A DNA stretch of 64,000 nucleotides, from NCBI GenBank assembly GCA_905178155.1, contig CAJINV010000006.1, positions 1,737,876-1,801,875 of the forward strand, read 5' to 3'. Within the stretch, counting starts at the first letter, position 1. Each line of letters starts with the position of its first letter. Source of the DNA: Amoebophrya sp. A120. Lineage: Eukaryota > Protista > Dinoflagellata. The notes under the pieces are model-generated. The model did no database searches. It saw nothing but the letters and a program-made list of their open reading frames with translations, and was not told the DNA's origin. Below, one piece after another: positions 1 to 64,000 of this stretch. A program made the translations under genes and the position numbers.

Positions 1-580
1 TGCCGTTCCGTTTGTTCTGATTTTTCTGGCGCTATCAATATTTATTCCCTCGCAGGAGCCTGTGAAAATCGCAGAAAATAAGATTAAGCAGCCTCAAGGA
101 TCATGAGAAGTTTGTACACATACTCAAGGGCAAAGAGGAAGGTGAAAATATTTATCAACACACTCATATACGTTTTTCTTCACAATAAAAGTGGAATCAG
201 GAGGTCAGTTCCAGTTGTCTCCGAAGGCGATTTCGGAAACGACGCTCGCTAGAAGTACAACTACACTGTGTTCCTTTTTCAGCCACAAACGCCCGCGACA
301 CAAAAATTGTGGCGCGCGCGAGGTGGATTCATCTTCTTTTACTATCTACGGTTCCTGCCTCAAGAAAACTGCAAAGTGCCGTGTTCCGTGGTGGCTCTGC
401 TGATGCTCGTAGTTCCGGTCCACTATACCACGCGGCATAATATTATCCACGAGGGTATGGTTGGACGCACAGAGCATCATCGCAGAGATTCTGGGTTCTT
501 CGTTCCTCGGCTGTTCATCGTTCTCTTCCAGTTGGCCTTTCAGTGAGTGTGTATTTTCCAAGTTGATGCTCTGAATGTGA

Positions 581-918
581 TAAAAATAAAATTTTGAATT
601 TTCGCGGATTTGGGAAGACGATAAAAATAAAATTTTAAAATTTCGCGGATTTTGAAAATCCATAAAAGCGAAAATCTTGGTCGAACATGTGGTGAAGGGT
701 TGAAATTGAAGGCGATAAAAATAAAATTTTAAGATTTCGCGGATTTGTTATTTAACCTTTTTGAAAAGAATGCTTTGAAACAAGCAGAGCACTGCAGCCG
801 CGTGATATGATATGAGAAAAAGCAAGTTCCTTAGTTCTTGTGTTAGCCATGCTTGCTCGTTCTCGGTGTTTTCTCATTGGTGTTGCAATAAAAATAAAAT
901 TTTGAATTTTCGCGGATT
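581..918. repeat. Four dispersed copies of a ~32-bp AT-rich repeat TAAAAATAAAATTTTRARWTTTCGCGGATT
   Basis: Copies begin at ~581, ~622, ~716 and ~889 in the non-coding region upstream of gene 1. Confidence 0.85.
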
Positions 919-1427
919 CGGATTCGCGAACTCAATTGAAGATGATAAAATAAGTTTGAACAAAATGCATCTGGTGTCGTGGTGCTCTTGCTCCGTACAT
1001 GATCTTCGATCGCGCAATTATAGTCTGCTTCTCCTATCTCGACTAAGTTCAACCTGCATCAGTATCGTTCTATGGCGGGGAAAATTCAAATTTGTGTCGT
1101 ACAGCCACGAGTAGAGCTATCGTTGAGGGAGAGAGAATCAGAAGGATTTATTGCAAAGAAGGTGCGCTTCGTGCTCGTCGATTTGGCATCGTCGGCGGCT
1201 CCTCGGCCGCCAGGCATGACAGGAGAGGACTCGCAAATTTCCATACGCAAAAAGTAAAAGACGACCTCTAGCTCTCTTTGCTTCATTGTTATTCATCGAA
1301 AATTTGAAGATTTTTGATCAAAAAAAGGTGTATGATGTAAAAACGTGTAGCCTTTTAGTAGTTCCCGGTAGAAGTGCTGCTTGCGTTGCCTTTTAATCTA
1401 CTTCTCTTTCACAACAAGAAGCAAAGC

Positions 1428-4400
1428 ATGGCCTCCGCAATTCTGAATGATTTTTTGAATGGACCGCTCCGGTCTGTTTCCGAAGCGTTGTTGGCGCCCC
1501 AGCCCTTCTACGGCCGCAAGTACTACTACGACGAGTGCAAATGGGGTAAGGCGACCAGCAACGGGCAGTTTTACCAGCAGTGCAACGAGCGGGCGGGTCC
1601 GGAGCCAAGGTTCGTGCCCACTATGCATTGCAAATATCGATCTGGGTCTGGAAAGCTGTAACTTGTGATGCTGCACTTGCATACTGCAAAAATCTGTATT
1701 GCATGAACATCAAAAGAGGTTCAGTTTTTGCCACGGCGAGGGCGCATTTCTCATGCAGTGTAGGCATCAGGAAGCTGTCACAAAATCTGTGATGCTGGGG
1801 CATGCATCACAGCCGTCAGGAGTCACGCAAAACGTGCATGACAAACCTTGCATCCTTCCAGAAATCCAGGGATATTTGCATTTGATACCCACCGACAAGG
1901 ACGAAGCGACGTTTTTCAAGAAGATCAATGGAGACATATGCAATTGGTGGAAAAGTACAACCGTTTACTAGCTATAAAAAATCGCATGACAAATTCCCTC
2001 AGCATGAAGAGCGAAATTTGTAATGCGGATTTATTACCGTGAGAGTGCAAGTTGTAATTATTATGCATGTCTACGATTAGGATTACTACGAAAACGAATG
2101 CGGTGCTTTTGCATTGCATAAGACAAAGTGTCCAACGACCGGAAACTCGCGCTGCTGATGGAGCCTGGCTATGAATTGCAAGAGTATCGTACTAGTATAA
2201 GTCGCATGACAAACTTCGATTTCCTCAGCATGAGAAGTAAAATTTGTAATGCGGATTCAACTCAACATGGAAATTTGTAATGCACAAATGCGATTAGTAC
2301 GAGTGCGATACCTTTGCAATGCATACTGGCCAGGGCGACGCGGTCGAGGCGGCGGCGAAACTGGGGCTGAAGCTCCCAAAGCACGTGTCCGCGGCGTACT
2401 ATCACGACCGGGTGGAGGAGTACGCCAGCGCGCTGCGGTCCAGCGTGACCAGCCACAACGGGAAGAATTCCCGGCTGTACCCGCCAACAGCGGGGATGCA
2501 GGACGCGGGAAACTTGGAGCAGCCCATCTTGGTGGTGGACGAGATCTCTCCTACGATTGAATCCACGGACCTCATGGACTTTAACGCGAGCGTCGATTCT
2601 GGGTATTTCTGCAAGTCCCCCAACCGCATCGCCGACGACGTTATCTATCCGGAGGCTAACGGCGCGGGTAACGACAGCACGACCACCTCATGGCTAGCGC
2701 AGAAACTGCACAAGGTGAAGAATTTCTTCCACCCGGCCGGCAGCAAAGCGGTCGCTTTTCACCCGACGTTCACGTTTCGCGACCCGATCCCGGGGCTGCT
2801 CCACGTCAAGATGCGGGATCTCACCACTGGCGCAGTGCACTGGGATCAAATTTTATGCATTGCGAAAGTTTCGTACTCCTACTCCTAGTGTTCGTATTGC
2901 AATACAACTTAGGTCAGCATGACAAATGGAATTTCTCATGCTGATTTAGCTTGAGGAAAATATTTGTCTTGCATGACTGCGATCAGAAGCACGAGTGCGA
3001 TACTTTTGCACACGATAAATTTTCAAGATGAACTACTCCACGGTGCTGGACGAAACCACGGAACCACTTGCGCCGGGGGAACACGAAGAAGCCGGCGAAA
3101 GCGATCTGCCACCGCTGACCGGAAACAACCGCCCCTTCTATCCGGTTTATCAAATGCAAATACGTCTGGATCTGGAACCGATTGTTGAGGTTTGTGCTGC
3201 TGCGTCTGCTTGACACAGAAGGCGTGGTATGGAACGCCTAGCATCACAGGTTTCGAGACGGTGTCCCGATGCCTGATCCGCATGACAAGCGCCTTCTTTC
3301 GGCGAGAGGACAAAAAGCTCCTTTTACTGTCCAAGCATGACAGATTTTTGTGTGAAGATCCAAGTATGCATCACAAGTTCGCATCCTTCCAGACCCAGAC
3401 ATTTTTGCATTTGATACGGTTTGCCCGGACGCGAAATCCCTGAACACCTTTCACCAGTTATCAAAATGAAAAATCCCCCCTCCCCATATTGAAACGGAAA
3501 CTTCTGTTGCTGGATTTGTGTACACAAGTCAGCCCTGTCTTGCAGCGAGGCACTACAGGCAAAGCCTCAGCCTGCGTAGGGGTGTTTTGTGGTAGGCTCT
3601 TGGCACCAGAGAGGCCTGCCATGTAGGTGAAACAGCATTACAAATCGCCCCCATAAGGCGGCGGATTCTTTGGGTTTGCCTTCTTGCAAGACAGATGTGA
3701 TTTGTGACCTCAAATCCGCAACGCAAATTTTTGGACACATTCTTTTTCGATATGGGGAGGGGGGATTTTTCCTCTCAATACCAGTACGAGATCACGTTCA
3801 AACAGGTGAAACCCTACCGGCGCCAGTACACGGACGCACAGTGTTATGGGGGTGTCAGGATTGAAATCGTCAAAGTTGAAATAGTTTGCCATGCATGAAT
3901 TGGATGCCAGTCGGAACCCAGTTTCCAAGTGGCGCACGACAAATTCCGGCGTTACCGCAATCCAGTTTGTCATGCTGTTTAGGCAAAGAGGACTGATTTT
4001 CTCATGCTACTTTAGCAGCTCAACCTCTAACCCCAAACAGGCTTACAATCGGTCTCACTTGGTTGCTCTGCAACACACGTAAGTCGCGTCATGCATTTTA
4101 TGCATGACAAATCATTTCAACTTTGTCGATTTCAAACCTGACGCTTCCATAAGTGTCGGCAAGCGGCGCTGAAGCAGGAGTTTCAAAATTACCATGCTGA
4201 AATATGAAATGCAAAAGCATCGTACTCGTACTAATCGCATTTTTCCTGCATTACAAATTTTTTTCTCAAGTTCAATCCGCATTACAAATTTCATTTCTCA
4301 TGCTGGGGAAATTTGTGATGCGATCCATACTAGTACGATACTTTTGCAGTGCATATGAAAAACCGAAAGCTGATGAGGATGCTGTCGAGGATAAAGTTTC

Positions 4401-6233
4401 TCGCGGGCCGGCGGTGCCGTGGCTTCTGGACTCCCGCAGGAGCAAGGGTGCAAATAAAACCTCCTCGTCCGACGATGAAGATGTTGACGCAAAGTCTTTC
4501 TTGGAGCTTAGCAAGGAGAAGTTGTTGTTCCCCCACGACGGAGGATACCCAGCCGCGACAGATACTTCTAGCAGGACGGGGACATCGGGCGGTAGAACTT
4601 CTCCAACTGCTTTGCTACCTCCTTCCGCGGGCGGCGGAAAACTACATCAAAATGGAAGTAACCACAGCGCGGCTGCCGGCTTCGGAGAAGATGAAGATGA
4701 CAAAATGAATCTCGGTACAACTAAAACAACATCAATTACAACTCCGCCTGATGTTGAAATGAAATACGGCAATAAAGGCAAACCAGCACGAATACAGCAA
4801 GAAGAACATCAGCCAGAGCTCGTCCAGCAGCCCGGGCAGGGCTTGGTCGTCGTTGAAAATGGGTTCTACAAAATCGGAAGATTTCTGTTTGGTAGACGAC
4901 CAGGAGGCGGGGACGAGCAGATAATGAAAACTGCACTCGACGATGGCAACAACTCGGTTGGCGGGGACGAAGTTGTAACTGCGAATGAAAAGACGAGTTT
5001 TGAAAATAGCACTAGAAGAAATAATACAACCGATGTTCTTGCACCACTTCCATCATCGGCTGCATCTTCTTCAGCCACGTCCTCTACTTCTAAATCATCT
5101 TCCCGCCCACCACCCGAAGTCGATTCGTTCTTCCTGGTTCCGTCGGAAAGGAAAAACCAAATCTTGCGCAACGCGGGACGGAATATCCAGCTTTTGGCGC
5201 CGCCGGGGGCACCTCCGACGGTGAACTTCGCGACAGCACCTCCTCTCGCGGGGGACAAAAAAACCGCTTTCGGCGTTTTCCAGAACGTGCTCGACTTGAG
5301 CGGGAAGCTCACGGAGGGCATGTATCATATGTAAAAACGTCCCCACCCCATAGTCAACTTGGGAACTTAGCAACACAAATCCAGAAGTTTTGAGAGCCAC
5401 GCATGACAAGCTGCAGTCCGTAGTGTAGTGCATGTCAGCAAGGACAACCGCATCACAAATCCATCTGCTTATGATCCTGTTTTCTGCATTACAAATTCCA
5501 GAGCGCGATTGGAAATGCCCCTCATCATGGAGATGCGCATTACAAACCTTCTTGTAATCGCAAAGCTGCATGACAACTATGGGGTGGGGATGTTTTTACT
5601 CACGATAGCATGGCCGGAACAGCCGGGGGAGGGGGCGGGGTCAATGGCGAAGATCTCGAGGATATGGATTGCAACTGTGTCTGAATCTGGAAGAGTGCAA
5701 CTTGTGATGCTGCATTTGGATTCTAGAAAAATCTGTGTTGCAGCATGAGCAGCAATGGGAATGTAATTTTTGCTACGTAGAGAGCATTTTTTGTCATGCG
5801 GAATAGGCATCAACATCAAGAAGCCCGGAAAAAATCTGTGATTCCAGGGCATGCGTCACAGACCGTGTTTATAAAAGTTTCGTTCCATGTCTATTTCGCA
5901 TCACAAAGTATCCAGACCCAGACGTACTATTTGCATTGTCGATACAGGAGACCTGCGGAGAAAAGGGGGGTTGGACCAGTGACGCCAATGAGTATACGGA
6001 CTTAGTCGGCCGGGTGCTGCTATCCTGTGCAAAAGTATCTGATAGATACTCGTATTGCAATCATGCATTACAAAGTTCCTTTTTTTAAAAGGTAAATCCG
6101 CATTACAAATTTCACTTCTCATGCTGCGGAAATTTGTAATGCATTTATACGAGTACGATACAGCTTTTGCACTGCATAGCTGCTCACGGAAGCGCATTCC
6201 ACCGCCCTTCCCTTCGATCACACCATGATGTGA
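1428..6233 (+). CDS. Gene 1: hypothetical protein split by 11 TAT..ATA introner elements; Cys-containing N-terminal part and a low-complexity middle exon
   Basis: ATG 1428 (MASAILNDFLNG). Removing the elements at 1622-1887, 1937-2120, 2170-2325, 2854-3017, 3148-3416, 3459-3780, 3845-4151, 4203-4355, 5323-5607, 5663-5944 and 6021-6178, each plus one 5-nt TSD, gives one open frame (..RFVPT|DKDEATFF..NGD|KVSND..EPG|QGDAV..) to TGA 6231-6233. No family recognised. Confidence 0.85.
1622..1887. mobile_element. Introner family B representative (about 230-330 bp; TIR TAT-N5-GCAAAWATGTCTGGGTCTGGAA)
   Basis: Starts TATGCATTGCAAATATCGATCTGGGTCTGGAA and ends GATATTTGCATTTGATA; TSD CCCAC at 1617-1621 and 1888-1892. 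Many further copies, e.g. 3148-3416, 5663-5944, 48672-48934. Confidence 0.92.
3459..3780. mobile_element. Introner family C representative (about 285-330 bp; TIR TAT..GAAAAATCCCCCCTCCCCATAT)
   Basis: TSD CCAGT; ends ATATGGGGAGGGGGATTTTTCCTCTCAATA. Other copies at 10166-10481, 10520-10832, 17558-17880 and several between 42.8 and 58.8 kb. Confidence 0.92.
3845..4151. mobile_element. Introner family E representative (about 305 bp; TIR TATGGRRGTGTCAGGATTGAAATCGTCAAAGTTGAAA)
   Basis: TSD AGTGT; ~37-bp TIR. Other copies at 15377-15683, ~18149-18456, ~23802-24148 and ~58892-59202. Confidence 0.92.
5323..5607. mobile_element. Introner family G representative (TIR TATC..GTAAAAACGTCCCCAC)
   Basis: TSD GCATG; ends GTGGGGATGTTTTTACTCACGATA. 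Other copies at 22626-22930, 26856-27150, 49994-50300, ~52864-53176 and 56614-57041. Confidence 0.9.
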
Positions 6234-6235
6234 AA

Positions 6236-6471
6236 TATGGCGTTCTCAACTGTTACATTCTCAACTGTTACATGAATTTGTGACGCAAGACTGGCAAAAG
6301 TGAAAGGAGGAAGATTGCGCCTTTTGCATTACAAGCCTGGCGCAGATTCAGATGCTGTCTAGCCCTTGCGAAATTTGTCATGCGAAGCAGCTCGATCATC
6401 TGCCGGCTTAAGGTGCTTTTGCATCACAAATCCATGTAACGGTTGAGAATGTAACGTTTGAGAACGCCATG
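6236..6471. mobile_element. Family H introner copy in the 3' flank of gene 1, without an intact TSD
   Basis: Starts TATGGCGTTCTCAACTGTTACA 2 nt after the stop and ends GAGAACGCCATG instead of ..CCATA; flanks TGAAA and GGCTA do not match. Confidence 0.75.
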
Positions 6472-7963
6472 GGCTAAAACGGAAAAGAGCTGTGATGTTG
6501 AGGCTGTTCTGTGAAAAGATATTTTTCTTGCTCACGACACTGACAATGTTCTGACACAGACACAGCACGCAGATTGCTGTTAGCCACGCCTTCAATAGCT
6601 GTAGCAGCTCGGGAGGAGCAAAAATGTTGACCGGGCGGGAGCTTTTTTTCACAGTCGAATGAGAAGTTGTTGAAAAGTGTAGAATTTTAGCTGGTAGAAT
6701 TGTTTGAATTGTATGATCCTGCGCAGCTCGTCGCTTCAGGAACAAGGACCATTGTTGTACGCATCTGCAAATCTCGAAGAGTTTTGTGATTCTTGTCCGT
6801 AACAGGCTACATCTTAGGAGCGAACTTCCTTTGATGCGAACACTGCGCGACAACACGAGTTGTTCTGCCGTATGCAGCATATTTGTCTTGTGTGCTAGGT
6901 GAATCGACTGCGAGGACCTGCTCCAAATGCAACCAGCAAACAAAAGAATGCAGATTCTCAACAATACGGCGCTAAGAACCACCACGAACTCGGTTTTGTG
7001 CGGTATTAGTGTGTTTGTTTTCGGTGTAATCACGAAGCAAGAATGTATTCGCAGGATCTTGTTGCTCTCAGTCTCAGACTCAGTCAACAGACAGGGAGGT
7101 TATTTTGTTCGTCGACGTGTCACAAGAACTTTCAACATGTTCACTGTTGTTCTGTGGGCGTACTACAACTAAATCATTTGTCAACGTCGCAGAGGACCGC
7201 GCATGACGACGAGGCAAGCCTGCTAGACATGCTCTTACTATGAGGAGAGGCTACGGCTAGAAGCATAGAGCATTCGTCGCTTACAACAAGGGTATACTAG
7301 AACAACAAGAACCGAAAGAGCGTCGTCGAAGCGTATAGTATTCTTGAACAAGTAGAAACTACTTCATGTCGTGAAAACTGTGGTCGTGGTGGGGTATTCA
7401 GTGATGCACTAAGGAGATCATAGTGAAACAAATCACGAAAAAAAACTTGTCCTGCACTTGCTTCTACGTGGTACAACTAGTGATCGTAGCGAGTGTTGAT
7501 GAGCGAAGCAACGGTCAGTCGTGCCTGTATTTGAATATTCATTGACCTCGTCCGATCAAGTTGTAGTTCTAGCTCTACGTAGTCGTAAAACCACCTTCAG
7601 TCGGAGAGACGAGTAGGTAAATACTTCTAGAGAACAAGCACTTTGATAAATTTTTGCATGGAAGCTGTTTATCATAGATGAAGTATGGCGTCTTAGGCAC
7701 AGTTTTATTTGAAGTTCTTGTACATGCTACTTGTCTACTTCATGACAACATCCACATCAGAATAAGACAGGGACCGACTGTTGTTTTTTTTGACCGGAAC
7801 TACTACAGTGCTGGGTCATCAACAAATATATGGCGGGGAGAAAGAAAAGAAAACTCAAACAAAACCGACCACAGGGTGACGAGAAAAAGATGGATTTGCT
7901 TTTACAAATCTAGTAGGGAACCAGAGCAGTAGAAACACGACCTTATCGTGAATAAGATTGATC

Positions 7964-10900
7964 ATGCCGGAGCAGCTGCAGCAGCAGTCTTCCGCAGCGT
8001 CCAGTGCTGCTGCTGCGCATCACCAAAACAGCAATCCAAATACACCCTATATCCCGGAGAGCGAGACGCCGCGGTTCAAGAATCTCGGGTTTCAGGGGCT
8101 GTTGCAGTTGGCGCAGAAGGCAAATCCGGTGCTGCTCGACACTGCGGTTACGAGGATAAGTGACGGGGATGGGTACGACGTTTTGCTCGAGGACGGTTTC
8201 GATATCCTTTGTAAAAGTATTGTACCCGTATTGCAATCATGCATTACAAATCTTTTTCTTAAGGTAAATCAGCACTACAAATTTTATTTCTCATGCTGAG
8301 GTGGACGAAATTTGTAATGCATCTATCGCAGTTGTACAAATTTGTCTTTGTCATGCGACTTTTCCTCTACTAGTACGATTTACTTTTGCAATGCATATTC
8401 GACCGGACCCTACAACACTCCACAAGCCAGCTTATCAGCGAGGGTATTAGTCGCGTAGTTGTAGTTCAACATCACTTCACCATGCGTTTGCATTTATTTT
8501 TTCATATTTTATTTCAACGTAAAGTCGTTTGTCATGCAGTTGCAGATTGAACATCAACACTTATACATGGCAAAAGTATCGTACTCGTAGTAACAATTGC
8601 AATACAAATTAGCTCAGCATGACAAAGGAAATTTCTCATGCTGATTTAGCTTGAAAAAGAAATTTGTCTTGCATGGCTGCGATTTTTCTTGCTAAAATCA
8701 CTTTAAAATTCTGATCAGGTGACCCTTCCTCCCCGAAGTCTGCTTCGGGTACCAAGAAGAAGCTCCGACACGGAAAATCCTCTGGTGACGTCGGGAAGTT
8801 GGAACGGCAAGTATCCCAACTCGAGGCGAAGCAGAAAGCCACCGACAAGAAGCTGAAGGAAGAAAAACGACGAGCGGTGGCGCTGGAAAAAGAGTTGGCG
8901 AAACTGCGGGTGGACAAAACCGAATATGAGAATCAGCTGTTCCAGAAAACCATCGACCTGTCGGCGTTGAAGAAGGAACGAGAGCTGGACCGACGGGCTT
9001 TCGACGCGGACTGCAAGAAGAAAGAGGTGTTTCTGAAGAAGCTGCTGCTCATATGAAATTGCACAAGTCCCCGTCCCCCTCATTTGTATGGCATCAACAG
9101 CATTGCAAACACCAGCACAAGTGCACCCTGTGCATGACAAGTTCATGATGCGCCGATTGTACTACTGTTTGGATCATTTCCGGAATTTGTCATGCACGCG
9201 GTGAAACAAGGTAGCAAGTGGATTTGGGTTTTTGCATGACAAATGAGGGGGAGGGCGGGGAGTTGTGCAGTGCCATAGCTCACGAAGAAGGAAATTTTGA
9301 AGGACCTGAAATTGAAGATCCGCCCAAAAACCGCCTTATCCTGTGCAAAAGTATCGTACTTTCGTATTGCAATCATGCATTACAAATCTTTTTGTTAAGT
9401 CAAATCCGCATTACAAATTCTATTTCTCATCATGCTGAGGAAATAATTTGTAATGCATTTATACAAGAATCGGATAGGATACTTTTGCAGTGCATACGCC
9501 TCCTTGAAAGACGCCGGAGGGGTCCACATAGATGAGTTAGCACTGGAGCGCCGATATCAAGTGCAAAAATGTCTGGGTCTGGAAGTAGAATGCAAGTTTG
9601 TCATGCTTGTCACGCGTGGCTCGAGAATCTGTGTTGCATCGGCACGAAATGGCCCTCTTACCTGTCATGCAAAAACGCAGTTTGCCATGCGGAATACGCA
9701 AGACATTGCAGCCAAGATGAAATTTGTCAGGCATAGCTGCGTATTGCAGCGCATCTAGCATTCACTTGTAGCATTTGCATTACAAGTTTCCAGACCCAGA
9801 CACTTTTGCATTTGATAGCCGACCACTGTCCGCGTCGAAACCGGTGCCGCAGTTTTCCGATGGAAAGAACATACTAGAACGACTCCAGGGGGAGGACACG
9901 GAGAATCTATGAAAGTGCACAACCCCCCCTCCCCCTCATTTGTCATGGTGCAAAATTCCAAGTCCACCCTTTACCTGTTCGCACTGTTTGCATGACAGAT
10001 TCCGGCAGCACTACAATCCTCTAGGAATTTGTCATGCAAAAGTTGCATCTTTGCCAGCGCTTGTGTTGCCGTTCATGCAACACAAATGAGGGGGAGGGGG
10101 AGTTGTGTGCTCTCATAGAATCTCCTGTCCTTCTACAACTTGAAAGGAATCATGGGCACCGGCGATATCGTGAGGAAAAATCCTGCTCCCTCCCCATATC
10201 GAAAAAGAAATTTGTGTTGCTGTATTCGAGTACACAAATCGCTTTGTATTGCTAGAAGGCCAAGAGACGAAGCTGGTCCCTCTTTTGCAGGCAATTTGTC
10301 ATGCTGTTCCCGTTTCCAGTTGCTTCCTGTCATGCTGAAGACGCAAGGCTTTCCCGCGCCAGCCAGCACTACAATCCGCATCTCTTCCCTTCTAGCACGA
10401 CAAAGCTGATTTGTGGTCACAAATCCGCATCACAGATTTCCGTTTTGATATGGGGACGAGGCGGGATTTTTCTTCTTGATAGGCGAGGGGGTGACCTCCA
10501 CGAGACCACAGTCCGCGGCTATTGCAAGGAAAAACCCCCCTCCCCATAATGTCGAAAACGAAATTTGTGCTGCTGTAGTTGACTACACAAATCGACGTGT
10601 GTTGCTAGAAGGCCAAGACCCGCAGTTGTGGTCTCGTTTGCAGGTGGTTTATCATGCTGTTTCCCACTTCCAGCTGCCTCCTGTCATGCTGAAGATGCCA
10701 GGCTTTCCCCCGCCACCCAGCACTACAGTCCGCATCTTTTGCCTTCTAGCATGACAAAGCTGATTTGTGTACGCAAATCCAGCACGAGAAATTTCGTTTT
10801 GATATTGGGAGGGGGGATTTTTCTTCTTGAAAGCGGCGTCCCGGTCTTCCTACGCGACCGGCACCACGGGGGCTCTACTGAACAATAACCGCTACAGTGG

Positions 10901-13900
10901 CAGAGTGACCCTCCCCATGGCGGGAGGGGGCGTCGCGGTAGAGCAAAGTGATATTCATTGCAAATATGTCTGGGTGGTCTGGAAGGTTGCAACTTGTGAT
11001 GCTGTCTCTGCATTCTAAAAAAATCTGTATTGTATGACCAGCAAGTAGAGGGGTCCAGTTTGTGCTACGTGGAGAGAGCATTTCTCATGCGGAATAGGCA
11101 TCAGGAAGCCCTCCAAAAATCTGTGATGCTAGGTTGTGCAACATTACAGGCGTCACGGGTCATGTAAGATTTGCATCACACGTCTTGCATTCTTCCAGAC
11201 CTCCCAGGCAGTATTTGCATTCCATAAGTGAGGAAGAGCCACCACCACCGGTAAACCCCATGCCGCTGCAGGAGGCGTGGAGCCAGAGTGTGGGGAACGC
11301 AAAGTTATCAAATGCAAAGATGTCTGGATGTCTGGGCGGAGGTTGCGAGATCATTTGTCGTGCTAGTCGGGCATGACTCTGAGCTCTGTATTAATTCCGT
11401 GGCCGCAAAGAGCACGTCTTGCCTGTCATGTAAATAAAACGCAGTTTCTCATGCGGAGTTATTTGCAACTCAGAATCACGGAAAGAGTTGTCATGCTGGG
11501 CAGCGCATTACAGTGTGCTCACTATTCCCTTTCTTGCATCACAAGTTTCCATACCCAGGCAAAGGCATTTTTGCAATGCATAAAAGTCCTCATCCAACAA
11601 TAACCTTGGAACAAGCGGCGCGACCAGCAGCTCGTCGAGACCCGGTACGGGCCGCGGCGGGGGAAAGCAAGGCGGGAGTGGCGGCGGCCTGGCGGCGCTG
11701 AAGGGAGTAAATCTAAACATATGCATTGCAACAGTATCCGATACTAGTATACATAGATCGCATGACAAATTTCCTCAGCATGAGAAATAAAGATTTGTAA
11801 TGCGGATGGACCTTGAGAAAGAGATTTGCAATGCAGGAATGCGATTAGTACAACGAGTGTGGTGCTTTTGCAATGCATAAAACAAGGACGTGGACGATTT
11901 ACTGAATGAACAGGAGTATCCAGTGCAAGAAAAGGATCGTACTCGTATAAATGCATTAGAAATTATTTTCTCAGCATGAGAAATAAAATTTGTTATGCGG
12001 ATTGACCTTTAGAAAAAGATCTGTAATGCAAGGTTGGAATTACTACGAGTACGGTCGCGATGCTTTTGGATTTCATAAGGAGGAGCAAGGGGAGCCGGAC
12101 GACGAAACAAAAAAGCTATCCTGTGCAAAAGTATCGTACTCGTATTGCAATCATGCATTACAAATTTCCTTGTTAGGTCAAATCCGCATTACAAATTTTA
12201 TTTCTCATGCTGATGAAATTTGTAATGCATTTATACGAGTGCGATACTTTTGCAATGCATAAAAGCCACTCTTCAGCAATATCCTGTGCAAAGATAAAGA
12301 AAAGCATCGTACTCGTACGCAACTTCCCAGGAATGCATTACTACAAATCGCGATCTTCAGGTGAAACCGCATTACAAGAAATCTTAATGCTTCTCAGGCT
12401 CTACTAAATGTCATGCTATTCGTACTATGCGATACTTTATTTCCTTTTGCACTGCATAGGCAAAGACGACGTGCAATTTCTGGCAGAGGAGTTCAAGAAA
12501 CTGGACCAGCGGTTTGCCATCGCGAGCATCGACCGGCAGGAAATGGCAAAAATTCAGGCGGAGCTGGCAGTAAGCAGCGAGAAAGCGAGCGACTTGGAAT
12601 CGACTTGCAAGGCAGCGCGGGACTTGATATGCATTGCAGCTACGTCTGGGTCTGGAATAAACTTGTGATGCTAGGCTACGAGGAGTGACTGCTCTGTGAT
12701 TTTGTACAGCCAAGCATTATGAGAAATAAGATATACGTGTCGCGTCGTGTAGTTGCTCTTTCCGCATGACAAAGTGTGTTTTTGCGTGACAACAAGCAAA
12801 AGCATCTCTTCATCTTGGACACGACGCATCACAAACTCTTCAGTCATGCCAGACAAGCATGGCAAACAGTTGCATTCTACTTCCAGACCACCCAGACATA
12901 TTTGCATTGGATACTTGACGCAGAAATACCAAGTCGAAAAAACCAAATTGGAGGACGGCATGAAGAGAAGCAAATCGGTACCATCAAAATTTTTGTTTGT
13001 CATTGTCATGCGAACAACAAGAGTGCTAATATAGTGTCAATAACCTCTGTAGTCAACATCATGCGGTCTGTATTCACTACCAACACAAAAATTATTAGGT
13101 CGCCACCAAGTTGGCAGAGCGAGCGAACCTGGAGGACCAGCAAAATGACAGGGTACGGAAAACTATGAGAGTGTACAACTCGTACCCCTCCCTTTCATTT
13201 GTATGACATGAACAGCAACACAAACATAACTACACGTGGAGCCTGTGCATGACAAATTTATGTACCTACTGCTACTGTAGTAATGTTTGGGCTTCCAAAT
13301 AAATTTGTCATGCAAACAGTCCCACAACGCAGCGATTGGGTTCTGTTGATTTTGCATGGCAAATGAGGGCGAGGGGGGGTTGCGCACTCTCATAAAAACG
13401 GTGAGAAAACATGAAGACCACATTGCCTACCTTAAAAACCAGATGAAGGAAGCCAACGAGAAAAACGGAAAAGCTATAGCGAGAAAAAACTGTTTCACTG
13501 TGAACTTGTGATGCAGAAAATGGAACACAGAACTATTTGTCTTGCTACACGACCTGCAAGACATTGGATTTTCAAACGTGTTTTCGTCCCCTGGGAAGTG
13601 CGCGTGGCAAGTTTTCTTTGTCATGTAGGAGGAACTTGTGAAGCGAAACTCACAAAATGAAAATCGTCACAGTGAAACACTTTTTTCCCACGATAAAAGC
13701 GATCAAAGATCTACAGGCCGAGAACAGTAACCTGCGCAAGAAAAATATCGTACGAAAAAAGTTTGTCACAGTTACTAACTTGCAGGTTTTGCATTACAAA
13801 TTTTTTTAGCATCACAAGTTTTCCTTGTATTGCAGAAACACTAGGAAAATCCCCTATGAAGCTTGGCTGTGATGCATTTTTACGCATGACAGAAAATTTT

Positions 13901-15163
13901 GTATTGCAAGGATGCGCATGAGTGATCGTGACGAACTTTTTTTGTTTGATAAAAAACATGGAGCTGGAGCAGCAGCTGCGGACCATATGAACTGCAAAAG
14001 TATATCGTACTCGTATAAATGCATTACAAATTTTCCCAGCATGAGAAATTGAATTTGTCATGCGGATTTACCTTAAGAAAAAAATTTGTTATGCGTGACT
14101 GCAATTACTACGAGTGCGATAGTTTTGCACAGGATAAACCATATCGTCGAACAACAAGCAGCTGGAGAAATCCATCAACGAAAAGCAAACTGAGGTCGGG
14201 CTTCTTATGGCGTTCTCAAATTGGTTACCCTTACCCTCTCAGCTGTTGCGTGATCTGTCATGCAAAATTACCATCAGAGCCGACACGGCCAAGCAGCTTC
14301 GCATGACAAATTCTCGAAGGAGTGGCAAAGAGGCTGATAAAAATCTGTGCCATCAAATCTGTGATGCAAGACGCGCAAGATCCCCCCCTTTCATCACTCT
14401 TGCCCTCCGTGCATCACAAATCCGTGTAACAGTTGAGACGGTAACCGATTTGAGAATTCCATACTTGTGGAGCAGTGGCGGTCTCTATGACAGTGCACAA
14501 CTCCTCCCCGTCGTTCTCATTTCTCATGCAAAATACCAAATCCACGGCCACGCTTTCCCTCCTGTCACTATTATGCATGACAAGCTCTGGTATCCCAAGT
14601 AGCACTGGTGATGTACTCCAGTGCAACTTTGTCATGCAAATCCGGCACTCTTGCTGACGGTTGTATTGCTAAATATATAATGCTATACAAATGAGGGGAA
14701 GGGGGAGCTGTGCACTGTTATAGTCTCGTTCGGGGGAGTACTTCCGCGAAAAGTACGACTACGAGAACTCGCGGATTACCAAATGCAAATATGTCTGGGT
14801 CTGGAAGAATGCAGATTTTTCTCATGCTGTTTTTGCATGACACAGCAGGTCTGTTATGGAAGTCCTAGCATGATCACAGATATTTCATCGAGAACGTTCG
14901 GCAATGTTTAATCCGCAAGACAAATTCCCCTTTTTGGTGACAGGAAGTGGGCGCGTTTTGCTGCCTATGCATGAGACGAGATTTGCGCGTCTAGTGGAAT
15001 TCTCATCACAAGTTCGGATCCTCATCCTTCCAGACCCAGTCAGACATTTTTGCAGTTGATACGGATCACCAAGCTGCAAAACACGAACAAGCTGCTGCAA
15101 AGTCAGATCGCGGCGGCAAATGCCGGCTTCGACCGCTACTGCGAGCGGAAGGCGAAGATGTAG
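7964..15163 (+). CDS. Gene 2: coiled-coil-rich hypothetical protein with 21 introners and 2 canonical introns
   Basis: ATG 7964 (MPEQLQQQSSAA). The frame stays open through elements starting at 8203, 9052, ~9337, ~9555, ~9908, 10166, 10520, ~10952, ~11306, ~11720, ~11917, ~12117, 12280, ~12628, ~13164, 13475, 13746, ~13986, 14206, 14486 and 14777, and GT-AG introns 8444-8718 and 12978-13098, to TAG 15161-15163. It has E/K/Q/L-rich heptad segments (LERQVSQLEAKQKATDKKLKEEKRR; IKDLQAENSNLRKKNMELEQQLR). Confidence 0.85.
8444..8718 (+). other. Canonical GT-AG intron containing a decayed family A introner (~8562-8700)
   Basis: GTATTAG..TGATCAG, phase 1, joins ISE-G-DPSSPK in frame with ORF 8799-9056. 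Confidence 0.75.
12978..13098 (+). other. Canonical GT-AG intron
   Basis: GTACCA..ATTATTAG, phase 0, joins KRSKS to VATKLAER. Confidence 0.8.
13475..13695. mobile_element. Introner family F representative (about 205-225 bp; TIR TAT..GAAAAAACTGTTTCACTGTG)
   Basis: TSD AAAGC. Other copies at 21090-21304, ~28093-28300, ~38446-38671 and 54944-55152. Confidence 0.9.
13746..13951. mobile_element. Introner family K; an opposite-orientation copy lies at 54670-54880
   Basis: This copy ends ATCGTGACGAACTTTTTTTGTTTGATA and the 54670 copy starts TATCAAACAAAAAAAGTTCGTCACGAT; TSDs AAAAA and GAAAA. Confidence 0.9.
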
Positions 15164-16940
15164 TAGTTGATGAAACGGGAACGCGATCGCGAACGGACAG
15201 AGTGGTCTACTCGAGGACCGCTACAACTACAACTACATCGTCAATAAACCTTCTACTCACTGAATTTGTTGTTTTTCAACTACTTACTTTCATCAATCTT
15301 TATCTTTAATAGTGAACCACAACCAATACCAATTGCAAATTTTTCATCACAATCTTTTTACTATCTTTAGTGCAGATATGGAAGTGTCAGGATTGAAATC
15401 GTCAAAGTTGAAATAATTTGTGATGCATAAAATGCAACCCACAAAGTGCCTGCCTTGCAGAGTAGGCAAGGGAGGCACATTGCAAGGGGGGTAGAAATAG
15501 AGCTGCTAAAGTAGCATGACAGAAGGCGTCTTCCTTGTTACCCAAACAGCAATACAAACTGGATTTAAGCACCGCCAAAACTTGTCATGCGCCACTTGAA
15601 AACTGGGCTCCAACTGGCATCCATTTTATGCATGCCAAACTATTTCAACTCTGACGATTTGTTTCAAACCTGACACATCCATAGCAGAGCCACAAAAACC
15701 AATTGCAAATTTTTCATCACAATCTTTTACTACTTTGTTCACCAAAACTATCCGTACAGTACTTCTGAAGATCATGGTGCACAGACAGTGCCATGAAGAA
15801 GGCCGTTGATGTGCATGGAACACCAGCACCACCAGAGGCGAGCATTTAGACTGAATTTTAGACACAATAAGGAGAAATATACCTCCACTCAAGTAGAGCT
15901 ACCTTCAAGAAATAAAGTTTAGGCCACTTGATTTTCATTTTAGACAACTTTGACAGCGAGGAGAAGTGAAGTGCAGGATATCAGCAGTTTTTAGCTGTAC
16001 TAACAGACTGTGCGCGACGGAGGAGGTGCGGGGGGGAGAATGCATTTCGAACAAACGGGCAGGTGGACGAGAGCAAGTGCTATGAGATTCGGCAATATGG
16101 TCGTGCTCTCGACGACGTCCGGTAATTATGTTGCGCCTGTTTCTAGTACTCCGCGACTTGTTATATCCTTTGAAGACAACAAGAACAGAAGTACTTCTAG
16201 ACCCTGTATTTACACTACGTTGATTAGACCATTTTATTTTTATTAACTCAAGTTGGCATTGCCGTTGGACTTGGAGCACGACTGTGCGGCACCAGTACTA
16301 CACCGTTTGATGCAACAATACGGTCGTAATATCTACTTCGTGCTTGATTCATCATGTACAGATTGATACGTGAATAGAAGGTGACGAAAGAAGAGAAAGG
16401 TAAAAATGGGCTCAGCCACCTCGTGTTGATTGCAGTTGTTGACTAGTATCGATCTTTGATGAAGAGGACAAGCAAGAAGTTCTGCGACGTCGCGTGTCAT
16501 CTGGTTCATGACATCCCCATCAGAAAACAACGACCAATTGTTGTTTTCTTAGAAGATCTACACTAGGTCTTCAAAAAATACCAGAACGCCGAGAACGAGT
16601 GCAAGAAAAAATATAAGTGACTGTACTACTAGACCGCCGCGTGGCCTTCTAGTTGATGACGACCGAGGGCAAGAAGGGAGACCGTAGCTCTAGAATGCGT
16701 GGCTCGAGCGGGAATGAGGGACAAGAACTCGAGAGTAGATCTTGTAGTTCATCGTGGGTTATGTTTGTATTTCCTATCTTTAGGAAAGTGAACAAAGAGG
16801 ACTTCATCTGATACCCTGCAACTACTACAGCACGTCGACTAAGTTGTAGAAACCAAAAGCAAAACACAAGCAAGGAGAGGAACAACTAGACCCACTAGTC
16901 TTCGTCTTCAGGGGTCGTGGTCGCAAAAGAAGAAACCATC

Positions 16941-18555
16941 ATGCTCGGCCTCCGTCCCAACATCGCCAAACTGCCCGAGATATGCACTGCAAAAGTATCG
17001 TACAACTCGTATAGAGCCATGCATAGCAAATTTCCCCAGCATGAGAAATAAAATTTGTAATGCGGATTTAGCTTAAGAACAAGATTTGTAGTGCATGGCT
17101 GCAATTACTATGAGTGCGATACTTTTGCAGCTCATACGAGAGGGGTAACAGCTGTGCGGCAGAAACCGCAAGGAAAACCACCGGCAGCCTCTACTACGAC
17201 TTTGCGGACAGAAAGGCACGAACTTTGTCGAGCGGGCAAGAACTTGCGGCCGCTGCTATAACCCGTTCAGGTGTTACAATCTCAAACGGTACAATAGAAT
17301 TTGGATTTTGTGTTGCATGACGAGCATGACAGACTCGGACAGCATTCCACTTTGCGCAATACAAATTTCGCCAGATTGTAGCGCGGTTTGGGACTCCAGA
17401 ACTTGTCATGCGCAAACCTATGAGAGTCGGCTACATAATGCACCTCTTGCATCACAGATTTCGATATTCTATTGTAACATTTGAGATTGTAACACCTGAG
17501 CAGATTATAGCTGCTGGTGCAACGAGTTCGACTTCCACCAAAACCACCAGATTCAAGTATCAAAAGGAAAAATCTTCCCTCCCCATATCGAAACGGTACG
17601 ATTCCGAAAATTTGTGTTGCTGATTTGAGACCACAAATCGGGTCTGTCTTGCAAGGAGATAAGCGCAGAGGCTTCCGCGCCATTATGGAAGCGATTTGGC
17701 ATGCTGTTGGGCCTAGGGGACGCACGTTTGTAATGCTAAACAACTAGACCCAAGCGCCCCTATCTAGGCTGAGGATCTGGCTGCGATGCCTTACTGCAAG
17801 ACAGCGCGCATTTGTGTACGGAAATCCCGCATCACAGATTTCCGTGTTGATATGGGGAGCGGGGCTTTTTCATTTTGATATCAAGTCCGCAGCCGCGAAG
17901 CCGATCTCGTCGAACCCGCAGCAATTTCCAATCGCCGCTTTGTCCGCATTATGAATTGCAAAAGTATCCGATACTTGTATAAAAAATGCATTACAAATTT
18001 CCTCAGCATGAGAAAGAAAATTTGTAATGCGAATTTACCTTGACAAAATACAATTGTAATACAACGAGTATCAGATACTTTTGCACAGGATACGCATCCA
18101 GACTTGCTAAGGAAGAGCTGGATGACGGGCCTATTTTGGTGGCGTGCCATATGGGGATGTCAGGATCGAAATCGTCAAAGTTGAAATAATCTGTAATGCA
18201 AAAAAGCCATACCAGCTGGAGCCCAGTTTGCAAGTGGCGCATGACAAATTTTGGCAGCATGGAAATCCAATTTGTCATGCTGCTTGGGCAGAGAAAACTG
18301 CTTTTGTCATGCTATTTTAGCAGCTCTGTCTCACACCCCAAACAGGATTATAATCGGCCTCAGTTGGCTGCTCTGCAAGACAGGCACTTTGCGTCTAGCA
18401 TTTTATGCATCACAAACTATTTCAACTTTGACGATTTCAATTCTGACGCTTCCATATGCCAGAAGCCGGTCGCAGTTTTGAAGGCACAAGAGGGCTTGAG
18501 AAAGAAGAGGCTTGGGGAGAAAATTTTGCCGGAGACCGTGAGGGCAGAAACGTAG
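16941..18555 (+). CDS. Gene 3: short hypothetical protein with 5 introners; true start may lie upstream
   Basis: MLGLRPNIAKLPE|RGNSCAAE..AAA|GATSST..RFK|SAAAKP..SA|SRLAKEELDDG..AC|QKPVAV.. to TAG at 18555. Perfect TSDs CGAGA, GCTGC, TCAAG, CGCAT and TGCCA. Confidence 0.7.
17257..17509. mobile_element. Introner family J (single copy here, ~44-bp TIR TATAAYCYGYTCAGGTGTTACAATCTCAAA)
   Basis: TSD GCTGC; removal restores the gene 3 frame. Confidence 0.88.
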
Positions 18556-20377
18556 TGAAATAAACTTTGATCATATAAGATGATGAATTTCTCACTGACA
18601 AAGCTATTTTAGTAATTTTTTTTGTATGATGCTCTTGCAGTTGTCTAGAATGCAATTTATCGTGCTACAGTTAACTTCACTGCATGAGACGAGAAGAAAC
18701 TTGGTGTAGTCATGCGTCTTTTGCAATTACAACTGCGTTATCAAATGTAAAAATGTCTGGGTCTGGAAGATTCATGCTGTTTTTGCATGACACAGAAGGT
18801 CTGGCATGGAAGCTCTAGCATCACAGGTTTCGAGAAGCTTCCGCAATGCCGAACCCGCATGAGAAATCCCCTATTTTGGCGACAGAATTGAGCAGCTTTT
18901 GCTACCGATGCATGAGAGATTTTTCTGTGTTCGAAAATGCGCATCACAAGTTCGGATCCTTCCAGACCCAGACATTTTTTACAGAAAATTTTATAATCAA
19001 TACGAGTCGTATTAGACCGACGCAGAAAGCGCGCGCAATCGTATTGGTCCCATTGCTCGTATTGGTCGCCTCGTATTGACGTGGCGCCAGGGCCCCCAAG
19101 ATGGTAGGCCCGCCCAGCCGCCTGCCCTGATTGGTATACCGTAATCGCGTCGCGAAAAACGACCGCGCGCCGCTTGGAAACTTTTGAAAGTACTGAAGTA
19201 GCCACGCCACTAAAAAAAAAAACAACTCGGCGCCGCGCCTGCGGCGCGGCTTTTCCTTTTCCTTTTGGTAAACAACGGCTAACAAATTAATGGGAACTAG
19301 CGGGCGCTTGCTCTTGCTGGCGACGCCACTGTTTCCAAATACGCCCGCAGCGCAGCGCTGCTCCTTCTGCGCCCCTGACTCCTATGCTTCGCCATATGAG
19401 TTTGAGGGGCCGGGCAGAGTCAAGCATCGCCGCCATTCATCGGCGCCTGAGTTGGTTTGTTCCATCCTTGGACTCAGACTAGAAACAGGCTTCATTAGAA
19501 GTGGGGGGCCTCTCTCTCGAGATTTAGTTGTCCCAGGGGGACGAGGGCCCGACCGCGTATCATGTCCCGCGCCCGTCCTGTGTCATCTTAGAGGGGAAAG
19601 CCCCATGAAGATCGCAGCACCATGGAGCCGTGGGCCCGCACATTTTCGAAGGAAAGTTGAAGTGGCTATCTCAACGCTCCTCCATGCAGGAGAGTTGAAG
19701 GAGCCGCTTCAGCAACCTTTGCACCTCTTTTGTCCTTCATTTCTGCATGACAAATTTCCAAACTTGGAAACTTGGCATCCATAAATGAAGGGCCACAGAA
19801 TGAAAGCCAAAGTTGTTGAAGTGGCCACTTCGGCTTTTCCTCCATCGGAGATAGGAAAGTTTAAGTGGCCGCTTCGTCAGCAGTGAGTAGTTTGTTTGCC
19901 CCTCATTTCTGCATTGCACATTGCCAATCATGGTGGCAATTTGTATAAGCTGAAACGAAGGACAAAGAAAAGCGCTTCCTTTGTGCTTCGAAAGTTCCGG
20001 CTCCCGCTCGTGGGAGAACGAAAAAGCTGTGACGTGAGTAAAGATTTTACTGCTCAGGTCCGGCGGCCTATTAAGTAAAACTTTTACTCAGGTCCGATGG
20101 CCTGAGTAAAATCTTCAGCCAGGAGGAGCAGGGCCATGCCGAAAAAATTGCTCGCGAGCGGTCGGGATGAGAAAAACCCGCTTGAAAATTCAGAAAACGC
20201 TTGCCTTGAGAAAATTTTGCCGGAGACCGTGAGGGCAGAAACGTAGTGAAATAAAGATAAACTTTGATATAAGATGATGAACCTGTTCCAACTAACAAAT
20301 TCATTTTGAATTTTTTGTATGATGAGATGCTCTTGCAGTAAGTAGTTGTCTAGAATGCAATTTATCGTGCTATAGTT
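18517..20377. repeat. ~160-bp direct duplication (18517-18672 and 20208-20377) flanking a truncated introner plus a 1.2-kb insert
   Basis: GAGAAAATTTTGCCGGAGACCGTGAGGGCAGAAACGTAGTGAAATAAA..GTTGTCTAGAATGCAATTTATCGTGCTA is present twice, with small indels. Confidence 0.85.
18981..20207. mobile_element. Non-coding insert of unknown class abutting a family B introner (18739-~18980) that lacks its terminal bases
   Basis: Abrupt compositional change, repeated CGTATTG units at 19008-19078, hairpin TTTTACTCAGG..CCTGAGTAAAA at ~20082-20111, no credible ORF. Confidence 0.55.
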
Positions 20378-20465
20378 TTCTGCATCCGAGGAGCAAGCTG
20401 ATGTCAGGTTGCGTTTTTTGCAACGACAACTACATAATATCATCAGGTACGTCCGTCTTCACAGC

Positions 20466-23400
20466 ATGCTCTTCCCCGCTCCGGTACCCTGAGTAAAAAT
20501 GTCGCGGACACCACCCCAGAGTTGTCATGCTGATTCGCAATTATGACAGGATCAAGAATAGCAACAGTTTCAGTTGTTGTAATGCGGACCCCCTTGTTGA
20601 GTGTGAGAGATACATATGATAAATTTCCAACACCCCCATGAGAGATACTTAGCTCCAATCGTTTTTTGGCATTTGTAATGCTGTGAAGAGGATGAGGAGA
20701 TAGCTTTGTGATGTGGCTGATGTACTTGCTGAACTACACTACACCACAATCCGCAGAGGAACTTGGCATGCGCGACTCTTAATAAAAAACCTCTGGACTT
20801 GTAATATTGCTATTGAGTTTTGTTCATCATTGACTCGGGGTTGAGGACGTTTTTATACGGAATACCCGCCTGCCAGCGAAGACGAGCCTGCGTCAAAGAT
20901 ATGAATTGCAAAAGTATCGTACTGGTATAAATGCATGACAAATTCCCTCAGCATGAGAAATAAAATTTGTTATGCGGATTTACCTTGAGGAAAAAATTTG
21001 TAATGCATGACTGCAATTACTACGAGTGCGATACTTTTGCAGTGCATAAAAGATGCCACAGCTCGAAACTTTGAAGCACCAGCTGAATGTATCCCACGAA
21101 AAAACTGTTTCACTGTGATGATGATTTTGCAAGATCTGCATCACAAGTTTGTCACACATGACAGAGAAAATTTTCCATGCGCGCTTCCAATTGGAAATAA
21201 ACACCCCTAAGGAGTCAAGGTCTTGCAGGTGTAGCAAGACAAATAGTTCTGCGTTCCATTCTATGCATCACAAGTTCACAGCGAAACAGTTTTTTCTTGC
21301 GATAGAATGCGGTAGCAGAGGCGAATCAGCTTGGAACCAAGGAGAGCCTGCTCCCACCCGAATTGCTGAACGAAATCGAATATCAAATGCAAATACGTCT
21401 GGGTGTGGAAACATGCAAAGTTTGTCATGCATATTTAGCATGACCCCCCGCCCCGTGATGCCTGTAATGCATGGCCTAGCATGACAGATTTGTAGAGGGC
21501 TTCCTTACGCCTGTTCTGCGTGAGAAATGCCCTCTCCGCGTAGTACAAACTGGGCTCCTCTTGCTCGCTGCAATGCAGATCTTTTTCGAATCCAGAGACT
21601 ACAGCATCATAAGTTGCAACCTTCCAGACATCCAGGGATGTTTGCGTTTGATACCGAGCAAATTCTCCACGAGCGGTGGACCCAATATCGCGAGAAAAAA
21701 CTGCTCAACTTGTAATGCGGACATGACTCGAGACAGTCAGATTTCAATTTTTGTCATGCTCGACATGCAGGAAGGTTGGTCATGAGCTTCACACACGTTT
21801 TCTCTTGCTGTTTGAAGCATGATCATAAGTTTTGTTTATCTTGCTTCGGGAATTCCAATTTGTGTTGCTGAGTCTGCAAAGATTTGAGACTGAGACAGTT
21901 TTTTCTTGGGATACCCACGACGTCAGGCAAGTTTTGTCCGAAATCGACAGCTGCGGCACGCAATTGGAAAACAGCCGCGTTTATGGATTGCAAATATCCC
22001 TGGATGTCTGGAACGAAGATTGCAACTTGTCATGCTACATCCGAATCATGCAAAAATCTGTGTTGCATGAGTGCCAAAAGCTGTTCACTTTCTACCAACT
22101 TGGCAAGGAGTTTCTCATGCAGGATGGGCATGACAGAGATGTTTGCAATGCATAGCGTTAGCAAAATCGCCGAACTGCAGCGGTTGGTCGACTATCTTGT
22201 GCAAAAGTATCGTACTCGTACAAATGCTAATGCAAGTCTTGCATTACAAATCTTGCATTCAAGGCAAATCTGCATTACAAATTTTATTTCTCATGCTGAG
22301 GAAATTTGTAATGCATTTATACGAGTACGATACTTTTGCAGTTCATATCGACTGTTGCTCTCTCGTCGGTGTTATCCTGTGCAAAAGTATCGTACTCGTA
22401 TTGCAGTCCTGCATTACAAATTTTTTTCTCAAGGTGAATCTGCATTACAAATTTTCTTTCTCATGCTGAGGAAATTTGTGATGCATTAATACGAGTACGA
22501 TACTTTTGCAGTTCATAGGTGTGGGCAAGGGGGCAAAAGGATCCGTGGAAGCGTCGTGCAGACTGAAAACCGACGACCAGCTACGAACCGAGGCGGAATG
22601 CGTACTGGAGACCCTGAAACTGGACTATCCTACTTAGTAAAAACGTCCCCACACGACCATAGTCAAGATGGGAATAAATCTGCTAGACAATAAATCCACA
22701 ACCAAGGCTTGGTTGTTGCGCATGACAAGTTTGGGCGAGCAATTGAATCGTATTCAGCTAGTTTACCAGCATCACAAATCTAGAATTTCATGCTGATTGG
22801 AGAGCATGGCAAAATGATCCGCAACAGGAGGAGAAAACGCTTGTTCTCATGGGTTCTTCCGCATGGGAAACATCTTCAGCATGCAGAATTGCATTACAGC
22901 TAGGGGGCGGGGACGTTTTTACAAATGATATGGGCCAGCTGTGGTTCAAAACGACGGAGACTCTGGCGAAATCGGGTATCCAGTGCAAAAGTATCGTACT
23001 CGTATTCTTACAGTCATGCATTACAAATCTTTTTCTCAAGGTAAATTCGCATTACAAATTTTATTTCTCATGCTGAGAAAATTTGTAATGCATTTACACT
23101 ACTAGTACGATACTTTTGCACTGCATATCGGCCGAGCGGGGACAACAGGGTGGCGAAGGTTTCCGTGCGGAGCTATCAAATGCAAAAATATCTGGGTCTG
23201 GAAGGTTGGAAGACTTGTCATGCAGGTCTTCCATGACACGTGAGGTCTGTCATACATGACCCAGCATGACAGATTCTGTCTCACCTCTATCATGCCTCGT
23301 CTGCATGAGAAACTTCCTTTCAACTTGGTCAAAAGTGGACAGCTTTTGGCATTCATGCAACACAGATTTTTGCACGATCCAGAATTAGCATATACAGGTT

Positions 23401-26400
23401 GTAACCTTCCAGACCCAGACATTTTTGCAATGCATAGGAGCAAGGGGAAGAGGAGTTTCCGCCGGCCCCTGAAGCTGTCGATGGTGGAGCAGGTAGTGCG
23501 GAGGCAATGACAGTGGAAAACGAGGGGGACGGAGGTATAAATTATATATTCGAATAAAATGATTGACTGTTTGTTTTTACAAGAAATTTTCCGCCACAGG
23601 AAGATAGACTGACATGAATCAAGCACGCATGAACATAGAAAATAACGGTGGACGCCTTTATTTTTTCATCTAATTTCAAGTACTTGTTCCTGCATCTGAA
23701 TATTAAACGATGACGAAGCAAGCATCTTCATCAGCTTCACACAGAAATATATATTTTCGTAAACGTTTATCCTAGTAGGTGACAATGCTGTCGGTCAACC
23801 ATATGGAAGTGTCAGGATGGAAAAAATCGACAAAGTTTGTAATGCAGAAAATCGATACCAGTTCCACTTCCACTTGGACCTTTTGGAACCCAGTTTATTC
23901 TACGCGGCGCATGATAAATTTTGGCAACTATTACACCTAGATCGAGTGCGCCATGCTGTTTGGCGGGCACGACGAAGACTTCTTTTGTCGTGCTATTCTA
24001 ACAGCAACAGCCCTGTCATCTCAGACCACAAACACGCTTGCAATCGGCCTCACTTGATGTTGCCAGATCCCTGCAAGACCACTGCCACTTGATGCCTTCC
24101 ATTTTGTGCATGACAAGGTGTTTCGATTTCGATCCTGACACCTCCATACACCAGCGGATGGCGAGGAAGTAGGTCTGACCGAGGATGCAGCAGTATTGGC
24201 GTCAGCGGACACGACAACACTCGAGAAGATGCCAGCACAACCATTCTATGCACTGCAAAAGTATCGTACTAGTATAAGTCGCATGATAATGATAAATTTC
24301 CTGAGCATGATGAGAAAAGAAATCTGTAATGCGGCTTTACCTTGACAATGAAATTTGTAATGCATAAATGCGATTAGTACAACGAGTGCGATGCTTTTGC
24401 AGCGCATACATTCGGGGATGCGAATGACCTGAAAACGCTGATCACCGCCATGGAAACGGCGTACAAATACCGCGACTCGGCTATGGCGTTCTCAACTGTT
24501 AAGTATATTCTCGGCTGTTACATATACATGGACTTGTGATGCAAGAATGGAAAAAGTGAACGGGGTGACATTCCGCGTCTTGCATGACAGATTTTGCACA
24601 GATTCTCAGCCTCTTAGGCTCTTCGAGAATTTGTCACGCGAAGCAGCTTGATGGTGTCGATTCTGAATCTGAAGGTAATTTGGCATGACAAATCATGCAA
24701 CAGTATGAGAATGTAACACTTGAGAGCGCCATATCGGCCACCTACCTCTGTGCGCAGATCCAGCAGCGGGCGTTAGAAGTGTCGCGAATGTTATCCGACT
24801 TGAAAAATACACATGTTGTGATCGTGGGATCTTCTTCGACAAACAATAAAACTGCACTTTTTCATGATGATCCTGCCTTGTTACAAGAAAATTTCGTCAT
24901 CGTCGCGTCCCTGGTGTTCTGTACAAGACACGAAATTTTTCTATCCTCTCCCACAGAGAAGATGAAAAAGAAAATGCACATCATGCAGTTTATTTTACTT
25001 GGTTTTTTTTCCTTTGATACCTATGGGTGACCAGCAGTGGCGTGTTATCTGACTTCCCGACAAATTTTCATCTTGGAAAAGTGATGAGCTACGGACTTCT
25101 CACTGCGTTTCCACCGGTGTTCTAGAAAGGAGTGAGAAGTCAGCGACTTCTCGTTTCTGAAGCATTTTCATTTGTGAGAATTCACTGATTTCTCACTTCT
25201 GAAAAGTTTTCATGTTGAAAAGCAAGAAGTCGCTTCGCTGACTTCTCACTTCTGAAAAGTTTTCATTTGGGAAAAGTGAGAAGTCACTGATCTCACTCGG
25301 TTTGCCGAACAATCCGAGAAACGGAGTGGGAAATCAGTGATTTTTCACTTTTGAAAGACTCTCACTCTGGTTGGAGTCACGCTGACTCTTCCCAGAGTGA
25401 GAATTTTTCAAAAGTGAGAAATCAGTGATTTCTCACTACTTTTCTCGAAGGTACCCGAGCACCGAATGCCCTTCGGAGCTCGGGTACCTTCGAGAAAAGT
25501 AGTGAGAAATCAGTGATTTCTCACTTTTGAAAAATTCTCACTCTGGAGTCGAACTCCAGAAAAAGTTTCCAGCCGTCAAGATTTTGCGAGAGTGAGAAGT
25601 CACTGATTTCTCACTTCTTTTCTCTAAGCCTTTCGGGATGTGTAGGTGACTTCTCACTCCGAGTGAAAAAGCCAGTGAGCTTGCACTTGGTTTTTTGAAT
25701 GTCTTCGGGAGGCAGCGCGAAAGCTCGCTGCGTGCGAAAAGTTAATGGAATTTCATTCCCCCACTTCTCCAGCCTATTCGTAAAACGGAGCGAAAAGGCG
25801 CGGACTTTTTACTCCCTCCCTGAGGGGCCCTTTGGGCGAGCCCGAAGTGCAAAGCCAGCGCGTTTTCGCTTTTGCTGTCAGCGCGCTCGCAAAGTCAGCT
25901 GGCTTTGATTGCCCCCCTAGGGGGATTTGTTTTGTGCCGTCGATCTTCGTGCTGCTGCAGAGGTTTGCGAAGCTTCAAAAGAACTACACTAGCGCGCCAA
26001 ACTGATCGACTTGGCGTGAATTCTGTCCCTCGAAGGCGTCCGGAGAAGTTTTCCGGCGAAAAGGGGGGGGGGGCTTTTGCGAGTCATGCATCATGCAGTT
26101 TATTTTACTTGGTTTTTGTTCCTTTGATACCTGTGGGTGACCAGCAGTGGCGTGTTATAAGCGAAAACCAAAAAAAAATACCAGGCAAGTCGCCAGCGAT
26201 TTAGATGGGAGGGGGGGCACCAGCAGCAGCAACATGGGGTGTATAGGTGGTCGCGCGCTTGTTTTCCAATTTTGGACAGCCAGCATAAGCCCCAGAACGC
26301 GCATGGCCGGCGCAGGTTGCCATTGTGGCTGCTCTTACCTTGGCCAGCCCCGGGCTTGATGCGTGGGCAGTATGCCGGCGGAGCGATCGGCGCCGGGCGG

Positions 26401-28602
26401 GGGAAAACAATGCGCGGCCCGGAAGGATGGGCAACAGCTAGGGGGCGCCAGAAAAGAAAACGCTAAGCGCAAGCAGTCCAGCTGTTCCTTTTTTCAGGTT
26501 CATTGCGCTACCCATCTGCTGGCATTTGCTCGTGGTCCAGCCCTTCCGCCCCTGTATCTGTGGCTGCGCCCGCACTGCTTCGCCAGACGCGGTATGCGTC
26601 AGCGAGAGTATGTTTTCGTATGGCAGAGGTCAAGAAAACAGAGAAAGCTCGTAGCAGTAAACAACGAAAAACGGACCAAAGGCCTGCGAATTTGGCGGGG
26701 TTTCGCTTCGAAGACAATCATTGCAATTTTCACGACTTAAAAATTGATGCAAAATAGTAGCGAGCAGGTTCACCATCGAAATGAGGAAAGTTGGAGGTTT
26801 GTCCCAGCATAGTTTTTTTTCCTTTGATGCCTGTGGGTGACCAGCAGTGGTGTGTTATCCTGAGCAAAAACGTCCCCACCTCATAGTCAAAGATGGGGAC
26901 CTTGCAACACAAACCTGATGAAAGTGTCGGGAGTCACGCATGACAAGTTGCAAGCCGTAGTGTATTGATACCGCAGGTTCTTAGCAAGGACAGTCGCGTT
27001 ACAAATCCATCTCCTCATGCTGATTCCAAAACACGATGGAAAATGGCTCTCAATCTCATGTTGTTGGGGATGCGCATTACAAATGTTTCTGCGATTGCAA
27101 ATTTGCATGACAACTACTCTGAGGTGGGGACGTTTATTTCACCCAGCATACGTGATGCCAGAGGACGAGCTGGAGGACTTGCAGCTACAACTGGACCAGC
27201 AGGGTAATATCATATTACTATCGATGTTTTTTTGTCATGCGTAAACATGCAATACAGACGGCATCTGTGATGCGGAAGCTGTATGCGTCGAGTGAAGATG
27301 ATGAAAAATCATGAAAATGATGTCCACGACCTCCTCCAGGTTGGTCCGTCTTATCCTATCACGCGCTGAACGAGCACGCTCTGGACCCTGTGCTGTCGCC
27401 AAACCTCTGCTCCCACGGGGCCACGGCCTTTGCGAAAATTAATCCCAGTATTTTGCTGCAGATCTTGGAGTATGCACTGCAAAAGCATCGCACTTACTAG
27501 TATGAATTGCATTACAAATTAGCCCAGCATGAAAAGCTGAATTTGTCATGCTGAATTACCTAAGAAACCAGATTTGTCATGGTAGTCTGGCATTTAATAT
27601 AAAAGTACGATGCTTTTGCGCAGGATATGGAGGAGCACAGTCAGGAACTGCAGATGTACAGAAACCTGTTTTATCACAGCTTGAAGGTATGAAATGCAAA
27701 AGTATGATCGTACTAGTAGTAGAAATCGCATTACAAATTTCCTCAGCATGATGAGAAATAAAATTTGTAATGCGGATTCACCTTAAGGTTATTTGTAATG
27801 CATGACTGCAATTGCTAAATCTAAACGAGTACGATACACTTTTGCAATCCATAAAAGGCCTTGAAGGACAACTTTGCGGACCCGAGTAACGCTGCGTTTA
27901 TCCAGTGCAAGAGCATCGTACTCGTAGTAATTGCAATTATGTATTACAAATCTCCATCCCAAGGTAGAACAGCATGAGAAATTCCTTTTGTCACGCGGTA
28001 AGGTAATTTCAATTTGTAATGCAATTACTACTAGTACGAAGCAGTTTTGCAATGCACCGCGTTTCGGGAGAAATTGAATTCCGACGAGGTATTATCCCAC
28101 GAAAAAACTGTTTCACTGTGGTGATTTTGCAAAATCTGCATCACAAGTTTGCTACGCATGACACTGAAAATCTGTCTGGGGGGTTCCTAAGGGAAAACAC
28201 AGCTAGAAATCACTTGTCTTGCATGTGTAGCATGACACACACTTCTGCGATCCATTTTCTGCATCACAAGTTCACAGTGAAACAGTTTTTTCTTGCGATA
28301 GGTATTGCGGCTGAAGACGTTACTGGAGGATTTCATCCTGACCGGTGGCAACCCTGGGCAGGTGCTGCACAACATCGACGGTACCATTTTGCTATCCTGT
28401 GCAGAGGTATTGCACTCGTATAAATGCAGGTCTTGCATTACAAATTTCTTTTTCAAGGAAAATCGGCATTACAAATTTAATTTCTCATGCTGAGAAAATT
28501 TGTAATGCATTTATACGAGTGCGATACTTATTTTGCAGGTCATATTTTCTGGAAGCGCAGATTCTGTTCAAGCTCTTGATTCCTTTGGTCGACGGGGTGT
28601 GA
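20466..28602 (+). CDS. Gene 4: hypothetical protein with ~20 introners and at least 2 canonical introns; the junction across 24780-26835 is unresolved
   Basis: Open frame from MLFPAPAASEDEPASKMPQLETLKHQLN.. through to ..YKYRDSATYLCAQIQQRALE (24778). It resumes at VTSSGV-L-PEDELEDLQLQLDQQ|GWSVLSYHALNE.. and runs to TGA 28602. GT-AG introns at 23535-23778 and 27204-27339. Could be two genes. Confidence 0.65.
24482..24733. mobile_element. Introner family H representative (TIR TATGGCGTTCTCAA)
   Basis: TSD TCGGC; another coding-region copy at 14206-14463. Confidence 0.9.
24979..26858. repeat. Triplicated 45-70 bp host segment separated by two unrelated inserts
   Basis: ..TTCCTTTGATRCCTRTGGGTGACCAGCAGTGGYGTGTTAT at 24979-25048, 26089-26158 and ~26813-26858. 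Confidence 0.88.
25392..25546. repeat. Near-perfect palindrome with 69-bp arms and a 17-nt centre, inside an array of AGTGAGAARTCASTGATTTCTCACT units (~25080-25670)
   Basis: Arm 25392-25460 is the reverse complement of 25478-25546 with one mismatch; the centre has a further CCGAA/TTCGG stem. Confidence 0.92.
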
Positions 28603-29637
28603 AAGACAAAGAGGAGAAGGAATGGAGCAGATCATTGTGGCAAAAAAAGATATATGGTGCGGTACCAGAGCATAAGCAGGAGCAGCTGGTGCAGCCTCCA
28701 TGAAGCTTCATGAATGAAATGAAACTACTATAATACTCTATTCTTGCAATAGTACTACACCCACGGGACATCAGATGAAATCTTGGATTTTGATATGAAA
28801 AAACTCTACTGCGCTACTTACGCGTCGTACACCAGCCTATGGAACGTCTCGGGGGTCAAAGAAAAATATAAGCGTTTCTTTCAACAAGACAATGACAAAT
28901 CTCAGACACAAGAACTACCTCGAAAATGAATGACATGTAGAAGATGAAGAGACGGTCTACTTCTTCGCAGAAGAAAGTTGTAGTTGCATAAGCGTTACAA
29001 GAGCTCCTCGTACGAAGAGGTTCTTCTTTGGTCTCGCGCAAATAAAGTATAAGATCAGCAACGAAGTGAAATTCACGCTCTAGAAGCAAGAGCCTGGTAT
29101 TGATCCCTCCAGCGCGGATCGTTAAATGAGCGGCCTGGATCTTGAGATGAACCAGTTATAATTGTATGACGATCTTCAAATTCAAAACGCAAAAATTCCA
29201 AAGTAGATGATCCTGATCGCGATGATTTTGGAGTTCAACTTAGCAATCGTTCCGACCGTGTGATGAATCTCATGCTAGGCTAGGGGCGAAACTCCGCCTT
29301 CATTGTGCGCAGGCAGTTGATGTCATGGTCATGCGTACGGCTACGGACGAACAAACGTATTTTCACCTCTAAATAAATTCAACAGGGAACAAGTTAGTCG
29401 AAGTCAGTACAACGCAGTTCATGCATTCTGATCTTTTGTCAGAACTGTTGTAATTTCTTGTGTGTCCTCTTCTATAATTTTTCCTCAAGGTAGTCGTAGT
29501 TCGTCGTAAATTTATTCACGCGCGATTTCTACACTTCCTCATCCCGAGAATAAAGTCAACAACTCGTGCCTATTTAAGACCACAAATAATACTTACCTCC
29601 TTCCACCACCAGACTTTGACTTGTCAGACACATCAAA

Positions 29638-31490
29638 ATGGCGAAGTCAATTCGTTCCAAGATCAAGAAGAGGCTCCGCACCGTGAAGAGGCAGCGGGTG
29701 GATAAAATGGTCGATACCCCGAGGAGAGAAGCTTGCAACAACTCGCTGACGAAGCTGATTAAGGGCGAGGTATTAATACTTATTGCGATCATGCATTACA
29801 AATGTAGCTGCTAAGGCAAACCCGCATTAGAAATTCAGTCTGTAATGCTGAGCCAACTTGTATTGCGTTTTACACCAGTGCGATCCTTGTTGTTTTGTAA
29901 TTCATAGAGCAATGAAGCTTGTAACAACTCGCTAACGAAGTTGATTAAGGACGAGACATGAAGGATTTTTGTATGACGATGAAGCGGTGTTTATTTTTTG
30001 CTGTAGCCAACATCCTGCTCCTGCAGCATCAAACAACAAGGAGCGTCGAGAACACCAGAACACCTCAAACAACACATCACGCGGTGTTGGTTTCCGACAT
30101 GCAGCTTGCATCAGTTCTCAAAGGCGTCGCTTCATCAGTTTTTGCATCACAAAAGCTTGCTCTTGTGTAGCTTTAGGTTTAGGTTTCTGTAGCATTACAA
30201 ATTTCAATTTTTCTTTCCAATCAGGTCACCCGACACAAGCAAGTAAAGAACGCGTTTCTTCACCCAAACGACCCAGAGGCCGAGATTCCGCAGAAAAGCG
30301 TGAAAAAACCGATCGACTTCCGATCAGAAACGCTGCCGATGGTACTGAATTCTTTCACTTGATAACATACATGCTGGTTCAGTGTTGTTCGATTTTTTTT
30401 TTTTCGTCTTCAACAAACACACTTCATGCATCCTGTTCAGCAACATGCTACCTGCTGTGTAAAATTTTTTACATGCTTTGCATGACATGACATGACATGA
30501 CATGACATGACGAAGTTGTCGTAGAGGCCTAGATCGTTCTTGCGCAGCAGTTGTACTAGCATGACAAATGAAATAAAAACCACAGTCCGGCTTCGCCACT
30601 AATATGAACTGCAAAACAAAGTATCGTACTCGTATAAATGCATTACAAATTTCCTTAGCATGAGAAATAAAATTTGTAATGCTGATTTGCCTTGATAAAG
30701 AAATTTGTAATGCAAGACCTGCATTTATACGAGTGCGATACTTTTGCACAGCATAACTAAGGGTAACCGACGAAAGTACACGGAGGAAGAGCGGAAAGAA
30801 TTGCAAAAACTCGCGAAATATGCATTGCAAATATGACTGGGTCTGGAAGGATGCAAGGTTTGTCATGCTAGTCTGGCGTGACTCTGAATTCTGTATTGCG
30901 TGGCCACAAACTACAGCCTCTCTCGCGTGTCATGCAAATACAACGCAGTTTCTCATGCAGAATACGCAGCACAGAAGCACGAAAAAACTTGTCATGCAGC
31001 TTGGTGGCGCATAATTATACCACTTATTCTTGACTGCCTTGCATTACAAGTTTCCAGACCCAGACATTTTTGCATTTGATACGAAATCCCACCCCGAGGA
31101 GAAGATACTCGCGGGCAGGGGCAAACTTGCGTACGAGTCCTGCAAGGTCGGTCAGGATAGTGCGAAACAAGTCGCTGCTGTTCTATCCTGTGCAAAAGTA
31201 TCGTACTCGTATTGCAATCATGCATTACAAATTTTTTTCTTATAGGTAAATCCGCATTACAAATTTTGTTTCTCATGCTGAGGAAATTTGTCATGCGATT
31301 TATACTAGTACGATGCTTTTGAATTTCATATCTTCAGGAGAATAACGATTCCGAAGAGGACGCAGAAATGGAAGAGTCTGGAGAACAAGAAGCGAAGAAA
31401 GACGACGTGGATACAAAGCGCAAACCGGAACTGCCGAAGAAAAAAAAGAACGCCAGGAGTCGGGTACAGAAGTTCCGGCAGAAGAAGTGA
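29638..31490 (+). CDS. Gene 5: small basic protein, LLPH (Laps)/YBL028C-like 60S ribosome biogenesis factor
   Basis: Exons 29638-29769 (MAKSIRSKIKKRLRTVKRQRVDKMVD..), 30225-30341 (..KNAFLHPNDPEAEIPQKSVKKPIDFRSETLPM) and 30586-30602, then onward SGFATKGNRRKYTEEERKELQK.. to TGA 31490. It has 2 GT-AG introns and 3 introners (30603, ~30819, ~31184). The MAKSxRSK basic N-terminus is the hallmark of that family; recognised from memory, no search run. Confidence 0.7.
29770..30224 (+). other. Canonical GT-AG intron whose first 137 nt are a left-truncated family A introner
   Basis: GTATTAATACTTATTGCGATCATGCATTACAAAT.. aligns to family A from its internal GTAT to ..TTCATA (29906); acceptor CCAATCAG at 30224; phase-0 join KGE|VTRHK. 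Confidence 0.75.
30481..30510. repeat. (CATGA)6 microsatellite in canonical intron 30342-30585
   Basis: Directly visible. Confidence 0.95.
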
Positions 31491-32446
31491 TAGTTTACTT
31501 CGGGTGAGGATTATTTCGTTATTGAAAATCGCTTTTATTATTCGCGATGATCGCGAGGCATTTGCATTTCGCTTTCCCTTTTCCTTTGTGCCTCATTGGC
31601 GGGCGCGGGTTGGGAGAAGGAGATGATGGCGGCCTCATATTAACATGCAACTACATCAAACTATCTAAAGATGCTCTGATGATGAAAGAATAGAAAACCT
31701 GTTTGGCCCTGGCGTCAGAGGCAAGCATTGGTGTTTGTGAGCAAGGTTTCGTGTTTGTTGTTGATCAGATGGCGCCCAGAGGCTTGCTCTGACTCCACTT
31801 TGTCAGCCGCGTAGATCGTATCGAATACGATGTGTTGTTGAAGACAAATATGAAATTTACAAAAAAGTCGGTCCACGTCGACATGATCCAGCAGATCGTG
31901 CAAAGCTGGTATAGTACTTCGTGCAAATTATACAGCTAGATCGTGCAGCAGCCTTTCGTGCGACGTCTAAGTTGTACAAAACTTTCGTCCTGTTACACGA
32001 CCTTTCGCAGTCCTAGTTTCAGTCTCGGTTCTTGTTCCTGTACAATCGTGACAGAGAAAACTCGTCGCTCGGTTCTTGCTTTTGCTCGTTCAGTCACGAA
32101 AATCTGCTTGAGGCGGTTGTATTAAAAGGATATGCTTGTCGTCATAATTCGTGAAGCATTTATCTCTAGGCTCTTTTTGATTTGGGTTTTAAATGATGAC
32201 AGCGCACCTCACGCTCACCCCATTTCATTCTTCCACCCCGTATCAAGTACTTATTTCAACATCGCTGGTGCTGTAGGTCCTGTTGCACTCTTGATGATGA
32301 AGCCCTCCAACTAATGTGGTACGACGACGTCGTCGCAACTATCGAGTTGCAATTCTTCCTTGTTCCAGTCTAGTAGTCTCGCATTCAATACTAGAAGCCA
32401 GCGTATTTCCACGACCACGACCTTATTCCAGCCTGATAAAAATAAA

Positions 32447-35400
32447 ATGGCCTCGCCCACCCCAACAACCCCGGCCGCGCGGCCCAGAACATTCGGAGCG
32501 TCGAAAAGCGGCAGCCTGAAGATCTTGACAGAGGAGAACGACAAGAAGGATAATACCGTGCAGCCGGTTCTTATTTCCGAGGACCAACTGCCTGCCACAA
32601 CGGCCCTCGACCGCCAAAGTTCTTCCAAGAGTTCCACCAAGTCCGCTCCGTTCATGCCCCCGGACAGTCCCTATCCTGTGCAAAAGTATCGCACTCGTAT
32701 TGCAGTCATGCATTACAGATCGGTTTCTTAAGGTAGAGCCGCATTACGAATTTTATTTCTCATGACGAGGAAATTTGTAATGCATTTGTACGAGTGCGAT
32801 ACTTTTGCAATGCATAGTCCCCCTGGTTACTCAATCCTGGCGTCCTTGAGTAAAGAAAGCATTGCCACGCCGGGCTCTACTAGGAGTACTCCTGCTGGTG
32901 CTGCGCGCCGGGGGCTGCTGGTGCCCAGGTCTACTAGTCCGAATGATACAGCCAGTGTGAAAAGAACTAGAGAAGTAGTAGAGCGTATGAATTGCAAAAG
33001 TATCGTAGTCGTATAAATGCATTACAAATTTCCTCAGTATGACAGATAAAATTTGTAGTGCGGATTTACCTTAAGAAAAAGATTTGTAATGCATGACTGC
33101 AATACGAGTACGATACTTTTGCACAGGATAGAGCGTCTCTCTTCAGATCCAGCCTACGATCCCCAAAGCCCGGTCGCGCGAGCGGCTGCCGCGCGGCAAA
33201 AACGACAACGCGCTGGTGCACCTCCTGCGGACGTCGATGCTGTTGTTGAACTTGAAAGTGATGATATAATACGAGGCGGCTCTACAACTGGTGCCGCCTC
33301 TCCTGCTCCCACCAGCACAACTGGAGGAGGTGTTGGAACAAGAAAAATAGCCGAGAAGAACCCAGCTGCTGCTCCCGGTCCCGACTCCGAGAAGGAGATG
33401 AACAAGGCCAAGAAGCTGACGAAAGTGGAGCAGAACTCTGGCGGCCCAAGTGCTTCTTCTACCGATCATACGACAAGAGCGCCGGCTCCTTCAACAAGCC
33501 GAAGCCCCGCCGCCGCGGGGCAAGAAGAACAACTCTCCCCCTTGAGCAAAGCCGCGAAGGGGCTGGTACAGGGTCTATTGGGTGAAGAAGTGCACATGGC
33601 AAGGACGGCAGGCGGGGCCGGTGGAGGCGCAGTGCTAACTACTTCTTCCGGGGTCGATTTTGCCGATAAAGCGATTAATGAAAACCAAAGTGGACAAACC
33701 AGTCCTACTGCTGGCAAAAGCGCTATCCCACAACTCTCGCCAAATCAAGTTGTGCATGACGCGGCTCTTCAAGTAGACGACCTCGTCCCGCCGGAAGATG
33801 CACAGGGTGCTGTTGTAGTGCCCTCGTTTTCTACTACCTTGGGCTCCACTGCGAGAAGCCCAGCACGAGGACCTCCGAGTTCCGACTTTGCCGCACGAGA
33901 ACCTCCGGTAGCAAAGGTGGACAAGGGGGGAAAGAAAATAGCGGACAATTATCGACAGAGAAATGAAAATGAAGAAGAAAAAACTCTGCAACGCATCCTC
34001 CACTCAGCCCCGCCTGTGACCACCTATAAATCTTCCGCTCTAGTCCAGCAGGTGGAAAAAGAGTTGGATCACTTGAGAAGGCAGACGGAAGAGCTCAACA
34101 AGATGGAATTTATCCGGCAGAAGGCGGTGAAGGCACAGCAGGACTTCACCGTGGATTCTATCCGGTGCAAAAGTATCGTACTCGTAGAAGTAATCGCAGG
34201 TATGCATTACAAATCTCTTTCTGAGGCTAAATCAGCACTACAAATTCAATTTGTAGTAATGCTGCGCTAATTTGTAATGCATTCATACGAGTACGATGCT
34301 TTAGCTTTTGCAATGCATAGATTCTTTGAGGAAGCAAATTTTTCAGCTGCAGTTCGCTAAGGACCAAGAGTATCAAAAATTGCACCACAAAGTGGCGTAT
34401 CGGGTGATAAACACTTTGTTGAATACCGCCGAAAGCGGCCTGGAACAGCTGAACCAGGGGTACGATGGAGACCTTCTTGGCGGCGGGATAACGCCCAGTG
34501 CAGTAGGTCCGACCCGTGCGTCGCCAATAAACCACTATTTCGGGGACACCACGTCGACGCCTGAAATATTAAGCGATAGACCACCTGCTCCGCGAACAAG
34601 TAGATCTCGCTCACCTCCGCAGGATCATCGGCTCAACATTACGAGGACCACGTCGAGCGCGACGAGACAGAATAATTTGAAAGCAGACACGACACAGGCT
34701 CCTGTTCCAGCAGCAGCTGACCCCAGTTTATTAGTCGTGCCTGGACGAATCGTGAACACGAACCGCCCGTCCAGTCCGAGCAAGTGGCAGGATGAAGTGT
34801 TGCTGAGTTTGAGTAGTGAGGAGTATCACCATGGGACAAGAACCAATGACAACATCACAACACAGGCGAGAGGGACTACACAAGGTGAGCAAAGAAAGTT
34901 TGTTGCTCCGCGAGGTGGACCACGTAGTACAGGGAGGCAAAATGACAAAAAATTCGAGCAACCCACCACCGCGGAACGCTTATGGTTGGAAAGTTTGCGA
35001 CGGAGGGAAAACATGCGGGCACCAGAAGTCATCATGCCCCCGACCGACGATAGTCGTGCAGCTCGTGTAGGCCAACTTTCGCCTCGTCTTATTTCAAGAG
35101 CTGCAACCAGATCGCGATCGAACACGGTCGCACATCAACCAGGAGTGACAGAAATAAAGAACAGACCACGACCACTGTCTTCTGCACCTCGTCCGCTTTC
35201 GACGCAGCACGAAGATGCTCCTCGTCGGGTGTGGCCTCTCGTGCCCCTAGAAATTCCGCCAACGGCAGCAGCTACACCAGCTGCAATGGGTTTGGGTCCA
35301 CCGCCCCTTAGAAATATTAACAAGCGCAGGAGTCGCTCCTTGTCACCGCGGATGAACAATACAACTCAGCCTGTTTTCGATCCATATGCAGTGCAAAAGT

Positions 35401-37075
35401 ATCGTACTTACTAGTATAAATGGCTATGGCATGACAAATTTCCTGAGCATGAGAGAGAAAATGCATGACTGCGATTACTTACTTCTACTAGTACGATACT
35501 TTTGCACGGGATAATCCAGTCGTGAAGCCCAAGCCGCTGATTGACGTGAAAGCCGAGGCCGCACGGATGTTGACACCGCTTCCGCCTGCATCGTTCTCCC
35601 GCGGGTTCTTTAAAAGTGGCTCGAAAAGTGCTCGATCCGTATCCGCGAAAAGCTCGAAGAAAACCAGTTCTGCTGCTGGCAAGGCGAAGAGTTGTGTAGG
35701 ACCAGCAGCAGCCACAACGACTGCACCGCAAAACGCTTCGAAGCAGAGCGTGCCGGAAGAATTGATCGGCACGGGGCACGTGGCGGAGTGGAATGAGAAA
35801 ACCCAGGCGTTCCAGTTTTCCGAAGTGGTGGTATCGACGTACCCAACAACAACAACAACATCTCCGCCTGTTCTTGCGCCCAAAACCGACACGACGACTT
35901 CTAATGTTGACAATAGTACCACGACGACGACAGCAGCAGGGAAGCAAGAAATAAGAAAGCCAGCAGCTGGTGTAAAAAAAGCCGTGTCAAATACAACCTC
36001 TATTAGTAGACCTGTAGTATTTGCCCCGGTCCCGCGGGCTTTTTCCCGAAGATCCCGCATCATGAAGAGTCCACCGAGTAGCATGATCTCCCGGGCAGAC
36101 GTAAAGGTGGTACCGGCGGCGCTGCTCCAGAAAGAGCAGGAAATCATCATGAAAGAGCAGACAGCAGACCGCGATGGAGAGGAACTACAGCTTCTGCAGC
36201 AGGGAGAGGACTTTTTGGGGGAGAAACTTGTCATGCACGACGCCGAACAGGATGGTGGAGATGGACCACCGAGATCAAATGGCGCAACAAATATTTTTAA
36301 GCGGACTACTACTTCGAGCCGACATTTCGTTTCGCTCGACACTGATACTGCGCAGATTGAAGATCTCGATTTGTTGGACAAAGTGCACATCTCCGAGCAC
36401 CGGCCGTCAAAGACGTTGTTAGACAGGTTGGAGATAACGGTCTCGAAAAGTAGTGGAGGAAAAATCGAGGACAATGGGACGTCTCGACCGACGGGCGGCA
36501 ATGAAGGAAAAGCCAAAAGAAATGGAATTACTGTTGCGAGTAGTTCTCAGACCACAAAGAAGCCACAGAACAAGCCCGAAGAGCTGCATCAAGTAGATGC
36601 AGCAAGAAATATGAAGAAACTCGCCCGAAGAATTATATCAACCACTCCATCGCCCTACCACAGCATGGTAGTCCAGGCACACATATGAAATGCAAAAGCA
36701 TCGTACTCGTATAAATGCATGACAAATTCCCTCAGCATGAGAAAAAAAAATTGTAATGCGGATTTACCTTGAGAAAAAAATTTGTAATGCATGACTGCAG
36801 TACAAGTGCGATACTTTTGCACAGGATACCACAACGCGAACCAGCTTTGCTATGTGGAAACCCTGCAGAAGCTCCCGTCTGGGAAATGTCTGACGCCGGC
36901 GAAAGACAAGTTGGAACAAAAACTGCTGGAAAAAAAGAGAAACGAACACTTTCCAAAAGGCCGGTCGAGCTTTGGGTCGTTGCTGACCTTTCCTAGGTGG
37001 AATTGTCCGGAAGTGGATGACTCGTTGAAAAAGTTGTTACGGAGTCTGAAAACGAAAACAGCGATGAATCAATGA
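32447..37075 (+). CDS. Gene 6: large low-complexity (S/T/P/A-rich, probably disordered) protein with 5 family A introners
   Basis: ATG 32447 (MASPTPTTPAARP). ORFs 33089-34270, 34308-35414, 35522-36688 and 36791-37075 join in frame after removing elements at 32672, 32986, ~34159, ~35385 and ~36683 (TSDs GTCCC, GAGCG, GATTC, ATCCA, ACACA/CCACA). Confidence 0.85.
32672..33130. mobile_element. Two adjacent family A introners (most abundant family, about 140-190 bp; TIR TAT-N5-GCAAAAGTATCGTACTCGTA) in opposite orientations
   Basis: 32672-32816 starts TATCCTGTGCAAAAG; 32986-33130 ends CTTTTGCACAGGATA. Both are 145 bp with perfect TSDs. Confidence 0.93.
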
Positions 37076-38200
37076 GGATGGATTATATATTTCTTCCGTG
37101 GATACAAGTCAAGCCTTCTCAGTAACAGTAAGTATCTCGGTTTAATATTTTCATCACCCTCGTCATCGTCAGTCCTTTATTTCCAGCATCGAGTTGTTGT
37201 ATCATAGTGCCAGCAACTAGCTCGGGGTCCTCATTCGGACTTTGTAGATTCGGTTTCGTTTCAGAGAAGTTTCTAAGTTGATGATGTCTACGCAATTGGA
37301 CAACAAGTGTAGTTTATTTGCTCTCCTACTCCTGTGTTTAAATCTATTGTTATCATTTCGATGTGATCGCGCCATCGTAGTACGATGGCAGTGACGTCTT
37401 TTGATGTCGTTCCTATTTCATTTTGAAAATCCCTTTCTCGACGAAAAACTGCTTGCAACACCGCGATAGCGTGATTTGTGTCTCGACCGTTCTTGACTTC
37501 GCTGGTGCCGTGAAAGAAAGCCAATCAATCGCATTTTCTATTTTGAAGCCCAACAAGCCCATAAAAATTGTTGAGGCCGTGTTCTTCGCAGCTGGACTAT
37601 AGAAATCCGTAGGTTATTAAAAGTGTCATCACTCGCGTATGTCGTATGAATGCGTGGACGTCGTTGTTGAGGAATTGTTGTGCAAAAGTGCTGGAAAAAA
37701 TGCTCACGTTGACGGCAATCAAATGTGAAATTCAATGTGGAGAAGTTTCAGTGAGAGAGCATATCGCAAAGCGGCTAGACTCGCTCTCGCACTCGATCTC
37801 GAAGAGCACCAGAGATTTTCAAACGAGACTGCAGAAGATGCGCTACAACAACTGTGCGGTAATTTTGTATGAGGAAACCGTATGCTAAGTCGTGCTGGAC
37901 GGAGCTGCAGGCACCTCATCAACCACTCAGACTAGTCGAGAAACCCACCAGTGCCTCTTCCAACAAGATGGGGCCGGGCGCAGAAGTGGAATTATGTAAT
38001 CTTTTCGTAGAGACATTATAGAGCTTTGTTTGATTGAAAATGACGTCGATGTTGTCGATGCGAGCCTTATATATAATTAAGATCACCGGCAGCGAAAGCT
38101 CCTGCAAGGTGATGAAGATGACCACATCTTCAAAGTGACAGTTTGAATCCGGACGACGAGAGGTCTACTTCCAGCAGCCAACATTTGCAACATCTTCAAG

Positions 38201-41200
38201 ATGCCCGGAGCTGTGTCGCTGGAGCACCTTCACTTGTATGAACTGCAAAAGTATCGTACTCGTATAAATGCATTACAAATTTCCTCAGCATCAGAGAAAA
38301 AATTTGTAATGCGGATATACCTCAAGTAGAAAAAGTAAAAGATTTGTAATGCATGACTGCAATGCGAGTATTGTGCGATGCTTTTGCACAGGATAACTTA
38401 ACCTCCGTGTCAACGTCGTTCACCGCTTTTCATCAGGACGATGTGTATCGTGAGAAAAAAGTGTTTCACTGTGAACCTGTGATGCAGAAAATGGAACGCA
38501 GAACTTAACTATTTGTCTTGCTACACCTGCAAGGCATGGGATTTTCCAGCGCGTTTTCCCTTGGGAAGTGCGCATGACAATAAATTTTCAATGTTAATAT
38601 GTGTAACAAACTTGTGATGCAGATCTACTTGCAAAATCACCACAGTTGTGAAACAGTTCTTTCTTGCGATAATGTGGACAGCAGCACCACTGTCTACCAC
38701 GTCCAGGAAGAATTTAACTTCCAACTCCAGGCGGGAAAGAAGCCGACGCCAGGAAAACATGATCAGAACAACACCGGTCGTAGTTCCTTCAGGTGTTATG
38801 CCTGGGACGGTCGTTAGCATACAGAAGGGTGAATTTGCAGTGAATTTGTATTGCATGACTTGCATTTACTTCAAAAGAGAAGTGCGCTGCGTAAAGGGCT
38901 GGGCACGAGCCCAAGCAGCTCACGCAGCGTGAAGGGCTGCAGCTCGGTGCCAGGTGGCACTTGCAGCACCGAAAGAAGTAGTGGTAGGTCTTGCTGGGGC
39001 CCGCCGGACTGTGTAGTGCATATGTAGCCAAAGAGTGTGGGTCGTGGGGCTCTTGTTCATCTGCGCGTCTGCCTCAGAAGTTCCTCTCCGGAATGGTCGG
39101 GAGGGAGGGCGACGCCTGAACACAGGGGCACTAGTTCAACACGTGCGCTCTCACGAGTTGTGGTTGTGGCTTGGAATTGGATATCTGGGAGTAGCCTCGG
39201 GTGGAAAGGAAGGCACGACTCGGCTACGGGCACTAGCTTGCTTGGCCTGGTGTGCTCGGCTTACAACTCCCCAGGCGTGTTTTTGCCCCCGGAGCAAGTC
39301 TTTTTCGAGGTGGCTCTCAGGTCAAGAATTCTCTTGGTGAATTTTGAGGCTTTTTGTTTTTGCGACACTTTTTTGAAGCCCCCAAACCCGGAGTTTCTCA
39401 CGCGCTAGCGAATTTTGAAAAGGAGCCGGAGGCCAAAATTCACCGGCGCCCTTTTCAAAATTCACCCCAAAATTCACCGGGCGCCCATTTTCGACCGTGA
39501 TAAGCAAACTTTAGCGCAGAAAAGTGCTCAAAAAAGTGCACAGATAGGCCATGAGAAGGAACGCAAAGGGGGAAAAAGCGTAGTCCTCTGCTGCCCTAAG
39601 CCCGCCTGTATTCTGCTGAAAATGCCGCAAGATTTCACGCGCCTGCCGGGAAAATGCGTCAAAGCTCTCGGCCGGGTCCTTTCGTCCTTGCCTGCCTTCT
39701 TGCTTAGTTGTATGCGCTTCGCAGCCTTTATTTCTGGCGTCTTTGCCGCGGCTGCTGCAGTGCTCTTCTGCGAGAACCCGGAGGCGCAAAAACCTGCCCA
39801 AAGAACGGCGCCCGGGCCATGTCCTCTGGCTGCCCACTGCACAAAAGCCCGCGGCTGCTGTGCGGTGCAGGGCCTTCTACTTCCCAGAACAGGGCCAAGA
39901 GGGACAATGTCCCGGCGGGCTCAACTGCAATTTGGCATGCAAAATTCACTACAAATTCACCACTTCTCATGCTAACGGGTGACAACATGATCAGAACAAC
40001 ACCGGTCGTAGTTCCTTCCGGTGGCTCACGACAAACTTCGCGACAAGTGGCGGTCGCAGCAGCGGTGGTGGTGGCTCGTCTTCATCAACGTCTTCTTCTG
40101 GTTCCTACCACAAAGATCATAACCCGGTGCAGCACCACTTGAAAATGATCAAACACACCTCTTTCGCGATTCACCAGGAGAGTTTGCAAGTCCTCCTGCA
40201 CAGCGTAAGAACTGCAACTGGGAAAGCAAAAAATGCCAAAACACGACTTGGCAAGACCTCCTTCAACCCACTGTGGCCCGGAGCGACTTTCAAGGATCAA
40301 CAACTCTACTCCGCCGGACAGCGCAACCGGTCGGAAACCTCCACGGGCCTACTGGCCTATGAACAGCAAAAGTATCGTACTCGTATAAATGCATTACAGA
40401 TTTCCTCAGCATGAGAGAGAAAATTTGTAATGCTGATTTACTTTCAGAAAAAGATTTGTAATGCATGACTGCAAAAATACGAGTACGATGCTTTTGCACT
40501 TCATATCGCCGGCATGAACGCCTGGCCCGCGGAGAAGGACGATGCCAACCGGATTACCAGCACGGCGAAGCACTTGGTTATGAACTGCAAAAGTATCGTA
40601 CTAAGATGAATTGCAATACAAATTGGCTCAGCATTACAAATTGAATTTGTAATGCGGATTTATCTTAACAACATAGATTTGTAATGCATAACTGCAATTA
40701 GGACGAGTATGTACAATACTGTTGCAGTGCATATTGGAGCCCGGGCCGGAATCCTGTGAGTACGTGAAAGCGACCTCGAACGGCCTAGACACCACGGCGG
40801 CCGGGTCCCCCGAAGGGACCGCGAATTTAACAAACGACTTTGTGAACAAGAACGGCCTAAACACCCTGCGCGCCGAGGCGATCAAATTTGAAATGAAAAA
40901 GTCGGGCTCGAGCTGCACCCCCGGAAACTACCGGTGTTGCACGAACCTGAAGATGCAATCCCGGGCGGACCCGAATTTGTTCCGCGAGGGGCAGTATGTC
41001 AATTGCAAAAGAGTATCGTACTCGTATAAATGCATTACAAACTTCCTCAGCATGAGAAACGCTGATTAGCCTTAAGAAAAAGATTTGTGATGCATGATTG
41101 CAATACGAGCAATTTTTGCGATGCATAGTCCGTACGTCTTCATCCGGTCGGACTCCGGGGAAGAGGACGGCGACGCCTTGATGGCTAGGGTGAAGCGATT

Positions 41201-44200
41201 CGAGCCGGTGACTATGCAATACAAATTTCCCGCACATGCACAAGATGCATCACAAATTTCACCAATCAGGAGCGGAAAACTTGTCATGCTATTAACTAGG
41301 ATCGAAGCCAAGTTTTGTCATGTAGAGACCTCCGCGTTTGTACGTCCACGTCGTGTACGGGAAATTATTTCCTGTGGATAGTGACACAGGGGTGGGTGGT
41401 GCAGCCGTTGCGGCCAAGAAGAGGTTCTCTCTTATGCATTGCAAAAATGTCTTGGTCTGGAAAAGTGGAACTTGTGTTGCATGTCTTGCATCCCTGAAGA
41501 ATCTGTATTGCACAGCCAGCAAGAAAGGCGGTACTTTTTCGTCTTGTAAAAACGCAGTTTGTCATGCGTGCTACGCATCAGACGGCGTCAAGTATACTTG
41601 TCGTGCTGGGCTGCACTTGAGAGCGCCAGTCTTATCCATACTTTAGCATCACAAATTTCCAGACCCAGACATATTTGCATTTGATATCTCTCTCCGAAAG
41701 ACGATCTGCAGACGGTGAATTCCGTGCAAGTAAGGTGTCAGCTATGAGAGTGCACAACCCCTCCTCCGCCTCATTTGTATAGCATGAACGGCAATACAAC
41801 CACAAGCAAGAATGCCGGTTTCGCATGACAAATTTGAACTGGATCATTGTAGTGCTACTTGGGCTGCCATAACTTGTCATGCAAACAGTGCCAAGAGGCA
41901 AGGCCACCTAAATTAGGTATTTTGCATGACAAATGAGGGGGAGGGGGAGTTGTGCACTCTGATAGCAGCGGTCTGCAGAAAATCCGGAGGGGAAGAAGGA
42001 TTTGGTCGTATCCTGTGCAAAAGTACTTATCGTACTCGTACTACTTGCAAATATGCATGACAAGTGTTTTTCTCACGGTAAAACAGCATTACAAATTGTC
42101 TTGCTGAGCGAATTTCTGATGCAGTCGTACGAAGATACTTTTGCAATTCATAGGTCGATGCCGGCGACTACAAGAGCTACTGGAGCGGCATGGAGCCCAT
42201 CGCGGTGGAATCAAAAATCCCGGAACGGTGTCGCGGGGACGAAAAGACCTACAAGTGCGAGTTATTCGACAAGGAGTGCCGGGTCATGCCGGGAACCCCA
42301 AGCGAGGCTGAAACGCTGAACGCCCATGGATATGGATTGCAAAAATGTCTGGGTCTGGAAAAGTGCAAGGTTTGTCATGCTAGGCTAGCAAGACTCTTAA
42401 GTCTGTCATGCGCGTTACCGAAAGGCCTTATTTTTCTGTGATGCAAAAACGCAGTTTGTCATGCAGAATAGGCAACACTTAGCAGCTCAGAAACTTGTCA
42501 TGCTGAGCCATCATTTGTGGCCTCCACATTCTAAGTCTTGCAGCATTACAAGTTTCCAGACCCAGACATTTTTGCATTTGATAATGGAAGCGACGACGAA
42601 CCGGAAAGACCGCCGCCGTTACCGCCAACCATGGACCAAAACAGCCACATCGAGATGAAAGACGAAAACTTCGTGTCCGAAAACACCCCGGGGATCACGT
42701 GTAAACAACGGCTAGAGGCTTGTCAGTACAACTACAGCTTCCACGCTTCTAACCAGAACGAGACGGGGTGGACGCCGCCTTTGGGCTACCAGCCCGGGAT
42801 GAACCGGGAAAAACCACTTGGCCGGGCGCACGATTTACGACGAAGAAAAATTCCCCCTCCCCGTATCATTATCAAAACGGAAATCTGTGATGCAGATTTG
42901 TGGTCACAAATCAGCTTTGTCATGCTAGAAGGATAGTAGAGATGCGGGCTGTAGTTCTGGATGGCGTGGGAAGGCCTTGCGTCGTCAGCATGACAGGAGC
43001 CAGCTGGAAGTGGGAAACAGCATGACAAATTGCCTGCACCAAACGAGGCCACGACTTCTGCGGCTCTTGGCCTTCTAGCAATGCAAGGCGATTTGTGTAC
43101 TCAAATACAGCATCACAAATTTCGTCTTCGATATGGGGAGGGGGGATTTTTCCTTTTGATACGATGCGAAAAGCAGGAAGCTGCTGCTCGGGGAAGCGAT
43201 TGACGAGTACATGTTTCACTACCCGTATCTTACAAAAAAACTGTCTCAGTCTCAAACCTTTGCAGACTCAGCAACACAAATTTGCGAAGCAAGAAACAAA
43301 AAATCTCTGATGCTTCAAACAACAAGGGAAAACACATTCATACATAGGAAAGATCGATCTTTCTTGCATCTCAAGCATGACAAAAAACAGTCTCAAGGAA
43401 GTTGCGCATTACAAGTTCTTGAGACTGAGACACTTTTTTCTCACGATAACCCGGACCCGAAGGGCTTTTTGGGCAACCAGCTGGTCGAACGGTTAAAAAT
43501 CGGGCAGATGCCCGGGGAAGGCCTGGTGGCGCACTATCCAAGGAAAAAACTGTGTAGGTATAATTTTCTTGGAGGAATAGCATCACAAGTTTGCTCTGCA
43601 TGACACAGAAATAAACCTGTCATGCGTAGCTAGTACGTGAAAACACGACGTACGAAAAGAGCCTCTGATGCACGTCCAGCATGACAAGTGTAACAGTTTT
43701 GGATTTTCTGCGTCACAGACCTACGCTCACATAGTTTTTTTCTTGCATACGCACGTGTCCGGGTTTAACAACGAAACCGGGAAGTACAAAATCGTCCCGG
43801 TCGGGAATCCAGCGCTCGACGCGGAAAACGAAAATTCCGTGATCGGCAAGGAAATATGTCAGTGCACGACTCCCCCTCCCCCCTCTTTTGTCACGCAAAA
43901 GTCCAAATCCAAGTGCTTTCCGGTGGCACTGTTTGCATGACAGATTCAGGAAGCGGCCCAAACAGAACTACACTATCACTAGGCGCATGAGCTTGTCATG
44001 CACACGCTCCACGTGTGCTAGTATTTGTATTGCTGTTCATGCAATTATAGTACAAACGAGGGGGAGGGGGGGGGTTGTGCGGTCTCATAGGAAATCGAAG
44101 CCGCACGGAACGACCCGGATACCGGCGAAAAATTGGAGCCGGTCGATGGCTATCAACTGCAAATATCGATCTGGGTCTGGAAACTTGTGATGCATGTCAC

Positions 44201-47200
44201 TGAATAGTAACCACACTGTAATGCACCGCCAAGCATGACAGCTTTTCTCGGGGCTTTGTGTTGCGTATTTCGGATGAGAAACATCGTTTTTGCATGACAG
44301 ACAAGAGGAGGTGTTCCGATGGCCCGACGCAATACAGAGTTCTTCAGAGTCACATGCCAAACTAGCATGAGAAATCTCGCAATCTTCCGGAGGACCCAGA
44401 TCGCTATTTGCGATGCATAACGGCGTGTACGTTCGGTGTCACCGACAGGATTTCGGCTCCTTCTGGGACTGGGCCGACAACAACATCCCGGATGTATGCA
44501 CTGCAAAAGTATCGTACTCGTATTGCAGTCATGCATTACAAATCTTTTTATTAAGGTAAATCAGCATTACTACAAAATTTATTTCCCATGCTGAGGAAAT
44601 TTGTAATGCATTTATACGAGTGCGATACGTTTGCAATGCATAGGATGACAAGGGCGACTATACCGCAATCTACGGAGCTAACAACCAGAAAGCAACGAAT
44701 TCTATGCTCTGCAAAAGTATCGTACTAGTACAAACTGCATTACGATAACGATTACAAATTTGGTCAGCATGAGAAATGGAATTTGTCAAGCTGTTTAACC
44801 TTGGGATGGAGATTTTTGATGCATGAGTGCGATAATTACTACGAGTACGATACTTTTGCACAGGATAAATTCCTGGTGGCCGGCCCCCATCCGGAAGAGC
44901 GACGACTTGCCGGCCGAGTGCAACTACCGGCGGGGCAACGACTACTACCCGATGTGGATGGAGTTCAGTAACGTTCCCTATGAGCTCCGCAACCACCATA
45001 TTACAATGAAAAATGCCCCCTCCCCATATCAATACGGAAATCTGTGATGCAGATTTGTGGTCACAAATCAGCTTTGTGATGCTAGAAGGCAAAAGATGCG
45101 GACTGTAGTGCTGTCTAGCGTGGGAGTAAACCTATGCAGCTCCAGGATGACAAAAGGCAACTAGACAAGCGGGAAACAGCATGACAGATTGCCTGCGATT
45201 TAGGCCGCAGCTTCGTCTCTTGGCCTTCTAGCAATACAAGTTGATTTGTGTACTCAAATGCAGCATCACAAATTCGCGCATCTTCCGTTTCCGATATGGG
45301 GTGGGGGCTTTTTCCACTTTGATACGCCACACCATCTGGAAGGGCAAGGCCCGCGACGCGGGAGGCAATCCTATTCTGAGGAAAAATCCCCCCTCCCCAT
45401 ATCGAAAAGGTGTGCTTCCGAAAATTTGTGTTGCTGATTTGACGTCACAAATCACGTCTGTCTTGCAACAAGACAAGCGCAGAGGCTTCCGCACCATTAT
45501 GGAAGCGATTTGGCATGCTGTTGCGCCTAGAGGGCACCCTTTTGCAATGCTAAGCAGCTAGACCTATACGCCCCTACCTAGGCCGAGGATCTGGCTGCGA
45601 TGCCTTACTGCAAGACAAATCCGATTTGTGTACCCAAATCCTGCATCACAGATTTCCATTTCGATATGGGGAGGGGAGATTTTTCCTTTTGATAAATCCG
45701 GGGCATTGGTTTCCCGAAGAGCGGCCGGGAGACCAGAATGGCTTGGGTACGGGGAAGTGGAAACTGCCCATGCCCGGTATCAAAGTGAAAAAAGCCCCTA
45801 AGAACCCATACTCAAAAGACAATTTGTGTTGCTGGATTTGTGTACACAAATGAACTTTGTATTGCAGCCAGAGCTTGTGCTTGTCGGCATATTCTAAGCC
45901 CATTTCATCTTGGGCACGCATCCGGCTAGCAGGTGCGCATGAGAAACAAGTCTGACAGAGCAGGCGAAAACGCATGACAGACTGGATGCACATCAATGCG
46001 CCACATGGGTGCCGTTTGCATTGTACAACGCAAGACAAAGCTGATTTGTGGTCACAAATCAGCATCACAAATTTTCTTTTCGATATGGGGAGGGAAATAA
46101 ATTTTTCCTTACGATACCCGGGGTGGACATGCCGAACTGGGTCTGGAAGACGGACAAACAGCGGAAAGACATGAACCTGAACTGGAAAAAACTTCTCGTC
46201 GACGCGGCCCTGGTGCGCGTGCGACACTGGTATCATAAGGACCGGGAGTATGTCCGCGACCAGCACGTGTCCGCGGAGTATGCATTGCAAAAGTATCGTA
46301 CTCGTATAAATGCATCACAAATTTCATCAGCATGAGAAATAAAATTTGTAATGCTGATTTGCCTTAACAAGATGATTTGTGATGCATGACCGCAATACGA
46401 GCACGATACTTTTGCACAGGATACGGAGAAATACGAAGGAAAAATTTTGGGCACGATGGACCGAAAATTATGCAAGAAAAAAACATTGTTACGTGTAACT
46501 TTGTGATGCGCATCAACATGCATATGCAAGATGATTGCATCTGTCATGCTGGGCATGCGTTGCAAGGTCCATTCAGGAGCGTTTTCACGTACCATCTGCG
46601 CATGACAGGCTTTTGCTGTAATGCAAGACAGATTTGTCATGCTGTTCCCCCAAGATCAGAGTTACACCTACAATCTTTTTTTCTTGGATAGAAATTACCG
46701 CTGGAACAGTGGGGAGACACGGAAATGGTATAGTGAGTAGGATCATTTTTATTTGTAGTAAGTTGAAGTTGATACTAGCTCGTAGTTACTTCCTGTTCCG
46801 GTTGCTGTTCTATTGGTGTGAGGCAGATTTAAGAGGTTGCTTTCTTGTTCGTCATAAGAAAGTCAACTACTACCAAGCATGGCACCTCATTGTAGCATGC
46901 CGGTACTAGTAGTACCGCTTAGGAGAAAAAACATCAACATATATCATAAACGTCTCTCCCGCTCTACACCTACAGTATGACCTCCAACACTTCCGACCGG
47001 GGCCGCAACCCGAACTCACCATTCCGGCCCGCAACCTGCGCGCCATCGAGGGCGGACTGCGGATAACCTGCGGCGACAACAGCGAATGGGGAGATCGGGA
47101 GGGCATCGTGACCTCGTGGCGGCAGGTGCCGGAAATTTGCAAGAAGAACTTCAAGTGGAAGGTGCAGCTGTGGGGCAATCTGGACGACGATACTTCGGTT

Positions 47201-50200
47201 GCGGAAAAGCCGTATCAACCGCAACTACGTCTGGGTCTGGAAGCTTGTGATGCTCAAGTATGCATGAGTCAGGCGCTTTCAAGTGCAGCCAAGCATGACA
47301 AGTTTAGTTGACCACGCCGTCTGACGCGTAGCGCGCATGACAAACCGCGTTCTACTTCTTGCATCACAAAAAAATGGTGCCTTTGCTGGCTATGCAACAC
47401 AGATTTGTTTTCAGGAATGCAAGACATGCAACACAGGTTCCACTTTTATTCCAGAGCCAGACATATTTGCGATGCATAAGCCGGCAAACTGGAATCGGGA
47501 GCAGAAGGAGTACCGAAAATTCATCGAGTCTGTCCTCGCGAATCAGGCTATGGCCTGGCCGGCACCGCAGTCCAACATGCTCCAAGTCGACGCGATGTCG
47601 GAGTTATGAGAGTGCACAACCCCCCCCCCTCCCCCTCATTAATATTTACATTGCTTGACTTCCGGGTTCTGGTCCCGCCTACCCCCCGGCGACAGGTGAC
47701 CTTGACAGGTGACCTTGACAGGTGACCTTGACAGGTGACCTTGACAGGTGACCTTGACAGGTGATCGTGACAGGTTACCGTGACAGGTGACCTTGACAGG
47801 TGACCTGGACAGGTGACCTGGACAGGTGGCCGCGACAGGCGAAGCGTGAGGATAAAGCAAAGGCGAGGCCAGCGCCTGGGCGCAAATATTTATTTTTCAC
47901 GCCAAATGCCGCTCTTGACGTGAAAAATAAATTAAAAGCGCCAAAAAAAAAAAACGACGCAAAAATTGAAAAAGATTAAAGCTGTAACACAAACTGCCTC
48001 CATAAGCAAAGAAGTCTTTGCGTTCGCGTTGCCATGCAAAAATAAAAAAGCGGCTATCTCTGCAATGCACGGCCAGGAAACAGCTGCTCTCTTTGCTCTG
48101 TGGAACCGGAAAGGCGTTGCGCTTCAATATTAGAGAACTTTTTTGCAGAAGCCACACAGAGATATTCACTTTGCTTCTATTTTTGTTTTTTCTTGCAAAA
48201 TGCAGGGCGCCTAATTCGCCCTTTTTCCACTAGCGCTTCGCGCACTGAGCCACTACGCGCGCGCCTGGTGTGAGGCGAGGGGCGGACGCTGTCCGCCCCG
48301 ATGCCGAACACCCTTCCCCCACTAGCGCCACTAGGGACGAGCACAAGGCCCCAGCGTGGGGACCCTGTCCCCACGCTCGGGTGGGCCTTGTTTGTCATGC
48401 AAAATACTTAGCTTACGCCTTGCCTCTTGGCACTGTCTGCATGACAAGTTCTGGCAGCTGCCCAAATAGCACTACACTCCTGTCCACATTTGTCATGCGA
48501 AACCTGCATTCTTGCTGACGCTTGTATTGCTGTTCATACGATACTAAAAATGAGAAGAACGGGGAGTTGTGCACTTTCATACGAGTTCGAGTGCTCGAAG
48601 AAATGCTGTGGAAATCGGTTCTGCAAGTCGTTTTCCTATTTGAAAAACAAAACGAGGAAGAACAACTGCTTTATCAAGTGTAAAAATGTCTGGGTCTGCA
48701 AGAGTGGAAGATTTGCGATGCAGGTTTTCCATGACTCATGAGGTCTGTAATGCATGGTCTAGCATCACAGATTTTGAGAGGGCTTCCTCGTGCCTGTTCC
48801 GCATGAGAAATGCCCTCTCGCCGTGGCAAAAACTGGACTCCTCTCGCCGGTCATGCATTACAGGTTTTTTTTTGAATCCGAAGACAGCATTACAAGTTGC
48901 AATCTTCCAGACCCAGACATTTTTACATTTGATACGCTTGCTTTTCAAGCAACTCGACGCGGCGGTCATTTCCACGAAAGCTATGCATTGCAAAAGTATC
49001 GTACTAGTAGAAATGGCATGACAAATTTGAATAGCATGACAAATGAAATTTGTAATGCAGATTTACCTTAGGAAGCAGATTTGTATTGCATGATTGCAAC
49101 TGGTACGAGTACGATACTTTTGCAAAGCATAAAAGCGACGGAGCTGCGAAACACCCCCTGCGGTAAGGAGGTCTCGCACATGCAGTTTTGCCGGCAGACC
49201 GAAAAATACTGCAGCTACTTTGCCGACCCGAACGTCTCGCCGATTTTTTCGAAAGTGGATGAAGCCTCCCCGTTGACCACGCTAAGCGGAGATATGAAAT
49301 GCAAAAATACCTGGGTCTGGAGACTTGTGATGCTGGGTGGCGTATCATGAGGAGGCCACAAGTGCTGGCGCAGCATGACAAGTTTCTGAGCTTCTAGGTG
49401 TTGCCCACTCTGCATGACAGACTGCGTTTCTGCACGACAGAAAAATGGGTAGGTGGCTACCGTTTGAAGTTTATAAACGAATGGGACGCCCTGCCCTTAG
49501 CCTTCCAACATGACAGAAAAATGGGGCTGCTCTTGGGTAACGTGCATGACAGATTTATTAAGAGTCATGCCAGACAAGCATGACAAACGTGCACTCTTCC
49601 AGACCCAGACATTTTTGCATTTGATAGGAGAGAACGTGAAACAAGCGGCCGCGCCGAAGTGTCAGCAGTGTCCCGATTTCAAGAACGGAGAAACCTGTGC
49701 GTCCATATGAGAGTGCACAACTCCCCCTCCCCCTCATTTGTATGGCATGATCAGCATTACAACAACCAGCGCACGTAGGGCCTGCGCATGACAAGTTCAA
49801 GCTCACGCGCGTACTAGTGCAGTACTGTTTGGGCTTCCCGAAAAATCTGTCATGCAAACAGTGCCACAATCTGGCGCTTGGATTTGGTCACTTGCATTAC
49901 AAATGAGGGGGAGGGGGAGTTGGGCAATCTCATACTCCATGGTGCAGAAGCAGAAGGAGGCCGGGATGTTCGACGTGAATATTTCGAAGAGGATACTGTG
50001 AGGAAAACCGTTCCCACCTTAGAGCCAAGATGGAGATTTTGCAACACAAACCTAAAGAGTTTTGCGAGCCACGCATGACAAGTTCAAGTTGGAGGCTGTA
50101 TTGTAGTGCAGTTTAGCTGGTGCAACGGAATCTTCCGCATAACAAATCCACCTCCTTATAATCCTGTCTACAGCATTACAAGTTTCATCAAAACACGATT

Positions 50201-53200
50201 GGAAGGGCCTCTCTACTTGGGGATGCGCATCACAAATGCTCCTCTGCTTGCCAATCTGCATGACAACTACTCTGGTGTGGGAACATTTTTCCTCAGGATG
50301 GAGGAACGGGCAGAGCGCCGACATCGACGAGCAAGCCCGGGACATGCTGATCTCCGAGTCCAGTGCGAACTGCAACATCAATTGCCAGTTCGATCCGCGG
50401 CCGTGGAAAACGTGCAAACTCGACACGGTGGATATCCAGAGGAAATTTCCCGTACACGTACAAATCAGGTCTCTGCATGACAAAGCTTGTCTTCCATCCT
50501 ACTTAGCATGACAAGTGGCATGCTCTAAGTTGGCAAAATTTGTGATGCATTTTGTACATGTGCGGGACATTTCCTGTGGATAGTGGACGCTACCTACGAA
50601 AAAGACCCACTACCCGTCGTGTACGCGAGCGTCCGCCTCCGGCCCAGGATCAGAGAGTTATCAAATGTAAAAATGTCTGGAAGAATCCGAATTTTGTTAT
50701 GCTGTTTTTGCATGACACAGAATGTCTGTCATGGAAGCCCTAGCATCACAGATTTTTAGAGGCCTTCCTGATGCCTATTCCGCACGACAAATGCCCTCCA
50801 CGCGTAGCACAAACCGGACTCCTCTTGCTGGTCATGCAATACAGAATTTTTGTAGAGTCCAAAAATAGCATCACAAGTTTCAACCTTCCAGATCCAGACA
50901 CTTTTGCAATCCATAAGAGTGGGTGCCAGACGATTGCTGTGGCGGTGAGTGGGTGTGGAACTGGAATCAGCACGGCCTATGCATTGCAAAAGCATCGTAC
51001 TAGTATAAATTGCAATACAAGTTTCCTTAGCATGAGAAATAGAATATGTCATGCGGATTTGCCTAAATAAAAAGATTTGGAATGCAAGACTTGCATTTAT
51101 ACGAGTGCGATGCTTTTGCACAGCATACGGGCCCTGGACCGACTACCAACCCATCCGGGACATCTCGGACTTTGCGAAGTCGCGGTTCAAATTATCAAAA
51201 GGAAAAATCCCCCGTCGCCATGTCGAAACGAAGTCTGTAATGCTGGATTTGCGTACACAAATCACATTGGTCTTGCTGGAGAAGATGACTGTAAGTCCAT
51301 ATCAAGTCGGAGTAGAGCGGTCATGGCCTAGGCACTTAGCATGAGAGACGTCTGCGCTGTAGGCCCAACAGCATCACAGACCGCCTGCATAATGCGGCGG
51401 CTGTCTGTGGAATTGCCTTCTTGCAAGATGACTGAGGCGATTTGTGGTCGCGAATCAGCATTGCAAATTTTCTGCTCCGTAGCTTTTTGATATGGGGAGG
51501 CGGGGTCTTTCCTCGCGATACAAATTTCAGGGCAGCGAAGCGGAGCAGTCTATCACTATTAAAGGAAAGGATAGAGACACCAAGATGCGGCTGGGCCGGT
51601 CCAAACCCACGGAGGGGTTTGGTTCTTCCTGGGAAAAGGTCCTATCCCAGAAAAAAAGATTGTAGCTGTAACTTTTTTGGCTGATTAGCATTACAAACCT
51701 GTCTGGCATGACAGCAGAAACCTGTCATGCGCAGATAGCATGTCAAAACGCGCTTGAATGAGAATGAACCTTGCAATGCATGTCCAGCATGACAGACGCA
51801 ATCATCTTACGTGTTGCGCATCACAAACTTACACTAACAATGTTTTTTTCCTGCATAGGTGCCCGTAAGCGACGAATACCCGGACGGGTGGCGGTACCGC
51901 GGGAAGGTCGGGGAGATGTTTATCAAAGTGAAAAATCCCCCCTCCCCATATCGAAAAGGATCGCCTCAGAGAATTTGTGATGCTGATTTGTGACCACAAA
52001 TCATGTCTGTCTTGCAAGAGAGCGACGGCATGGGCTCCGCCCTATTATGCAGGCGGTTTGTAATGCTGTTGGTCCTACACCATAGACGTGCCCCATGCTA
52101 AGCGCCTAGGCCAGAACCTCTCTCCATTGGCGTGGTATGGGCCTGCAGTCCTCTACTGCAAGACCAATCTGATTTGTGTACGCAAATCCAGCATTAGAAA
52201 TCTCGTTTTGATATGGGATGGGGGCTTTTTTCACTTTGATAATGTTGTTTCCGCGGCCCTCCAAAAATATGGCGGTAGACCTGCAGTTTATGGTCAAGAA
52301 CTCCGACGGCCACAAGATATCCTGTGCAAAAGTATCGTACTCGTATTGCAATCATGCATTGCAAATATTTTTCCTAAGGTAAACCAGCATTACAAATTTT
52401 ATTTCTCATGCTGAGGAAATCGAAATTTGTAATGCATTTATACAAGTACGATGCTTTTGCACTGCATACAAGACCACCGTGAAAAATATCGTGGTGCCGG
52501 GGCGCAACGAGAAGCTGCAGCAGAGGTTTTTGCCGTTTTTCCCCACCGACTACTTCAAAAAAGTCCAAGACATCTATGACAGTGCACAACTCCAACCCCC
52601 CCCCCTCATTTGTATGGCATGAACAGCAATATAACCACCAGCACACATGGAGCCTGTGCATGACAAATTCATGTGCCTAATGTAGTACTATTTGGGCTTC
52701 CGGAATTTGTCATGCAAACAGTGCCACAAGGCAGCGAGAGCGACTGGATTTGGGATTTTGCGTGACAAATGAGGGGGAGGGGGAGTTGTGCACTGTCATA
52801 ATATCGGCGGGGTGCGGAAAGTCATCCAGAAAGCGTGGCGGATGAAGAACGAGATCAACCCGGTATCCTATGTAAAAACGTCCCCACAACTTCCGCCCCA
52901 GAGTTGTCATGCAGATTTGCAATGACAGGAACATTTGTGATGCGCATACCCATGATAGTCATCTCATTGCCATTTCCAATTGTGTTTTGAAATTTGTAAT
53001 GTTGTAAACAGGATGAGTAGATAGCTTTGTGATGCGGCTGTCCTTGCTAACCTGAACTACACCACGGACTGTAGCGCGTCATGCGTGACTCCCAAAACTT
53101 CTGGATTTGTGTTGCGCACTGCCCAAAAATCAGTGACTCCGGGACGAAGGTGGGGACCACGTTTTTCCACAGGATACCCGGACCGTGGAATTTTTCGGAA

Positions 53201-56200
53201 CGCCATTGTGGAATTCGTGAACCGGAAGAAGATACGCATGGCAAAAGCATCGCAATCATAGTGGGAACAATTGCATTACAAATTTGCGCAGCATGAAGAA
53301 TTGAATTTCTCATGCGGATTCGCGCACAAAGATAGATCTGTCATGCGTGCTTGCAATTGATTCCACCTGTCCTGAATGCGATGCTTTTGCACAGGATAGA
53401 AGGCCAAGGTGCTCTACTGGGACCCGGTCCACGAGGAGGCCGTCTTGCAGGACTTGGCTACCTATGGATTGCAAATACAGAATTTGTGTTGCTGAAGCGC
53501 GCATCGCAGAAGGTGTCCGCTTGTACGGCATGATAACAGCATGAGAAATTTTGCGAGGCTTAGGTTTGCAGATTCACTCCTCGTGATAAAACGCATGACA
53601 AAGAACTTCACAGCATGACAAAAAAAACTAGCGACTCGTATTCACGCATCACAGATCTTGTAGTCCTTCAAAGCTCGCATGACAAAGACCGTCGATATTT
53701 GCAACGCATACTACCTCGCGCGTGTTCTACCAGCAGCGACCGGAGGTGCACTTTCACGCCCCGAGGGCTAAGGACAACTACACCTGCCACGAGGGGATCC
53801 GCGTGCAGACGCGGTTATGCACTGCAAATATGTCTGGGTTTGGAAGGATGCAGCTTGTCATGCTAAATTTGGATCATGCAAAAATTTGTGTTGCATGATT
53901 ACCAAAAACTGTCCATTTTTGACCAAGTTGGGAGTGAGTTTCTCTTTCTCATGCAGGATAGGCATGATACAGATCATCTCACAGAATCTGTCATGCTAGA
54001 TCCTGCATTGCAGACCTCATGTGTCATGTGGAACCTGCATGAGAAGTCTTGTATTCTTCCACACCCAGACATATTTGTACTTGATACCGGTTGCACGAGA
54101 TCAAAACCGTGACCGCGCCGTCGCAGGAGGAGTGCGCGGTGCAGTGTGTATCCTGTGCAAAAGTACCGTACTCGTATAAGGAATGCCAGACTAGCATGAC
54201 AAATCTGGTTTCTTAGGTAATTTAGCATGACAAATTATTAATTATTAATTTTTCATGCTGAGCTAATTTGTAATGCAGTTTATACTAGTACGATGCTTTA
54301 GCTTTTGCAGTGCATAGTGTGACAAGCAGACCAACTGCGAGAGTTTTGACTTTTTCAAAGGCGAGGAAAAGTGGCGAACGTCGAAGCAAATGAACTGTCA
54401 TCTCTACTCGAAGAACGGGCACACGAAAGAGCTGCTCTTGCGGGACAGGTATCAAGTGCAAACGTGCAGCCTGGGTCTGGAGGAAAACTGTGATGCCGGT
54501 TTGTTAATGGTAGGCGCACTGCAACTTCTATACGCGGCGAAGCATGACAAAATTTTCAAAATCCTATCACACCCAGATCCATGTTTGCAATGCATAACAG
54601 GCAGGGGTTGCGGAAGGAAAAAATCCATTTTGGAAGACGCAAGGCGGACATTAACATGGACTTGGAAAATATCAAACAAAAAAAGTTCGTCACGATCATT
54701 CATGCGCATTTTTGCAATACAAAACTTTCTGTCATGCGTAAAAATGCATCACAGCCAAGCTTCGCGAGGGATCTCCCTAGCGTTTGTGCAAGACAAGGAC
54801 AAGCTTTGATGCTAAAAGTTTTTGTAATGCAAAACCTGCAAGTTAGTGACATGACTGTGACAAACTTTTTTCTCTTCATAGAAAAGGTGCTGCCAAACTA
54901 CAAGCAGAGCAAGCACAGCAACGAGTATTCCCGGATGGGAATTTAGGCAAAGAAAAAACTGTTTCACTGTCAACTTGTAATGCAGAAAATGCATCTTAGA
55001 AGTGTTTGTCTTGCTACACATGCAAGACACTGGATTTTTAGCTGTGTTTTCCCATTGGAACCTCGCATGGCAAATTGTCTCTGTCATGCGGAACAAACTT
55101 GTGATGCGAAACTTGCAAAATCCTTACAGTGAAACACTTTTATCCTGTGATAGAATTCCGTTCCTCGAAGCACCTCTGAAGCCCGACAAAGAGCAGGAGA
55201 AGACTTTCATTTTCCAAATCCCGTGCGTATAAACTGCAAAGGTATCGTACTAGTATAAATTGCAATTATACAAATTAGCTCAGCAGTACAAATTGAATTT
55301 GTAATGCGGATTTCACTTAAGAAAAAGATTTGTAAATGCATAAAAGCAATTAGTACGAGTACGATACTTTTGCACTGGATAGTGCGAGGCGTGCATCAAC
55401 TCCTGGGCCCGACACGGCATGGCGGTCACGGAAACCAAGGATTTCAACCAGGATATCGCAAGGGAAAATCCCGCCTCCCCATATCGAAAAGGTATGTCTC
55501 AGAAAATTTGTAATGCTGATTTGTGACCACAGATCGTCTCTGTCTTGCAAGAACGCGGTCGGTTTGTAATGCTGTTTGCCCTACAGCCTAGACGTTTGCC
55601 ATGGTCAGCGACTAGCCCAAAACATCTCGTCTGCTCACTCTTACTATAGGCATGCAGTCCTCTCAAGCAAGACAAATCTGACTTGTGTACGCAAGTCCAG
55701 CATTGGAAGCCTCGTTTTGTTGATATGGGGAGGAGGGACTTTTCCTTTTGATACAAGACCTGGACCCCGACAGCGCCGGCGATTTTTCCAAAAGCGTCCA
55801 CATGGGCACCGGCGCCACCAGGGGACTGAACGGCGCGCGAGACCGGCTGTGGTGCAGAAACGGGAACGGTGCCTTGGTCAATAACCGATGCTCGGTGCAG
55901 GAGCTGGGGCACGCACGGCGGTATCGAATGCAAATGTATGTCTGCTGGGTCTGCTGGTGAAGACTGTTGCAACTTGTGATGTGCTACCTTTGGACTGTTC
56001 TATTAGAACAGTCCAAAGGTAATTTTTATCAAATAAAAATCTGTATCGCCTGAGCAGAAAGAAGAACAGTCCAGTTTTTGCTACGTGGACGACGAGGAGC
56101 ATTTCTCATGCCCGGATGGACATCAAGGCGGCTTCTTCAAAACGTCTGTGATGCTGGGGCCTACGTTACAGATCGATCATGCGTCATGCAAGATGTGCAT

Positions 56201-59200
56201 GGCAATAAACGTAAACCTTGTATCCTTCGTGCAGACGCAGATCCAGACACAATTTGCACTGCATAGGGGGAACCGGCAGGCAAAATGGTATACGAAGGGC
56301 ACGTATCAACTGCAAAAATGTCTGGGTCTGGAAACTTGTAATGCTGCGTTGGGAATAGTGAATGCTCTGTAATGCACAGGCAAGCATGCGAAATATCTGC
56401 GCACCTTTGTGTTGCGTTTTTCGCATGACAAACTGCGTTTTTGCATGACAGGCAAAAGGGTCTCTTCTTGGACACGCATCACAAACTTTTTGGTCATGCC
56501 AGACAAGCATGACAAGTCTCGCAATCTTCCAGACCCAGACATATTTGCAATCCATAGCACGTTGGATTACGAGGAACAGGACGAGAAGGGCCGCATGGTG
56601 AGAAAGGAAGCCATATCCCGTGTAAAAACATCCCCACCCCAGAGTCAAGATAAGTGGCCACATTATACCATAGTTATTTCCGTACTTCACCTACGTCATT
56701 CTCTCCTTTTTAACTTCAACAAAGTTCGAAACTTCTCTGTGCTTTAAATTTGGTCTTTTCCAGTACATAAAACACCCCAGAGTCAAGATGGCGACTTTTT
56801 GCTACACAAGTCAACAAGTTTAGGCTGTTCTGCATGACAGATTTGAGCTCGTAAGTAGGTAGTCCTGTTCAGCTAGTGTGTTCGTATTACAAATCGACAA
56901 CCCTATCCTGCTTGGAGCATGACAAACTCCCAGGTAATATTAGAAAACGCTCCAGCTCTGCATGGGGCTGCGCATGAGAAATGTTCTAGGCTCGCAGATT
57001 TGCATGACAAGTCTGGGGCGGGAGCGTTTTTGCGGAGCATAAACCAAAGTGATTGACAGAGTGCCAGATGAAGGCATGTACACCGAGCCCGCAGTTGAGG
57101 CGAAAGACGGGCGCCACATGTATCCACAGTACTTCTAAATCATTTCCCGTACTGCGCACACAGTGACAGCAACAGCTACAGCTGCGGTTTCTACTGCATC
57201 ACAAAACTTGCCTTCGATCCTAGAGTCAGCATGACAAGTCGTGTTACACTCTAGTACGTCATGGCGAACAAGTTTGTCATGCACTTTGCACATCGTGTAG
57301 TACAACGGGAAAATAAAGATAAATTTGTATTGCATAACATGGTACAGGACCACATTACGCCGTACAGGAAGTATCTTTGGGGCTACGGCCGTGTAGAGAT
57401 GGGTCTTAACGAGGACGCACCGGAGTACTGGCACCATTGCGACCGGAAAAAACCGCACACCGGAATCTACCCAGAGTAAACTTCCCGTACGCGTACAAAG
57501 CTGGTTTCTGCATGACAAACTTTTCTTCCAATTCTACTCAGCATGGCAAGTGACATGCTCCAACTTGGTAAAATTTGTCATGCATTTTGTACATGTACTA
57601 CAGGAAATTTGTATTGCATAGAATTATCAACAGGAACAGTAGCTCCGCTGTCATCAACAATTCCATGATGCAGGAAATTTGCCGACCCGCCTGGGAGCGG
57701 CCCGGTGTGGCGAACGGAGTCGATATGTGCCACTCACGGTGTGTGTTCGAGTTGCAGGGAAACGGGAAGGAGACATCCTTGGTGGATGGAAGCAAAAACG
57801 AGAAGCCGGGGGGTATCGACCAGGATATTTCCTGCCGCAAAATGTGCTTGGACCATGCGATTACGCCCTACAACCCACGGTGGGACGATTTGGACGAAAA
57901 CATGAAGGCGGTGCTGATGAAGGATCAGTACGTGGAGTCTCCGGAGGGAACGAACACGGGGAGGAACAGCAACCCCGGAGCCATCAAGCTCCGGCCGTAC
58001 CTGAACAAGAAGTGCAACGCCATCTACGACTTTTTCTGCAGAAAAGACGCTCCGGGGAGGTCCCACTGGGAGAAGGGGAACCCGCCACCGCACCCAAAAG
58101 ACAAGGACAAACCCCCGTCCAAGTGGCATCACGGGAGGTGGCCCTTCACGCACGACAGCTACGAGTGCATGGACCTCCACGACCCCATTCGCGACGAGCC
58201 GAACCCCATCGACCCCAGCTGCTGTGGCGGCTGGGCCGAGCCGTTCTCGAACAACCACGGGCGGTACAGCAGCTGGTCGCCGTTTCCGAAGATTTTCTGC
58301 AACCAGTTCTACCGCACCGATATGGCGTTCGGAAAACGATTTGGGCAGGAACTGGGCGCAATCGACAAGGAGCACGACCCGGTGGAGACGCCCAACGTGC
58401 CGGAGGGCGAGTTGAAAGCGGTCGACCCGGTGACCGGAGACACGACTACGTTCTCCGGCTTCAACAAGCATCGCCAGCGGGGGCACTGCGAGGTGCCGGA
58501 GCGTGGGAAGTATCATGAGGAAAAATCCCCCCTCCCAATAATCAGGCGGAGGTTTGTGTAGCATGATTTGTGATCACAAATCACATTGTCATGCTAGAAG
58601 GGAAGAGATGCGGAGTGTAGTGCTGGCTGGCGTGGGAATAAACCTTTGCGTCTTCAACATAACAAAAAACAACTAAAAGTGGGACACCGCATGACAAATT
58701 GCCCGCAAACGAGGCCGCGACTGTGTCTCTTGGCCTTCTAGCAAGACAAGTCGATCTGTGTACGCAGATCCAGCACCACAAATATCCTTTTCGACATGTT
58801 GGGGAGGGGGAATTTTTCCTCACAATAGAAAGCCGATGGATATCATCTACCCCTGGGAAGACCACCACGGGGATACGGTCGGGAAGCGAAATATGGATGT
58901 GTCAGGATCGAAATCGTCAAAGTTGAAATGATTTGCCATGCATAAAATGCAAGACATGAAGCACCTGTCTTGCCGGGATGGCAAGTGAGGCAGATTGTGA
59001 GCCTATTTAGGGTTTGGGATAGAGCTGCTAAAAGAGCATGACGAAAGCAGTCTTCTGTGCCCAAACAGCATGACAAATTGGATTCCGGTGCTCCGAAAAT
59101 TTGTCATGCGCCGCTTAAAAATTAGGCTTCCAACTGGTATCCATTTTATGCATGACAAATCATTTCAAGAACTTTGTCGCTTTCAAACCTGACGCTTCCA

Positions 59201-60361
59201 TACGAAACAAACGATACACCATGGACCCAGATATGAATCGCAAAAGCATCGTACAACTATTAGTATTTGCATTACAAATTAGCTCAGCATGGCAAATGGA
59301 ATTTGTCATGCTGTTTTACCTTGGGATGGAGATTTGTAATGCATAACTGCAAGAATTACTACGAGTGCGATACTTTTGCAGAGGATACCAGAGTCCTGTC
59401 TACAAATGGGGCATTCAGTGTTCAAGGAAATGGAGGACGCGTATTACGATTTCGCGAGGCTGCAGTCCGGGCACCAGGGGTCCGGCCGCATGTTCGCGTG
59501 GGACGCGGTAGATAAAAGGGCGTACCACGGAGGCATAAGAGATGTTCGCGGCATGCGGTGGCATGAAAACAATACGAAGGTGACCATGGAGCAGTGCCGC
59601 ATGCCGGTCGTCATGGTAACGAAGCACATGGGCGATCAGGAAGCTAGCTCCTTTGACGTGTCTCCCATGAAGCCTGCCTGCCGGTATGCGAAGAAAAAGC
59701 TGTTTCACGGTTTTTACACATTGTGTTGCAGGCATCGCAAGACAGACAAGTTCTGTCATGCCGAAGAAGATGCTCAGGAGCCTAGAGTTTCATACGTGTT
59801 TATTTCCCTACCGATTTTTGCATTGCAAGTTTTCTCTGTCATGCAAGGCAAATGCAAATTTGTGATGCTGAGTTGTTCATTACAGATGTGTAACCTCTGC
59901 AACACTTTTCTCCTTTGATAGCCGGGTGCACATCGCCAGTAAGGATTTCGAAGATAAGGACCCGAACGACACAGATACGTACTTGCAGCAGTCGGAAGCC
60001 CTGGGCGTATCAACTGCAAATATGTCTGGGTCTGGAAGGGGACAAGTTTGCCATGCACATTTTCCATGATCCACGATGTCTGTTATGTATGCCCTAGCAT
60101 CACAGATTTTGTGAGCGCTTATCGATGCGCACCCCGCATGAGAAATGCCCGATCCACGTAGCCAAATTTGGCTGCTCTTGCTGCTCATGCAATACAGATT
60201 TTTTTAGCATCCACATGCAGCATCACAAGTTGCACTGTTCCAGACCCAGACATTTTTGCAATGCATAGCGCGCCCTTCACGACGAGACAAACAACGGAAC
60301 CGAGGGTGTGGAGGGCATCCCAGAGGACGGGGCGGACCTACCGGAAGGAGTCTCGGTCTGA
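38201..60361 (+). CDS. Gene 7: very large Cys/Trp-rich protein with at least two PAN/apple-like domains; about 58 introners and one canonical intron; start uncertain
   Basis: Frame traced by hand without a stop from ATG 38201 to TGA 60359-60361; GT-AG intron 46728-46975. The spliced motifs ECSKKCCGNRFCKSFSYLKNKTRKNNCLLFK and EECAVQCDKQTNCESFDFFKGEEKWRTSKQMNCHLYSK match the PAN pattern C-x3-C-x5-C-x-SF-x-Y/F..C-x-L. No signal peptide seen at the provisional start. Confidence 0.8.
38797..39977. mobile_element. Long (1.18 kb) introner-like TIR element with a truncated right end
   Basis: Starts TATGCCTGGG; 38812-38857 is an imperfect inverted repeat of 39935-39977; TSD GGTGT/GGTGA; internal AAAATTCACC repeats at 39435-39480; no credible ORF. 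Confidence 0.75.
46728..46975 (+). other. Canonical GT-AG intron
   Basis: GTATAG..CCTACAG, phase 0, joins WGDTEM to YDLQHFRPG. Confidence 0.8.
47641..48390. mobile_element. 750-bp insert nested in a family D introner (47605-48581); Helentron/HINE-like architecture
   Basis: Interrupts the family D TIR in its TTT run (CCCCCTCATT|..|TTTGTCATGC). It carries a 13-bp tandem array and ends in a long hairpin at 48343-48391. Confidence 0.7.
47691..47839. repeat. Tandem array, about 11 copies of GACAGGTGACCTT
   Basis: Directly visible; each unit contains the palindrome AGGT-G-ACCT. Confidence 0.95.
49706..49934. mobile_element. Introner family D representative (about 210-245 bp; TIR TATGAGAGTGCACAACTCCCCCTCCCCCTCATTTGT)
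   Basis: TSD GTCCA/CTCCA. Other copies at 9052-9277, ~9908, ~13164, 14486, ~41743, ~43856 and ~52576. Confidence 0.92.
50433..50582. mobile_element. Introner family I representative (TIR TATCCASAGGAAATKTCCCG)
   Basis: TSD GTGGA; related copies at ~41214, 57121 and ~57468. Confidence 0.85.
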
Positions 60362-61958
60362 GTTGGTCTTTATGCAGTTGTGCAAATGGAGCAATATGAA
60401 TATCCTCGTACCCCTACCTGTATACAACCCTGCAGAACATTTTTTTTTGGAACTCTGTTTTCATTTCGGAGCAAGTTCTCCAGTTTGCAAAGTCAAAATT
60501 TAGAGCTCTATTTTGGTACAGGTGACGTTTCTAGCACAAAAAAAAAATTCAGCTTAATTGTTTGCGTTTCGGAAGTAGACAAAAAAACTTACTAGCAAAA
60601 ATTTTCAGCAGAGCAGATGCAGAGCTTTATCCTCCATTTCATTGTAAATATTGACTAGATGATAAAATTGACGATGATTCATTTATTTTCGAGAAGTGTG
60701 TTTTATCCGTATTGAAGTTGTGCAAAGTACTATTTTGGATAGAAAAGAAGAACACTATTTTACGTTTTTCATTGTCTCGGCAGAATTAGTGATCCTTAAA
60801 GTTGTTGATGCAGAGAATACAGTGCGACGTTCACGTTGAAGATCTTGATGTACCTACTCCAATATAACTGTAGTGAGGTGCGACTTGAGCTTTGTTTCTA
60901 GTGCCGTAGTCATTGATTCCTAGAATTACTTGATCGACGCGGGCTGGGTGGATTTGGTTTGAGAATAGAGTGTACTTACTTACTATCAGAAGCTGCAAAT
61001 GTTGGCAGACTCAGCTTTGCTAAAACTCGATTAAGACGACACCAGAATTTTTAGTCCGTGGATGAGAAGTGTGGCTGAGATGGATACATCAATCAGGAAC
61101 TGATTTTGTGTCCCAAGAACTTGAACTTGTATTTGATTGGATCAAAGAAAAAGCTGTACCCAGAAAAGCAAAACGATTATTGATCAGGTGCACACAAGGC
61201 CCCCTTATGTTCTGCGGGCGATGCCGATGCCGATGCGGACGAGAAGAAGGACCTGTTGGCCTCAGTGTCAGTAGTACTAGTTAGTACGCTGGTGAAAAAA
61301 AATATTCTAAATTTCCTTTTCGTCGTCGTGTCTGTGTCTCTCTTATGTCTATTCGCTGCGTGGTGCGAGCCTTTATATTGCGGAATACAACGTCGGTGAA
61401 CAGGATGAAGATGAGTGGCCAGCTGATGGTTTTTTTCGGGTTTGATGATCGTTGGAGATGTGATGCTGCTCTTTGTCGCTGCTCAAGATGATCTGCTGGA
61501 AAAAAATGGAAACGGCACACAAGTGATGTTGGCTTTTTTCTGGTGAGGCTGAGAATGGCGTGGTGCTGGTGCCTGACCACCAGAACCTCGAGGAAGTAGA
61601 TGGATCTGCTTTATTCCCAACCTCTGCTAAACTCGTGTAGTAGAAGAACCTAGTTCATTATTCGGAAATGGTATCAGCATCAAGTTGTCGTTTTTTATAT
61701 CCCGATCCGATGTCCAAGCGTGCGCCGTCCCAGGATGTGAGCTTGTTCTACTCCGTGCTGTGGCGCATGATCTCTTCTGCATTTATGAAAAGAGAAATTC
61801 AAATTTTAGCATAAGTAGAGCGCGCCCTTTTAAAGGTAGTAGCTCTTCTTCATCTGGTGGTGTTCCGTATACAGAACTCGGAGGTAGAAGCTATGTGTGT
61901 AGTGATGTAAAAGTAAATACAAATAGCTATCGCGACCACGCGAAAAAATAAATTCGCC

Positions 61959-64000
61959 ATGCAAATAGACGAGATCGAGGAGGTGCCCTCCAGCGACGAG
62001 GACGAGCCGGAGGCAAATCCCTATGTACAACCTCCACCACAACAAGCTGCACTTCTTACTCACGGAACGCCGGGCCACTTCAGCTCGTCTGAGATCCCAA
62101 AAAGATCCTATCAAGATCCTGGCCGCTGGGCTACTTCGGCGCCCCGAAATTACGAATCAGGCCCAATGTTTTGGCCTTCGCTCTGCCTCCTTTGTATAGC
62201 AAATTTGCGCGGCCTTTTCTGGGCGTGTCGCATAGCTGCCGAGCTTTTCCTGGCCCCTCCCCCGCCTAGAATCTATGGATTTGGCGGCGCAAAAAAGTGG
62301 CCAAAAAAGTGTCCTCTGGACAGGATCTTGATCGGAACTTTATCGGATCTTGAACGGAACTTTTTAGGAACTTTTTTTTGGCCTCTGAAGCTTTCGCCAT
62401 ACCGCCGTGATTGGCGACTTTGAACATTGTTTGAACATTGGCCGGATCCTTTGTTCGGGGTTCAAGAAGTGGCCCTTCTCCCTTTGAAACACGGGCTGTT
62501 TCTTTGATTCAACAAATTCAGCGGCTTCGTTTCTTTTTGAATCAAAAAAAAAACTCGCTTTGGGCTAGTGCGCCGTCTTTTGCTGGACCATTTCCGACCT
62601 GGCCTTGTCCTCGGGCTCAGGTATATCTGGCCCATGGAGGCGAGATGGACCCTGCGGACGGGGGCAATTCCGTCCATTGCCGGGCCCCAGATTGTTCCGC
62701 GTCGCGCCAGGGCTTTTACAACCGCGCGACCACTCGCTCGCCTTTGTTGGGCGTGGTTATTCGTCACTCCCAGCAAGCTAGCGCCTGTGGCAACGCCCGC
62801 GGGGCGTCTGGCCCTTTCTCACATCTACCATACCTTCGTGTAACGCGCGTTACACGAGCGGTCTATGCTTCCCTTTCGTCGGCAGGCTGTCCCTGGAAGC
62901 TACAGAGGGGCGGACGCTCCGAATCTTTCCGACCCCTCCCCCTGGGGTGTCGGGGGTAATCTTTTCAGGATCTTCGTGGGTTCTCAGGGCGTCGTCTGTG
63001 GCCCGTCGTGCCGCCAGTAAACTTCGGAACAACAACTTTTCTACCCCAGCACAGCCCTTGCAGGATGAAAATAACAGCACCAGAGGACCTGCTCTTTCAC
63101 GACGACCACCGCATGATTTTTATCAGCCAATAAACCAACTACCAGGTCGTGGACCCCCGGTAGGAGGAGGAGGAGGAGCAGGAGGCGCTCATGCTCAACC
63201 CCCACACCACCACCTCCCGTCAGCGACTGCGTATGGCGCAGCGCCCGGGCGGCAACCGCGTGGTGGTGGACTGCAAGAACTGCAAGCGGCAGCAACAGCT
63301 TCTGGTGTAGGTTGCACTTCTACGAGTACAATAAGCGGTGGGCAGCATGTTGTGTTTTCCGCACTGCAGCAACCCCCGGCGCAAAAAGGCGCCTCTCTAT
63401 TCGGACCAAGTACACTTACACAAAGTACTAGAGGGCTACACCGGCACATGTTACCGCCGCCGCTGGTGCCGGCGGGGCAAGTGCAACCAGGCCTTCCTGG
63501 CGGTAACAGCACTAGCAGCACCGCGGAAGGAGCTAAAAAAAATTTCCAGGAAATTATACCTGGTGTAGTACTACAAGAACCCTCGTCAAGTTCTTTCCCT
63601 TTCTCTGGACCTTCGCAGATTAAACCCAGCTCTGCTTCTGCTGCTGTCGTGCAGCCAACTAGATTTGGAGGTAGTAGCGCCTCTAGTGGGGCTGGGTTTG
63701 GATCATTTGGTAATCATAATCCCGCTGTAAAAATAAAACAGCAGCCGTCAACGCCCGTCGCTCCATTCGGTGCCGCTTTTGGAGGACCTAGTGCAGCTGC
63801 TGCGCCGACGTCGTTCTTTGGGGGTTTCGGCAATTCAAGTAGAAATGCCACTGCTAGTGGAACAAACATAGCGGTGGGGAATGCGGCGGCGCCTTCCTTT
63901 GGCGCCGCAACACCGGGTATTAACAAGCAGGCAACTAGTTCAAGTGGAAGTGGTTTCATCTTGTCCGCACCACAAGCGCAACAGCAGTTCGGCAGCTTCG
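61959..64000 (+). CDS. Gene 8 (partial): low-complexity protein with FG repeats, possibly a nucleoporin; runs off the window
   Basis: First exon MQIDEIEEVPSSDEDEPEANP from 61959. A stop-free + frame runs from ~62960 to the window end (missing from the ORF track because it has no stop) and reads ..RFGGSSASSGAGFGSFGNH..APFGAAFGGP..SFFGGFGNS..PSFGAA..QQFGSF. The join across 62087-62987 is tentative. Confidence 0.55.
62087..62987. mobile_element. Non-coding insert or intron with an internal inverted repeat
   Basis: AGATCCCAAAAAGATCCTATCAAGATCCTG (62092-62121) is an imperfect inverse of 62321-62350. Composition resembles the other long inserts; possible GT (62087) and AG (62987) bounds. Confidence 0.4.

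Follow-up and report, generated by a model that had tools for sequence, protein, structure and literature searches.

Introners of Amoebophrya sp. A120, of which tens of thousands occur per genome, have been described as sequences with a TAT start, a less-conserved spacer, an A-run and terminal inverted repeats (TIRs), flanked by direct repeats of 3–5 nt (5 bp in the legend of Fig. S19) and present with non-canonical borders and many copies per gene in co-oriented genes (PMC7789003, available text). The elements examined here resemble them in these traits. Their splice position and the mechanism of their removal were left open in the available text of that account, since direct repeats hide the cut, and in 2021 the borders were given as "variable/unknown"; in contrast, the elements examined here are removed in a fixed register, with four letters kept from the left repeat and one from the right (4+1), and repeat identity is irrelevant to it.

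The introners of Fritillaria borealis are likewise MITE-derived and abundant, with TIRs, target-site duplications (TSDs) and non-GT/AG borders; these borders are dinucleotides corresponding to the terminal repeats (for example AG-AC/AG-AT), whereas here they stem largely from the target site (10.1101/2025.08.15.670264 and PMC11282704, available text). The nonconventional introns of Euglena, for which a MITE origin has been proposed too, share with the present ones non-GT-AG borders, paired ends and cuts at set spacers outside the motif; however, their signature N3CDG / CH'GN5-6|R differs from the N-TAY / ATA-N4 found here, and the exact 5-bp TSD and donor-like 5' end of the present elements set these apart (PMC12501133, available text). 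In Symbiodinium, Polarella and Aureococcus the splice sites of introners derive from the TSD at a fixed position, as here, and some of these introners also work in both orientations, but their TSD has to supply G(H)/AG, which restricts their targets, whereas here any TSD serves (10.1101/2020.10.14.339549; PMC9860276). The acceptors of Yarrowia, Trichomonas and Giardia introns are set at a short, constant distance from an adenosine, as here, but those introns keep ACTAAC and AG, absent here (PMC2483917, available text); the A at intron position -7 of the present introns is a candidate branch.

Elements of the window and their host gene

The window, a stretch of 64 kb, contains 124 curated TAT..ATA hairpin introners with 5-nt TSDs across 7 genes. 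The two TSD copies agree at 5/5 positions in 84 elements, 4/5 in 34, 3/5 in five and 1/5 in one; agreement of at least 4/5 (118/124) compares with a mean of 3.7 (maximum 13) in 10,000 shuffled pairings, and outside the five positions left/right identity is at background level (21–32/124). Elements start with TAT in 117/124, and the A-run is represented by A at element positions 11 (103/124) and 12 (110/124). The MITE traits present in these elements are TIRs, a TSD of fixed length, many copies and both orientations (one family is found in both, 27:19); when a transposase or autonomous partner was sought in ORFs from long elements and spacers, 12/12 gave no Pfam hit. By their likeness to the published description, the elements appear to be the introners described for Amoebophrya sp. 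A120. Pairing is predicted both for the three outermost pairs (mean pair probability 0.61–0.67) and for a stem that begins at element position 9 (0.76–0.86); L5:R1 pairing, which would extend the stem, is not avoided (25 versus 30 expected, p=0.17).

One host gene (38201..60361, on the plus strand, as are all introns given below) comprises 58 introners and one GT-AG intron and encodes a 2147-aa ORF with PAN-like repeats. Its model, compared with contig X1, reproduces the contig coordinates at 14/14 anchors (5489 nt over 38000–57900). A homolog of the protein, P0001, carries PF00024.

Cut positions in spliced contigs

The intron is N-TAT...ATA-NNNN, with the 5' cut falling 1 nt ahead of the stem and the 3' cut 4 nt beyond it. 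The junction bases come from two contig runs (X1 and X4) that belong to a single study, and minor isoforms drop out of such contigs; X1–X4 were taken as RNA by guess, which was accepted because the contigs lack GT-AG introns, whereas X5 represents DNA contigs. A raw-read run, X8, yielded 134 reads, 99% of which continue unlike the window. Introners are removed at non-GT-AG borders in the spliced contigs and are absent from the same contigs that lack the GT-AG introns 46728–46975 and 27204–27339. The former (46728..46975), a canonical intron starting GTAT, is missing from the contig that lacks the introners, as seen from a piece start at 46975 and a length check.

Mismatched TSDs disclose which copy is retained, as the initial annotation had proposed, but its answer was off by one base. 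Among 26 RNA-covered junctions 13 have mismatched TSDs (13 of the 40 mismatched junctions, in 3 genes, exclusively on the plus strand, five of them seen from one piece end). Positions 1–4 come from the left copy in 13/13 readable bases (6/6 at position 1, 3/3 at position 2, 1/1 at position 3 and 3/3 at position 4); at position 5, 7/7 readable junctions carry the right-copy base. The 5' cut had been placed directly at the stem and the 3' cut 5 nt beyond it (5+0), and right-copy bases in cDNA had been named as what would speak against that geometry; they are present at position 5. The allowed cut intervals of the 26 junctions share one solution, four left bases, and the chance of such agreement is 0.0012 under uniform crossover and about 0.007 if any register is allowed. 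Twelve junctions were predicted beforehand; six appear among the 15 joints (of 35) and 8 pieces (of 190) listed, 6/6 as predicted, and the others lie at 21381, 21686, 22626, 22977, 23802 and 31184.

In the host gene, the right copy supplies position 5 at 38236..38399 (TSD ACTTG/ACTTA; joint 38231|38396 with 4 shared letters; left G covered by an X5 DNA contig without difference), 40578..40737 (TTGGT/TTGGA; piece start 40734, 0 other letters), 42835..43165 (an intron starting T-TAC, CGATT/CGATG; piece end 42829; left T confirmed by the X5 DNA contig 42560–42898) and 57467..57624 (GAATC/GAATT; piece start 57621). The left copy supplies position 2 at 40357..40509 (TGGCC/TCGCC; piece end 40354, a loose end) and positions 2 and 4 at 40994..41131 (piece end 40993), where the two differences (GGCAG/GTCCG) are those recorded initially. 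Except for 38236..38399, these ends are seen in both X1 and X4. At 20484..20868, in another gene, position 1 is left and position 5 right (TCCGG/CCCGC; joint 20480|20866), and the same is found at 26855..27154 (TGTGT/CGTGA; joint 26851|27152); positions 1–2 are left in a 2-kb intron ending ATG-CCTG (24791..26833, AATGT/CCTGT; joint 24788|26832), as is position 1 in a third gene (36683..36832, ACACA/CCACA; adjacent pieces 36679|36830). The introner at 27687..27857 reads exactly GT..AG in the 4+1 register (joint 27683|27855, GT..AG at cut +3).

The register tracks transcription and not element orientation, as seen in one opposite-orientation test: the copy at 28392..28548 (TTTGC/TTTTC; joint 28391|28549) takes position 4 from the left and still retains at least four left bases. 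The proposal that the geometry mirrors the integration cut is not supported, in view of this copy and of the asymmetric constraint on the ends described below.

The register is also independent of repeat identity, a part of the initial annotation borne out by 26/26 RNA-covered junctions, none of which has a crossover point that tracks homology. The 1.2-kb intron at 38796..39996 pins the register exactly: its flank copies (GGTGT versus AGAAC) agree at 1 of 5 positions, and its joint, 38795|39997 (piece start 39997 in X1 and X4), has no shared letters, so that repeat identity is not needed. The right stem end of this element is ATC at 39990–39992, and a duplicate of about 43 nt of the exon on its left (39984..40024) stands in for 15 nt that the right inverted repeat lacks. 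The joint is placed symmetrically with respect to the inner stem, hardly any pairing is predicted for the 15 outermost nt of the element, and a TCAG acceptor 2 nt upstream of the joint is not used in the joint seen. A sister copy, L054 (99.2%), ends at the corresponding base and likewise has a flank duplicate after it; a strict 15+4 count from its inner stem would give an out-of-frame joint. The joint had been predicted at 38796|39983, with GGTGA (39978–39982) as a right copy that would create a stop; the joint observed lies 14 nt further on and GGTGA does not represent the right copy, which invalidates the argument from the stop codon, and the misplaced end is open-frame at 5+0 as well.

Two junctions were read at the protein level. 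The left copy of TGCTT/CGCTT (48671..48938) gives, as first noticed, a PAN cysteine, Cys953, which aligns with that of homolog P0001 (4/2000 shuffles score equally high) and holds under 4+1 and 5+0 alike; the right position 5 of GAAGA/GAAGG (53232..53402) gives Ala1320, as in P0001 (KKAKVL). The excess of synonymous mismatches, also pointed out initially, is real (21/44 versus 23% expected, p=4e-4, the 38797 element excluded); however, synonymous pairs cannot reveal the retained copy, and in one of the examples offered (ATC/ATT, 57468) the mRNA has the right copy. ORF logic is uninformative on the register, since every register tested gives equal ORF lengths.

Sequence at the intron ends

In the 4+1 register, the window introners have T at +2 and A at +3 in 124/124, T (117), C (6) or G (1) at +4, and an invariant A at -7, an invariance inflated, unlike the asymmetry of the ends, by a detection step that needed 2 of 3 TAT/ATA matches. 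The TAY of the element thus occupies intron positions +2 to +4 and resembles the GTAY of the canonical introns of the window (GTA in 7/7; T in 4, C in 2 and A in 1 at +4), which have A at -7 in 1/7. Upstream of the -7 A there is no CTRAY branch motif, T occurring at -9 in 43/124.

The terminal dinucleotides derive mostly from the target site, with 49 combinations among 124 elements and GT-AG borders in 2/124. G is not enriched at +1 (28/124; among TSD mismatches, three changes lead to G and three lead away from it). The combination A+1/T-1 occurs in 0/37, a gap that probably reflects TA depletion. Constraint on the ends is asymmetric and follows transcription: the 5' end has its variants at position 3 (7 versus 0), the 3' end at positions 1–2 (6 versus 0; Fisher p=6e-4).

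An independent set was drawn from 115 metagenome loci, with 5 that overlapped left out, and comprises 477 unique elements (333 orientable, 313 with TSD of at least 4/5); it was built with a finder that recovers 101/124 curated window elements and one extra. The asymmetry was replicated in the 313 elements (p=0.016), being not significant in their minus-strand half (p=0.59), and the ends are not absolute there (5 variants at +2/+3, 2 at -7). AG at -2/-1 is in excess in the window (18/124 versus 7.2%, p=0.0035), with a drift toward YAG (10:1); neither was replicated in the 313 elements (32/313 versus 18, 27 and 27 in other registers; drift 11:11), and both were therefore dropped as support. The seven modelled proteins have a tblastn match in 0 of the 115 loci, so TSD changes cannot be polarised with empty sites.

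Removal of the introners and its significance

The ends suggest, with moderate probability, that the elements are removed by the major spliceosome, which would not require G+1 or AG and would be guided by the stem. Removal takes place in a fixed register that begins 1 nt ahead of the 5' TAT and ends 4 nt past the 3' ATA; the two offsets together take out exactly one TSD length, whatever the sequence of the TSD. The TAT of the element would be read as the +2 to +4 TAY of the host GTAY donor motif, the terminal stem would bring the intron ends together, and the acceptor would be set by distance and not by AG; in the least certain step, held tentatively, the -7 A would act as branch nucleotide with the acceptor 7 nt away. 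Since 1+4 matches the 5 bp of the TSD and the element has inverted repeats at its ends, any insertion into an exon, whichever its orientation, would be spliced out and leave no scar. According to the available text of PMC7789003, all nine predominant non-canonical motifs of A120 (Table S4) have T at +2, U1 snRNA was not found and nearly all spliceosome proteins are present; in Fritillaria, the removal of non-GT/AG introners is reported to need the U2-type spliceosome (10.1101/2025.08.15.670264, available text). A spliceosome without U1, using an N-TAY donor, the stem-presented ATA A at -7 as branch and an acceptor chosen by distance alone, is a possible but doubtful form of this mechanism.

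A dedicated non-spliceosomal endonuclease/ligase, Euglena-like or tRNA-type, could produce the same 4+1 register by measuring from the stem end, and is rather unlikely. It would account for the dispensable G+1 and AG, the predicted terminal pairs and stem, the bypassed TCAG and stem-symmetric joint of the 38797 element and the missing U1 (PMC7789003, available text), and Euglena introns do use a stem with fixed spacers (PMC12501133, available text). However, the 5' end matches the TAY of the host donor; pairing is lost at +4 in 7/124 with the partner A fixed, so that sequence and not pairing is read there; the end of the 38797 element barely pairs, and use of its bypassed AG would shift the frame, which decay could mask; and the spliceosome proteins are nearly all reported (PMC7789003, available text).

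A hairpin with a short direct repeat is a classic substrate of template switching by reverse transcriptase, and the library type is unrecorded; artefactual joints of this kind are nevertheless highly improbable, given a single register at all 26 junctions, one joint with no shared letters, and 58 elements removed from one contig to leave a 2147-aa ORF with a homolog. Excision from DNA before transcription, ciliate IES-like or by a transposase, would suit the TIR and TSD anatomy and the guessed RNA status of X1 and X4; it is just as hard to credit, as the same contigs lack GT-AG introns, X5 contigs cross exon-element borders without difference, and a transcription-oriented 4+1 is not expected from a two-fold DNA cut. 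Least credible is the 5+0 geometry, which shares the left-copy positions 1–4 and open ORFs but is refuted by the seven right-copy bases at position 5, the homolog residue at 53233 and the joint 38795|39997 in place of 38796|39983, unless the X1/X4 bases share the same error at 7 sites.

The fixed 4+1 register provides exact introner borders for annotation. Its offsets add up to the length of the TSD and the element has symmetric ends, which would allow harmless invasion of any exon position. For the mechanism, it singles out T+2/A+3 as the putative donor, A-7 as a candidate branch and the dispensability of AG; if removal is spliceosomal, it would take splicing without G+1 and AG to an extreme. 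If the U1-less version were true, every TAT..ATA insertion with a 5-bp TSD would become a perfect intron, wherever it landed and in either direction.

Anatomy of the elements and their host genes

A scan for inverted repeats with 5-nt flanking repeats, followed by curation against gene models, gave 124 elements in seven genes of the window, all plus-strand, 24 of them inside 38792..48939. The two copies of the target-site duplication (TSD) match at 5/5 positions in 84 elements, 4/5 in 34, 3/5 in five and 1/5 in one; identity of at least 4/5 occurs in 118/124 elements against 3.7 in shuffles, and left/right flank identity is restricted to five positions. The elements are already known as the introners of strain A120 and, judged by sequence, agree with them in anatomy (PMC7789003; text passages, supplement legends and Table S4 rows, Figs 3, S19 and S23 excluded). 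These families are also plentiful in a second, metagenome assembly (L001–L115; 118 pattern matches, genes on both strands).

The host gene at 38201–60361 carries 58 elements and one GT-AG intron. Without introns its model equals the coordinates of X1, a contig run presumed to be RNA, at 14/14 anchors (5489 nt), and a 2147-aa frame opens whose homolog, P0001, bears a PAN domain. At 48672 the TSD copies (TGCTT/CGCTT) read as in the initial annotation, and Cys953 aligns with a PAN cysteine of the homolog.

Other features include a tandem array of 13-nt repeats (47695–47835) within a 977-nt element (47605–48581) and four elements located within a canonical intron or 3′ of stop codons (8562–8695, 6236–6471, 15377–15683, 18739–19002), which are a possible relaxed-constraint control and show degraded ends or TSDs in 3/4. 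The canonical intron at 29770–30224 opens G-TAT like an element and, after the element's ATA, contains a diverged copy of the upstream exon; it is possibly an introner absorbed into a GT-AG intron.

Retained copy of the target-site duplication

X1 and X4, two samples of one study and both presumed RNA, lack the elements as well as GT-AG introns. Joints were reported leftmost with a count of shared letters, so each TSD mismatch bounds the cut position. The first comparison with X1 and X4 gave six informative junctions. Twelve junction predictions were written down before X1 was compared with 20400–40399; six were readable among the joints listed, and all six came out as predicted. Among the joints and pieces listed, 26 junctions have presumed-RNA evidence (14 joints shown, four with both piece ends adjoining, eight with one end shown and the partner inferred), 13 with mismatched TSDs, versus 40 such in the window. 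At position 5 the retained base is the right-copy one in 7/7 cases (20485, 26856, 38237, 38797, 40579, 42836, 57468), and at positions 4, 3, 2 and 1 it is the left-copy one in 3/3, 1/1, 3/3 and 6/6, respectively. The allowed cut intervals share a single point, four left bases (probability 0.0012 under uniform crossover), and the intron is N-TAT...ATA-NNNN in the junctions read, which represent one strand, three genes and one study, in contigs that conceal minor forms. The discarded left bases at 38236 and 42835 are present in the DNA contigs X5, which rules out assembly error at these sites; for 53233, the P0001 residue is that encoded with right-copy position 5. The micro-exons 22353–22366 (14 unique letters) and 30586–30597 (12), flanked by introns, are kept in X1 contigs.

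Mismatched TSDs had been taken to indicate a 5′ cut flush with the stem and a 3′ cut 5 nt outside, regardless of sequence; a fixed offset independent of repeat identity holds, but the right-derived fifth base contradicts that placement. The mismatch at 40995 (GGCAG/GTCCG) is as described and compatible with four left bases, and at 48672 position 1 is left-derived under either geometry, its base not being among the junctions shown in X1/X4. Synonymous mismatches are in excess (21/44 versus 23%), as selection filtering the exonic copies would produce; they do not reveal the retained copy.

The stop codon ascribed to a right copy at 38797 was a misreading: the element's right repeat stops 15 nt short, a second copy of the left exon comes next, and the real joint, 38795|39997, has zero shared letters. 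Repeat identity is thus unnecessary, and this joint alone suffices to pin the register. It falls 4 nt past an ATC placed symmetrically to the inner stem. The element (38797–40024) has a 99.2% identical copy at metagenome locus L054 (2186–3367), truncated at the same point and with a flank duplicate resembling this one; there an equal count would lead out of frame, so measurement strictly from the inner stem is not secured. Both 1.2-kb copies end at one base, followed by short filler and a 43–49-nt left-flank duplicate, and from sequence this family apparently generates long, variable duplications when it moves; a Pfam search of its ORFs gave no match.

The fixed register is stated nowhere in the full-text literature searched (subscription papers outside coverage), nor in passages of PMC12130899, PMC9860276, PMC11282704, PMC12787238, 10.1101/2024.09.05.611473 and part 1 of 10.1101/2020.10.14.339549.

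Constraint at the intron ends

Four left bases place the element's T at intron +2 and A at +3 (each 124/124), with a relaxed pyrimidine at +4. Canonical donors of the window share this arrangement, the relaxed +4 pyrimidine included, and are GTA in 7/7 (five of these boundaries modelled, the rest seen in presumed RNA), and Table S4 of PMC7789003 lists T at +2 in all nine predominant A120 non-canonical motifs. Constraint is unequal: variants occur at the third base of the 5′ end (seven cases) and at the two outermost bases of the 3′ end (six cases; p=6e-4). A at −7 is invariant among window elements, retained even by the degenerate ends (ACC, AAA, TAC/ATG) at 27899–28058, which is spliced in X1, 10520–10832 and 49994–50300. 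In an independent set of 313 metagenome-locus elements, oriented by a codon model correct for 99% of window elements, the asymmetry recurs (5′ variants 4, 1, 8; 3′ variants 9, 4, 2; p=0.016), clear for plus-strand genes but not significant for minus-strand genes. One family is present in both orientations (27:19), and its reversed copy 28393 retains four left bases, hence the register tracks the transcript. In 24792–26855 a 26-nt exon and the preceding element end are present three times (about 25020, 26130 and 26830); the contig passes over the first two exon copies, where the element end is an intact ATA, in favour of the third, where it is ATG. Inclusion of the net 21-nt exon unit would preserve frame.

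Mode of removal

Several results speak against a spliceosomal reading. No preference for G at +1 is seen, the AG excess of the window (18/124) is not replicated in the metagenome set (32/313), and the drift toward YAG, 10:1 in the window, becomes 11:11. No CTRAY motif surrounds the −7 A, which the window's canonical introns do not have in common. At TSD positions 1–2, right (intronic) pyrimidine with left purine outnumbers the reverse 12:1, replicated at 11:1, a bias that could reflect change in either copy.

The main rival, a specialised system that would cut and ligate at distances set from the stem, has a possible analogue in that proposed for Euglena (passages of PMC12501133) and is rather unlikely. 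Template switching, DNA excision of the elements and the flush 5′ cut are each highly improbable, the last given position 5.

Removal by the major spliceosome is the probable route. TAY would serve as donor with G+1 dispensable, the stem would juxtapose the intron ends and distance would fix the acceptor; the −7 A is a tentative candidate for the branch nucleotide. Passages of PMC2483917 give precedents for fixed branch–acceptor distances, and those of 10.1101/2025.08.15.670264 describe Fritillaria introners with non-GT/AG borders that the spliceosome removes.
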